Shown one piece after another: positions 1 through 64,000 of a stretch of DNA of 64,000 nt. Both the position numbers and the translations under genes were made by a program. The DNA lies in the NCBI RefSeq assembly GCF_030028105.1, contig NC_092375.1, forward strand, positions 44,429,130 through 44,493,129. The letters are read 5' to 3'. A model generated the notes under the pieces. It did no database searches. It was not told the DNA's origin and saw nothing but the letters and a program-made list of their open reading frames with translations. The DNA comes from Mobula birostris (Eukaryota). Within the stretch, counting starts at the first letter, position 1, and each line of letters starts with the position of its first letter.

Positions 1-240
1 CAATGCCTTATGTAATTTCAACATTACATCCCAATTCCTATACTCAATGCTCTGATTTATAAAGGCCAGGCTTCTTTATAAAGAAGCTTTCTTCACCACC
101 CTATTCCACCTTCAGGGAACTATGCACCATTATTCCTAGATCCCTCTGTTCTACTGCATTCTTCAATGCCCTACCATTTACCATGTATGCCCTATTTTGA
201 TTAGTCCTACCAAAATGTAGCACCTCACATTTATCAGCAA
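1..240 (-). mobile_element. CR1-clade LINE, RT C-terminal fragment (runs off window edge)
   Basis: The reverse complement resembles the CR1 ORF2 C-terminal region (plus strand ...tcctagatccctctgttctact...ccaaaatgtagcacctcacattt...), homologous to the CR1 copies at 6580-6800 and 57150-57400. Confidence 0.7.
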
Positions 241-349
241 GTTCTGTGTATGTGGGCTGGATGGACCATAGTGATTCTCCTGAAGTTTTTAATCAAAGTG
301 ATGATCACTTCTTCTGCCCTACGTATACAGAGCACAACATATACCAGTC

Positions 350-605
350 TTGCCTTAGTGGTAGCATTTCTAATTTTGAATCAGAAATTAATTGTGCAGA
401 CCTATTTAAGCACAAATTAGACTTGCCACTTTGGTGAAATACTGAGAGAGTGCTGCACAGTAAGAGATTGAAGTTTTCAGACGAAACGTTCCGCCCAGGT
501 GCTAACTGCTTTTTCGGATGGACAGAAGAAGAAAGGACAAGGCAGTATTAGAAGATGATCAGGGAGTTCTTCGAGGGTTCTGACTAACATTTAAACCCTA
601 CATTT
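350..605 (+). mobile_element. Degenerate Deu-domain SINE (SacSINE1/AmnSINE1-like)
   Basis: A tRNA-like head (gccttagtggtagcatttc) is followed by aagcacaaattagac...atactgagagagtgctgcacag...gaagatgatcagggagttct, matching the recalled Deu core (tactgagggagtgctgcactgtc...gaagaagagcaggggagttct). Boundaries approximate. Confidence 0.55.
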
Positions 606-2442
606 ATGTTGGCAATGCATTTTTTTCTGTTCATTTAGCAGCCCCTGCTGCCTACAAGTTGATCACTTAGGTGAGAGAACAGAGAGCAATTGATGTCTCT
701 GATCGAGCAGAGCATTGAAAAGTTCACAATTACAGCCGTTTACTGAAACATAACAAATCTTCTCAAGAACCAACATTTTATTAACACCTAAATAACAAGA
801 GATTTCAAACGAAGCGCATCACATTTTAAAATTCACATTGGACACTCATATCACAAATTAAATCCAGCAGTATCATGCACTATTGATACATGGAAAATAT
901 TTAAAATAGGATGTTCATTCAAACAATGTCAAAATTGGGAATGTCCCAACATGATAAGCTACGTTTTACATTCCGACCGAAGTGCCCAATTATTACAGGA
1001 GTTCTAGATTACAGCGAGTACATATTACAGTGCAAACAGTACAAAAATGTTCGTGATCATGGATTGAAGTAAAGATTCCACCTCACAATGTGAAATTTAG
1101 CATCAGGTTAACTAAATAGGAGGCCATGCCAAAATAATTGCCCGCCCAACAAAAAGCTGGTACATTAGGCTGGTTGTGTGACACTTTTTACTCATCAGTT
1201 AATTTTAATATTGTAGAGTACATTAGACTTCAAACCAGGAGGGTCACTTCATGTGTAATGCCTCTAACTGAAGGCAGTGCAGGGAGTACAAGTTCATTTC
1301 AGAAATGCCATCACTATAGTTACAAAGTGCAACAATTTTGATCAGTGACAACAATACAAATTTACTAAATTAACTGATAGTTTAATGTAATTATGACAAA
1401 AGTGAACAGAGCCTTTGGACTGGTCAAAATTTCCAAAGATGAGAGAAATCCTGAAAGAAGCAAAATAGAATACATACCACTTAAATTCAAACATACATTT
1501 TAAGTTGCATGCCAGGAGAAAGCTTATAACACACTGGAGACATCATTTAATGGAGCCAATTTTAGAGAAAACTGATTATTCTTGTAATGATCTGTTTACT
1601 CCCTGGATCCAATGACAAACGAGGTGAATAATTCATATTGTTATCCATTAGATTCATGCCTGTTTCTCTCCAGTGACTGTTCAAACATTGTACTTGGGCA
1701 ATTAAGGATGGGGTGGGCAGAAATCAAAGTTGATAACTGCACTGTAAATTGAGGCTAACCCTCACTAATATGGTACTGAGCCTTCAGCAGAACTATCCAT
1801 ACCAACAAAGTACCCTTTCATCGCTCTGTATTAAATACACTCACAAACTGATAGAAAGATGCTATTTAGTATTTAATGCACTTACTAAGATAGGTAACTG
1901 ATGCCGAAAGATGTATTCACAAAACATCCAGTTTCAAAGTGTCAAATTTGATTTTAACTTTAAGGATGCATTTAATTACAATTTAGCAAGCCTATTAACG
2001 TACAACTTATTGCCTCTTTGAAATTCAGATTTATAGAGGATTGGAGTGAGACTTAATGCATCTCTCAATACATAATCGGATCAGGAGGAAGTCATTCAGC
2101 CCTTTAACTCTGCATAGCTGATCAACCACCCCTTCTCCACTTTTCCAGATAAACATGCTAGTTAATCCTACAGCTTGTGTTTCAGCTGATGGGAGAACTA
2201 GAAGACAGACTTCAACTGAAAATATTTAATGACAAAGTAGCTTCAAATGTATAACTACCATTTAAATCCTTTTTTAAAATTCTGTCTAGAAAAATCATTT
2301 GATTTGCACAAAAAATTTGAAGTCATTCTTGAATGGCACTGATGTGAAAGATAATTGTAAATTCTAGCAAAAAATCTGAAATCTCTCAGCTAGCTCATCA
2401 ACTCTTCCCAAATTACATGATATTTAAAACAAGTTGGTTTGG

Positions 2443-2669
2443 GAACTTCTTTGCTCAGTGGGCGGTGCGAGTGTGGAACGAGCTGCCAGTCAAGTGATGA
2501 ATGTGGGTTTGATTGCAATATGTAAGAGAAATTTGAATAAGTACATGGAAGGGAGGATTGCGCAGGGTTACAGCCCAGGGGCCAATCAATGGACTAGGTA
2601 AAATAATGGTTTGGCACAGACTAGATGGGCTGAAGGTCCTGTTTCATGCTGTGGTGATCTGTGACTCTA
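2443..2669 (+). mobile_element. CR1 LINE 3' end, 5'-truncated
   Basis: aacttctttgctcagtgggcggtgcgagtgtggaacgagctgcc (NFF-Q---VWN-LP-like end of ORF2) plus the typical tail ggcacagactagatgggctgaaggtcctgtttc. Confidence 0.7.
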
Positions 2670-3011
2670 AGGTACAATCTATAATGAACACCCCCCCCGC
2701 CATTTCCATCAAGTGAATAACTAGAGCACATAGATTTAAGCAGGAGAGATGAAATTTTATTTTGATATGGTAACTTTCAAAGTTGAATTGTACACCATCA
2801 TGAGTAATAGAAAGAGAAACAGAAATAGATTTTGGAATAAACTAGACAGCTTTAAAAAAGTAATAAGAAATTATGGTTAAAATAACACCTCTCTGCTGTG
2901 TACAATTCTGCGAATTAAAGGTCGCCTATGGTGATGAGCAAACCTTACCTCAGAAAGGAAACATGGCAGACGAGAAGGCCGACTCCTTGATGTGGCTTCA
3001 TTTAGCAGTTT

Positions 3012-4882
3012 CATAGGAGCAGAATTAGGCCAAAAGGCACATTGAGTTTTCTCCATCATTTATTCATGCCTGGTTTACTTTTAACCCTCAACCCCATTTT
3101 CCTGCCTTAACCCCGTAACCTTTACTAATCAAGAAACTATGAGCCTCTGCTTTAAATATACCCAATGACTTGGCCTCCACAGCCATCTGTGACAATAAAT
3201 GCCACAGATTCACCACCCTCTGGCTAAAGAAATTCTTCCTTGTTCCTACTCGAAAGGGACATCTTTTATTGAGGGCTGTGCCTCTGGTCCTAGACTCTCT
3301 CACTATTGGAAACATTGTTTGCACATCTATTCTATATTCAAGTGGTTCAATATGGGGCAGGCTTCAATGAAAGCTACTCCCCTCACCCCACCCCATTCAT
3401 CTGAACTTCAGGGCGCACAGTCTGAGAGCTACAAAATGCTCCTTAATGTTAACACTTTCATCCCTGGTATCATTTTTAGTAGCCTCCTCTAGACACTCTC
3501 CAATGGCAGCACATCTGTCCTCAGATATTGGCTCCAAAACTGCTCACAATATTCCAAGTCTGGTTTATAAATCCTCAGTTTTTACATTCTAGTCCTCTTG
3601 AAATGAATGCCAACATTATATTTGACTTCCTTACTACCAACTCAACCAGCATGTTAACATTTAGGGAATCCCGAACCTCTGATTTCTTAATTCTCTCCCC
3701 AATTAGGAAATAGTCTATGCCTTTATTTCTTCTAAAGGGCATGACCATACATTTCCATAAATTGTATTCCATGTGCCACTTCTTGACCATTTTCTCAACT
3801 TGTCCGGTTGCTTTGCAGACTCAACACTACCTGTCCCGCCATCTATCTTTAACTCATTCTCCAAACTTGGCCAAAAAGCCATCAAGTCCATCATCCAGAT
3901 CATTAATATATAATCTGAAAAGCAGCAGAAACACCAGTCTCTGCAGAGCACCACCAGTCAACAGCAGCCAATGAGTAAAGGCCCCTTTATTCTCATTCTG
4001 CTTTCCGCCAATCAGCTATCCTAACTAGTGGAATTTAACTCAGTAATACTCTTGGCTCCGAAACAGTTTAGTAGCCTGTGTGGCACCTTATCTAAAGCCT
4101 TCTGAAAATCCATGTAAACAAAACCCACTGAACTCCTTTATCTACCCTGCTTGCTACTTACTCAAAAAATTCAAACAGATTTGTCGGGAAAACCCTCCTA
4201 TTTAGGAAACTATCCGGAGTTTGGCCTATTTTGTCATGTACTTCCAAGTCCCCCCAAATCTACACTCTTAATAATAGCTTTAAAAAAATCTTACCTGCCA
4301 CTGAAGTCAGGCTAACTGACCTATAATTTTCCATTTTTTGCCTCTGGCCCTATTTAAAGATTGGAATGGCATTTGTGTTTCTTCTTGAACCATCCCAGAA
4401 TCCAGTGATTCTTGAAAGATCACTACTAATGCCTCTGCAATCTCTTCAGCCACCTCTTTCAGGACCCTGCAGTACAGTCCATCTGCCTCAGATGATTTAT
4501 TTGGAACTTTCAGCTTCCCAAGCACCTTCTCCTCATTACTAACAACAAACACATCTACTCCTCTCACACCACAACTGACTTTCTTGAAGTTCTGGCATGT
4601 TGCTGGTGACTTCCACAATGAAGATGGATGCAAAATGCTTATTCAGTTTTTCCTGCCATTTCTTTGTTTCCCTTTACTACGTCTTCAGTGTCACTTTCCA
4701 GTGGTCCTATGTCCACCCCTGTCTCTCTTTTAGTCTTCATATAATATCTGATGAAACCTTTGGTACCCTTTTTATATTCTTGGCTGGCTTAGCTTCATAG
4801 TTCAGCTTTTCACCCATTATTGTTTTCTTAGTTCTGTTGGTTTGTAAAAGCATCCCTATCCTCTAATTTTCCACTAATTTTT
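3012..4882 (-). mobile_element. Older degraded CR1 LINE (3' UTR and RT), interrupted at about 4882 by a younger CR1
   Basis: Minus ORF fragments are homologous to CR1 ORF2: 3088-3324 (RTRG...RKNFFSQRVVNLW), 3575-3790 and 4307-4633 (VLKEVAEEIAEALVVIFQESLDSG). 3' UTR motif ataggagcagaattaggcc at 3013. Confidence 0.85.
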
Positions 4883-7371
4883 AATGGGTGACTTCAATCT
4901 ACATGTAGATTGGGTGAACCAAATTGGTAAAGGTGCTGAGGAAGAGGATTTCTTGGAATGTATGCGGGATGGTTTTTTGAACCAACATGTCGAGGAACCA
5001 ACTAGATAGCAGGCTATTCTAGACTGGGTTTTGAGCAATGAGGAAGGGTTAATTAGCAATCTTGTCGTGAGAGGCCCTTTGGGTAAGAGTGACCATAATA
5101 TGGTGGAATTCTTCATTAAGATGGAGAGTGACATAGTTAATTCAGAAACAAAGGTTCTGAACTTAAAGAGGGGTAACCTTGAAGGTATGAGACGTGAATT
5201 AGCTAAGATAGACTGGCAAATGACTCTTAAAGGATTGATGGTGGATATGCAATGGCAAGCATTTAAAGGTTGCATGGATGAACTACAACAATTGTTCATC
5301 CCAGTTTGGCAAAAGAATAAATCAAGGAAGGTAATGCACCTATGGCTGACAAGAGAAATTAGGGATAGTATCAATTCCAAAGAAGCAGCATACAAATTAG
5401 CCAGAGAAAGTGGCTCACCTGAGGACTGGGAGAAATTCAGAGTTCAGCAGAGGAGGACAAAGGGCTTAATTAGGAAGGGGAAAAAAGATTATGAGAGAAA
5501 ACTGGCAGGGAACATAAAAACTGACTGTAAAAGCTTTTATAGTTATCTAAAAAGGAAAAGACTGGTAAAGACAAATGTAGGTCCCCCACAGACAGAAACA
5601 GGTGCATTGATTATGGGGAGCAAGGACATGGCAGACCAATTGAATAATTACTTTGGTTCTGTCTTCACTAAAGAGGACATAAATAATCTTCCAGAAATAG
5701 TAGGGGACAGAGGGTCCAGTGAGATGGAGGAACTGAGCGAAATACTTGTTAGTAGGGAAGTGGTGTTAGGTAAATTGAAGGGATTGAAGGCAGATCCCCA
5801 GGGCCAGATGGTCTGCATCCTAGAGTGCTTAAGGAAGTAGCCCAAGAAATAGTGGATGCATTAGTGATAATTTTTCAAAACTCGTTAGATTCTGGACTAG
5901 TTCCTGAGGATTGGAGGGTGGCTAATGTAACCCCACTTTTTAAAAAAGGAGGGAGAGAGAAACTGGGGAATTATAGACCGGTTAGCCTAACGTCGGTGGT
6001 GGGGAAACTGCTGGAGTCAGTTATCAAAGATGTGATAACAGCACATTTGGAAAGCAGTGAAATCATCAGACAAAGTCAACATGGATTTGTGAAAGGAAAA
6101 TCATGTCTGACGAATCTCATAGAATTTTTTGAGGATGTAACTAGTAGAGTGGATAGGGGGGAACCAGTGGATGTGGTATATTTGGATTTTCAAAAGGCTT
6201 TTGACAAGGTCCCACACAGGAGATTAGTGTGCAAACTTAAAGCACATGGTATTGGGGGTAAGGTATTGATGTGGATGGAGAATTGGTTAGCAGACAGGAA
6301 GCAAAGAGTGGGAATAAACGGGACCTTTTCAGAATGGCAGGCGGTGACGAGTGGGGTACCGCAAGGCTCAGTGCTGGGACCCCAGTTGTTTACAATATAT
6401 ATTAATGACTTGGATGAGGGAATTAAATGCAGCATCTCCAAGTTTGCGGATGACACGAAGCTGGGTGGCAGTGTTAGCTGTGAGGAGGATGCTAAGAGGA
6501 TGCAGAGTGACTTGGATAGGTTGGGTGAGTGGGCAAATTCATGGCAGATGCAATTTAATGTGGATAAATGTGAAGTTATCCACTTTGGTGGCAAAAATAG
6601 GAAAACAGATTATTATCTGAATGGTGGCCGATTAGGAAAAGGGGAGGTGCAATGAGACCTGGGTGTCATTATACACCAGTCATTGAAAGTGGGCATGCAG
6701 GTACAGCAGGCGGTGAAAAAGGCGAATGGTATGCTGGCATTTATAGCGAGAGGATTTGAGTACAGGAGCAGGGAGGTACTACTGCAGTTGTACAAGGCCT
6801 TGGTGGGACCACACCTGGAGTATTGTGTGCAGTTTTGGTCCCCTAATCTGAGGAAAGACATCCTTGCCATAGAGGGAGTACAAAGAAGGTTCACCAGATT
6901 GATTCCTGGGATGGCAGGACTTTCATATGAAGAAAGACTGGATGAACTGGGCTTGTACTCGTTGGAATTTAGAAGATTGAGGGGAGATCTGATTGAAACG
7001 TATAAAATCCCAAAGGGATTGGACAGGCTAGATGCAGGAAGATTGTTCCCGATGTTGGGGAATTCCAGAACTAGGGGTCACAGTTTGAGGATAAAGGGGA
7101 AGCCTTTTAGGACCGAGATTAGGAAAAACTTCTTCACTCAGAGAGCGGTGAATCTGTGGAATTCTCTGCCACAGGAAGCAGTTGAAACCAGTACATTAGC
7201 TATATTTAAGAGGGAGTTAGATATGGCCCTTGTGGCTACGGGGATCAGGGGGTATGGAGGGAAGGCTGGGGCGGGGTTCTGAGTTGGATGATCAGCCATG
7301 ATCATAATAAATGGCGGTGCAGGCTCGAAGAGCTGAATGGCCTACTCCTGCACCTATTTTCTATGTTTCTA
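4882..7371 (+). mobile_element. Young 5'-truncated CR1 LINE; ORF2 (end of APE endonuclease, linker, RT) with two evident lesions
   Basis: ORFs 5031-5840, 5825-6655 (QHGFVKGKSCLTNL, YLDFQKAFDKV, GVPQGSVLGP, KFADDTKLGG) and 6683-7282 are collinear. A frameshift lies near 5795 and a TGA at 6653-6655. The 3' UTR ends gaatggcctactcctgcacctattttctatgtttcta. Confidence 0.95.
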
Positions 7372-7560
7372 AAACTGTATGTCCTTTTGTTGCTTTTATG
7401 CTCTCCTTAACCTTACTTTGTCAGCCACAGTTTCCTCATCCTTCCCTTAGAAACCTGCTGCTTCTTTCAGATGAAATCATCCTGCAACTTCCAAATCACT
7501 CTCAGAAACTCCTCCCATTACTATTCTACCATCCTCTCTGCTAACGTTCCCTTCCAATCA
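7372..7560 (-). mobile_element. Continuation of the older minus-strand CR1 beyond the nested insertion
   Basis: ctgtatgtccttttgttgcttttatgctctccttaaccttactttgtcagccacag continues the antisense CR1 linker sequence that breaks off at ccactaattttt (4871-4882). Confidence 0.7.
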
Positions 7561-10500
7561 ACTTTGGACTATTCCTTAGTGATAGCAATTGAACTCTATA
7601 GTTTGTTCCAAAGAGTCAGTGGAAAACCCTGTCTGTGACAAATTGGAGAACTATATAAAAATCACAATGAGAAAAGGATCAGCTAACAGTCATATGGTAT
7701 ACATAATCAAATACACTTTTGAAATCATTAGGTGAGCATTTGGATAGTGGGAGGTATAACAAAGAATTGCAGGACGTATAAAAAATAGTAAATTTTATGA
7801 CTGTAATGACACAGGTGCAACATATTCTCGTTCAGTAATACTTGGTTTGCAATTCTGCATCATACTCAAACGATGTGGACTACCCACTTTGATTACATAG
7901 GCAATTCTCAAGGAGATAACTGAGAACTTGTGAATCATTTTCTGTTCTAGATTTATATTATGTGGAATACTATTTTGTTTTTATTTTGTTCTGTGGAATG
8001 GCAGTTCCCTTTCTGGCCAGATTTACTGGTTAAAACTAATATGATTTTCTGTGTTCTACTTGCAGAATCTATTTGAATGGAAGACATTTGTCTATATTTC
8101 CAATTTTTATAAAACTGTTTTTTTTCTTAGGTAGGCAGTAAAAGTTTATTAAATACATTAATAATTACTGCCTTTGGAAAACTTGCACCTGCAATTTGTG
8201 CCTTCAATATCTATTTCCCTGCAGGGGATGATGGGAATGCCGTACATCATTCATGACATAATGCCTCCATTTAAATATTAATGAAAGTGTATGCTTGCAA
8301 GACTTGTATTGCCAAAATAGTGCTGAATATAGGATTTTTCTAGTGTGCAATGAAGTGCCAAACACAAAATTTATAGATAGACTCTTTTAATATTCCTATT
8401 CAATTATTCAATCCAGTCTGCAATATTTGTGCATTTACTGAAGGTCCATAGGAGACCCAATTACTTTTCCTTTTTGAAGTTGCTTATTGAGCTTTCAAGT
8501 TGTAGACTGCAGCACAGGGCGTTCTATGTTCTTCTAAACTTAATCTGCCAAGATTTAACTGGTATGCATATTTTATTGCTCCCTTACTCATTTATAGCCT
8601 CTATGGTGTCAAGTGCTGCAGTTCCCAAATACCACAATTATTTCACTCTATTAGACTCTGCAGGTCATTCCAGCAAAGTTATACTTGTTTTCTTGACCTG
8701 CTTATAAAGATAAAGCTGAACTTGCCCAAAATACATCTTAGGTTAAAACTTTGGAAATGTTACCCCAATACTCTTATGCATATATATGTACCACTAAATG
8801 AAACACGAATCCAAATTTTCAAAACTTCTTTTCAGAAGATCCTCTACCTAAACTTTTCCTGAACCAGTCCTGTTCGATTCCAGATTCCAGCATTGTTTCA
8901 ATTATTTCTAGACTCATCTCTGTACTTTTTTAAATTAACAAATGTCACTGTGTTGCTCCTTTGAAAATTGTTACAGTTCTCAGTCAGAATTGTTTTTCTT
9001 TTACTCGTGAACTCTGCAAAGATATAATTACCATTTCTTACTGAAGTCATGGAAACCTTCAACAGTTATTGAAACAAGATCATACATTTACTCTAGATGA
9101 TGGCTAATTTATTATTAAAGTTTTATCATTTTATAGATTGAGATGTTTCATTGGACTTTTATAATTAGGAAAAGTAATTCTGTTTTATGAAATTAAGTTC
9201 AGATTGTTCAAAGTGCCTAAGGGAAAATAGTGGCACATTGTATAATAAAACTAACTCTTCTACCATTACTTCAGACTCCCGGCTATGTTAAACAGTACAG
9301 ATTCTCCGCAGCTTCTGAATACCTGACTTGGATACAGGCAATGCATATGAACAAACATTTGGAAGACACTGAGATGAATTTGCTGGCGACTGCACTTCTG
9401 TCCTGTGGGAACTCTGTTTCCAGCTGCTTTTCTAAATTGCAAACTGTTCGGGTTATGGACAGTTCTCAGGAACAGAACCCTGCTGAAACCCAGAAATGGG
9501 AGAGAACCTGTGCTGACTTACCAAGTTATTCTAAGTTATTTTCTATCAGCTATCACACTCTCCATTTTAAGTGCACAAGACATTAAGCATCAATTGATTT
9601 ATTAAAAAAAATGGATGGTCCAGGATCAGAAACAACTTTCAAGCTACGAATTTCCTTAAGCGTGTTTATAAGAGCATAACACCGAAGGCTGTTGATTTTG
9701 TTTGGAAAACCAAGGCATGCTAAACCTGACGTTACATTACAGTGTAAACATAGCTGGGAGAGGGAATCATATAATCAACCCAATGAACATCTCAGGTTTA
9801 AGATTTAAATCCATCAATAAGTTTGGAGGAGTTGGGTGAAAGAGAATTAAATGGCAATGTCATAAACCACAACTCACATTTCCCTACCAATAGATGTACT
9901 CAGTTACACCTTGTTAATGCACTATTCAACTCCGAAACCAGTTTCTCATTTCTTTTAAAATTCTCTAACTGAAGATCCATATTGGGGATAATATACCTCC
10001 CAACTAAAGTGAACGTGTCACAGACTGATCCCCTACCCAAAACTTAGGGTGTTGATGGAAGCTGAGAAGTTTCTGCCATTAAGTCATTTACCAGTACCCG
10101 CTAACCCACCCGCAGTGACACCTGCTGATTGCAGTCTGTCAACACCTTTTCTGGGAGATGCTTGGAGATTCTGGGTTAGACCACAGGCTTCAAGTGGCAT
10201 GATTAGGGCCAAGTACAAGTGGGGGGTGGGCAAAGTGGTGAGTTTGTGTGGGTATGTGCATGCAGCTAAATTTATGTAGCAAAGCTTAATCTCCAATTAA
10301 CCTCTTTGCAATGAACCAAAACCACGCTTTATCAAGGGGTGGCTGGTGAGCAATGGTCACCTCACATTTCACATATAGGCAACTTCCACCCCTCCGGACC
10401 AAGGCAGAAGAAATACTGTTAGTTCCAGGGGACTGCCCGAGGAAAGTTAGTGGTTAGAAGTTCTGGCTAATAAAGATATTATGTTCCATTGATCACATTC

Positions 10501-11214
10501 TCGCTTGAAGATCCTTAGTCTGACAAGGAACCCCAGGTTTGACTTCAGACTTGGATGTCATGCCATCTCATGAAACAACTCTACTAAATAAATATATTCT
10601 AATACCTGCTTCAAAGAAACCGCAGACCAGCTGGTTACCCAATGTTGTTGTTATTCATGAACCGACTGTGCTCTTAATGTACAGAAAGATGACAGCTAAA
10701 CAAGAACAAACCCAATATTACAAGAAACAAAATAGTGTATGAGGCTTTCATTGGTCTTGCCCAGCGCAGAATGTCTGCTCCTTTGTTCTTAAATCCTGGT
10801 AATGACAGCAATAGGGTACAAGCTAGAACTGCTAGATATTGAAGATTTACTATGAACTTATATCTGGGAGTTGTCAATGTTAGTGCAGGGATCAGCACAT
10901 GTATATTGTATATGATAATATGGACTAACTAACCATAAAGTAATTGCTTCAGTTCTGATTAGCTCACTCAATGACATTCAGGTAAACAACTTGCAAATCA
11001 TTAAAGACTGGATAATTATCTATCAATTCAAATTATGTGGTGTCTGAAATTAAACATATTCAACTTGAAAACCTTACAAACCAGCATTTTCATGGAGATA
11101 CAAGCATTTTCGTTTTGACAGTCACTGCAGTGGTAAAATATTTCTTATCAAAGTATTCTCCTGCTTGCTTACTGCAACCAGCTCCAGCCACTTCTGTTTT
11201 CCCACATAAATATT

Positions 11215-12861
11215 AGTGATTTTTGTTGTTATTGTTTTATTTGTTGTCCTGTGTAACTTATATATGTTAGTGATCCATAAATTGTTGTTTTTAATTTAGT
11301 GGGAAATAAAAATCCTTAAAAAGAATTCATAGATGATTAAACCCCACTTTCATTCTCTTAATTGTGTACAAGTAATTATACAAGATTGTGCATAAGATTG
11401 ACTCAGTACATGGAAAAGGATCTGCTGATGTAGCAGAGCATTACAGTTTCTTTCAAGGTTCTCCAAGGTAAGTAAGTTGAGGAAATTCCTCTGTGATTTA
11501 CACTGGCAGGTTTTTATGCAAAGGCTAATATCCTGACAACAAAATTAACTAGGTTGGGCAAGTAATTTGTTCAGATTTGTAACCATTTCTCTTGACCAAA
11601 TGGTCCTCTTTCAAAGAACAATATTGAAACAAAACAGGCAATTATAATGATTCGGGTTCATACATGGAATAAAAAGTTATTTTAAAAAGTGCAAAGAAAA
11701 TTAAGTATAAAAAAAATGTTATTCAGCTGCATGACTATTTTCCATTCTACAAAGTTGCAGCTCCATATGACTTCTGTATCAAAAAATTCATAAACGAGAA
11801 CGATTAGCTGTACCTACTAATAATCTGCTTCATCTTCATCTGTATTCACTAGAGGAATGGAATTTCATTGTCCCACATCTTGCACTTGGGTTACATTGTC
11901 TTCATGTAAGTCACACTGCATTTATGACACTGATGATCATTACCACCTGCACAAGGTGTCCTCTGTGATTTTTCTATTGCACATCATAGTCATTTGACAT
12001 TCGTCAAACATGGAAGTTTGCCTGACTCAATATCTATGAGCCTTCAGTTCTACAGATTCTCTTGGGTTTCATGATCTTCATACTCGTTTTCCATTGCTTC
12101 TTTTGCTCAATATTCTAAGCTGTGCTGATTGAGCAAAATGTCTGGCTGTACAACCATCTCTCCAGTTGTGACTTGCTTTGGATATAATGTTGACTCTTAG
12201 ATTTGCTAACCAGACCAGTGGGGAAATTGAGTCATGAAGCTTTGGGGAAAAAAATCCTCAAATTTAGATTATAGTTCAATATTTTCCCTCCATCATGTAG
12301 TTCTGTATTCTTAATATTTAGTAGATTGTCTGGTTTTTATGACATCAGATCTATTACACATAGCAGACTAATGTGAAAATGCTCATGCAGTGAGAATAGT
12401 TGGCAAAGATCTAGAAAATTCATCAAGTCATTGGTGGTAGCCACACCAAACAACAGCAATAGGACACTGCTGTGTTCTGCATCAGCGAATTTCAGAGGCA
12501 AAACACACACAACACAATATTGCTGATATATAGTGCACTCAACGCTACCGACCAGGAATACATTTCTAGGCACAGATAAAGACATTAGTGTGAAATTAAA
12601 CATTCCAGCTACACCAAGTATTCCTTTCAGGCTTATTGGGATGGAGGCCAATTGAGCCAAACATTTTACAATATATGTGCCTTTTCTCCCCCACTTCCCA
12701 ATCAAGTGACCTTTAGAAAGTACACTCACTGTACATGGATGGAGGAGTTTGCTTTCAAATTTAGATTTTCTTCTGTGGTGAATATTCACCACTAGTTCAA
12801 ACTTGATTCTTTCAGCTGAATGTCAAATCATTCTATCCAAAATCCTTTTCTTTTCCTTCTG
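11215..12861 (-). other. IGSF3: Probable IGSF3 3' UTR, with a candidate AATAAA at 11241-11236
   Basis: Repeat-free AT-rich sequence directly after the stop codon. TTTATT at 11236-11241 reads AATAAA on the minus strand, followed by a U/GU-rich stretch. The true end cannot be fixed without RNA data. Confidence 0.4.
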
Positions 12862-13112
12862 TTAAGCGATGCTTCCTGGTCCTATTCTGAAATCCGGTGG
12901 TTCAAGACTTGTTGGGGAATAAGTCACCGCTGGCTCTTTAATCCAGAGTAATGGAACACCATTTTTGGCATCAGACTTTTTCTGTGAGTTTAGAGTCTTG
13001 TAGCGCGTTAGTAAAATAGCAATAAGAAGGACCCCAAAAATTGGAAAGGGATAGAAAAATATGAAGTAAAACAGGGCATCATTTGAACAAATTGCTTGCT
13101 GAAGAGAAGAAC
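12862..13112 (-). CDS. IGSF3: IGSF3 terminal coding exon: stalk, transmembrane helix and cytoplasmic tail
   Basis: Acceptor ttttctgcag|GT at 13112; 251 nt to the TAA at 12864-12862. Translates (G)SSLQQAICSNDALFYFIFFYPFPIFGVLLIAILLTRYKTLNSQKKSDAKNGVPLLWIKEPAVTYSPTSLEPPDFRIGPGSIA*, closely matching the recalled human IGSF3 C-terminus (ICSNDALFYFVFFYPFPIFGILII...KNGVPLLWIKEP...YSPT). Not in the ORF track. Confidence 0.95.
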
Positions 13113-14237
13113 CTGCAGAAAAGAAATAATGAGAAGATCAGAAACTTCCTATTGTTTTTGTCATTCCTATTACGCTGGCTCATATTTCTTTCTCTTCAAA
13201 CCATATCACTCAGTTGTAGACCTGTGCCTAAAACATTCCATTGTTCTAACTAAAGTAAATACTTTGGGAACAGCATTCTGGTGGCTCAGCAATTTTTTCA
13301 TCCAAGACACATGAGCAATTTAGAAAATGAACCCATTGTTATTACTCCATTTGTTCTAATAGGGAAAAATCAAGGCAGCAGATGTTATTCTGAAATCAGT
13401 GAATAGCTCCTGAATAACATTTGTTCTTGACCTCCTGAAACAGACACAATTTGCAAATACAACCGCAACTGCCTTGTAACATTATTATTTTCTTCTTTTT
13501 AATTTGGGCTTCCTCCAGAAATAGATTTATTTCATAGGCAGCTGGTATTTACAAAGGATTAAATTATCTGAAGGTTTTAGCCGTTGATAGAAATCACATT
13601 TTTTTTTTAGCTTAAGTTCCCCAATAGCTCACAAGAAGCTAAGACAAATGAGTATACCCCTTCTAATTTTGAAGAAGATTTAAACTCGCATATATGGATA
13701 AATGGCATTCTCTTTTCGCTTATGTTACTAATGAGGCATCCCATTTGTTTCCAGAACCTCCTTTTATTGTTTCAGATCTATAGTCTGGTTGCTTTGCTTT
13801 CCACGTATCTACACATAACTAATCTTTTATATATCAGAATTGGTAATAAGGCTCATGCCCCAAAATAAACCTAAAGGTGGGCAAATCTGATTAATATATA
13901 ATTTTCATGTAGGGGCAGGGGCCAGTATCATGCATACTTTTATATTATTTCTTCCTGGCTGGTTAAGGGATCATATACTGTGTTTTAGAACAAAGCAGCT
14001 CAGAAGCTATCATAAGTAGTTGTTATTGAATCCCACGCTATTGGTTTTGTTCTCTACAAAGAGGGGTTTCATTTTTTGACTATGAAAAGAAATGTGAAAC
14101 TCTAGCACAGCCTTTAAGATGACACACCTCTATGGACTACCTTAGGGCATTTTCCCCTCAAACATTAACAGGGTTATAGAGAAGCCAGCTGCTTCTGTTG
14201 CTACAGATTCACATTTGTCACTCTCTATATTGCAGCA

Positions 14238-14362
14238 TCAACTTGCACTTACATAGCAGCTGAAACACAGAAAATCACCCCGAGGCATTTAACAGAGGTA
14301 CAATGATGTAAAGATTAATACTGAGCAGAGAGCAGGAAATTTGAAAATGTGTGACAAAGCCT
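14238..14362 (-). mobile_element. Ancient L2-type LINE 3' end remnant
   Basis: caacttgcacttacatagcagc...gaggcatttaacagagg...gtgacaaagcct resembles the reverse complement of the recalled L2/DeuSINE shared tail. Confidence 0.4.
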
Positions 14363-14484
14363 CACAGATTAGAGACTCTGTTTTGATCCTGATCTTGATT
14401 ACTGCCTTCATTAAAAATGTTTGTTTCTCCCTGCAGATGGCACGTGTTCATTATATTGTTTTTATTTAGAGATACAAAAAGGTA

Positions 14485-14660
14485 AGAGGCTATTCTGCCC
14501 CAACAACTTTCTAACCCGTATGGTTTTGGAATGTGGGAGGAAACTGGGGCACGTGGAGGAAATCCATGCAGAAAGCAGCAGAATTGAACCCAGGTCACTG
14601 GAGTTGTAATAGTGTTATGCTCTGACAATCTGGCTGGTAGGCTAATTGGCAGCACCATGC
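14485..14660 (-). mobile_element. V-SINE / HE1-like SINE
   Basis: ctaacccgtatggttttggaatgtgggaggaaactggggcacgtggaggaaatccatgcag is the V-domain reverse complement, and gaattgaacccaggtc is the B-box reverse complement. Confidence 0.6.
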
Positions 14661-14859
14661 TGCCCGAAGAAAGTAGCGGGAGGTAGTGGTGCTGGTGGGA
14701 GTTGGTTGGAATGGGAGTGGAAACATGGGATTTGTATGGATTTATGAATGCAGACGGCTGAATTGCTGGTTTTCTTTCCTTATGACTCCATGCCACGATG
14801 AGATGAATCTGAAGGATACCCCTTCAAGAAAATAAAGTGAGATTTAACGGATTTTAAAA

Positions 14860-15530
14860 AAATATTCACTTTTCAGAACCTGTACGCTTCTGGCAGAATC
14901 AGCATTTTCTGCCCATTTTTGTGAAGCCCTTGGAACGGTGATTGTGAGACCAGTGAAGGTACTCATTACACTGTGTTGTAGGAAGTTCCAAGGTTTAATC
15001 CAGTGATGATGAAGAACCAGTGATATGTTTCTATGTAAAAAAAAATGGCACTTGACTTTGAGAGAAGCTGCAGGTGATGGTGTTTTCACGCCCCTGAAGT
15101 TCTTGTTCTTTTTCTGATAGAGATTGTGGATGGGGCTATTGCAGCAGCCTGCGAAAGTTATTGCGATACCTTTTGTAAATAGCATGCACTGCAGCCATTG
15201 TGCACCAGGAGTTGATGGGGTCACTTTATCCTGTTGTTGGTGTCTTGAGAGTTGCTGGACCGGCCAGGCGACTGTCACTCAATGCAGCATACACAGTCTC
15301 CAATCTGCTGTTAGAGTCACTAAAGTGCTTATGATACTTTGAGTTAAGTTTTTGATCCATGTAACCCCTAGGATGCTGGTGGGAGGATAACACAAAAATG
15401 GTAATGCCAGTGGCTGTCAAACAGTCTCTCACTCTCTTACTCATTAGTCCACACTGAAAGTTGTTTAATTTTTTAAGTTTGTGCGGTTTCATTTGCCAAG
15501 GGATTGTGAATTGAATTGGACAGTATGCAA
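14860..15530 (-). mobile_element. Ancient LINE 3' portion (CR1/L2-related elasmobranch-type family)
   Basis: cagcattttctgccc...gcccttgg...gaaggtactc...gttccaagg...ccagtgatgatgaagaacc...gatatgtttc is the reverse complement of the family whose plus-strand tail lies at 15545-15715. Strongly decayed. Confidence 0.5.
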
Positions 15531-15544
15531 TCATCAGCAGACAT

Positions 15545-15715
15545 TTCCACCTCTAAACTTGTAATGGTGACAGAATAACAGGGTGCCCTCCCAGCCACCA
15601 CCATCCTGACTTGGAAATGTATCACCATTCCGTCACTGTCACTGGGTCAAAATCTCAGACTGTAGCGGCTCAAGAAGCAGCTCACCATCATCTTCTCAAG
15701 GACAATCAAAAGGAC
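15545..15715 (+). mobile_element. Ancient LINE 3' tail, same family as 14860-15530 in opposite orientation
   Basis: ccatcctgacttggaaatgtatcaccattcc...actgggtcaaaatc...gcagctcaccatcatcttctcaaggacaat. Confidence 0.55.
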
Positions 15716-15924
15716 CTTTGATTAAATCCATTTTTAATAAATATGAAAGGAATATCATTGATAAAACAGCTTAAGATGATTGAGTCTGGAATATTGCTCT
15801 GAGAAACACATGCTGAGGCAGAGATATATTGACACCAAAAAAACCCACGTGTTTTTCTTTGAACAAGTTTTGACCTCAACCACTGGAGTATTCTGTCCAT
15901 GATGCCCTTAAGTTTTATCCAAGC

Positions 15925-16135
15925 TCCTCAATGGCACATTTGGTCAAGTGCCGCCTTGATATCAAGGACAATCATTCTTGTTCTGCCTCTGGATTTCAGC
16001 TCTTTAGTCCATGCTTGAACCAGCAGTGTGGAGGTCTGGAATGGATTGCTCAGGCAAACCCCAAGTGCAGCAAGGTTTTAATGAGCAAATGCCATTTGAT
16101 AGCACCTTCAGAGGCACCTTCTATCATTTTGTGAT
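15925..16135 (-). mobile_element. Ancient LINE RT fragment
   Basis: The reverse complement resembles LINE RT motifs 2-3 (plus strand ...ccttgatatcaagg...atttgatagcaccttcagaggcaccttctatcattttg). Confidence 0.45.
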
Positions 16136-16267
16136 GGCATGGTATAGGTTATCTTGTAATAATTAGCTGGATTGCATTAGGACATAAATAAATAGGTGGA
16201 GGTGTAGGTCATCTGGTCCATTGCACTGCTCCACCATTCATGGCTGATCTGGCCATAGACTCATCTC

Positions 16268-16470
16268 CACCAGGTCCTTTATTCTGCTGTTCTGGTTGCA
16301 CGGGACATATCTGGACAATTTTCATGTTGTTCAATAGATGCCAGTGGCTGACCTTGCTGAGGACTCAGGTTCACCAGGTCCTTTGTCCTGCTCTTTTGGT
16401 TATACAGGACATATCTGGAAAATTTTCATGCTGATCAAAGGATGCCAGTGGTGTAACTCTGCTGGGACTA
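16268..16470. repeat. Diverged tandem dimer, period 104 bp
   Basis: caccaggtccttt...ggacatatctgga-aattttcatg...gatgccagtgg occurs at 16268 and again at 16372. Confidence 0.75.
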
Positions 16471-17044
16471 CTCGAAAAGAGATGCAGATAGTTTTGGAAA
16501 GGAGGTTATTGCAGCACTGATGTCTGTCCCCATAGCATTTGCTGCATCCAGTGCTCACAGCCACTTCTTGACAGAGGATTGGCTTCTGTATTAATTGGGA
16601 CCTTAGTAGAAAGCCGAGATAGCTTATCCAATTGACACTTCTCACTGAACAAGAAGCCCAAGGAATTGATGGACTTAAACGGGGTTGGAGTTGTAATGGT
16701 CAGATGTATAGTTTAGGGTGACAATACAACACAGGGATAGCGAGGAATATGACAAAGGCGAGTTTTAAGCACAATACTGGGAATTCAAAGCACTGGGGAC
16801 AGTGGTTATGGAGCAAAGCTTTGCAGATTCACAGGAATTGACATTGGCCAAGAGAGGAAAAGAGAGCTGGTAGGCGGACAACAAGTGGGTTTCAACAACA
16901 GAGAAACTGAGTTTAAGGCAGCTGTCCCATGCCAGTTCCCCAAGTATTAATTCCCTCATGGTTCAATACCACTTTTTTTGTCCAACTATCCTCACGGAAT
17001 CTTTCACTGATCACACAATAACAATGAAGAAGATAATAAAGGAA

Positions 17045-17215
17045 TAAAACCAGAAATTGCTGGGGATAACACAACATCTATGAGAAAATAACAGGGTTGA
17101 TGTTGTGGATGTGCAACGTTACATGCCTTTACATAGATGTGGCCTCACCAGTTCAGCATTTCCAATATTTTCTGTTTTATTTCAAATTCAGAGCACCTGA
17201 AGTATTTTACTTTTA
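17045..17215. mobile_element. Old short palindromic Penelope-derived element
   Basis: The left arm cagaaattgctgg...catctatg and the right arm catagatg...tccaatattttctg are degenerate inverted copies, with a one-sided tail (ttcaaattcagagcacctgaag). Architecture as at 30365-30563. Confidence 0.5.
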
Positions 17216-18149
17216 AAATATACATTTAACACAACAGTAGAAGAGTCTCTTCCATTCAGGAAACACAAAACATTCCACAAAAAATCAGCCTAAACTCCAT
17301 CTCAGAGCACTTTGTCGTCTAGTGCTTTTTTCTCATACTTTCACACACCCTTTATCTAGCCGTGGATCTACTGGCAGAAGAATGACATACCACCTTTCTG
17401 AACATATCTATGGGCTACTGTGGAGTTTAAACAGCAAATAAAAGTGTGCTGAAGTTACAAGACCTGTCCAAAGTCACTTATTAATATAGATCCAAGATGA
17501 ATTTAATACAAATTACATTTATTTTTAACATAAAAGTAACCATTTGATTGGAATGAATTTTGCCTCTTAAGGTAGTAAAACAGTTTTATAAAAATAAATC
17601 TTTTGAGTTTCAGATTAAGCCACTGCTTTGCACCAAGAGGAAACAAGTTCAAATCCAAAGAGACAAAATTAGAACAAATATAAATTAGTTCATTTTTGGA
17701 GCCTAATTTTCTTGGATTCTATTCTACGGTAATGTGGGTCTGTAATAACTCTCCTATTGCCAAGCCTTATCATTGAAGTTTTAAGCCTCATTCCAAGGAC
17801 TGCAGCTCTGAGGGAGTGTTATTGGCTCTTTCCCACAGAACACTGCAAAATCAGCAAGTATATTAGCCACACATGGAAGAGACAGGTGTTCAATGACTCT
17901 TTAAACATCTAAGTAATTTCACGTACCCCTTAACTCTTTAAGGATTGTATCCCAATATATATTGTCCACTAACCATCAGGCACAAGTGCCCTGGTTATTC
18001 AACACTAAGAACTGAGGTTATATTTCTTTCACTTAACCTTATTGTTACAGCCAAAGACAAAGTGAATTGTTTTTTTAAAATCAAACCAGAAGATGATGTA
18101 TAGTGGAACCATGGTCAATGCTGAGACCATTGCATTTTTTTTAAAAAAA

Positions 18150-18945
18150 AAAGAAAACCTATATTAATGGATGAGACTTGTGGATGTAAACCAGAATTTC
18201 CAAGTTTGCAGACAATACAAAACTTAGTTATATAGTGAACTGCAAAGGGGATTGTAATGGATTGGGGGATACAGACTGTCTGTTAAAAGAGGCAGATGAA
18301 ATGTGAAGTGAGTAATTTTAATTAGAAGAGTCATTTTTATAGACTAAGGGGTACTGTTCTAAAATGAGTATGAACATAGAGGGACATGTAAGTAGGTGCA
18401 CTCAAATCATCAAAAGTGGCAGGATAGGTTGAGGAAACAGTTGATGAGATATTCTCAACTCTAGGCTTTATCAACTTAGATATGGAACGTACAAACTTTA
18501 TAGTCTTTATAGATTGGTGGTCCAGATTCAGTTGAAACACAGCAATCAATTCCGGATGTGAGGCATTAGAGAGGGCCCAGGATCCTAGAGGGTCCGCTTT
18601 AGGAAGCACTACAGTTAGATAAATGGATTAAAATAGCTGCAATTGTTTTAAGAAGTTGCTTGAGGGAATTTGATAGAAATATAGAAAATAATGATGGATC
18701 TGGACACAGCAGATAGCATGAGCCTGTTCACATTGCAAAACTGTTTAAGGAATAGAAATTACTTGTGTAAAAGAGAGAGAAACCTGGGGAACTACTCATA
18801 TACGGCTGGAATCTGGAATGGAGTGCCTGCAAACATGATAGAGGTAGCTTCCATCATGGTTTTCAAGATAGAATTATGTATGGTGAGGGAAAAAATGTGA
18901 AAAAGTTTAAGTGTGGAACAAGTGAGTCCCTCTTGACGCAATGGG
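18150..18945 (+). mobile_element. Degraded CR1 LINE, RT C-terminus to 3' end
   Basis: ttccaagtttgcagacaatacaaaac (SKFAD-TK) at about 18199 and further CR1-like segments up to about 18945. Confidence 0.7.
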
Positions 18946-18998
18946 CTAGCTAGTCACTTTCTGTGTTGTAATCATTCTGTGTTGCTTTGGTAAATTAC

Positions 18999-19421
18999 CT
19001 TTGCTTTGTACAGTGATAGTGACCAGCCCGGACTCATCCTCTCCTAGTTTGTACCAGATGTGGTTGGCATTTTGAATCCACTCCTCTACGCTGCAATAGT
19101 AATTTCCAGTGTCACCTTTGCCAGCATTCTGTATTGTTAAGGTGTACAATCCATTGGAAGGCCTCTCGAACTGCAATCGGTCCTTCATTCCTTTAGCCCC
19201 ATCGATTAAGGTATCAAATCCAAACACGGTATTATGATCAACTTTTAAAATTGTCTCCTTAATAATTCCATCAGTATCCTTTTTGACTTTCCAAGCAAAC
19301 CAGGACACAGCAAATTGGGAATTCTCTTGTGTTTGTTGGGTTATATTACAGCTGAGCTGGAACAGGTCCTTTTCTGATATACTGATGTTCAATTCTGCTT
19401 TATCCAATTGCATCTTAAATT
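18999..19421 (-). CDS. IGSF3: IGSF3 exon, Ig V-type domain 8
   Basis: Acceptor ggaacag|AA at 19421, donor AAAG|gtaatt at 18999; 423 nt, phase 1-1. EFKMQLDKAELNISISEKDLFQLSC...FAVSW...DTGNYYCSVEEWIQ...WYKLGEDESG has the canonical C-W-C and D-x-G-x-Y-x-C motifs. Confidence 0.93.
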
Positions 19422-19704
19422 CTGTTCCGGAAATCAAAAACAAAGAGACAGCACATTTTAATGTTTAATTATGAAAAGCCGTACAAGCTGTATCCCTTAA
19501 ATCCGTAAAATAAATGTATCAGTCTGAAAGTCATTTCCTAAGGTCAATGAATCAGAACCACACTTCTGTGGTCCTCTGACTTCTGAATTTGATTCCTAGC
19601 TGAGGGAAAGGTTCACTCAATTTAGTCTAATATTGACACTATGTCCCTCAGACAGGGATGGAACAACCCCCTTGCCTTCAACCATCCCTACCCAGATCAA
19701 ACCA

Positions 19705-20610
19705 ACAGGATGAATGATAAGATACAGGAGCAGAATTAGACCATTTGGCCCATTGAGTCTGCTCCTCTATTCCTTCATTCAAGGCTAATTTTTATGTTCT
19801 CAGCTCCATTCTCTCTGCAACCTTTAAGCACCTTATCAATCAATAATCTATCAATCTCTGCTTTAAATTGTCAGGGTGCATTCTGGAGTTAGAGTATATA
19901 GCAGATATTAATTTCATCAGCAATCAATCTTCAGACATGAACATGGATTGTAGATTGAATTCAAAATGCAGCCTTGAACAATAGTTTTCCTGGAGCTGTG
20001 AACTGGGGTAGTTCCAAACCAGACAGTGAGGATTAACATTCATTTTGGGTGTCTGGAGTGTGAGTGTGAAGAAGGTGGTGTGTGAAGACTATATATAATT
20101 TAAAGGAAGCATTGTAGATATATTGAAATTATAGAGTTGTCCTGCTGTTACCTTTGATCTTTAGCATTTAAAAATGTCATGTAATATTGGGTCGGGAGGC
20201 CTCTTCCTCTGAAACGGTCTCAATATGATGCTTACACCTTTTTTTGTTGAATAAAACACTTCTATATCCATTAACTTCGATGACTCTCCAGTGACTTTTT
20301 TTCACATGACAACAAAGTACACCTAGTGACATGGCTCCCACAATCCTCTGTAGCAACAAATTCACAGATTCCCCACCCTCCAACTGATGAAATTCCTCAT
20401 CTCAGCTCAAAAGGCATATCCCTTTATTCTGAGCCCGTGACCTCCGATCACAGACTCTACTAATGGCAACATCCTCTTCATGCTCACTCTATCAGGCCTT
20501 TCATATCCGATAGGTTCGAGTGAGATCCCCCTCATGCCTCTGAACGTCATCGCGTACAGGCACAGAGATATTAAATGCTCCTCATACTTTAAGTCTCTCA
20601 TTCCTGAGAT
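19705..20610 (-). mobile_element. CR1 3' fragment (about 19705-19865 and 20255-20610) with an intervening older LINE remnant (about 19866-20170)
   Basis: CR1 3' UTR motif gatacaggagcagaattagaccatttggccc; minus ORF 20407-20601 resembles the CR1 end (GHGLRIKG). Confidence 0.6.
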
Positions 20611-22235
20611 GAGGGTGGGGCAGCAACTGTAATAGACTATTGCTATGAACTCTTGAGTATAATTGCCACACTCAACAATTACAATTTTTCAGCTCATTTT
20701 AGTTTATACAGCTGATGCAGGGGTTGGCTCACCTGTGACGGTACCTCACATTCAAGTGGCTTGCCGTCCTTTGTAATTTAAAACCACAGACTAAAATACA
20801 TAAAATTGAGTTGCTGAAGAACTCGGAGTATAGTACGTGCCATGGCCACAATTTTTTTCCTGTACTTTTAGCACCATGTAACATTTTTCTTTACATTAGA
20901 TAAATCTATCGTACCTGCTGGATTGAATTGGACCATCATTATCTTGAATGGGTTTTCCTTTGCATTAAGTCACACTAGTGCAAAATCAGAGTCAGTACAG
21001 GTTTTGAGACATTGGGTAAACTGTTTAGATGTTTTACTCCTTATCAATTAGGAGTTTTCCCAAATAAGATGAATGAATCTATTGCATGAATGCTTAGTTA
21101 AGAAGGAATTTCAAACATTACATTCTAAAATCATAACTTGTTTCTATCACATTTTGATCTTGAACATTTATATCTACGGTTTAACTTGCTGAACCAGCTT
21201 ATACTGTGCAACAAAATGTTGAGCATTTAATGCCTTAAGCTTGCAGAAACCACTGGAAAAGCTGAGGCAAAAAAAGCAGCAACTCCATCTACCTATACAT
21301 TAAAGTTCCTCTCTTCAAATTCTCAAACTCAAATCCAAAGAATTATCAACTGTTAATGATTAAATAGAATGGACAGGCAGCTTCTGCTAACTTAGTAATT
21401 TAAAAAATCTCAATTAATTTCTGAGTTAAATACCAATGGATAAAACAAAGAATTGTTACTTTGCTCAAATCATTTTTGTGGTTTACTATAGTTTTAGCTC
21501 CTATATTTGCGCTATAACAGTTCTCAATATTCAAATATTATATTTGTTAGACTACTTTTATAATGCATCAGAATTCTCAAGGGCAAGCTCCTGGACTTAA
21601 ATGAAAGAATGTATCTATTATTAATAACTTTAGTCACCTTTAATCTCTAAAGGTATCTTTACACCTGGTGAATGATTATACTGTCATGACTAAATATAAC
21701 TGACTACATAAGGCAGAGAAAAACGCCGTGAGTGACATTTCTATCTAATTGTTTAAAACAAAAGTCACTTTCTGATCAAATCAATAACACCACTAGGGTT
21801 AATAAGTGTTTAAGAGACTGCCTCTAGCAAGTCAAAACTACATCATTAGGTTTGTTTGCTTATTATTTTGATTTAATATCTTCTATGCCTTGCAAAATGA
21901 CCCAAGTAGCTGAGCCACGTTTATTATTGAAGGAAGTTCAGGCTATTCTTCAACGCCAGCTCCGTGCTCCTTTTCCCACACTCAAACTCCATTTCCATGA
22001 ATGCTCACGGAGGATATGAAATATTATATTTAGGCTGGTGAAGTATTGTATATAATGGGACGGTGCAATATCATGAAAAGATTTAACCACTTGTTTATCA
22101 GTAATGGTTCAGATGCCAAATAATTCAAGTGTGCTCTAAGGGTATAATGCAACATGTAATGCAACATTTGCTAACAACTGAATGCTAAGAGTCATATATT
22201 AAAAATCTGAAAATATAATGCCTTTTTCTGTTCTC

Positions 22236-22430
22236 TTATGGCTGGGCTCCAGGTTGGGCACAGAGTCCAGGATGTGGGTGGTTCTTGACCGGGAGGTTGG
22301 GATAGTGGGTATTGCAGAGCTCAGCAGGTGAGAATAAGGTGGTTTGAGATTGGGGATGATGTTCCTTTAAGGCAATGGGAAAGCCACCAATATCTCTAAA
22401 TTCGTTGGGGGCTCCTGAGGAATTCATGTG
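22236..22430 (-). mobile_element. Possible L2-clade endonuclease remnant
   Basis: The reverse complement (ccccaatctcaaaccaccttattctcacctgctgag...acccacatcctggac) weakly resembles recalled L2 APE-domain sequence. Confidence 0.3.
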
Positions 22431-23029
22431 AAGTGTGGTTAGGATTAAGGGATTGTTGTTCTGAGAGTACCCATAAGGTTAAGCTATCAAGTTATCCTCC
22501 AATGCATGGTCATCCCATATAAGCCTTGCATAGAAATCACATCAAAGTCCTAAAGGTGACTTACAACACTAAGCACTTGGGGAAATTGAGACAACTTGAT
22601 CTGCCTTAATTGTGAAGACATTTTAAACTGGGTTAAGCTAATTTCAATCACATAGTGCCAGATGAAAGTACTATTTATATAACGTCTAGGTGAGAGTGTA
22701 TAAAACTTTATAAATTTATTTGCGTAGGTCTTTTAAAAGTCTTGCTTTTTGTTTAGCTTGGCATAGCAAAATATAAATCAAGGGAGTTGCATCAAAATAA
22801 GGGCTAAGATACAAGGATTTTTTTCTACTGATCTGTATAAAATGTATTCTAGGCTTGCTGGTCAATCTTGTAGCCTTAGTTCTTGAAAAACTGAATTTAT
22901 GAATACTATCCAACTAAAAGGATTGTGCTAACCTATAACATTGTTGCAGCTTCTGTTATGGAGAGCACATTTTAATTGAAATTACAAAGACAGTTCAAGC
23001 ATAATGTCAGACCAGTGTAGGGCTTATGC

Positions 23030-23705
23030 AATGAATGGTGGGGCATTAGAAAGATATAGAGGGATCTAGGAGTACAAGTGCATAGTTCACTGAAAGCAGC
23101 ATCGCAGGTAGATGGGGTGGTGAAAAGGGCATTTAGCATGCTGGCCTTCATTAGTCAGGGCAGTGACATTATGTTGCAGTTGAATAAATCAATGGTGGGG
23201 CTACACTTGGAATATACTGTGTGCAGTTCAGCTCACTGTGTAGGAAAACTGTGGCTAAACTGGGGAGATTTACAAGGATGTTGCCAGCACTAGAGGGCTT
23301 GAGGTTGGCCAGGCTTTATTCCTCGTTACGTAGGACAATGAGGGGTGACGTTACAGAAGAATTAGAAATTATGAGGTATAGACATAGTGGATAGCATTGG
23401 TCTTTTCCCTAGGGTAGGGAAGTCCAAAGCTAGGGGCATAAGATGTAGCATGAGATGGAAAAGATTTAAAGGAGGCTTAGGGGACCTGATTTTTATTTGC
23501 AAGGGGTAGAGACTATATGGAACAAGGTGTCAGAGAAAGTGGCTCAGGCAGATACAATTGTACCATTTAAGAAGACATGGAAGGGTGGGATTTAGAGTGA
23601 TGTGGGCCAATCACAGGAATTTGGGACAAACTGGATGAGCACCATGGTCAGAATGGACTCAATGGGCCAAAGGGCCTATATCTCTGCTGTAGGGCTCGAT
23701 GACCT
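23030..23705 (+). mobile_element. Degraded CR1 LINE 3' portion
   Basis: ORF 23078-23293 (VHSSLKAASQVDGVVKRAFSMLAFI) plus the tail atgggccaaagggcctatatctctgctg. Confidence 0.8.
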
Positions 23706-23729
23706 TTATTAGTCAGGATATGTGGGTCA

Positions 23730-24660
23730 TTTTCAGAGATATTGCAGAAGCTGAAATTCTTCAGACTGGCACACAGATTGCATTTGGGCCTCATCTATGT
23801 TGTGCTGTAGGCAAATTTTCTCATTATATATAGGTAAGTGGGTCAGCAAGTTGTGAGAGTTTAAAATGAAGTTACAAAAAGAATGCAGATAGTCAGTGGG
23901 CCAGAAGTGTAATGCGTGAAAATGTGAGGCTATCCATAATTGCAAAATTGTTAATTTAAGTGAGCCTGAAAACTGTTGTGGAACAAAGGGATCTGTGAAC
24001 CCTAGTATATGAATCAGCAAAGGGTTTAAATGCAGATGCAGTAAGTAACTCAAAAGGTGAGTGAAATGTCGATTTTAACTGCAAGTTAAAAAAAGTTTAA
24101 AGGTAGGTCGATTTTGAAGTGACTTTACAGGACTAATATTGAGTTCACATTTGGAAAACTGTAAATAGTTTTGATCTCCACATTTAAGATTGGAAGCATT
24201 GTGGATAACGCTTGTCAACTAGATTCTTGGTGTGAAGTACCAGTGAGCAGGTTGGGTCCTACTTACTGGAATTTAGAAGAATGAGAGGTGACCTTATTCA
24301 AACATAAATTTATGAGGAGGATCGACAAGGTGCATGTCAAGAGCATGTTTATTCTTGATGGAGGAATCTACAACTAGGGGCATATTTTCATAGTTAAGTG
24401 CTATACAATACAAAGGAATTTCTTCTGTCAGAGAGTGCTGACACTTTGGGATTCTCTGTCCCATACAGTTGTGGAACAACTTTTATTGAATAGATTCAAA
24501 ACAAAGACAGGTAGACATTTGAACCATAAGAGAGTCGAAGGGCATAAGTGATTCTAAAGTCTGGGAAGTGACATTGTGGCCAGAACTGGTCAAACTAATA
24601 ATCACACGGCAGAGCAGGCTCGAGGGATTGAGTAACCTACACCTGCTCCCACTCCTTACC
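23730..24660 (+). mobile_element. Second degraded CR1 LINE 3' portion
   Basis: CR1-like RT C-terminal segments and the tail agagcaggctcgagggattgagtaacctacacctgctccc. Confidence 0.7.
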
Positions 24661-24792
24661 CTCTTCTGTAACCCTAACAGTACTGTGTTGGCAATGTTAT
24701 AAAATGGATGCTGTGTGCAAAGTACATGATGTAAACACTAATTTTAAACTGCCTCACTCACTACACATTAATCAATTGGGAAGAATTACAAT

Positions 24793-25636
24793 TAACACAC
24801 ACAAGATGCTGGAGGAACTCAGCAGGCCAGGCAGCATCTATGGAAAAGAGTATGGTTGGGGTTTCGGGCTGAGACCCTTCATCAGGACTGGAGAAAAAAG
24901 ATGAGGGATAGAGTTAAAAATGGGGGGGGGGAGAAACACAAGGTGGTAGGTGAAACTGGGAGGGGGAGGGGTGATGTAAAGAGCTGGGAAGTTGATTGGT
25001 GAAGGAGACACAGGGCTGGATAAGGGGGAGTGCGAGAGCAGAGGACATGGGAGAAAGTTGGGGAGGTGGGCCGGCAAGGAAATATGGTTGGAGAGGGAAA
25101 AGGGGATGGGGAATGGCGAAAGAGAGGGGGAGCCATTATGGGAAGTTCAAAAAAACAATGTTCATGCCATCTGGTTGGAGGCTACCCAGACGGATTATAA
25201 GGTGTGGTTACTTCAACCTGAGTGTGGCCTCATCACGACAGTGAAGGAGGCCATGGAATGGGAATGGGAATTGGAATTAAAATGGGTAGCACTTTTTCTA
25301 ACGGACGGAGCGTAAGTGCTTGGCAAAAAGGTCTCCCAATCCATGTCAAGTCTCACTGATATACAAGAAACCATACCTGGAGCACCGGACACAGTATATG
25401 ACCCCAACAGATGAAGTGTCACCTCACCTGGAAGGACAGTTTAGAGCCCTGAAAGGTAGTGAGCGAGGAGCTACAAGCCAGGTCTAGCACTTGTCTAGCT
25501 CTTTTCCATAGAAGTCTCATCCCAAAATGTCGACTGTACTCTTTTCCATAGATGCTGCCTGGCCTGCTGAGTTCCTTCAGCATTTTGTGTGTGTTGATTG
25601 GATTTCAAGCATCTGCAGATCTTCTCTTGTTTGTGA
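24793..25636 (-). mobile_element. Non-autonomous Penelope-like (Neptune-type) element with inverted termini and a 12-bp TSD
   Basis: AAGAATTACAAT at 24781-24792 and 25637-25648. Inverted arms: acacacacaagatgctggaggaactcagcaggccaggcagcatctatggaaaagagta and tactcttttccatagatgctgcctggcctgctgagttccttcagcattttgtgtgtgt. Minus-strand GIY-YIG fragments (ATHFNSNSHSHS). Confidence 0.85.
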
Positions 25637-26046
25637 AAGAATTACAATGACTTTTTTTTTTCTTTAAAAGGGACTTGTGCACCATTAGTTAAGTCTAAAG
25701 TTATTGGCCATCCTTAAATTCCCCTGGTAAGATGGAGATGAGCTGACCATGTTTTGAATGCCGTCCCATTGTGTTGCAGAGTATGAATTTCCAGGAGCTA
25801 CTATGAAGACCTTTAATTTATTTTCACATCTGGGTAACGCGCAACTGGGAGGGAGAGCTGGAAATGTGAGATACGGGGAATGGGACTGGCAGGCAGTTCT
25901 ATCTTCATGTTCCTTCTGCACCTACTCTAATTAGTTTTTACCATAAGCTAGCTGAACCACACAACTTTCATTTAAAATTTTCTAATAAGAAGCATTGCTT
26001 CTGTAAACGGTAATTATCCAAACTGAGAGAAATGACTTCACAGTAC

Positions 26047-26457
26047 CTGGCTGTTGTACAATGACAGTTGTCAATCCAGATTGATCTTCTCCCAGTTTAT
26101 ACCACCTATCGTTAGGATCAAGCAGCCACTCTTCCACATTACAGTAGTAGCTACCAGTGTCGGAAATAGTTGCTTTCTGAAGTATCAAACTGTACAAATC
26201 ATTGGTAGATTTTTCAAACTGTAGCCTATCCTTCAATCTTGTACTGTTATCCATTGAATTAGCATATTCAAAAACAGTATTCCGACTCAGTCTGAAAATA
26301 GGATAGCTATCTGTCTCTGGGGTTTTCTGGGTAAACCAGGCCACGGAGAGTTGGGAATCCAATTTGGTACGATTGCTAATTTTGCAATTCAGTTGAATCT
26401 GACCATCCTCTGGTACAGATATACTCCTTTCAGTCTTGACTGTTTGTAAATTGTTTT
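26047..26457 (-). CDS. IGSF3: IGSF3 exon, Ig V-type domain 7
   Basis: Acceptor tatccacag|AA at 26457, donor CCAG|gtactg at 26047; 411 nt, phase 1-1. ENNLQTVKTERSISVPEDGQIQLNCKISNRTKLDSQLSVAWF...DTGSYYCNVEEWLLDPNDRWYKLGEDQSG. Confidence 0.93.
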
Positions 26458-26559
26458 CTGTGGATACACAAGATTTTAATTTAATTAATAAGAAATCTGA
26501 TTGTTTAAATTTTTACCATTCATTGTGATGTGCAAAACATGCTGGGCTGGTTACATGGA

Positions 26560-27510
26560 ACATTCCAAATGCTGTATTTAAGTTTGCTGGCCGAATAAAA
26601 GGTGGTGATGAATCAGCATATAGGAGGGAGATTAAACATCTGGTTGACTAGTGCTACACCAACCTCTCACTCAACATCAACAGAACCAAACAGCTGATTA
26701 TCGACTAAGACAGGAAGAAGCTGGAGGTCCGTGAGCCAGTCCTCATCGGAGGATCAGAGGTGGGGAGGGTGAGCAACTTTAAATTTCTTGGTGTTATTAT
26801 TTCAGAGGACCTGTCCTGGGCCCAGCAGGTAAGTGCCATTACAAACAAAGCACAGCAGTGTATCTTCTTTCTTAGAAGTTTGAGTAGATTCAACATGACA
26901 TCTACAATTTTAACAAGTTCTAAGTGTGGTGGAGAGTATATTGACTGGTTGCACCATGGCCTGGTACAGAAACACTGGTGCCCTTGAATGGAAACTTTAT
27001 ACAAAGAAGTAGTGTATATGACCCAGTCATTCACAGGTAAAGCACTCCCCGCCTTTGAGCACATCTGCACGGAGTACTGTCGCAGGAAAGCAGCATCCAT
27101 CTTCAGGGACCCATACTAGCCTGGCCATGCTCTCGTCCAATTACTGCCATCAGGAAGGAGAACAAAAGTTTCAGGACACACACCACCAGGTTCAGGAACA
27201 GTTATTACTCCTCAACCATCAGGCTCCTGAACCAGAGGGAATAACTTCACTTGCCCCATATCACAACTGTTCCCAAAACCCGTGGACTAGTTTCAAGGAC
27301 TTTTTAATCTCATGTTCTTGATATTTATTTCCTATTATTTTTTTTTTCTTTTATACTTGCAGAGTCTGCTGTTTACACATTGGATGTTCGTCCGTCCTGC
27401 TGTGAGCAGTCTTTCATTGACTCTTTTGTGTTTCTTGGATTTACCCTGATTGCCCACAAGAAAATGTATCTCAGGTTTGTATAGATGACATTTTTACTCG
27501 CACTTTGAAC
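26560..27510 (+). mobile_element. Rex1/Babar-clade LINE 3' portion, degraded
   Basis: FKFLGVIISEDLSW...AQQCIFFLRSL (ORF 26760-26987) and the tail aagaaaatgtatctcagg...ctttgaac. Homologous to 51455-52364. Confidence 0.8.
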
Positions 27511-28975
27511 TACAAGTCCTCAGGCTTTATTTAGGCTTGGGTTGGCGTGGCTGGTATAGGTTCAGATCCAAGCCAACTTTGAGTTATAACTAGGGCTAAT
27601 AAAATGCCAGAGGGAGGCGGATTCAACGTACTCAGCGCGATAATCCAAAGCAAGTGGATTTGGGTTCTTGGTACAGGTGGAAACAGTTACAAACTTAATG
27701 ATTCTCTGCAAGCTATTGCAGAGCTGGCACTGAGGCTGTCAGCAGATGGAAACAGCTGGGAAGATTTGCTCCCTTTTCATAATCTTCACCATCTGCAGCA
27801 CTAAGACTGCATGCAATAATTTTTTTTTACAGTTGGTCTTGATTTGATGATCACGGGGAGGAAGGACTGAAGAAATGTATGAAAGATAACAGTGCATTTA
27901 CCCTGGAGCTGAATCATTCAGCTGTCTAGTCAGCAAAATGCCCAAAAAAATCAAAGCTGCTAAAGGCTGGCCCTTCCCCTCATAGCTTATGATCATAAAA
28001 TTGAAAGCGAATACCAGAGTCTAACGAACAATTTGTAGAATACTACACATCCATTAATGCTGCAAATGACTCCCAAATCATCAGGAAATGATAATAAATT
28101 GGACTTAAATTGTAATTAGGTAGATTAGTGTAATGGCTTCTGCCAGGAAAGAAGATCTGTAAAATCTTTCCACTCTTCAGTTTAAAAATGGAAAAACTAA
28201 CATTTTTAGAATACACAGACCACCATACACCAGAGAGTAAGACGAGAGCAGAGCAGCCTCTATTGGCTTTTTAAGATGAGCATAACCACAAGAAGCTGAT
28301 TGTGTAGTGTTGTTCAGCTCAGTGGTATCTGACTGAAATGGAACTTTTCCAGACTGAAATGTGACGTTGATGACAGTCGTTCTGCATAACTGCTTTTTGG
28401 GAGCAGGTTGCACAGCTGATGTGATTTCTGTGTCAGATGCACTCCAAATGACATCCATTGTTCCCCAGGCAACGTTGCAACTGGAAAGGTTTAACCATGC
28501 GGTGCTGGGCTGGAACCCCATTACCTTAAGTCTCATTATTTATTGGGATCCTTCACACCTGGTACCAACTTGCACGCTCAGAGTTCTCACTATGCCTGCA
28601 ATGCCCATCCCCTTTCACCCCTGTCATCTGGGGCACACCTTTTACCCCCCAAGTACTCCTGGTCTGAATATTCCGAACTAGATGCTTTGTGTTTGGCCCA
28701 AGTTAACTGGTCATTGGTGTATTGTGCAAATATCACACCTTTAAAGGTGTAAATTTTAGGTTATTGCTCTTTAAAGTTGAATCTCATTTTTTGCTCAATG
28801 GGTTGAGAATAGCCCTTTGCCATTGCAGTTATCAAGGGAAATGTGCGAGGACCACCTTGAAGTGGCTTGTGATCAGATTTAATCACTTAAGTCTTTCTCC
28901 ACAGAATTAAACCCAAGCATTCATGGTTCTGAATTGTGTTGAATACATGAAAGAAAGAAATATGGAATTCAGTAC

Positions 28976-29383
28976 CTGGTCGCTTGACTGTGACAGAGGT
29001 CACTCCTGATGTGTTCTCTCCGACTTTATACCAGATGTTATTGGGGTTCAGCAGCCACTCCTCCACATGACAATAGTATTTGCCACTATCAGCTGTATCA
29101 GTCTTGAATAAGACCAAAGTATAATGGCCACGTGAGGGTTTTGCAGCTTGCATTCTCTCTTTCCTCTCGTGACTTCCCAGCTCATTCCCATATTCAAACA
29201 CACAGTCACGATTTGATTTCATAATAAGTTTGCTCTCTTTCTCCTGTGATTTCTTGACATACCATTGCACAGAGAATTGAGAGTCTGGACTTGTTTGATT
29301 AGTGATGACACAGCTTAAGTGGATGTTGTCATTTTCAACTACCACAAGATTTCGGTTTAGTTGGTTAACTTTTAATTTCCCAT
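28976..29383 (-). CDS. IGSF3: IGSF3 exon, Ig V-type domain 6
   Basis: Acceptor cctcacag|AT at 29383, donor CCAG|gtactg at 28976; 408 nt, phase 1-1. DGKLKVNQLNRNLVVVENDNIHLSC...FSVQWY...DSGKYYCHVEEWLLNPNNIWYKVGENTSG matches recalled human Ig6 (YYCHVEEWLLSPNYAWYKLAE). Confidence 0.93.
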
Positions 29384-30364
29384 CTGTGAGGACAAACAAA
29401 GAGCTGGTCATAGGCAAAACAAAGACGAACACATGTTATTAGTAATTTGCTCATTTTTCTCTCTGGCTCTCTAAGCACTATAACAGTTTCTGCAGCAGGA
29501 TGAAATACTTTTCCACAAACTGAACTGAGACAATTTGCTATTAGCAAGATACTAATCTTCCCTCTATTTCATTTTCACTCTTCACCCACTGAGCTCCAGA
29601 ACTTCAGCAAGTACTCAACATCAAATAAAACTCTTCACCACACATTGATTTGGATCTTCAGATAGCATGGAGAATCAAATTCAAAGCCATGGTACCTCAA
29701 GAACTGTTCTGCATATTCTTCTTCCCCAGCCAATTAAATAATTGCACAACAGACTTTACCTTTGGAGAATTCAGGTTTATTCAGACACAAGATGGACAGT
29801 TTAGAAATTATACTGAACTTTAACCTGATTTTATCCAGCTAGCACAGAAGATGGAAGGAAACATGGCTGATAAACAGAAAACATTTCCCCCATTCCTGCT
29901 TTTAACATTCCCTGGAGTAATTCAGTACTGACAGTGTCTCTGCTTTGCAATATTCATTGAGGTCATCAGTGTGATGTACAACAGGTTTCATATCCAAAAC
30001 ACTGCTGTGTAGTTGCTGTGTTTGCATCTTTATTGTGCAAATGTGCACCAAATTAATAATTAATCAACGTACTCACACATTAACATGCCAAATGTAATGT
30101 TACTCCTGCTGGCAATTTAGAAGTAACTCGTAGATTGCGGGTTCTCAGATTGCATGATAGCAAGTAGCCCTGTGATAAAATTGGTTTCTAGGAACAAATT
30201 ACTGTGTGGAATAGATGCTTAGCAAGTATAGTGTGAGTAGTTCGATACAATAGTTGGTTCCCAGTGACCAACTAATACTATTTTCAAGGGACTAGCATTG
30301 GAAAATTCAGTACCATATGAAGGCCAAGGTAAGATGCTACCAAACAGGGTTTAGACAAAAGAAC

Positions 30365-30563
30365 GTAAACACGAGGAAGCCTGCAGATGCTGGAAATTCA
30401 AGCAACACACACAAAAAAATGCTGGTGAATGCAGCAGGCCAGGCAACATCTATAGGAAGAGGTACAGTCGACATTTCGGGCCAAGACCCTTTGTCAACAA
30501 GGGACCCTCTTCCTATAGATGCTGCCTGGCCTGCTGCACTCACCAGCATTTTTTGTGTGTGTT
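30365..30563. mobile_element. 199-bp hairpin derivative of the Penelope-like terminal repeat, 15-16 bp TSD
   Basis: GTTTAGACAAAAGAAC at 30349-30364 and 30564-30579. Arms: caacacacacaaaaaaatgctggtgaatgcagcaggccaggcaacatctataggaagagg and cctcttcctatagatgctgcctggcctgctgcactcaccagcattttttgtgtgtgttg. Confidence 0.88.
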
Positions 30564-30744
30564 GTTTAGACAAAAGAACATGCCACAATGACAGAGCACA
30601 CAAAGGAAATCATGTCAGTCTGGAGCAGGGCACAGCCTCGTACCTGAGGTAAGTGGGGGAATAGGGTTGGCGCGGTCGGGGGGGGGGCATGAGTAAACAG
30701 ACTCAAGAACAGGGGACCTGATGGATTTGTAGCAGGGAACTCAG

Positions 30745-32925
30745 GGTTGAAGGTAGCAGGGGAGGCATGTGATATAACAAGCCAAAGTCAGCATGGATTC
30801 CCTAAAAGGAAATCTTGCCTGAAAAATCTGTTGGAATTCTTGAGAAATAACAGACAGGAACGTCAGAGGAGAGTCACTGGATGTTGTTTACTTGGATTTC
30901 CAGAAAGACTTTGGAACGGTGCCACACATGAGGCTACTAAACAAGCTAAAAGCCCATGGTATTACAGGAAATATATTAGCATGGACAGCAGATTGGCTGC
31001 CTGTCAGGAGGCAAACAGTGGCAATAATGGGGGCCTTTCCTGGTCAGCTGTCGTTGATTAGTAGTGTTCTGCAGGGTTAGTGCTGATTTCGCCACTTTTC
31101 ACTTTATAGGTTAATGACCTGGATGATGGAAAAAAGATACAAGACAGGTGGAGGGGCAGAAAATCTTGAGGAAATGGAGTCTGCTTGAATAGATTAGGAG
31201 AATGAGCAAAGAAGTGGCAGATGGACTACAGCGCAAGTTAGGGTACGTCCACACTACGCCGGATAATTTTGAAAACGCCGGTTTCGAGTAAAAATGACAG
31301 GCGTCCACACTAAGCGTTTTTCAAAATATCTCCGTCCACATTAGGCGGATGTTTGAGCAAATCTCCTCCTACTGGGCATGCGCAGGACACACAGAAAACA
31401 AGCGAAGCGAAAACGATATACTTCGTGTGCATTTGTCCAGTTACAGAGTAGAAAAACTTAAAAGGAATTGCTCTTGGCTCTCGCACCGGAGGACTTAAAA
31501 CTTAAAAAAAACAAATACTGGAGCGTATGGAGGCAACCGACAGGGAGTTCACTGACAGTATGACCCAGCTGACGACGAACTGAAAAACTAACTCTATTAC
31601 ATTAATAAAGCCCCTTGTTAAATATATAAAGCATCTGCATCAGCGTTATCTTGTATTTCCATACAATGTTACATTAGGCTGTTACACATCTATTGTCAGA
31701 GAAGTACTTGCATAAATAGGTAAACCACCTTCATACAAGCAAGGACAGGAAACAGGGCGAAGTGAGTACACTTATTTATTCAGTAAACTATGGGTCAACT
31801 GGCTTCAGTCTCGCCCGTCTGTTCTGAAATTGTTAGGTGGTGGCGTTCAAGAAAACAACGAACATCTGTTCCAGCATGTCATGACAGCGTTTTTAAAGTC
31901 AAAAAAACTCACTTTACGATTTAACTCTCACGCCGTCACACCGACTGCGCGTTATAACAGCTTGCGCAGTACCAAGCAGAAGCAGAAAAAAGCATTGTTG
32001 TTGTGTTGTTGTCATGACAGCGTTTTAAAATCTCTCCGGTTACCCCGTACACACTTCGCCGGATATTAAGCGTTTTCAGATTTATTCACTCTGGAGAGTG
32101 TTTTCGAAAATCTCCGTTTTCGGGGGCTGAAAACGCCGGCTCAGTGTGGACGGGAGGGCAAAACGAAGAGAAAAAGCTTTGCTTTCAAAATTATCCGGTG
32201 TAATGTGGACGTACCCTTAGTGTACGGTCATGCGCTTTGATGGAATTTGGAGGTGCAAAGGGACTTGGGAGTCCTCGTGCAGGAATCCCTGAAGGTTAAC
32301 TTGCAGGTTGAGTCAATACTAAAGAAGGCAAATGCAATGTTAGTATTCATTTCCAGGGGACTAGAATTTTAAAAAAAGATGTAATGCTGAATCTTTACGA
32401 GGCATTTGTCACACCACAGTTGGAGTGTTGTGAGCAGATTTTGGCTCCATATCTAAGAAATGAGATGGTTTACAACAATGACCCTGGGGTGAAAGGGTTA
32501 ATGCATGGGGAGCATTTGATGACTCAGGGCCTGTACATGCTGGACTTTAAAGGAATGAGGGGATCTCATTCAAACCTACCAAACATTGAAAGGCCTTGAT
32601 AGAATTGTCATGGGAAGGCTGTTTCCAAAATTAGAAGAGTCTAGGACCAAAAGGACATGCTCAGAATAAAACGGCATCCCTTTAGAACAGAGATGAGGAG
32701 GAATTTCTTCAGCTGGAGGGTGGAGAATCTGTGGAATTCATTGCCACAATTGGGTGTGGAGGCCAAGTCACTGGGTGCATTAAAAGTAGAGGTTGATAGG
32801 TTCTTGATTAGTAAGGCATCAAAGGTTACAGGGAGAAGGCAGTAGAATGAGGTTGAGAGGGAAAAGAATTAGCCATGATGGAATAGTAGAGCAGACTCGA
32901 TGGGCTGAATGGCTCTTGGATACTT
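30745..32925 (+). mobile_element. Degraded CR1 LINE (about 30745-31240 and 32217-32925) split by a Harbinger MITE
   Basis: QSQHGFPKRKSCLKNLLEF and DF..TVPHMRLLNKLKAHGI lie to the left of the MITE; RNFFSWRVENLWNSLP and the tail agcagactcgatgggctgaatggc lie to the right. Confidence 0.85.
31241..32216. mobile_element. PIF/Harbinger-type MITE, 976 bp, TTA TSD
   Basis: TIRs GGGTACGTCCACACTACGCCGGATAATTTTGAAA and, as reverse complement, GGGTACGTCCACATTACACCGGATAATTTTGAAA. TTA at 31238-31240 and 32217-32219; no coding capacity. A 3-bp TWA TSD is characteristic of PIF/Harbinger. Confidence 0.88.
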
Positions 32926-32942
32926 GGTGGATCTATATGCAG

Positions 32943-33002
32943 CATGAGTTCCCAACCTGGGGTCCACAGACACCTTGCATAAAACAAAGTTGGGAACCTA
33001 TG
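32943..33002. mobile_element. Tiny hAT-like MITE remnant
   Basis: 14-bp imperfect TIRs catgagttcccaac and gttgggaacctatg; no clean TSD. Confidence 0.4.
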
Positions 33003-35559
33003 ATCTATGGCATCATCCTGCCCTACCTGGACTCTGGCACCTGAGGTACACACTTGGCAGCATGGGTGCCTTGTGGAAAATTGTAAATGAAATATATTTA
33101 TTAAATGATCACCCTATCACTAACCACTCCCCCACCCTTAGTTGGGTTGTCGGGAGGGTCATAGAGGTAAGCTCTGGCAATTGCTCCAGTCATGGGGTTT
33201 GTAGATGTCCACATCCTCAGAACCTTGGGACATTCTTGGCAGGAACTGATTGTTTAAGGGAGAATAAACAAAATAACCAGAAATAGCTGCTCCAAGCATA
33301 GCATGTACTTAAAGTGGATGCTTATCTGACATTTTTTTTAAGAACTTTGCATTACAGAGATGTCCACTTTACGTTATCCACTTTAAACCAGCTGAGTGCT
33401 AACTACATTCCACACTGTTGGACAACACATTGCATACGCTGGCAATTAAAGCAAGAAGCCTGAAACTGCACAGATGACAGTTCCCAGACAAATGGAGTTA
33501 GAGAGCTCTATGTGGCACTTCTGGGCTTTGGAGCAACATGGTGCATCTGCAGTATACATTGATTAATAGACCTGAGTGGCTCAGGCATGCATTAATGGAT
33601 GACGTGTTACGGAACTACTCCGATGTTTATGTGTTCGTCTAGCAAAGGCTTTCTATCATACTCTGAAATCATTCTGAAATGAGGATCAAATATTTCAAAA
33701 TTTTAAAAAAACCTTAAACCCTCTCATGATGACACTGACTGCTCACAATTCCTACCAGTGCATTATTATGGTCATCTAGAATATAGCCCTCTAGGTTTCA
33801 GGCCAATTTAGCACACATTCTCTACATATAAAGTTTAATTTTATGGCTCATTTCATAAACAAGTCTAGTAATCCACAAGGGTTAATAAATTTAGATAAAT
33901 GAACAAGTTACTGATGCTGGCTGGAAAGAACAAAGTGGAGAGGACAAAAAGAAGGAAAATGAGAAAACAAAAGCAGTGTTTCTGTATTTTGATTGCTGTA
34001 TGTGAAAACACTGCAGGGTATATAAAGAAAGGGAGAACAATAGATCTGTTATTTTAAAAAAAATATTTCGGAGTTACAGAACAATGCTGCACATAAATGA
34101 CACAAACTACAAATAGTAACAAAGATATAGTCATACAGAATGACACTGGTACAAAAGGATGAAGATAGAAAGGCTCAGACAGTCACTGGTGAAAACACAA
34201 ACAAAATACATATATGATCATAAACTGAGTTAAACTGTATGCATGGAAATATACTTAGTTTGTGCAGTCTTCCTTTTTCTACAACCACATATATTCTTGT
34301 TAGCTTCCATTTATTTACTATTACGTTTTGTTTGAATAAAATGCATTGCATTCAGCATTTCACTGGATTGTTGCTTTTAGTGATTTTCCTTATCACAATT
34401 ATGGGTCAATTTTGTGAATTAAATGCATGAGATTATGAATGAGCAATGTTGATTGAGGAAACTTCAACAATAATTTCTCAATGCATAGAATCTAGTAAAT
34501 CCCTGCAAGTTCCTAAATTATTGAAACAAAATATAAAAGGATTAATAATCTTTGTGGTACATTTATTAATAGGAAATATGTATTCCTAATTATAACTCCC
34601 TGTTGCTTTGTGAAAATGCAGTAGATTAAATAGGAGATGAAAGAGTTTTTTTTTTAATTTAAGGGGATAACCTGACTTAGGGAAAACATCAGATTCAGTT
34701 GTTGAAATTCAGCAATAGTGAATGCTGCTGGCATTATTTCAATAACAAAGCAAAAGCTGGATCATTATTTTATTATGATCAGTTTTATTTTTTGTGGGCA
34801 ATTATCAAAAATGATGTATGCTCTCCCGGACAATGATTTAGGGTGAGAAGGTGCGCTGTTGTTGAGAAACTGAACATGCATTCTGAGGAAAATGGCTCCA
34901 TTTTACAAAAGCTTTGATGTGTAAATTCTCGACTGCACATCTGCAATTAGTGATTGAGCACTTGACTCCAACGATCATTGGTTGCCTTAGCCAGTAAGTG
35001 GGTGGATATTATGCAATTTCCCAGAGCTTCTTAAAACTGTGTTAATGAAGGTGTTGAGAGGTTTGCTGTTTTATTATGAAAGACAACATAATTTGCATAA
35101 TCACTTCACCCAGAAGCTAAATCAAGCCCCCTGCTTCATTAGTGCTCACAAATGCAGAAAATTATTACCCAAAGTACAGCTTATTTTGAGACTGGACGTC
35201 TTTCTTCTATTCTGGTTTAATAAAGGCCTGGAAACAACCCAAACTTACGAGGAAAGGATTATTGTTGATTTTTTGGTGGTTGCTACAATTTGTAACAGCC
35301 CAACATGCAGCAATCTAATAATGAGGTAATTTACGTATTCAAAATCTAATTATTCTGAATAATTACATCACTTCATGATAGATTGTTAGATTGGTTTTAT
35401 TGCCAAATTTCCATTCACACTTGCACCGATTTCTGTTTTTTTTAATACTAGATGACAACCCAGAAATGAACTCGCCAAGGCCTCCTGCTACGGTCCAGCT
35501 TGTAGAAAAAAAATAGAGGTTTATGGGCTGTGTAGGAGGAAAGGATTAAAATTAATCGT

Positions 35560-36141
35560 AAACATGAGGAATTCTGCAGATGCTGGAAATTCAAGCAACA
35601 CACATCAAAGTTGCTGGTGAACGCAGCAGGCCAGGCAGCATCTCTAGGAAGAGGTACAGTCGATGTTTCAGGCCGAGACAACTCAGGTTGGAGGAACAAC
35701 ACCTTATATTTCGTCTGGGTAGCCTCCAACCTGATGGCAAGAATATTGACTTCTCTAACTTCCACTAATGCCCCACCTCCCCCTCGTATCCCATCCGTTA
35801 TTTATATACACACATTCTTTCTCTCACTCTCCTTTTTCTCCCTCTGTCCCTCTGACTATACCCCTTGCCCATCCTCTGGGTTTCCCCCCTCCCCCTTTTT
35901 CCTTCTCCCTGGGCCTCCTATCCCATGATCCTCTCATATCCCTTTTGCCAATCACCCGTCCAGCTCTTGGCTCCATGCCTCCCCCTCCTGTCTTCTCCTA
36001 TCATTTTGGATCTCCCCCTCCCCTTCCACTTTCAAATCTCTTACTAGCTCTTCCTTCAGTTAGTCCTGACGAAGGGTCCCGGCCTGAAACGTCGACTGTA
36101 CCTCTTCCTAGAGATGCTGCCTGACCTGCTGCATTCACCAG
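35560..36141 (+). mobile_element. 582-bp Penelope-like element (short inverted arm, GIY-YIG C-terminus, pLTR), 10-bp TSD
   Basis: AATTAATCGT at 35550-35559 and 36142-36151. LRLEEQHLIFRLGSLQPDGKNIDFSNFH (ORF 35580-35768). Inserted in a CR1 3' tail. Confidence 0.88.
36061..36098 (+). ncRNA. Minimal type I hammerhead ribozyme in the PLE terminal repeat
   Basis: TAGTC-CTGACGA-AGG(GTCCCGG)CCT-GAAAC-GTC-GACTG: stem I TAGTC/GACTG, CUGANGA box, stem II AGG/CCT, GAAA box and GUC triplet. Predicted cleavage after C36093. Confidence 0.8.
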
Positions 36142-36610
36142 AATTAATCGTGTTGTCAGCACAACATTGTGGGCTAGAGTTCCCCTATTTTGCGGTACTG
36201 TTCTATGTTCTACATTTTACAGCAACAGGCATTTGCTGTAGTTGGGCAACTGTTGGAGTTGGCTTTAAGCTGACCCTTGTCTCTTTAATAACAATGATAT
36301 TCTTCTGCCAATTTTACAGATAATGTCATAACCAGACATCCCACCTCTCCCTGAAGTTCCGGGAGTCTCCCGCATATCGATAGTAGCTCCCTGACGCCCG
36401 GAAATTATATACAATATCCCGGAAATAGATATTTTTTGAGAGGGAAAGCGTGCATCCTGATTGGTCTCTCTTCATGCTCAGATTGGTCCCCAACCACTGG
36501 GCCACGAGGAAACAATATGATTTGGCGATATGAAACAATATGAGTCAGCTGCACTTTTCCTCATTCCCTGTCACGCACTGTTGAATTTTAACGCACGCGA
36601 GGTCATCAGT

Positions 36611-36991
36611 GACCCAAGACGTGCAAAGGAATGGGTCCGTGACCCATTTGTGAATGTCCCTGGTGAATCATCCATGTCAGTGTGGGAAAAAGATCAACTC
36701 CTCGAGCTTGCAAATGACGGTGGGCTGAAAGGTATGTTTGACATAACATCTCTGCCGGCATTCTGGATCAAAGTCAAGGCTGAATATCCTGAGATAGCCA
36801 TGAAAGCACTGAAAACATTGCTTCCATTTCCAACATATTTCTGCGAAGCGGAGTTTTCTGCAATGAATGCAATGAAAACGAAATTGCGGAATAGACTGGA
36901 CATAAAGAACCCCCTTTGAGTATCGCTGTCCCCCATCACCCCTCGATAGGACCGTGTTGTTGCAGGAAAACAAGCCCAGGGCTCCCACTGA
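36611..36991 (+). pseudogene. hAT transposase C-terminal (dimerisation) domain remnant
   Basis: DPRRAKEWVRDPF...LPAFWIKVKAEYPEIAMKALKTLLPFPTYFCEAEFSAM..MKTKLRNRLDIKNPL*VSLSPITPR*DRVVAGKQAQGSH*, with two in-frame stops. Resembles ZBED5/Buster-type hATC domains. Confidence 0.85.
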
Positions 36992-37115
36992 TTCAGCGAT
37001 ACTGGTGTGTTGCAATGATTTTATATGTTCATATGAGGAAAATATGTGCTGTGTTTAATATCCAAACATTACTTAAAATGTTATGATGCTATTGACTTAT
37101 TAGTGACTTATAATT

Positions 37116-37401
37116 CAGTGGTCCCCACCCTCCAGGCCGCGAAGAATACAGCGGTGGCCGGAACACACCCAGCACGTCTTTAAGAAAAAAGCTGAAATAA
37201 ACAAGCTAATTAATTAGGTGCCGCCAGATCAGAGGTGATTGCCGATTGTGTTGCCTCTGATCTGGGCAGACATTTATGTGCTAGGCGGCCCCTAATCAAT
37301 TAGCTTGTTTATTTCAGCTTTTTTCTTAAAGATGTGCTGGGTGCATTCTGGCTACTGTTGTACCACTGCATTCTTCACGGCCCGGAGGTTTGGGACCACT
37401 G
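37116..37401. mobile_element. 286-bp palindromic hAT (Buster-type) MITE, 8-bp TSD
   Basis: TTATAATT at 37108-37115 and 37402-37409 (nnnTAnnn). Termini cagtggtcccc and gggaccactg. Long internal inverted arms (tctttaagaaaaaagctgaaataaacaagctaatt / aattagcttgtttatttcagcttttttcttaaaga). Confidence 0.88.
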
Positions 37402-38664
37402 TTATAATTGACTTACCACTACATTCATGTGAGGAAAACATGCGCTGTGTGTTTGATATTAAATTCGTTAGATAAACCCCTTTAGAAACGAAATTGAGTG
37501 TATTAGCCACTTACAAATGACTTATAGTGGACTTATCACCTATATTCCGGTTGCGTTTAACACCCACCCCTCCCTGGGTCGGCCGGTCTGCAAGAATATT
37601 GTCAATATTAAACTGGTCCGCGGTGCAAAGAAGGTTGGGGACCCCTGATTTAAACTAGCTGGCTAGCTGCCAAGGAGCTACGCTACTGATGTCCTACGTG
37701 ATGAGGCCAAACTCCCTGTAGACTTGCTTAAAATTGTAATAGAATAAACATGATAATATAATACAAGTACATATTTTAATGTCACATTTGCTGCATATAC
37801 CCAACTTGGTTTACAGATTGGTCAAAATCACTAAACAAAGTATTACATACACCCTTGAAGGTCGACGGGGGTGGGGGGGAATATGGGGCTGCGGGGGGCT
37901 GGGGTGCTACTTCTCTGAAATGAGTTTTTGCAGGGTGGGATGTCTGCATAACAAGAGAAATCTTGTTCTCAGGATGAGAGCAAAACAACAATGAACTATG
38001 CATCTTCAATCAAATTAATAGATTGTGATATCACTAAGAAAGTACGAAGGAATCATAAATTAAAGCAAGTAGATTCAAAGCTAAATCAAAGAAAGAGGAA
38101 GAAATAAAAATAAGGAAAAAGGATTTTATATTTGTGAAATCTCTCAATAAAGAATGGGGACTCTTTGCTTACAATAGTTCAATTGTCAATGTTAGGAATT
38201 CTGACTGGTAGTATTTAAAAAGTCATCACATCATTCTGCCTGATTGATGGAATAAGACTTTGAACTTGCTGTGTAAGTTTAATTTGACCTACTGCACAAA
38301 TGCAGCAACTTTATAGTTCTTATACATTTCAACAATGAGCCATTCAGCAAGATGCACTTTCCATGAAACACAGTACAATGCCTTTCGGACACCAACATTT
38401 AGATACTCACACATGCACCTTGCCTGAAGGTGTTGTACCATATGAGCAGAGGAGCAATGGATGCTAGTTGGCTCACCATTATTTTGACAACAAATTATAG
38501 CCTCTAAGACATGTTAGGATTTTTTACTGTGTGTTGAATTAATCTTGTTCAGGCATCATTCTAATTGGAGATCAACTGCCTTTTATTCAATTGTTTATTA
38601 GTTATTTCATCTGGACTGAACTGTTCCAAAGTTGTGACAATTCATGCTTGCTTTTACACTGATA

Positions 38665-38764
38665 TGATAGAAACAAAGAAAACCTACAGCACGAAACAGC
38701 CCTTCGGCCCACAATGCTGTGCCGAACACGTACTTAATTTAGAAATTACCTAGGGTTACCTATA
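38665..38764 (-). mobile_element. CR1 3' tail, continuing at about 40640-40690 after the PLE insertion
   Basis: cagcccttcggcccacaatgctgtgccgaac is the reverse complement of the CR1 3' UTR hairpin region; it continues as gccctttatttttctaagctccatg after the second TSD copy. Confidence 0.7.
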
Positions 38765-38858
38765 CAACAGGAATTCTGCAGATGCTGCAAGTTCAAGCAA
38801 CACACATCAAAGTTGCTGGTGAACGCAGCAGGCCAGGCAGCATCTCTAGGAAATGGTA

Positions 38859-38896
38859 CAGTCGACGTTTCAGGCCGAGACCCTTCGTCAGGACTA
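38859..38896 (-). ncRNA. Minimal type I hammerhead ribozyme, sense to the IGSF3 pre-mRNA
   Basis: The reverse complement reads TAGTCCTGACGAAGGGTCTCGGCCTGAAACGTCGACTG, identical to 40543-40580, with all core nucleotides present. Confidence 0.8.
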
Positions 38897-39931
38897 ACTG
38901 AAGGAAGAGTTAGTAAGAGATTTGAAAGTGGGAGGGAGAGGGGGAGATCCAAAATGATAGGAGAAGACAGGAGGGGGAGGGATGGAGCCAAGAGCTGGAC
39001 GGGTGATTGGCAAAGGGGATATGAGAGGATCATGGGACAGGAGGTCCAGGGAGAAAGACAAAGGGGGGAGGGCACCCAGAGGATGGGCAAGGGGTATAGT
39101 CAGAGGGACAGAGGGAGAAAAAGGAGAGTGAGAGAAAGAATGTGTGTATAGAAATAAATAACGGATGGGGTACAAGGGGGAGCTGGGGCATTAGCGGAAG
39201 TTAGAGAAGTCGATGTTCATGCCATCAGGTTGCAGGCTACCTAGACGGAATATAAGGTGTTGTTCCTCCAGCCCGAGTGTGGCTTCATCTTTACAGTAGA
39301 GGAGGCCGTGGACAGTCATGTCAGAATGGGAATGGGACGTGGAATTAAAATGTGTGGCCACTGGGAGATCCTGCTTTCTCTGGCGGACAGAGCGTAGGCG
39401 AGACCAGACGCAGACTGGGAGACCGCTTTGCTGAAATGCCATTCCCTTCTCGCAATTCCTCCGTCTCCGCTGCAACTGTTCTCAGGATGAGGCTTTTCAT
39501 TCCAGGACGAGGGAGATGTCCTCCTTTTTTAAAGAAAGGGGCTTCCCTTCCTCTACTATCAACTCTGCTCTCAAATGCATCTCCCCCATTTCACGCACAT
39601 CTGCTCTCACTCCATACTCCCGTCACCCCACTAGGAATAGGGTTCCCCTGGTCCTCACCTACCACCCCACCAGCCTCCGGGTCCAACATATTATTCTCCG
39701 TAACTTCCGCCACCTCCAACAGGATCCCACCACTAAGCACCTTTCCCTCCCCCCCTCCCCCCGGCTTTCCACACGGATCACTCCCTACGTGACTCCCTTG
39801 TCCATTCGTCCCCCCCATCCCTCCCCACTGATCTCCCTCCTGGCACTTATCCTTGTAAGCGGAACAAGTACTAAACATGCCCTTACGCTTCCTCCCTTAC
39901 CACCATTCAGGGCCCCAGACAGTTCTTCCAG

Positions 39932-40258
39932 ATGAGGCGACACTTCACCTGTGAGTCGGCTGGGGTGATATACTGCGTCCGATGCTCCCGATGTGGCCTT
40001 CTATATATTGGCGAGATCCAACGCAGACCGGGAGACCGCTTTGCTGAACACCTACGCTCTGTCCGCCAGAGAAAGCAGGATCTCCCAGTGGCCACACATT
40101 TTAATTCCACATCCCATTCCCATTCTGACATGTCTATCCACGGCCTCCTCTACTGTAAAGATGAAGCCACACTCAGGTTGGAGGAACAACACCTTATATT
40201 CCGTCTGGGTAGCCTGCAACCTGATGGCATGAACATCGACTTCTCTAACTTCCACTAA
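39932..40258 (+). pseudogene. PLE GIY-YIG endonuclease domain (5'-truncated, frameshifted ORF)
   Basis: FTCESAGVIYCVRCSRCGLLYIGEIQRRPGDRFAEH...VATHFNSTSHSHSD...RLEEQHLIFRLGSLQPDGMNIDF: VIY...YIG motif plus the PLE CCHH residues. The upstream RT-thumb piece (39516-39750) is in a different frame. Confidence 0.9.
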
Positions 40259-40542
40259 TGCCCCACCTCCCCCTCGTACCCCATCCATTATTTATTTTTA
40301 TACACACATTCTTTCTCTCGCTCTCCTTTTTCTCCCTCTGTCCCTCTGACTATACCCCTTGCCCATCCTCTGGGATCCCCCCCTTGTCTTTCTCCCCGGA
40401 CCTCCTGTCCCATGATCTTCTCATATCCCCTTTGCCAATCACCTGTCCAGCTCTTGGCTCCATCCCTCCCCCTCCTGTCTTCTCCTATCATTTTGGGTCT
40501 CCCCCTCCCCCTCTCAAATCTCTTACTAACTCTTCCTTCAGT

Positions 40543-40580
40543 TAGTCCTGACGAAGGGTCTCGGCCTGAAACGTCGACTG
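40543..40580 (+). ncRNA. Minimal type I hammerhead ribozyme in the 3' pLTR
   Basis: TAGTC-CTGACGA-AGG(GTCTCGG)CCT-GAAAC-GTC-GACTG; predicted cleavage after C40575. Confidence 0.8.
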
Positions 40581-41629
40581 TACCTCTTCCTGGAGATGCT
40601 GCCTGGCCTGCTGCATTCACCAGCAACTTTGATGTGTTGCTAGGGTTACCTATAGCCCTTTATTTTTCTAAGCTCCATGATATAAAAGTCTTTTTCAGCA
40701 TTAGAAGCTGTGTCAAAATAAGTTGATTTTCATGATCTCTCAGTGCTGCCCTTTTATGAAGTGGGCCAGGCATTCAGAGGCAGACACATCATGAATAGTC
40801 TCCCTGGGTCTCAGCTGCTGAGTGACTCTGTAATGAAATACTAACAAAACTTGTAGTTGACTGGTTTTGAAATTCCAATAATCAGCTCCAAGAAATTTAA
40901 AACATCAATATGGCTTTCCAGTAGCTGTGATCAAACAAGTAACTTTTAATCAATTGATCTCTGTACTTGAAGAAAAGTTTGCCTCTGTAATTCTCTGCAG
41001 GTGACTCTCTACACCTTCTCATTACTGCATTAATTTGTCTTTCTGTATCTGGTGTCATTGCACAGCCTGTTATCAGACATTACATAATCTACAATCTATA
41101 AACTTTTCTGATTTGTGCTTACTAATTAACTTTCAGAAAAACAATACACAGCTGACTTGCAACTGAGTCCAAAAGGACATGAAGTAACCTGAAGCATTTT
41201 TACACTGAAATTGTGCATTTTAGTTAAGCAAAGTTAATTGTATATTTTGAAGAGTTAAAGTTGGTATCTCAAAATATAACAAGAAGCCACAAAGCTCTAA
41301 GATTTTGAATGGTAGGATGATAATGAGACTTACATAATTAGGTCTCTAAATGAGACAAGGTGCAAGTCTACCTGAAAGATTAGCAGGAATCAGGAGTATC
41401 AGCAGCAGAATTTCTTTTCTCTCTTTCAAATTATACTAATCAAAATTGTGGAAGATCAATCAGCAAACTGCAGATACTCTATGTTTCTTTCTCTTTTGGT
41501 ACTCTGATTTTACTCCCAATCCACTCTTTGACCAATTGATAGCCATTTCTCATTCCAGAGTTGTTTCAGTCCCCATACGAAAAATCAGAAGACTGCGGGA
41601 GGACGTACTGGAGAATTCCTCCTTTAATT

Positions 41630-41850
41630 GGTGATTGTTTCATTATTACCACGTGCTGAGGTATAGTGAAAATCTTTGTTTTGCATGCTGTCTTTACAGA
41701 AAATTTCACTAGAATAGTATATTAAAGTAGGACACTGGAAAGGAATAACGTAAAACAAAGTAGTGTACCTTCACAGAGGAGGTGCATGTAGGCAGACAAT
41801 AAGGTGATGAGATACAAAGCCATGAGGTAGACTGTAAGGTCAGGAATCCT
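41630..41850 (-). mobile_element. LINE 3' tail remnant (Rex1-like)
   Basis: cattattaccacgtgctgaggtatagtgaaaatctttgttttgcatgctg...gcagacaataaggtg resembles the reverse complement of a common Rex1-type 3' UTR. Confidence 0.45.
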
Positions 41851-43169
41851 AATTGTCAACCAGTCAACACAATGAGTGGCAATGTAATATTGAACAGAAA
41901 GGTGTCGACTTGATCCTGTAGCAGCAGCAACAGCCTTAAAATTGGCTCAGATATTCACAAGATAGGAATGTGAAAAACCAGTCCCGGAGCCAGTTTAACT
42001 TTGACAGTTACAAGAGTAAATAGTACAACAATCATTGTCGAGGCTCACATGTGTTAGGTGTTACTTGGCCTGTCTTTGAAACTGAAGCACAAATAAATTT
42101 CTACAATACAAAAATTACAATGAAACTTTTTAAAAAGTAAAATAAAGTTTTAAGCATCCCACAAATGCACAGGGGGAGTTACTAATGCAATTACGTTGCA
42201 CTAGTCAGGTTTGAAATCAGATGTAATACCAATGTTAGAAACAAGTTGCACTGTGTCACAGAATCCTGTTGTATTATGTGTGAAAATGACTATAATTAAT
42301 TTGATAGAAAACAATTACAACTTTAGTAAATGAAAGAAAGAACCAACAGTGAAAAATGGTATTTTTCAATATCGCTTTGGGAAGATATTAAGTTAATTGG
42401 ATTCTCTTCTGTGAAGTCTTTGGAGATTAATTCTAAAAGAAAGGTCAACAGACAGTACCTGCCACAAACTGCAGCAATTTGTACAGTGAAGGTAGGAGCA
42501 AGATTTTGTTCCACAATGAGAGAGATAACTGCACAATAATTGTATTCAGCATTCTGTTTAACATAACAGCTATCATTTTCTTGGTTAGGTATCAAGGAAA
42601 CTTGATCTTGGGTCAGATAAAAATTAAAAATGTAATATTAATGGATTTATGAATAATTTGTTAGACATGAAAATATAATTTTTATTAATTCAGATTCTAA
42701 ACAATTTTATATTAATTCACAAGAAAAAATGGTAGGAACTATGGGCACGTTAGGAGTAGCTATCAAGAGAGATCGCATGGGTGAAATCAAAGATGTGAAT
42801 GTATAAAACGGTAGTTGCAATGATCAAGGAGCTCAATAGCTGCGGGTGGAGCGCAGCGAAAAATGGTCAATATCAAGACTGATAAATGGTGAAAGGGATT
42901 ATTTGCCTGTTACAAACCAGCCCATTTTTATTCCTACTGTCCTGGTTGGTTCCTAGATCCACGCATCTTATTCACTTTTACAGATTTTACACCCTTCCCT
43001 CTCCATTGGTTTAACAGTCAGCTTTTTTCATTTTCACACATTTTTCGTATACGTCTTTTATTTCTTCATTGTTTGATCTCCACTTAACCATTTCAGGAAT
43101 CGTTTCATTTCTTCTCATGTTTATTTGCTTGTATTTCACCTCCCTATTACCTCTTATTTTGTCTTTTCT

Positions 43170-43572
43170 GGCGAGTTGCTTGCTATGTCTCCCCTCTTGT
43201 GAAACGGGGACCCCTCTTTCTCCCTTATTAGGGAGAGAGACAGAGAGAGCCTGTGGTATGTCGAATACCGGGTGAACGAGTAGTCTTTGGGGTACTGCAA
43301 GTCTGTGACTTTGTTGATGCTTTGCTGCACACTTGAGTGCTCCGTGGGGGGTGCCAATGTTTATTTTCTGCTGGTGGGGGAGGGGGCATTGTTGCTTTGC
43401 TGCTGTTTACATGTGGGAGGGGGAGCTGGGGAGGGCTTTGGCGTTCTAACACTTAACTGTCATTCATTCTTTGGGCACACTCTTCTGTTTTCGTGGATGG
43501 CTGCAAAGAAGAAGTATTTCAGGATGTCTATTGCATATGTTCACCAACATTACATGTACCTTTGAAACTTTT
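43170..43572 (+). mobile_element. Non-autonomous retroposon with a Rex1-like 3' tail
   Basis: Ends gaagaagtatttcaggatgtctattgcatatg...atgtacctttgaaactttt, the same tail type as 27470-27510 and 63110-63186. No ORF. Confidence 0.5.
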
Positions 43573-43923
43573 GAATCCAGATTTGAAGGGAAGACTTCAC
43601 TGTAATGCTGCCAAGAGGTCCCAGCAGTTCCTGGGAACTGGCTCATGCCCCATGAATGGAGAAGCAGTTATTTGGGTCAAGAATCTAAAGATCCCATTGC
43701 GCAATCAACCTGATTCAATCTCACAAGACTGCCAAAGATTTTTAGGAATACATGGACCAGTGAAGATGGTACTTTCCAGAAAGCCTTCAGTAAGGTGTAG
43801 TTCTCAGCATTTCAAGGTATTTCTGGAGTTTTCAAGGTAGGTGCGCAGTAAGGAAGTGTAAGATGAGCACAAACACCTCTTCCTGTCTAATGTGCAGATT
43901 AAAACTGGGTCTGTTCCTAGTTT

Positions 43924-44210
43924 GTGTGGCGTGTGGACAAGTGGTTAAGGCATTGGTCTAGTGATCTGAAGGTTGTTAGCTTGAGCCTCAGCTGAGGAAG
44001 CTGTTGTGTCCTTGAGCAAGGCACTTAACCACACATTGCTCTGTGGCGACACCAGTGCCAAGCTGTATGGGTTCTAGCCCTTCCCTTGGACAACATCAGT
44101 CGCACAGAGAGGGGAGACTTGCAGCATGGGCAACTGCTGATCTTCCATACAACCTTGCCCAGGTCTCAAGTCATCATCGAAAATCGATGAACAGCCGAAG
44201 AGAGAAAGAG
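43924..44210 (+). mobile_element. tRNA-derived SINE with a CORE/Meta-like central domain
   Basis: A-box-like gtggcgtgtggacaagtggttaagg, a degenerate B-box, central tgtgtccttgagcaaggcacttaacc and a purine-repeat tail (gaagagagaaagag). Confidence 0.7.
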
Positions 44211-44479
44211 TTCCTAGCTTTAGACATGGACAGGGCCTGAGGATGAATTTGAGAGAACAAAAATCAGCTTTCAGGATTCTTTCATCTTTGTCACTACCTT
44301 CCTTGAATACATAAAGAGAAACATTCACGTGCACAAACCTGGGCGCAGAGTATTATTTCTTCAGGGCTAACAGGAGAAAGGTAGGAGAGTGGGGTTATTT
44401 AGGATGGTTGTTTCAAAAACCCAGATTAGGCACGATGAGTTAAGCAGTACCCTGAATTTTTAGGACTCCATGACGATCA

Positions 44480-45180
44480 ACCCCTAATTGGAAGAACGGA
44501 GAGATCTTGGAATACAGATCCGTAATTCCTTGGAAGTGGTGTCCTGGGTAAGATGGTGCTGTAAGGAATGCTCTTGGCACAATGGCCTTCATAATCAATG
44601 TGATGAGTGCAGGAGTTTGTATGTTACTTGGAAATTGTATAAGATGTTGGTGAGGCCTAATTTGGAATATTGTGTGTAGTTTTGCTCACCTGTCTATAGG
44701 AAAGATGTAAATAAGATTGAAAGAGTACAGAGAAAATTTAAAAGGGTGTTACCTGGACTTGAGGACCTGAGTTATAGGGAAAGGCTGGATAGCTTAGGAA
44801 TTTATTCCCTAGAACATAAAAATTGAGGGGAGATTTGTAGAAGGTATGCAAAAACATGAAGAATATAGATTGGGTAACTGTAAGCAGGTTTTTTCCACTG
44901 AAGTTGGGTGACACTAGAACTAGGGATCATGGGTTAAGGATGAAAGGTGAAAAATTTAAGGGGAACTTCTTCACTCAGAGGGTGGTGAGTATGTAGAATG
45001 AATTGGTGGATGCAGGTTCGATTTCAATACTTTAGAGAAATTTGTATAGGTACATGGACGGGAGGGGCATGGAGGGATATGATCCGGGTGCATATCGATA
45101 GAACTAGGCAGACTAATGGTCAGCATGGAGCTGATGGGCTGAAGGGTCTGTTTCTGTGCTGTTGTGGTCTATCACTCTAT
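44480..45180 (+). mobile_element. Degraded CR1 LINE 3' portion
   Basis: RDLGIQIRNSLEV...LYKMLVRPNLEYCV (ORF 44488-44679) and the tail gatgggctgaagggtctgtttctgtgctg. Confidence 0.8.
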
Positions 45181-46194
45181 CATTAAGTATCAGCAAGGGA
45201 CATTAGGAAAGGCAGCACAAACCAGTGGACACAAATCTAAAAATTACACAGGAACTGGGAGATCAAAGGTCTTGTGTGCATTATTACACGTTGTACAGTA
45301 TGCGAAGGGGCAAATTGACAAAGTGTTTCAGAGACAGTATGTATTCTGGGCTTTACAGAGAGAGGCATGCAGTGTGAGAGCCAGGAAGACATGATGAACC
45401 TTCATAGAACACCGATTCACCCCAATTAGAGCATGTGTCCAGTTCTGTGTGGGAAAGATATTTCGAAGGAGAAAGGAGTTAGTAGTTGATTCTGGGGATA
45501 ACTTTAGATACACTGTTAAATGAGAGAAGCTGGGGTCGTTAGTTTTCAAACAGAGAAATGGATCTGATAAAGATATTTGAAATTATGAAAGATCTAGGCA
45601 AACCAAAGGAGAGAAATCATTCCTCTTGTGCAAGGAAATAATGTCTGGTGAGGCACTATGAATGGCTCAAAGTTGAACATTCATTGCTCCTGACACACAG
45701 AGACTATACTTACTGCTGAGATGCAACCTCAAGAATATTACTGGTCATAAGCAAGAGTCAATTCTTCTCACAATAATCTGAATAAAGTCAACTCTCATCT
45801 CAAGGGACAGTGACATTTCAGATGAGATGATGGAGATGGAAAGAAGGAGAAAGAGATATAATGTTTAAATTATGGATTGAGTGACAGGGAGTTCGACCAT
45901 GACTGATAGCATTGAAATTCATAATGTCCTTCAAAGCTGATAAGAAGCTTCACCAATGTAGCATGAAGAGGGAGACAAGGGGCACTTAGCTGATGTAACA
46001 AAACGATCTGTGAACTGAACCATGATGACAATATGACAGAATTATGTTTTGAGGCAAACTGTACTTTTTGTCTAAAAGTAAACGCAGGTTTACAAAATAT
46101 CAACAATCATAGTGTGAGGGCTCAGTAGTTTACCCAATGAGTCATGCTGAGTTAGTTGGTCAGAAGCAGTGTTGAGGTGAGAATTCTGCCTGAT

Positions 46195-46450
46195 ATCGCT
46201 GGCTTAATTCGTCTCGACTTCTAATTCAAAACGCTGTGGAGTCAAGGCTGATATTGTGGTGCTGTAGTGAGGGAGTCAAAGTCATTGTCAGAGTACTATC
46301 AAGGAAGAGTAGGTCAATTATTTCCAGTGCTCTGGCCAGTGTTATCGGTCAATCACTGAAAATAAACCAAACAAACATTGCCGCTTGCAGGTTTGCTGGT
46401 TGAAAATTGACTACCGTGGTTTCAACCTTAAAAATGATGACAGTTCAAAA
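46195..46450 (+). mobile_element. Second degenerate Deu-domain SINE
   Basis: aggctgatattgtggtgctgtagtgagggagt...gaagagtagg...tctggccagt, plus the L2-type tail aaattgactaccgtggtttc...cagttcaaaa. Confidence 0.5.
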
Positions 46451-47079
46451 ACGCATCAGCATCCAGATTCTACTGAAATCAACGTTCAAAATAAATATAT
46501 TATCAAAGTACATACATGTCAGCATATACAGTACGACCTCAATACATCTTCTTGCAGTCTTTCACAGAAAAACAATGAACTGCAATAGAATCAATAAAAG
46601 GACTAAGGCTGACCAACAACCAATGTGCACCTGGTATGTTTGGGAAAATATGATCGTGCAACACTTAATTGTGTCCCTGGGCAAGACACCTAGAGCCTGT
46701 GAACTATCTCAGTAATTGCTAATTCTCAGAGAAAGAAGGCTGTTAAAATGACAATAAAACCTAAAATGTCTTTTGTTAAATATGATGCATTCAGTGAAAA
46801 CATGTATGTGAAATGTAACTGGAGCACAATGCAGAGCTCTGTGGTATTAAAAGCTTACAATTATTAGCAGAAAATGTACAGCCTAAAGGATTGGTCACAT
46901 TAGACAATCCAAATATCCTTAGCTGCAGAATGTTAGTAAGACAGGAGATAGATGATTTAGAAAGTTGAATAGCCCATACTGCACAACAAATAGACAGGGT
47001 GCCTGAAAGACGAGACTGCAAACATATTCTATGCTTACTAAGTAGTTCTGTAAATGAATAAGGCAGCCAAGGCACTTAC

Positions 47080-47481
47080 CTGGAGGTTTAACCTTCACCT
47101 CCAGAATATTTGAAGATTTACTGATTTTCATCATCCACCGGTCCATTTGATTTTGATGCCACAGTTCTGCGATGCATTCGTACTTTCCTGCCTCCAAGTT
47201 ACTGGCTTTAGAGACAGCCAGGCGGATGTTGTTGGATGATGTCTTTATTATCGTGGTTTTGCTTTTAAAATGAGTTGCCTTCTCTCCCCATGTGATAGAA
47301 GTGTCACGGCCAAATGTGATGATGTCATAGCTGTTGGAAGATTCATTAGGCTGGAATTTCCACTTTACAGATACTAATACTCGAGGTGGATAGTTAGGCT
47401 TGATGAAACACTGGAGTTCAAACGTGTTGTTGTAGATCACCAAAGGTGTTCGTGTTATTGCAGTAACACTGAAACCAGTTT
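47080..47481 (-). CDS. IGSF3: IGSF3 exon, Ig V-type domain 5
   Basis: Acceptor tttgattacag|AA at 47481, donor CCAG|gtaagt at 47080; 402 nt, phase 1-1. ETGFSVTAITRTPLVIYNNTFELQCFIKPNYP...VSVKWKFQP...SSNNIRLAVSKASNLEAGKYECIAELW matches recalled human Ig5 (FAVTAISRTP...LQCIIKPHYP...SSNNVRLSISRASDTEAGKYQCVAELW). Confidence 0.95.
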
Positions 47482-47992
47482 CTGTAATCAAAAAAAGTGA
47501 TTGTGTCAACTTCCATCATATTACAATCAAAACAGACCGTGGTAAGAAATTCAAAGCTGCGCAGAAGAGATTATAAATCCACAGATTACACTCACTTCCA
47601 CAGCCTTGCGTCAGATGAAATTAATGTGAATGCGACTAGAACTGACGGAGAACAAGGCTGCGAGTGTTTAGTGCTGGAAATCAAAGGATCATTTCTCTCC
47701 TTTCAAACCACAAAAGGTTAACAAGATCTTTTGCCTGTTCTCTCCAAAACCCCTCATCCACATCTTCCTGAAAGCACCCACACGTACGTTCTCTTGGCTG
47801 TGTAGTCATTCTTCATACTTACACCTAGCCAAAATATTTGACTGTGGCTAGTCCTCAGATAGGCCTGGGTATGTACTAAATCAGCAAGTCTGAAACGCAC
47901 TTTTCCTTTTTCAGTTATATTACTTGGGGCCCAGAGATTATATTTACCAGATTTCATTATTCTCACTACTATCCTTCCCACACATTCCTACC

Positions 47993-48217
47993 TGTTATAT
48001 ATATTTGATACTTCAGTAATATTGTACAGATATTGTTTGTTTTAAATAATTTATTACTGGTTATATGTAAAAGTATGTGAATGGCATACGTCATTACAAC
48101 ACTACATCTGTTGTGCACGCCTCACTAAAGTAAAGAAAGTACGTACACAAGTTTATTCCTGGTCACCCGTGTTTTTCTTTCAAGTAGTTTTATGTTTTGC
48201 AGTTACAAAACTTAACA
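47993..48217 (+). repeat. Gypsy 5' LTR (225 bp)
   Basis: tgttat...ttacaaaacttaaca; aligns with 53227-53469 with many differences. Confidence 0.75.
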
Positions 48218-51200
48218 GTGCTGACAAGGAAGTTTTAAATGAACCCAAGATGATTACTTACCTGTTGCAGCACAGTGAGACATTTGAGTTAAAAAAAAAA
48301 GAGCAGTGAGACATTCTAGTTTCAAAAAACACAGCACGTGCATCTTTGGGAAGGGACATAGGTGGATAAGTTAAAAAAGGTAGAAACAGACAGAATTCAC
48401 GGGTTCATTAACAAAGAGTACTGGGTGATAATGATCATAAAGTAAAAATAAATCAGAAATGACTGGCTACATTGGAAAGATAGACATGTTCGATTGCACA
48501 AATAATAATTGGATATTGTATACTGAGTGAACTGAGCTGTATTTTGAAGCAAATGAAGTAGCCAATGAAAAGGAAGTGCCAATTTTGCTGAGTGCATTAG
48601 TTGGAAAGGCATATGGTTTGCTCAGAAGTTTGTCTGTTCCAATCAAACCAGCCAAACTGAGCTTTGCTGATTTCATAAAAGTAATGCAGGAACATTTAGA
48701 ACCCAAACCATCATTGATTGTAGAACACTTCAGGTTTCACAGGCAGAATAAAAAGGAAGGGGAGTCCATTTCAGCTTACATAGTTGTCAGCTCAGTGATG
48801 GCCTTAATGATGCATTGACAGATCGGTTAGTTTGTGGAATCTTGCAAGAAAGCATAAAAAATGGCTCCTAACTGAAGCACAACTCATTTAAAAGAGTGGT
48901 TGAAATTGCTATATCTATGGAAACAGCAAACAGCGATGCAATTGAATTGCAGTCATAAATGAAAGTGAGCGAGAACAAAATTGCAATGTCTAAACGAAAC
49001 CTGCCTGGCCCAACAAATCGTATTACCATCGTGGCAGGGGCTCACATACAGCAGACCAATGCAGGTTTAAAGGCAAAACTTGCAGAAAATGTAACAATGT
49101 AGGACACATACAAAGAGCATGCCCAGCAGACAAAAGTAAATGGACTGCACAGGGAAGAAAAAAAGATTAAAAAAGTCAAGTTGCGATTTCAAAAAGAGCC
49201 CTAATCTACATGCTGTTGATGAAAAACCTGATAATGTGTGTGACAAAGGACTGAATAGCCTTGAGATTTACAATATGAACACTAACAATAGACAAGCAAT
49301 ATGGCTTACACGAGAAGTTAATGACAAATTAATTAAAATAGAATTAGACACTGGCTCAGCTGTTTCAGTCATTCCATAAGATGAGTTTGAATGGCATATC
49401 TGAACTAAATCCTGCAGATATCCAACTAAGAAATTATTTTGGGGAAAAGAGTATGACATTCGTAACAATGAAATACAACCACCAACATGCCACATTGGGC
49501 TTTAACGTGGTAAAAACATGAGGGTCAGCACTGTAGGGTCGTGACTGGCAGAGAGAACTACAACTTGATTGGAGATTCAGCCATCATTTACATGCCACAT
49601 CCCCTGCAATAGAGTCAACTGAAAGCGAATTAAGTACTGGATGATGCCACAGCAGTGTTCAAGGATAGCACTGGAAAACTCAAACATCTCGAGGGTAAAA
49701 TAGAGTTGAATAAAAATGTCACACCCAAGTTTTACAAAGCAAGCTACTGCAGATCACCTGATGGATGAAGGAATTCCTTCCAAGGTTGAGTGGAGCCCAT
49801 GGGCAATGCCAATGGTTCCAGAGGCTGAGTAAAATGGGCCTGCCAGGATCTGTGGTGATTTTAAGGTTATCATCAACCCAGTACTGAAAGTAAATCAATA
49901 CTCTCTGCCAGGGTAGAGGATATCTTTGAAAATCTTCCTGGAGGAAAATAGTTCAATGAAGTGGACCTAGCTGAGGTTTTCTTACAGATGGAAATGGAGG
50001 AACAGTCCAAAGTGTTTCTCATCATGAACACTCACAAAGGGCTTTATTGCTATAAAAGGCTTATTTTTGGAGTAACATCCACACCTGCACTCTGGCAGAA
50101 AGCTATGGTCTAGGTACTGCAAGGCTGTCCAGGTACTCAGTGTCACCTGGATGACACCATTGTTACTTGTGAGGATGACAAGGAACATCTCCAAAATCTC
50201 AAGACAGTGTTACAAGAATTAGAAAATTATGCACTCAGGGCACAGCCCAGCAACTCTTTAAACCAAGTGTTATACAGTTGACACACTAGAATGTACAAGT
50301 GTGCTGAGAAAAATTTAAGCAGTGGTGGATACCCCAATGCTACAAGACATGTCAGAGTTCCAATGGACAAAGCAGTTCGAGATGGCCTTTCAAAAAGGTA
50401 AAGGAATGGTGACGTCAGACATTATGATCCACATTGTCCAGTGAAGCTTACCTGTGATGCGTCGCCCTACGGTATACATGCAGTCATGTCACATGTTATG
50501 AGTGGGAGAAATGAACGCCCCATAGCTTTTGTACTGCACTCCCTTAGTGCAGCAGAGGAAAATTTAACACAGATTGACAGAATGCCCTTGAGTCTGGTTT
50601 GGGCTGTAAAACATTTCAACCAGTACTTGTACGGGAGAGAGTTTACCCTCTTCACTGATCATCAACCACTAGTGTCCATTTTCAATCGATGGAATGGTGT
50701 TCCATTAACAGCAGCAGCACGAGTGCAGAGATGGACTCTGTTTTTTGGAGGACACAATTACAAGTTCAAGTTCAAGAGGACAACTAATCCTGGAAATGCT
50801 GATGGATTGTTCTATTTACCCTTGGAAAAGGAATTAGCTGAAACTTTACAAAAAAGGACACTCCCCTTGATGTATTCTCCCTAACACAAACCGATAGTGT
50901 CCCTATGGGAGAGCTGATCCAAAAGAAAATCAGAAGACACCCCATACTGTCTGAGGTCTATATGGCCACCTGAAATGACCTGAATATTTCCCCCACTTTT
51001 ACTAGCGCCTGGACAAACTTGCCCTTGACAGAGGTTTCCTTATGTAGGGATTGGGAGTTGTTGTATCATACAAGCTAAGAGCTAAAGTGTTAAGGGAAGT
51101 TACAAGCTGGTCATCTAGGCATAGTTACAATGAAAGCATTGGCTCAAAACTTTGTCTGGTGGCCTGGGATAGATCAACAGGTCAAGCAGCTTGCCAAGCA

Positions 51201-51454
51201 CTGTTCAGGATGCCAACATTTCCGGAAGGTGCCAAGAACAGTGCCTCTTCATCCCTGGGAATGGCTTGCATTGCCCTGGCAGAGGATTCATATAGATTTT
51301 GCCGGACCGTCATGGGCACAAATTTTTTGTAGTAGTGGAATCAGGCACAAAGAGGCCAGAAGTATTCCCAATGGCCTCCAATACAGCCTCACACAATGTT
51401 GGTGTGTTGAGAAGTCTCCTTTCAAGGACTGGTGTTTCAGAACACTTAACCAGT

Positions 51455-52364
51455 TACTTCACTTTATTGTCACCAAACAATTGATACTAGAGTGTACAAT
51501 CATCACAGTGATATTTGATTCTGTGCTTCGCGTTCCCTGGATTACAAATCGATAGCAAATATTAAAAATTTAAATTATAAATCATAAATAGAAAATACAA
51601 AAGGGAAAGTAAGGAAGTGCAAAAAAAAAAACGAGAAACAGGTCCAGATATTTGGAGGTTACAGCCCAGATCCGGGTCAGGATCCGTTCAGATGGAAAGA
51701 AGCTGTTCCCAAATCTGGCCGTACAGGTCTTCAAGCTCCTGAGCCTTCTCCCCGAGGGAAGAGGGACAAAAAGTGTGTTGGCTGGGTGGGTCGTGTCCTT
51801 GATTATCCTGGCAGCACTGCTCCGACAGCGCGCGGTGTAAAGTGAGTCCAAGGACGGAATATTGGTTTGTGTGATGTGCTGTGCCGTGTTCACAATCTTC
51901 TGCAGCTTCTTCCAGTCTTGGATAGGACAACTTCCATACCAGGTTGTGATGCACCCTAGAAGAATGCTTTCTATGGTGCATCTATAAAAATTAGTGAGGG
52001 TTTTAGGGGACAGGCCAAATTTCTTTAGCTTTCTCAGGCAGTAAAGGCGCTGGTGGGCCTTTTTGGCAGTGAACTCTGCTTGGTTAGACCAAGTCAGGTC
52101 ATTTGTGATGTTGACCCCGAGGAAATTAAAACTTTTGACCTGTTCCACTTGCGCACCACCGATGTAAATCGGGTTGTACGGTCCGCTACTCCTTCTGAAG
52201 TCAACAACCAATTCCTTCGTCTTGCAGACGTTGAGGGATAGGTTATTGTCTTCGCACCATGCCACCAGGTTCTTAATTTCCTCTCTGTACTCAAACTCAT
52301 CATTACCCGAGATACAGCCTACAATTGTTGTGTCATCAGCAAACTTATATCTTGAGTTCGATGG
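51455..52364 (-). mobile_element. 5'-truncated Rex1/Babar LINE inserted in the Gypsy integrase, 7-bp TSD
   Basis: AACCAGT at 51448-51454 and 52365-52371. YKFADDTTIVG near 52345, and ORF 51582-52265 (WCEDNNLSLNVCKTKELVVDFR...FLGVNITNDLTW...AHQRLYCLRKL). The tail reads AATAAAGTGAAGTA on the minus strand. Confidence 0.92.
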
Positions 52365-53226
52365 AACCAGTGATAATGGACCACAGTTTGTTGTGAAACA
52401 GTTTCAGCCACTCCTGAAAATGAATGGAATAAGACAAATTACATCGGCATCATACCACTCAGCTACAAATGGTTTGGTGGAAAGGTTTGTCCGAGTCTGA
52501 AGAACACACAGTGAGCAATGCCAGCAGAACACACTACACTGACACTAAATCAGAAGCTTGCTAATTTCCTCCTTGCATATTACAACCTAGCACACACCAC
52601 AGCCCACAATTCACCAGCCATGCTGTTCCTGGGTTGTCCCTTGCACTCATGCTTGGATCTCCTCAAACCCAATCTCAGAAGGAGTATGCAGGACAAACAG
52701 CGGAGACAAATTGAAGGCTCCTCAAGCAAACACGTTCGACGTTTCATTCCTGGACAGGCAGTCCTGGTGATGGACTACAGAGGTGATTAAAAATGGGTAT
52801 TGGGAAAGGTTATGGACAGAACTGGACCACTCTCCTACACAGCAGAGAATGTGTTTGGTATCATCTGGAGACGGCACATCAATCAGCTGTGGAGAGCAGG
52901 ATCCACTGTTAGAGAAGAAAGATGCCCAGAGCTGTCAGAGCCACTTCCTGCAGTCCCAGAGTCAACTCCTACAACCTCAATGCAGGAGGACCCAGAACCT
53001 GAGATTGTTTCAAAGCCACAAGTCTCACCTGCCAAGCAGAGTGAGCCCCATCCTCGTCAGGAAAGATGTTATCCCACAAGAGTAAGAAATCCTTTAAGCC
53101 TGAATGGGGTAATTTAAAATTTACTGTACTGTGTATGGCTACATAGTAGTTGTACTAATACCATTATATATTTAAACTGAGATGCATTCTGTACTGAGTT
53201 GGAGTTTATAGCTAAGTAGGGAGGTG

Positions 53227-53469
53227 TGCTGTGTAATATTTCAGTAATATTTGAGTAATATTGTAAAATATATTGTTTGATTAAACATTGATTGTTGTTA
53301 CATAAAACATTACGGGTTACATCTAAAAGTACTTGAGTAGCTCATGACATAATGCCATTACCTCTCACGTGTTCATCTTACTAGAAGTAAAATGCAACTA
53401 GACACGTTATTCCCAGCTCCGTGATTTTCTTTCCACTACTTTTACGTTTTGGAGCTACAAAACACAACA
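53227..53469 (+). repeat. Gypsy 3' LTR (243 bp)
   Basis: tgctgt...ctacaaaacacaaca, immediately after the polypurine tract. Confidence 0.75.
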
Positions 53470-53997
53470 CCACCCACTGCTTGGAACCTCAAGGAAAATT
53501 CACAGCTGGTTATGAAACAACTGACAATGAGGTCGGCAAAATAATCACCAGGAGTTTCCTATACTAACTTTTGTTAATCACTGTTGGCCAATACTTCCTG
53601 CTAGGTTTTTATGTGACAAAAAGGTATGTATATTTGTGACAAACTATGTATTAGTTCTTGAAAAAGTTCACCACTGTGTGCTTGTCATCATCATAATGTA
53701 GTCAACTCTGTAAAACTTGGTTTGTTTTGATTAGATTTCAGATTAATCAGAGTCATTTCCATCTTTTTTTTTAAGTTCTATCATATTATTGTTTCCTCTT
53801 CTAAAGGGAGCTTACCTGCATAATTATCAGTTAACCAATTGTCATTGCTTAATACCAAAATAGTCTGCTCCCAAGTCAACACGATGATCTAGAAAATCTA
53901 GGTATAATCAAAACAGTTTAACTTTTGACAATCAGGCACTAACTAGAGGAAAGGACAGAAAATCTTCTGTTCTTGGGTTTTTGGCGCAGGCACTTAC

Positions 53998-54399
53998 CAA
54001 GGGGAGTAACCACTGCTACAGTGCGAGCAGATTGTTTTCCAATTCGCTGCCAGTCTCCAACCATATTTGTGATCCACTCAGCCACTGTACAAACGTACAC
54101 TCCGTCATCTGATACTGCTGCGTTGTGGAGTTGGAGCATGAAGGAACCTGGCTGCTGTTTGACCAACCTGAGGTCTCCGCTAGCGCCACGCTTCTGATAG
54201 AACGTATTCGTAACTTGAGTCCCATCCTGGTGCAGGCTGATGATGTCCCTGGCCTGTCCCCGTTTGCTTATTAACTGCCAGGTGACAGAGAGACGACTGT
54301 GGTTTCTGATTAGTGAATGGATGTTGCAGAAAAACTGAAGCATCTCACCCTCCAAAACCTTGGTGGTGTTACTGGTAACGGTGACATCCAAATTACTTT
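53998..54399 (-). CDS. IGSF3: IGSF3 exon, Ig V-type domain 4
   Basis: Acceptor gtcttctacag|AA at 54399, donor CTTG|gtaagt at 53998; 402 nt, phase 1-1. KSNLDVTVTSNTTKVLEGEMLQFFC...LSVTWQLI...DDGVYVCTVAEWITNMVGDWQRIGKQSA. Confidence 0.93.
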
Positions 54400-54479
54400 C
54401 TGTAGAAGACAAAATGCCATAAGTACAACTGGTAGTTTCATAGAATAATAACTAAGAAGGTACAAGGATAAGAAATGGA

Positions 54480-55030
54480 ACAGGAACAGCAGCAGGCCAA
54501 CAAGTACTATGAACCTTCTCTGACATATATTATGATCATGGCTGACCTATTACCTCAGCATCACTTTCTAGCCTTATCCCCAAATCCCCTTAAAATTCAA
54601 AAATTTATCAATCCACTTTGTGATGAGCACAACTGTTGATTCTCCATGGCCCCTCAGGATAATGAATTCTAATAGATTACCAACCCTGGAGTGAAGAACA
54701 ATTTCCTCATCACACTCATAATACACCAATTTTGAAACTATGGCCAACAGCCCTAGATTTTTCCCTGCATCAAGTCTGTCAAATCCTTCAAGAACTGTGT
54801 GTTTCAGTGAGGTCCCTCTCATTCTTCCCAAACATTAGAGAACACAGGCTACTCAGTCTTTCCTCACAAATCCTACCTCCCTCCCCCATACTTCGAATCA
54901 ATCTACTGAATCTTTGTTGCACTCCCTCCACGTCATGCTCATCCTTTCTGAGGTAAGGTGGCCGAAAAAGAACACTATACTCTTGGTCCAGTCTCACCAG
55001 AGGCCTTGTACAATTCCAGTTTGACTTCCC
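54480..55030 (-). mobile_element. Degraded CR1 LINE 3' portion
   Basis: LYKASGETGP-type and FDRLDAG segments on the minus strand (ORFs 54574-54831, 54788-55045); CR1 3' UTR-like start at about 54480. Confidence 0.75.
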
Positions 55031-55144
55031 TACCCCAGTAATCAAATCCTCTTCTAATAAAGGCTTTGGAAGATGATAACCATAGCATTCATTATCTCAA
55101 AAGCAACCTCTTTCAAAACACTGTGATTTCAAACTGACTGAACC

Positions 55145-57898
55145 GGCAAAATGGCCATTACAGAGACTTGGCTGGCACCAGAGCAGGAATGGATTCTCAA
55201 TATTCCTGGATTTCAGTGCTTTAAAAGGGATAGAGAGGGGGGAAAAGGGGGAGGAGGGGTGGCATTACTGGTCAGGAATACTGTTACAGCTACAGAAAGG
55301 GTAATGTAGCAGAATCCTCTTTTGAGTCAGTATGGGTGGAAGTCAAGAACAGGAAGGGAGCAGTTACTCTATTGGGGGCATTCTATAGGCCCCCTGGTAG
55401 CAGCAGAGATACAGATGAGCAGATTGGGAGGCAGATTTTGGAAAGGTGCAAAAATAACAGTGTTGTTATCATGGGTGACTTTAACTTCCCTAATATTGAT
55501 TGGCACTTGATTAATTCCAAGGGTTTAGACAGGGCAGAGTTTGTTAAGTGTGTCCTGGATGGATTCCTGTCACAGTATGTTGACAGGCCGACTAGGGGGA
55601 ATGCCATACTAGATCTAGTACTAGGTAACGAACTGGGTCAGGTCACAGATCTCTCTGTGGGTGAGCATCTGGGGGACAGTGACCACCGCTCACTGGCCTT
55701 TAGCATTATCATAGAAAAGGATAGAATCAGAGAGGGCATGAAAATTTTTAATTGGGGAAGGGCAAATTATGAGACTATAAGGCTAGAACTTGCGGGTGTG
55801 AATTGGGATGATGTTTTCGCAGGGAAATGTACCATGTGGTCATGTTTAGAGATCTCTTGCGGGATGTTAGGGATAAATTTGTCCCGGTGAGGAAGATAAA
55901 GAATGGTAGGGTGAAGGAACCATGGGTGACAAGTGAGGTGGAATCTCTAGTCAGGTGGAAGAAGGCAGCATACATGAGGTTTAGGAAGCAAGGATCAGAT
56001 GGGTCTATTCAGGAATATAAGGAAAAGCAAGAAAGGAGCTTGAGAAGGGGCTGAGAAGAGCAAGAAGGGGGCATGAGAAGGCCGTGGCGAGTAGGATAAA
56101 GGAAAACCCCAAGGCATTCTTCAATTATGTGAAGAAAAAAAGGATGACAGGAGTGAAGGTAAGACCAATTAGAGATAAAAGCGGGAAGATGTGCCTGGAG
56201 GCTGTGGAAGTGAGCGAGGTCCTCAATGAATACTTCTCTTCGGTATTCACCAATGACAGGGAACTTGATGACGGTGAGGACAATATGAGTGAGGTTGATG
56301 TTCTGGAGCATGTTGATATTAAGGGAGAGGAGCTGTTGGAGTTGTTAAAATACATTAGGACGGATAGGTCCCCGGGGCCTGACGGAATATTCCCCAGGCT
56401 GCTCCATGAGGTGAGGGAAGAGATTGCTGAGCCTCTGGCTAGGATCTTTATGTCCTAGTTGTCCACTGGAATGGTACCGGAGGATTGGAGGGAGGCGAAT
56501 GTTGTTCCCTTGTTCAAAAAAGGTAGTAGGGATAGTCCAGGTAATTATAGACCAGTGAGCCTTACGTCTGTGGTGGGAAAGCTGTTGGAAAAGATTCTTA
56601 GAGATAGGATCTCTGGGCATTTAGAGAACCTTGGTCTGATCAGGGACAGTCAGCATGGCTTTGTGAAAGGCAGATCGTGTCCAACAACCCTGATAGAGTT
56701 CTTTGAGGAGGTAACCAGGTATATAGATGAAGGTAGTGCAGTGTATGTGATCTACATGGATTTTAGTAAGGCATTTGACAAAGTTCCACATAGTAGGCTT
56801 ATTCAGAAAGTCAGAAGGCATGGGATCTAGGGAAGTTTGGCCAGATGGATTCAGAATTGGCTTGCCTGCAGAAGGCAGAGAGTCGTGGTGGAGGGAGTAC
56901 ATTCAGATTGGAGGGTTGTGACTAGTGGTGTCCCACAAGGATCGGTCCTGGGACCTCTACTTTTCATGATTTTTATTCGTGACCTGGATGTGGGGGTAGA
57001 AGGGTGGGTTGGCAAGTTTGCAGATGACACAAAGGTTGGTGGTGTTGTAGGTAGTGTAGGGGATTGTCGAAGACTGCAGAGAGACATTGATAGGATGCAA
57101 AAGTGGGCTGAGAAGTGTCAGATGGATTTCAACCCGAAGAAGTATGAGGTGGTACATTTTGGAAGGACAAACTCCAAGGCAGAGTACAAAGTAAATGGCA
57201 GGATACTTGGTAGTGTGGAGGAGCAGAGTGATCTGGGGGTACATGTCCACAGATCCCTGAAAGTTGCCTCACAGGTAGATGGGGTAGTTAAGAAAGCTTA
57301 TGGGGTGTTAGCTTTCATAAATTGAGGAATTGAGTTTAAGAGTCGCGAGGTAATGATGCAGCTCTATAAAACTCTGGTTAGGCCACACTTGGAGTACTGT
57401 GTCCAGTTCTGTTCACTTCACTATAGGAAGGATGTGGAAGCATTGGAAGGGTACAGAGGAGATTTACCAGGATGCTGCCTGGTTTAGAGAGTTTGCATTA
57501 TGATCAGAGATTAAGAGAGCTAGGGCTTGGGAAGGAGGAGGAGAGGAGACATGATAGAGGTGTACAAGATAGTAAGAGGAATAGATAGGGTGGACAGCCA
57601 GCACCTCTTCCCCAGGGCACCACTGCTCAATACAAGAGGACATGGCTTTAAGGTAAGGGGTGGGAAGTTCAAGGGGGATATTAGAGGAAGGTTTTTTACT
57701 CAGAGAGTGGTTGGTGCATGGAATGCACTGCCTGAGTCAGTGGTGGAGGCAGATACACTAGTGAAGTTTGAGACTACTAGACAGGTATATGGAGGAATTT
57801 AAGGTGGGGAGTTATATGGGAGGCAGGGTTTGAGGGTCGGCACAACATTGTGGGCCGAACAGCCTGTACTGTGCTGTATTATTCTGTTCTATGTTCTA
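55145..57898 (+). mobile_element. CR1 LINE with nearly full-length but multiply disrupted ORF2
   Basis: AITETWL (APE start, about 55155), GDFNFPNIDW, LDLVL..SDH, QHGFVKGRSC, YMDFSKAFDKV, GVPQGSVLGP and KFADDTKVGG, spread over six or more ORF pieces. The tail reads cacaacattgtgggccg...ttctatgttcta. Confidence 0.95.
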
Positions 57899-59800
57899 AA
57901 ATAATGTTTATATTTTTAGAATTATAGCCCGCTGGATTACTATTCTACTGTTAATCAATATAATATAAAAATTACTGAATCTGATTTGTATTTAATCTGA
58001 TTTGAGCAGAAGCTGCCTACTGTACATCTGGTGATGTTAATTCCTTAGGGCCTTGGTAATCATGACAGGGTTTGTCTTAAGCAAAATATTTTGAGAATGC
58101 CAACTAATGTTTTTTAATGCCCATTTTGATTGTTTTGATGGTATAATCTTACTGTAGATTAACCTTGCTTTAAATTTTTAGGCTGAGCTACAGAGTTTCC
58201 ACTTTTCTTTGCTTGAAGACATGACATCATGGGTTGGCTACGTTATTTTCAATGCTTATTAAAAATGACAAGAAAAAATTCCTGTGTTTGCCTTCTGGTC
58301 ATGCCATCCTGAATTATTTCCTATAAAAAGATTTAACTTCAGATTACAGGAAGTGCAGAGTTACCAAAAGAAACTGACTTTTGCATTGACCATGAATAAA
58401 AAATGTTGGAAAGAATACGTTAATGTTACAGATGAGTGAATACCTTTTCATCTTCCCACAAGGACACTTCACTTTCAATTCCCTCTTCTAAGCAGAAAGA
58501 GGATATGGGGCAAAAACTTGCTATGAGCAATGTTAATCTGGCATGCTCATTCCAAATTCTACTTTAACGGAGAGATTAACTTGTAAAAAAAAAGATTGTA
58601 ATTATTGTAATGTTGTAATTATCACAGAAAGAGGAAAACTCAAGCAAGAGTAAATACAATGATAATCCAGCTGTCTCCACACTGTTCACAGTGTAATTTT
58701 AATTTTAACTTCACTGAAAAATTGGAAACTGAATTGCAAATGAGTAGCCCTTGAATTGAGGCAATTAAAACTGCAGGTGGAAGAAAATTGCAGAGGCTTC
58801 CACGCTCTGTGCTCTGCCATTAGTCCAGACACTGATTTCACGCTGTCCTCTTCACGTCATACAACGCTTTGGAAAACAGTAGCTTGAAGCATTCTCATCC
58901 CAACAAGCGACTCTAGGCACAAAATACATTCATCATTCTATTCATTTCTTACTGAGGATCCATGTACTTTCAAGTTTGAAATCTGGTGTTAAGTCATATT
59001 GTAGTGCTGCTTTAGTAAATCCAAATTATGATTAATTTTGGAGAAAAATAAACAAACGGAAGTTTGTTCACTGGTAGCATTGGTTAGTGATTACCAGTCA
59101 ACCAGTGAGGTCAGGTTTTATTCATGCCTGCATGAGTAATGCTTCTGACAATGGCATTTGTCAGGCAGATGCAAAACTCAGTCAACACTCAGTAGTCAAA
59201 GGCATGTCATTCAAAATCAAAAGAGCTTGCAGCAATATATACTTTGGAGTGGGACTGCAGTATGACAGCAAAACTAGAAATATAAACAGTTCCAAAAATA
59301 CTTCTTACTTCTGTTACATCTTTATATGTTATTGTTCTTAGAAGAACAAACTGGGCCTAAAGATGCCCTTTGTTATGTTACTAAAAAATGGGTTGGGTCA
59401 AGAAACTGGTTTCTTGTAAAAAGGTATCAAAGATAAGAAAAGCTTATGTAACCATGAGTGAGATTTTTGTTTTTCTTGTACAGATAGAGTTTTGTCACTT
59501 AGCAACACTATCTTCACACTGCTGGGAGCAAACTTGACAATATGAGAACTGTAAATTAACTCTTTGTTTAGATTATTTGAATTTAAAGTATGAGATAACA
59601 GTAACTGCAGAGAAAGACTGTTTCTGATAAATTACTCTTCAACTGGAGGCAATACTGTATCTAATCAGCTTCTTCATCTGTGCAGAAAAGGGATACAAAA
59701 AAAATCTGGAGTCCTCCAGCTGTTATTCCTGGCTACCAAAATTTTACATGTTGATAATACTGCGAGTGAGAATTAGAATTTTTTTTAGACAGTTACTTAC

Positions 59801-60190
59801 TGACAGGCTGAACAATGATCAAACTTTTACTGGATCTGTTTGTGTCTCTGGCAATGAAGTCTCCTGTCACTGTTCTCTCTTGCTCAGTGGCCCGGCAAAG
59901 ATATTTTCCGCTATCTTCCAGCTGAACATGGTAGATTTTCAGCAGATATGTTGTATCGGTTTCTTTTGCAAACTTTATATATCCCAAACGTTCTTTGACT
60001 GTATAGTCAGCATGGATTGTTGGTACAGCATTGCGGCCAATGTTGGCAATTTGTGTACCATTATAAATCCACAATACTGAGAAATATCGGTCCTGTATAT
60101 TTTGAGCTTGAATGACACATCTTAATTCCATGCTGTCTCCAGCTGTGAAGACTTTCCTATTGTTCTCCAAGTGAACACTGAAGCTCTTAT
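59801..60190 (-). CDS. IGSF3: IGSF3 exon, Ig V-type domain 3 (most 5' exon found in the window)
   Basis: Acceptor ctctgttacag|AT at 60190, donor GTCA|gtaagt at 59801; 390 nt, phase 1-1. KSFSVHLENNRKVFTAGDSMELRCVIQAQNIQDRYFSVLW...YLLKIYHVQLEDSGKYLCRATEQERTVTGDFI matches recalled human Ig3 (AQNVPDRYFAVSW...LKIYHLRQEDSGKYNCRVTEREKTVTGEFI). Confidence 0.95.
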
Positions 60191-61009
60191 CTGTAACAGA
60201 GCATAGATAACGTTACTGCTTGGGAATACTGTGCTAAGAAATCACGACTAAACATGAACCCCAAAACTGTTGCTTAAATCTTCAGCTTCCCTTCTGAGTT
60301 TCACAAATTTTCCATCTTTCTCTTAAAAACTCAACTCTTGCTGACATGGTGCATTCCCCACACTGGGTACTCGCTCACCCCTAACAAGCTCAGTGAATGT
60401 CAGCAGGTAGTTTTCCTAAAGGCCTACTGGTTCAATATGTTAACCTTGTTTCTCTTGTCATAGATACAGCCTGATCTGGCGTGGTTCAACTTTATTGTGT
60501 TTCCATTTCAAATCATCAGCATCTGGAATATTTGCTCTGATTCCCTTCACAGCAGACACACTGATTCTGTCTACATCTGGAGACCGTCCAAACATAGTAA
60601 CCAGTGAAAGCACAGAGATAGCAAGAGCAAAATGAATGTTCTCTTCACTGGATTCATACTGTCATACAACTCATGCCTTTTGGCCCTCCTTGTCCACACT
60701 GACCATCGGGTACCCCACTATGCTAATCCCGTTTACCAGCACTTGGTACCAACACTCTACCTTGGCATTGAAAATGCTCACTCTAATGTATGAGATGAAG
60801 AGACCTTGAAGGTGATTCCATGGGTTGTGGGAACAGTTCAGTGCTAGGGTGAGTGAAGTTAGCCCCTCTGGTTCAACACCCTGGTTGTTGAGGGGTAATA
60901 ACTATTCTTGAAACTGGGGGTGTAGGTCCTAAAGCTCCCATACCTTCATTCTTGATGGCAGCAGCGAGAAGAGAACATGGCCTCTCTATCTGGTCTGTGG
61001 TATATGGCC

Positions 61010-61255
61010 TGTGACCACATAGATTTCTCCTTGGTGTTTCCAGTTCCCACCCTCACCCCAAAGACGTGCATGTTTGGTGGGTTAATTGGCCACTATCAAT
61101 TGCCCCTAGTACATAGGCGAGTAGTAGAATCTGGGTAGGGTTTATAAGAATGGAAGAACATTAAAAAAATTAGGAAAATGAAGGATTGATGCAAGTTGAT
61201 AGTATGTGCAACTTGATGGGCTGAAAGGCCTATTTCTATGCTAGATGACTCTCTA
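61010..61255 (+). mobile_element. V-SINE / HE1-like SINE with a CR1-type tail
   Basis: ccaaagacgtgcatgtttggtgggttaattggccactatcaattgcccctagt (V-domain) and the tail gatgggctgaaaggcctatttctatgct. Confidence 0.65.
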
Positions 61256-61384
61256 CTTCTAAAAGACTCATGATTTTGAAGAATTGTGAAGCTGACTGGA
61301 ATGGGCAAATTGCTGCAATCCCCCAGTTCTGTTGAAGTCAAGGTTAGACTCAAGGCAGCGACAACCATTGCAATATCTTTTTGA

Positions 61385-62940
61385 TGCTTTGCATCATATG
61401 TGACTCATGAGTGGAGAAGCTTGGTGGACGAAAGTCATGGAGGCAGCTCACCCGCTCTTCTTGAGCACTGTTATAGTTGTTGCTCTTTTGAAGCAGGTAG
61501 GAGCCTCCGACTGCAGCAGTAAGAGATTGAAGATGTCCTTGAACATCCCTGCCAACTGGTTGTCACGGGTTTTCAAAGCCCAACCAGGTACACCACCAGG
61601 GTTTGAAGCCTTGTGAGGGTTTACCCTCTTGAAAGATGTCCTGACATCGGCCTCCAAAACAGAAATCACAGTCTCTCTGGATGCTGAAGGGACTCGCACT
61701 GTGTGGTTTTATTCTCCCTTTTAAAGCATGCGGAAAGGCACTGAGCTCATCTGGGAGTGAAGGGTCGCACGCAGTCATGTTAGGTTTCGCTCTGTAGGAA
61801 GGATTGGGCTGTAAACCATACTAGAGCTGACATGCATCTGATTGTATTTCTAACCTCAATCGGAACTGTTGTGTCACTCTTAAAATAGCCTTCTGCAGGT
61901 GTACCTAACTTAGGGTATAGTTCTGGATCACTGGACTTGAATATCATAGATCTATCTCTCCGTAGACAATGAATCTCCTGATTCGTCCATGATTTTTGGC
62001 TTGGATATGTCTGGTATGTTCTTGAAGGCACACACTCATCCACACAGGTCCTGACAAAGCCAGTGACAACTATGGCACATTCATTTAGATTCAGAGTATT
62101 GTCCAGTCCATCGACTCAAAGCAGTCCTGTAAGCGCTTCTCCACCGCCCTTCACCATACTTTCCTGGTCCTCACCACTGGCATTCTGGTCTTCGGTCTCT
62201 TCCTATATGCTGGGAGCAGGACTACAGCCAAGTAACTGGCAGGGCACAGTAAGCATTCTTGATGGTGGTATGATCGTGGTCATGTGTGTTGGTTCCTCTG
62301 GTTCCACAGGTGATATGTTGGTGGTAGTTGTTCATAGACTTCTTCAAGCTGGCCTGGTTGAAACCCCACCATCATAGGCAGCAGTGTATGCAGTTTTATG
62401 CCTGCTGATAACGTTGCTCAGCTCCTCTAGTGCCTGCCTGACATGTGGCTGAAATGGAATGTACACCATTACCAGGATGGTGGGGGGAAACACCCTCGGC
62501 AGATAAAATGGACGACATTTGGCCGCTAGATGTTCCAGGCAGGTGAGCATGATGCCCCACGATGTGTTAATCATAAAGCATACTCCACCTCCTGTGCCTT
62601 TAAAATTCTGAGCTGTCCTGTCGTTGCAGAGAATGGTGAAGCCATTGGGCTACAGCACTGTGCCCGAAATTGCTGGCGTGAGACGCGTTTCCATAAAGCA
62701 TAGTACGCAACAATCTTTCTCTGAGGTCCTCAATTTTGTTTTCTAGAGACCGTACATTCACCAGCAGGGTAGAGAGCAGTGCAAGTCAAAGACCTTAGTG
62801 CTTCAATCATACATGTAGACAGGGGCAGTGTCCTCTCTGCTGTTTTCTTAAAGAGGATCTGCATTCATGACCAGAGTCTGCCATTTGAGGTTTGTCAATT
62901 TTGAGTGTCGATAGATATTTTTAAAAACGTTTTAAAACAA
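61385..62940 (-). mobile_element. Rex1/Babar LINE, endonuclease-to-early-RT portion, degraded (a 3' fragment lies at about 60820-60990)
   Basis: Minus strand: LLVNVRSLENKIEDLR (about 62770), CRPFYLPRVF...VYIP, VNPHKASNPGGVPG..LKT..QLAG.F.DIFN and TCFKRATTI.V.KK. Confidence 0.85.
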
Positions 62941-63059
62941 TGCTATTTAATGAAGTTCCCATGGCTGTGACTGTGGATGTCAGCTGTAGCAGTCCTAAGC
63001 GGGAATATTTGATGACTCGCACACAAAGAGTTGCCAATTAATAGTGAAATCTTACCAGA

Positions 63060-63290
63060 AATTATTTATTCATTGATTCTATTGTGTTTCTTTGCATTTA
63101 CTCTGCATGCCTGCAAAAAATGAATCTCAGGGTAGCATATGGTGATCTATATGTATGTTGATAATAAATTTACTTTGAACTTTGAACAGGGAGAACATGC
63201 AAGTTCCACACAGACAGCACCTGAGGTGAGGATTGAACCTGAAACTCTGGAGCTGTCTGGCACCACCTCAACTAGCTGTGCTACAGCACT
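63060..63290. mobile_element. Rex1-type tail (+, 63060-63186) abutting a V-SINE 5' part (-, 63187-63290)
   Basis: aatgaatctcagggtagcatatggtg...aataaatttactttgaactttgaac, then gggagaacatgcaagttccacacagacagc...ggattgaacc. Confidence 0.6.
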
Positions 63291-63476
63291 GCATATCCTC
63301 AGTATTCAACCTCAATGACATTTTCCCAGACTAACTTCATATCCTGTGAAACTATGAACATCCGGAAATCTGTCATTTACTGAGCTTCCATAGCTCTGTA
63401 GAGTTTTCAAAGATTTATCCCTGCTGCGTAAACGAATTTCTCATCTCAGTCTTAAGTGACCTTTCCCGTATACTCT

Positions 63477-63681
63477 CACTGTTCCCTCTAAGCTGCATGG
63501 GTACGCAGCTCTGCAGTAACTATAATGTTCCTGCGCACATAACTTTTGTTGCCACACATCTGGAACTTTCTTTTACATAATGTCTCATTAAAATGCTGCG
63601 CAGTTTTCAGGCCGTGTACAAATTTCCTGCTCAGAGAAGTGGCTGGTCTGCACAGCTATATAAACATATGAGGGAACATTG
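63477..63681. mobile_element. Short TIR element (hAT-like MITE) within a CR1 remnant
   Basis: Termini cactgttccctc and gagggaacattg; no TSD recognisable. Confidence 0.45.
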
Positions 63682-64000
63682 GTCTTGGCTCTGATTCCAG
63701 GTGTCTTCTCAGCCATACGAAGCATTTTCCCAACATCCAGTCTATAAAGATTGTACAAGTTTCAATGAGATTACTTAAGTCTTTTAAATTCTAGCAAATA
63801 CCAGCCTGGTGTACGCATATGGTACGTCTTATGGCAAACCTAGCAAGACAGGAACCACTTTAATAAATTTTGCTGCATTCCATCCCTGTCAAATATAAAC
63901 CTTGTTTTTAGGTAAAGAGACCAAAACTGTGCATAGAATCTGAATCAGGTTTATTATTGCTGGCATGTGTCGTGAAATTTGTTAACTTAGCAGCAGCAGT

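What the first reader, a model, noticed from the sequence alone, without database searches (positions are those of the whole stretch)
38859..38896. Intact hammerhead ribozyme in the sense of the IGSF3 pre-mRNA (intron between Ig5 and Ig6)
Seen: the minus strand reads UAGUC-CUGACGA-AGG(GUCUCGG)CCU-GAAAC-GUC-GACUG, with all core nucleotides, stem I and stem II. Helix III is reduced to the palindromic ACGU with no loop. Known: Penelope-like elements carry such minimal type I hammerheads, which are thought to cleave mainly as dimers. Inference: IGSF3 is transcribed on the minus strand, so each pre-mRNA would carry this potential self-cleavage site in a 17.7-kb intron. It could act co-transcriptionally, or be neutralised by lacking a partner or by pairing with the inverted arm.
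Basis: partly seen in the sequence, partly recalled or inferred. Interest (0 to 1): 0.7.

Follow-up and report, generated by a model that had tools for sequence, protein, structure and literature searches.

The report
Penelope retrotransposon hammerhead in an intron
The 38-base hammerhead motif is real, but it is the standard minimal ribozyme carried in the tail of a Penelope-like retrotransposon that landed in an intron, and it is predicted to be locked in a long RNA duplex with its own mirror copy, so it is an ordinary passenger, not a regulator of the host gene.

Summary
Observation confirmed. The minus strand at 38896..38859 carries every hammerhead core nucleotide, a 5-bp helix I, a 3-4-bp helix II, and a loopless palindromic ACGU in place of helix III. 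It lies in sense in a 17,696-nt GT-AG intron (47079..29384) of a minus-strand EWI-type Ig gene.

What it is: the minimal type I hammerhead of a Penelope-like element (PLE) tail. It sits about 290 nt downstream of a GIY-YIG endonuclease reading frame. It belongs to the inverted, 5'-truncated arm of one fold-back insertion (38765-40639) flanked by a 15-bp target-site duplication. The window holds four such insertions, each with its own duplication and a roughly 33-nt "tail" at one end only, which are published PLE hallmarks. Earlier notes on this genome mention hammerheads 117 times.

Likely behaviour: inert in the host pre-mRNA.
- Helix III cannot close in a monomer.
- The predicted monomer and dimer folds are competing hairpins or duplexes that bury the core.
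- In the intron RNA, all 38 nt pair with the antisense twin at 40543-40580 inside a duplex of about 600 bp, and that twin is transcribed first.
- Published PLE hammerheads cleave poorly, only as dimers or with the element's protein.

Rfam models give no hit. This is a new copy of a known kind, of low interest.

The parts
38859..38896 (-). Minimal type I hammerhead motif (the finding). The predicted cleavage site is between 38864 and 38863.
   Evidence: Sequence read; descriptor hit; exact pattern hit.
38765..39398 (-). Inverted, 5'-truncated arm of the PLE insertion. It comprises the C-terminal part of the GIY-YIG reading frame (39194-39398), the 3' UTR, the hammerhead, a conserved 3' block, and a tail of about 33 nt (38765-38797).
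   Evidence: The arm is 94.5% identical to 40051-40637 in inverted orientation. The tail is seen in the alignment. The end is set by the target-site duplication.
39397..39435 (+). A 39-nt piece at the inversion junction. It is a direct duplicate of the GIY-YIG-coding stretch 40010-40048.
   Evidence: (repeat D6).
39436..40639 (+). Main (plus-strand) arm of the same insertion. It is a 5'-truncated PLE 3' end with no tail.
39932..40258 (+). GIY-YIG endonuclease reading frame (108 aa) of the PLE. A C-x2-C-x2-C motif lies between the GIY and YIG motifs.
   Evidence: Translation. Pfam GIY-YIG scores E=0.0028 for this copy. Of 21 aligned family members, 10 hit GIY-YIG, with a best E of 3e-6. Atlas GIY-YIG clusters score 0.95. 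Homologues are found in stingray genomes.
40543..40580 (+). Twin hammerhead motif, identical over 38 nt. It is antisense in the host pre-mRNA and is the predicted pairing partner of the finding.
38750..38764 (.). Left copy of the 15-bp target-site duplication, CTAGGGTTACCTATA.
40640..40654 (.). Right copy of the 15-bp target-site duplication.
29384..47079 (-). Host intron (17,696 nt, GT-AG, phase 1) between two V-set Ig exons of an EWI-type Ig gene.
35560..36141 (.). A second fold-back PLE insertion with a 10-bp target-site duplication. It carries an intact hammerhead at 36061-36098 (+) with one loop change. Its short minus arm (35560-35679) begins inside helix II and carries the tail.
30365..30563 (.). 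A third fold-back PLE mini-insertion (199 bp, 16-bp target-site duplication). Its hammerhead is truncated and decayed at CpG sites.
24793..25636 (.). A fourth, older fold-back PLE insertion (12-bp target-site duplication, about 71% identical). Its sense-strand hammerhead at 24858-24885 (-) is decayed: GUC has become CCC and helix I is lost.

Best explanation
The motif is the minimal, helix-III-less type I hammerhead that Penelope-like retrotransposons (PLEs) carry in their terminal non-coding region. One retrotransposition event inserted a fold-back unit at 38765-40639. That unit consists of a 5'-truncated PLE 3' end on the plus strand and, joined head to head, a shorter inverted copy on the minus strand. 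The finding is the hammerhead of the inverted arm, which happens to be sense to the host Ig gene. In the PLE life cycle such hammerheads are thought to process tandem element transcripts as dimers, possibly helped by the element's protein. In the host intron the motif is a passenger. It cannot form helix III alone, its best predicted folds bury the catalytic core, and its perfect complement is transcribed about 1.7 kb earlier in the same RNA. It is therefore expected to be zipped into a duplex of about 600 bp and to leave the pre-mRNA uncut. Shown here: the sequence, the element architecture, the intron and strand, and the predicted folds. Inferred: the lack of cleavage in vivo.
For: The motif and its copies are shown.

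PLE identity rests on several observations:
- A GIY-YIG reading frame lies about 290 nt upstream of the twin motif.
- The insertion has an inverted 5'-truncated arm.
- A 15-bp target-site duplication brackets both arms, so they arrived in one event.
- Three further fold-back insertions have their own duplications of 10, 12 and 16 bp.
- A tail of about 33 nt is present at only one end of each insertion.
The inverted 5'-truncated copy, the one-sided tail and the hammerhead are the features described for PLEs in PMC8557442 and PMC4209133; target-site duplications are a general mark of retrotransposition.

Evidence for inertness:
- The monomer MFE of -11.0 kcal/mol pairs G5-G8 with C15.2-C17 (pair probabilities 0.98-0.99). 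The hammerhead-like fold scores only -5.6 to -7.0.
- The dimer MFE is an extended duplex at -30.3, against -10.9 to -11.5 for the double hammerhead.
- In the minus-strand RNA 40720..38700, all 38 nt pair with 40543-40580, and 575 of 597 arm nucleotides are in the duplex.

Literature: single minimal hammerheads showed no detectable cleavage, and dimers showed low cleavage (PMC4209133). The anole PLE hammerhead cleaved only with the element's protein, and no RNA-seq ends were found at the cleavage site (PMC11167929).

Abundance: 117 earlier notes on this genome mention hammerheads. About 43% of the copies of related HHR-bearing, PLE-derived elements (non-LTR retrozymes) in Xenopus overlap introns (bioRxiv 10.64898/2026.07.22.740005).
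Against: Nearest-neighbour folding ignores tertiary contacts, proteins and co-transcriptional kinetics, so a small cleaved fraction cannot be excluded. The 38 nt, including 8 CpG-context positions, are unchanged between the two arms, where 2.76 changes were expected (P = 0.046). This could hint at constraint. It is a single marginal comparison, and gene conversion between the arms would produce the same result. No PLE reverse-transcriptase domain is present in this truncated copy or elsewhere in the window, so the PLE assignment rests on the endonuclease, the architecture and the hammerhead.
Confidence: 0.85

Rival explanations
1. The motif is a working ribozyme in the host transcript. It pairs in trans with another sense copy, either an abundant PLE transcript or another intronic copy, or it is assisted by PLE protein. 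It then cleaves a fraction of nascent pre-mRNA inside the 17.7-kb intron and lowers expression of the gene.
For: The core, both stems and the palindromic ACGU needed for a double hammerhead are all intact. The subfamily is young, with arms 3.9% diverged and 6% divergence from the 36066 copy, so family transcripts and protein may still exist. PLE hammerheads do cleave as dimers or with protein in vitro (PMC4209133, PMC11167929). Retrozymes are under-represented in introns in Xenopus (bioRxiv 10.64898/2026.07.22.740005), which fits some cost of genic insertion.
Against: The antisense twin in the same RNA is predicted to sequester every nucleotide of the motif. The double-hammerhead fold is about 19 kcal/mol worse than the extended duplex. 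The only other full-length sense-strand motif in the window, at 24858, has lost GUC and helix I, and the two short sense-strand arms (30365-30496, 35560-35679) are cut off at or inside the motif. Reported in vitro rates are very low, and no cleavage ends were seen in anole RNA-seq (PMC11167929).
Confidence: 0.06
2. The motif is a domesticated intronic hammerhead, like the amniote HH9/HH10 ribozymes in RECK, CTCL and DTNB, kept by selection to regulate processing of this gene's mRNA.
For: It lies in an intron in sense orientation with an intact core. The marginal lack of change in the 38 nt between arms would also fit.
Against: It is part of a recognisable insertion with an intact target-site duplication, and identical copies sit in the antisense arm and in another insertion. 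It lacks a cis helix III and matches no Rfam hammerhead model. The domesticated examples are stable monomeric ribozymes conserved at orthologous sites (PMC6155905).
Confidence: 0.02
3. The feature relevant to the host is not the ribozyme but the perfect inverted repeat of about 600 bp. As intronic double-stranded RNA it could be edited by ADAR-type enzymes or processed into small RNAs, and the hammerhead is irrelevant.
For: The arms are 94.5% identical over about 597 nt and 652 nt apart. The predicted duplex has an energy of about -1200 kcal/mol, with 575 of 597 nt paired.
Against: No data here show editing or small RNAs. Such intronic inverted repeats are common and usually have no consequence. 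This reading is compatible with the best explanation and does not compete with it.
Confidence: 0.07

Closest known systems
Minimal hammerheads (min-HHR) of metazoan Penelope-like elements (Cervera & De la Pena 2014, PMC4209133; Lunse et al. 2017, as cited in PMC6765202)
   Same: It is type I and has all the core boxes. Helix III is absent, and positions 15.2-16.2 are palindromic (ACGU). Helix I is short (5 bp). An unpaired nucleotide follows A9 in the parse that fits the family. It sits in the terminal non-coding region of a GIY-YIG-encoding PLE. It occurs mostly as single motifs in truncated copies, sometimes as pairs on opposite strands 100-700 bp apart. It is expected to be active only as a dimer.
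   Different: The usually conserved G10.1-C11.1 pair is G.U (or A-U) in this young subfamily. Older copies in the window keep CCC, which gives G-C. Helix II has only 3-4 bp, against 7-8 bp in the Schistosoma families. Activity was not tested.
PLE insertion architecture: pseudo-LTRs, an inverted 5'-truncated copy, and a 30-40-bp tail (Craig et al. 2021, PMC8557442; Frangieh et al. 2024, PMC11167929)
   Same: An inverted 5'-truncated copy abuts the 5' end of the main copy. A tail of about 33 nt is present at one end only. Target-site duplications are present. All four insertions in the window show these features.
   Different: All four insertions are heavily 5'-truncated (0.2-1.9 kb). None has a reverse-transcriptase domain or a tandem pseudo-LTR. 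The junction of this insertion also carries a 39-nt direct duplicate of an internal segment.
Conserved intronic hammerheads of amniotes (HH9/HH10 in RECK, CTCL, DTNB; PMC6155905)
   Same: It is a type I hammerhead lying in sense in an intron of a protein-coding gene, probably derived from retroelements.
   Different: Those have a cis helix III and loop-loop contacts, cleave efficiently as monomers, are conserved at orthologous positions, and match Rfam models. This one has none of these properties as far as could be tested.
Animal non-LTR retrozymes (PMC7229834; bioRxiv 10.64898/2026.07.22.740005)
   Same: They carry type I hammerheads related to PLE terminal regions and are common in non-mammalian vertebrates, including introns.
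   Different: Retrozymes are non-coding tandem units that yield circular RNAs. This copy is continuous with PLE endonuclease-coding sequence and is a fold-back, not a tandem.

Membership tests
Hammerhead ribozyme, minimal type I (PLE min-HHR) | Catalytic boxes C3-U4-G5-A6-N7-G8-A9 and G12-A13-A14 | tested here: met
   CUGACGA and GAA are at the right spacing.
Hammerhead ribozyme, minimal type I (PLE min-HHR) | A15.1, U16.1 and a non-G nucleotide at 17 (cleavage triplet GUC) | tested here: met
   GAAAC-GUC is present, and the predicted cleavage is after C at 38864.
Hammerhead ribozyme, minimal type I (PLE min-HHR) | Helix III absent or loopless, with palindromic 15.2-16.2, so that it can form only between two copies | tested here: met
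   ACGU has no loop. A nested double-hammerhead structure can be written and evaluates at -10.9 to -11.5 kcal/mol.
Hammerhead ribozyme, minimal type I (PLE min-HHR) | Helix I (4-6 bp, open end) and helix II | tested here: met
   Helix I is UAGUC/GACUG, 5 bp including one G.U. Helix II is AGG/CCU (3 bp), or a bulged A followed by GGGU/GCCU (4 bp, two of them wobbles).
Hammerhead ribozyme, minimal type I (PLE min-HHR) | Highly conserved G10.1-C11.1 pair, with an unpaired nucleotide after A9 (PMC4209133) | tested here: not met
   Position 11.1 is U in the three young copies, giving G.U or A-U. The bulged A is present. Copies at 24858 and 30401 keep CCC, which allows G-C.
Hammerhead ribozyme, minimal type I (PLE min-HHR) | Match to a curated hammerhead covariance model (Rfam) | tested here: not met
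   There is no hit at gathering score or at E<=10. I read this as due to the missing helix III; that reading was not tested.
Hammerhead ribozyme, minimal type I (PLE min-HHR) | Mg2+-dependent self-cleavage | not testable with these tools
   This needs in vitro transcription of monomer and dimer constructs.
Penelope-like element (endonuclease-bearing, Neptune/Poseidon type) | C-terminal GIY-YIG endonuclease with a Cys motif | tested here: met
   The frame at 39932-40258 scores Pfam GIY-YIG E=0.0028, below the curated cutoff. Of 21 aligned family members, 10 hit GIY-YIG, best E 3e-6. Atlas GIY-YIG clusters score 0.95. C-x2-C-x2-C lies between GIY and YIG.
Penelope-like element (endonuclease-bearing, Neptune/Poseidon type) | Telomerase-like reverse transcriptase upstream of the endonuclease | tested here: inconclusive
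   The copy is 5'-truncated at about 39436, downstream of where the reverse transcriptase would lie. No PLE reverse transcriptase was seen in the window; the only such fragment, at 51585-52403, looks like a LINE.
Penelope-like element (endonuclease-bearing, Neptune/Poseidon type) | Inverted 5'-truncated copy adjoining the 5' end, and a 30-40-bp tail at one end only | tested here: met
   Both features are seen in all four insertions in the window, as described in PMC8557442.
Penelope-like element (endonuclease-bearing, Neptune/Poseidon type) | Hammerhead motif in the terminal non-coding region | tested here: met
   The motif begins 285 nt after the endonuclease stop codon, and its predicted cleavage site lies 64 nt (twin, plus arm) to 66 nt (this arm) before the shared 3' end.
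Domesticated intronic hammerhead (HH9/HH10 type) | Stable cis helix III and monomeric activity; match to the Rfam HH9/HH10 models | tested here: not met
   There is no helix III loop and no Rfam hit.
Domesticated intronic hammerhead (HH9/HH10 type) | Conservation at the orthologous intron across species | not testable with these tools
   No related vertebrate genomes are available. Two metagenome scans returned nothing relevant.

The most novel reading that the evidence does not exclude
The intact, sense-oriented minimal hammerhead is cleaved in vivo at a low rate. This could happen through a trans double hammerhead with abundant transcripts of the same young PLE subfamily, or with help from PLE protein. 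Retrotransposon tails would then act as scattered co-transcriptional cleavage sites that tax expression of host genes such as this Ig gene, and sense intronic copies would be under purifying selection.
Probability: 0.04. Interest if true: 0.55.

Novelty: new member of a known kind. Interest (0 to 1): 0.14.

Why it matters
If the motif did cut the pre-mRNA, thousands of retrotransposon tails in this genome would be potential co-transcriptional cleavage sites inside genes. That would be a real cost of Penelope-like elements to the host and a possible source of new regulation. The evidence here points the other way: this copy is a standard, probably silent passenger. The practical value is as a calibration point. 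In this genome, a complete hammerhead core in an intron should be read first as a PLE tail. The window also gives four clean examples of PLE fold-back insertions, each with a target-site duplication and a one-sided tail.

Tried and rejected
- Rfam: no hammerhead hit at gathering score on the whole window, at E<=10 on 1.2 kb, or on 66 nt. The only weak hit, IS009 at E=3.9, is chance.
- Cross-species copies for covariation: a metagenome scan with the hammerhead pattern found nothing. A scan with the invariant 20-mer downstream block returned 27 loci, all GC-rich sequences unrelated to the element, most likely bacterial, with no hammerhead upstream. Covariation could not be tested.
- Contigs encoding related GIY-YIG proteins: the stingray contig could not be read. 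A TARA scaffold holds only a truncated endonuclease fragment that ends before any hammerhead would appear. A third protein was not on record.
- A profile search of the endonuclease family against the PDB gave only a meaningless hit at E=0.77.
- Test for constraint on the motif since insertion: 0 changes between arms against 2.76 expected, P=0.046. I judged this too weak, and it is confounded by possible gene conversion.
- Chance occurrence is rejected: 3 descriptor hits against 0.035 expected.
- A retrozyme or SINE reading is rejected for this copy, because it is continuous with endonuclease-coding sequence.
- The Lunse et al. 2017 paper is not held, so it is cited only through PMC6765202.

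Full report
**Observation.** Read on the minus strand, 38896..38859 is UAGUC-CUGACGA-AGG-GUCUCGG-CCU-GAAAC-GUC-GACUG. This holds the two hammerhead core boxes (C3-A9 and G12-A14), A15.1, U16.1 and C17, and a 5-bp helix I that includes one G.U pair. It also holds a short helix II and, in place of helix III, the palindrome ACGU with no loop. Cleavage would fall between 38864 and 38863.

A structural descriptor of my own finds three hits in the window: this one, 40543-40580 (+) and 36061-36098 (+). It requires the core boxes, a helix II of at least 3 bp, a helix I of at least 4 bp, and up to 10 nt between A15.1 and U16.1. About 0.035 hits are expected per random 64 kb. A looser pattern adds a decayed copy at 24858-24885 (-), giving 4 hits against 0.22 expected. 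The hits are copies of one repeat, so they show that the motif is real and repeated. They do not show that it arose several times.

Rfam gives no hammerhead hit at gathering score, nor at E<=10 on 1.2 kb or on 66 nt. I read this as due to the missing helix III; that reading was not tested.

**Host gene and intron.** Six V-set Ig exons lie on the minus strand at about 60212, 54451, 47515, 29435, 26512 and 19464. Most carry the Glu-Trp-Ile/Leu motif of the EWI subfamily. The nearest Atlas clusters to one exon carry the Ig_IgSF3 family. IGSF3 is therefore plausible, but I did not test it further. The intron around the finding runs from the donor CCAG|GTAAGT (47080|47079) to the acceptor CACAG|AT (29384|29383) in phase 1, which makes 17,696 nt.

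**What the motif belongs to.** The plus-strand twin at 40543-40580 begins 285 nt downstream of the stop codon of a 108-aa reading frame (39932-40258). That frame reads ...VIYCVRCSRCGLLYIGE..R..DRFAEH.... Its evidence for being a GIY-YIG endonuclease is:
- It hits Pfam GIY-YIG weakly, at E=0.0028.
- Of 21 aligned family members, 10 hit GIY-YIG, with a best E of 3e-6.
- The Atlas places it at 0.95 among eukaryotic GIY-YIG clusters. The structural neighbours of the top hit (not of the query itself) include clusters with reverse-transcriptase domains.
- Its sequence relatives are mostly unnamed eukaryotic predictions, plus proteins of the stingrays Hypanus sabinus and Hemitrygon akajei.

A BLAST of 39436-40660 against the window, the repeat finder and an alignment of all tails show the layout. 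The finding sits in an inverted, 5'-truncated arm (38765-39398, 94.5% identical to 40051-40637). This arm is joined head to head to the longer plus arm (39436-40639). The 15-bp sequence CTAGGGTTACCTATA flanks the pair at 38750-38764 and 40640-40654, so both arms came from one insertion event.

Three more insertions in the window have the same fold-back layout and their own duplications:
- 35560-36141, with a 10-bp duplication
- 30365-30563, with a 16-bp duplication
- 24793-25636, with a 12-bp duplication; this is an older subfamily, about 71% identical

In each of the four insertions, exactly one arm ends in an extra tail of about 33 nt (CTTGAA.TT.CAGCATCTGCAG..TTCCT...).

Craig et al. (PMC8557442) describe three of these features as characteristic of Penelope-like elements: an inverted 5'-truncated copy next to the 5' end, a 30-40-bp tail at one end only, and a hammerhead in the terminal repeat region. 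Frangieh et al. (PMC11167929) trace the tail to two adjacent internal start sites of reverse transcription, and they show cleavage and extension of both DNA strands. No reverse-transcriptase domain is present, because every copy here is truncated.

**Comparison with the published minimal hammerhead.** Cervera and De la Pena (PMC4209133) defined this class. It has the core boxes only, no helix III, palindromic 15.2-16.2, a short helix I, an unpaired nucleotide after A9, and a conserved G10.1-C11.1 pair. It is found in the terminal repeats of all PLEs, and in thousands of mostly solitary copies in fish, coelacanth, frog and reptile genomes, sometimes as pairs on opposite strands.

The present motif fits this description except at 10.1-11.1. 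This is a small subfamily variant whose effect is unknown.

**How it is likely to behave in the pre-mRNA.**

First, a loopless ACGU cannot close on itself. The essential A15.1-U16.1 pair needs a second copy. In that double hammerhead, helix I also forms between the two strands, and each core cuts the other strand.

Second, nearest-neighbour folding disfavours the active fold:
- The isolated 38-mer prefers a hairpin in which G5-A6-C7-G8 pair with C15.2-G16.2-U16.1-C17. Its energy is -11.0 kcal/mol with pair probabilities of 0.98-0.99, against -5.6 to -7.0 for the hammerhead-like fold.
- Two copies prefer an extended duplex at -30.3, against -10.9 to -11.5 for the double hammerhead.

Third, in the minus-strand RNA 40720..38700, the minimum-energy structure pairs all 38 nucleotides with the antisense twin at 40543-40580. 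Of the 597 arm nucleotides, 575 are in the duplex, and the two arms alone cofold at about -1200 kcal/mol. Transcription runs from high to low coordinates, so the antisense arm is made first. The hammerhead lies about 500 nt into the sense arm, so the duplex should already be zipping when the motif emerges. This last step is inference.

Fourth, the only other full-length sense-strand motif in the window, at 24858, has lost GUC and helix I. The two short sense-strand arms (30365-30496 and 35560-35679) are cut off at or inside the motif.

Fifth, published assays agree with inertness. Single minimal hammerheads gave no detectable cleavage, and dimers gave low cleavage (PMC4209133; review PMC6765202). 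The anole PLE hammerhead cleaved only in the presence of the element's protein, and no RNA-seq reads ended at its site (PMC11167929).

**Points on the other side.** Folding programs ignore tertiary contacts, proteins and kinetics. The two arms differ at 3.9% of sites overall, at 25% of CpG-context columns and at 2.5% of other columns. The motif, with 8 CpG-context positions, is nonetheless unchanged, where 2.76 changes were expected (P=0.046). This is one marginal comparison, and gene conversion between the arms would produce the same result.

Earlier first-stage notes on this genome mention hammerheads 117 times. They include fold-back mini-elements with their own duplications, and an unverified report of two more sense hammerheads in the same gene about 52 kb beyond the window. 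That report could not be checked here. At most it offers distant partners.

**Comparison with known intronic hammerheads.** The amniote HH9/HH10 ribozymes (RECK, CTCL, DTNB) are also type I, intronic and in sense. However, they have a stable cis helix III and are conserved at orthologous sites (PMC6155905). This copy is a recognisable insertion with an intact target-site duplication and identical sister copies, so domestication is unlikely. In Xenopus, about 43% of the copies of related HHR-bearing, PLE-derived elements (non-LTR retrozymes) overlap introns (bioRxiv 10.64898/2026.07.22.740005), so an intronic sense copy is not remarkable in itself.

**Verdict.** This is a new copy of a known kind. 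I put about 0.85 on "inert passenger", about 0.06 on low-level cleavage in vivo, and about 0.02 on domestication. The duplex formed by the two arms may matter more to the host than the ribozyme does. Interest is low.

Noticed in passing
window 24793-25636, 30365-30563, 35560-36141, 38765-40639: All four PLE insertions in the window are head-to-head fold-backs with their 3' ends pointing outwards. Each is flanked by its own target-site duplication (12, 16, 10 and 15 bp) and carries the roughly 33-nt tail on exactly one arm. They make a compact set of examples of reverse transcription primed from both DNA strands.
   Followed up: yes
window 35679, 30496, 25514, 30506 (5' ends of the arms at these junctions): The 5' truncation points of four arms (the short arm of two insertions and both arms of the 199-bp one) cluster at the hammerhead. 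Three begin within CUGANGA or helix II, at element positions of about 40549-40558. One begins about 8 nt after the cleavage site. This may reflect a reverse-transcriptase stop or a template switch at the structured motif. With n=4 it is only anecdotal. Earlier notes on this genome describe elements of 110-130 bp 'headed by' a hammerhead.
   Followed up: partly
window 39397-39435: At the inversion junction, a 39-nt plus-strand piece duplicates 40010-40048 of the main arm. That is the segment just upstream of the point (40051) where the inverted arm stops. This suggests a template switch between the two nascent cDNAs or RNAs of one insertion complex.
   Followed up: partly
window 38821-38844 and the matching positions in all 8 tails: The block AGATG.TGCCTG.CCTGCTG, 15-40 nt downstream of the hammerhead, is better conserved between old and young subfamilies than the hammerhead itself. 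It has 18 invariant columns across 8 copies that are only about 71% alike elsewhere. It is a candidate recognition or initiation element for the PLE reverse transcriptase. RNAalifold predicts only a small stem (UGCUG/CAGCA) next to it, with no covariation.
   Followed up: partly
window 51585-52403 (-): A 273-aa open frame holds the C-terminal part of a reverse transcriptase (RVT_1 E=8e-5, plus the LINE-associated ALKBH8_N region at E=5e-11). It looks like a LINE fragment in another intron of the same gene.
   Followed up: partly
window 37147-37225 / 37284-37362 and ORF 36530-36919 (+): A 79-nt inverted repeat (89% complementary, 58 nt apart) lies next to a 129-aa open frame with no Pfam match. 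This is possibly another mobile-element remnant between the two PLE insertions.
   Followed up: no
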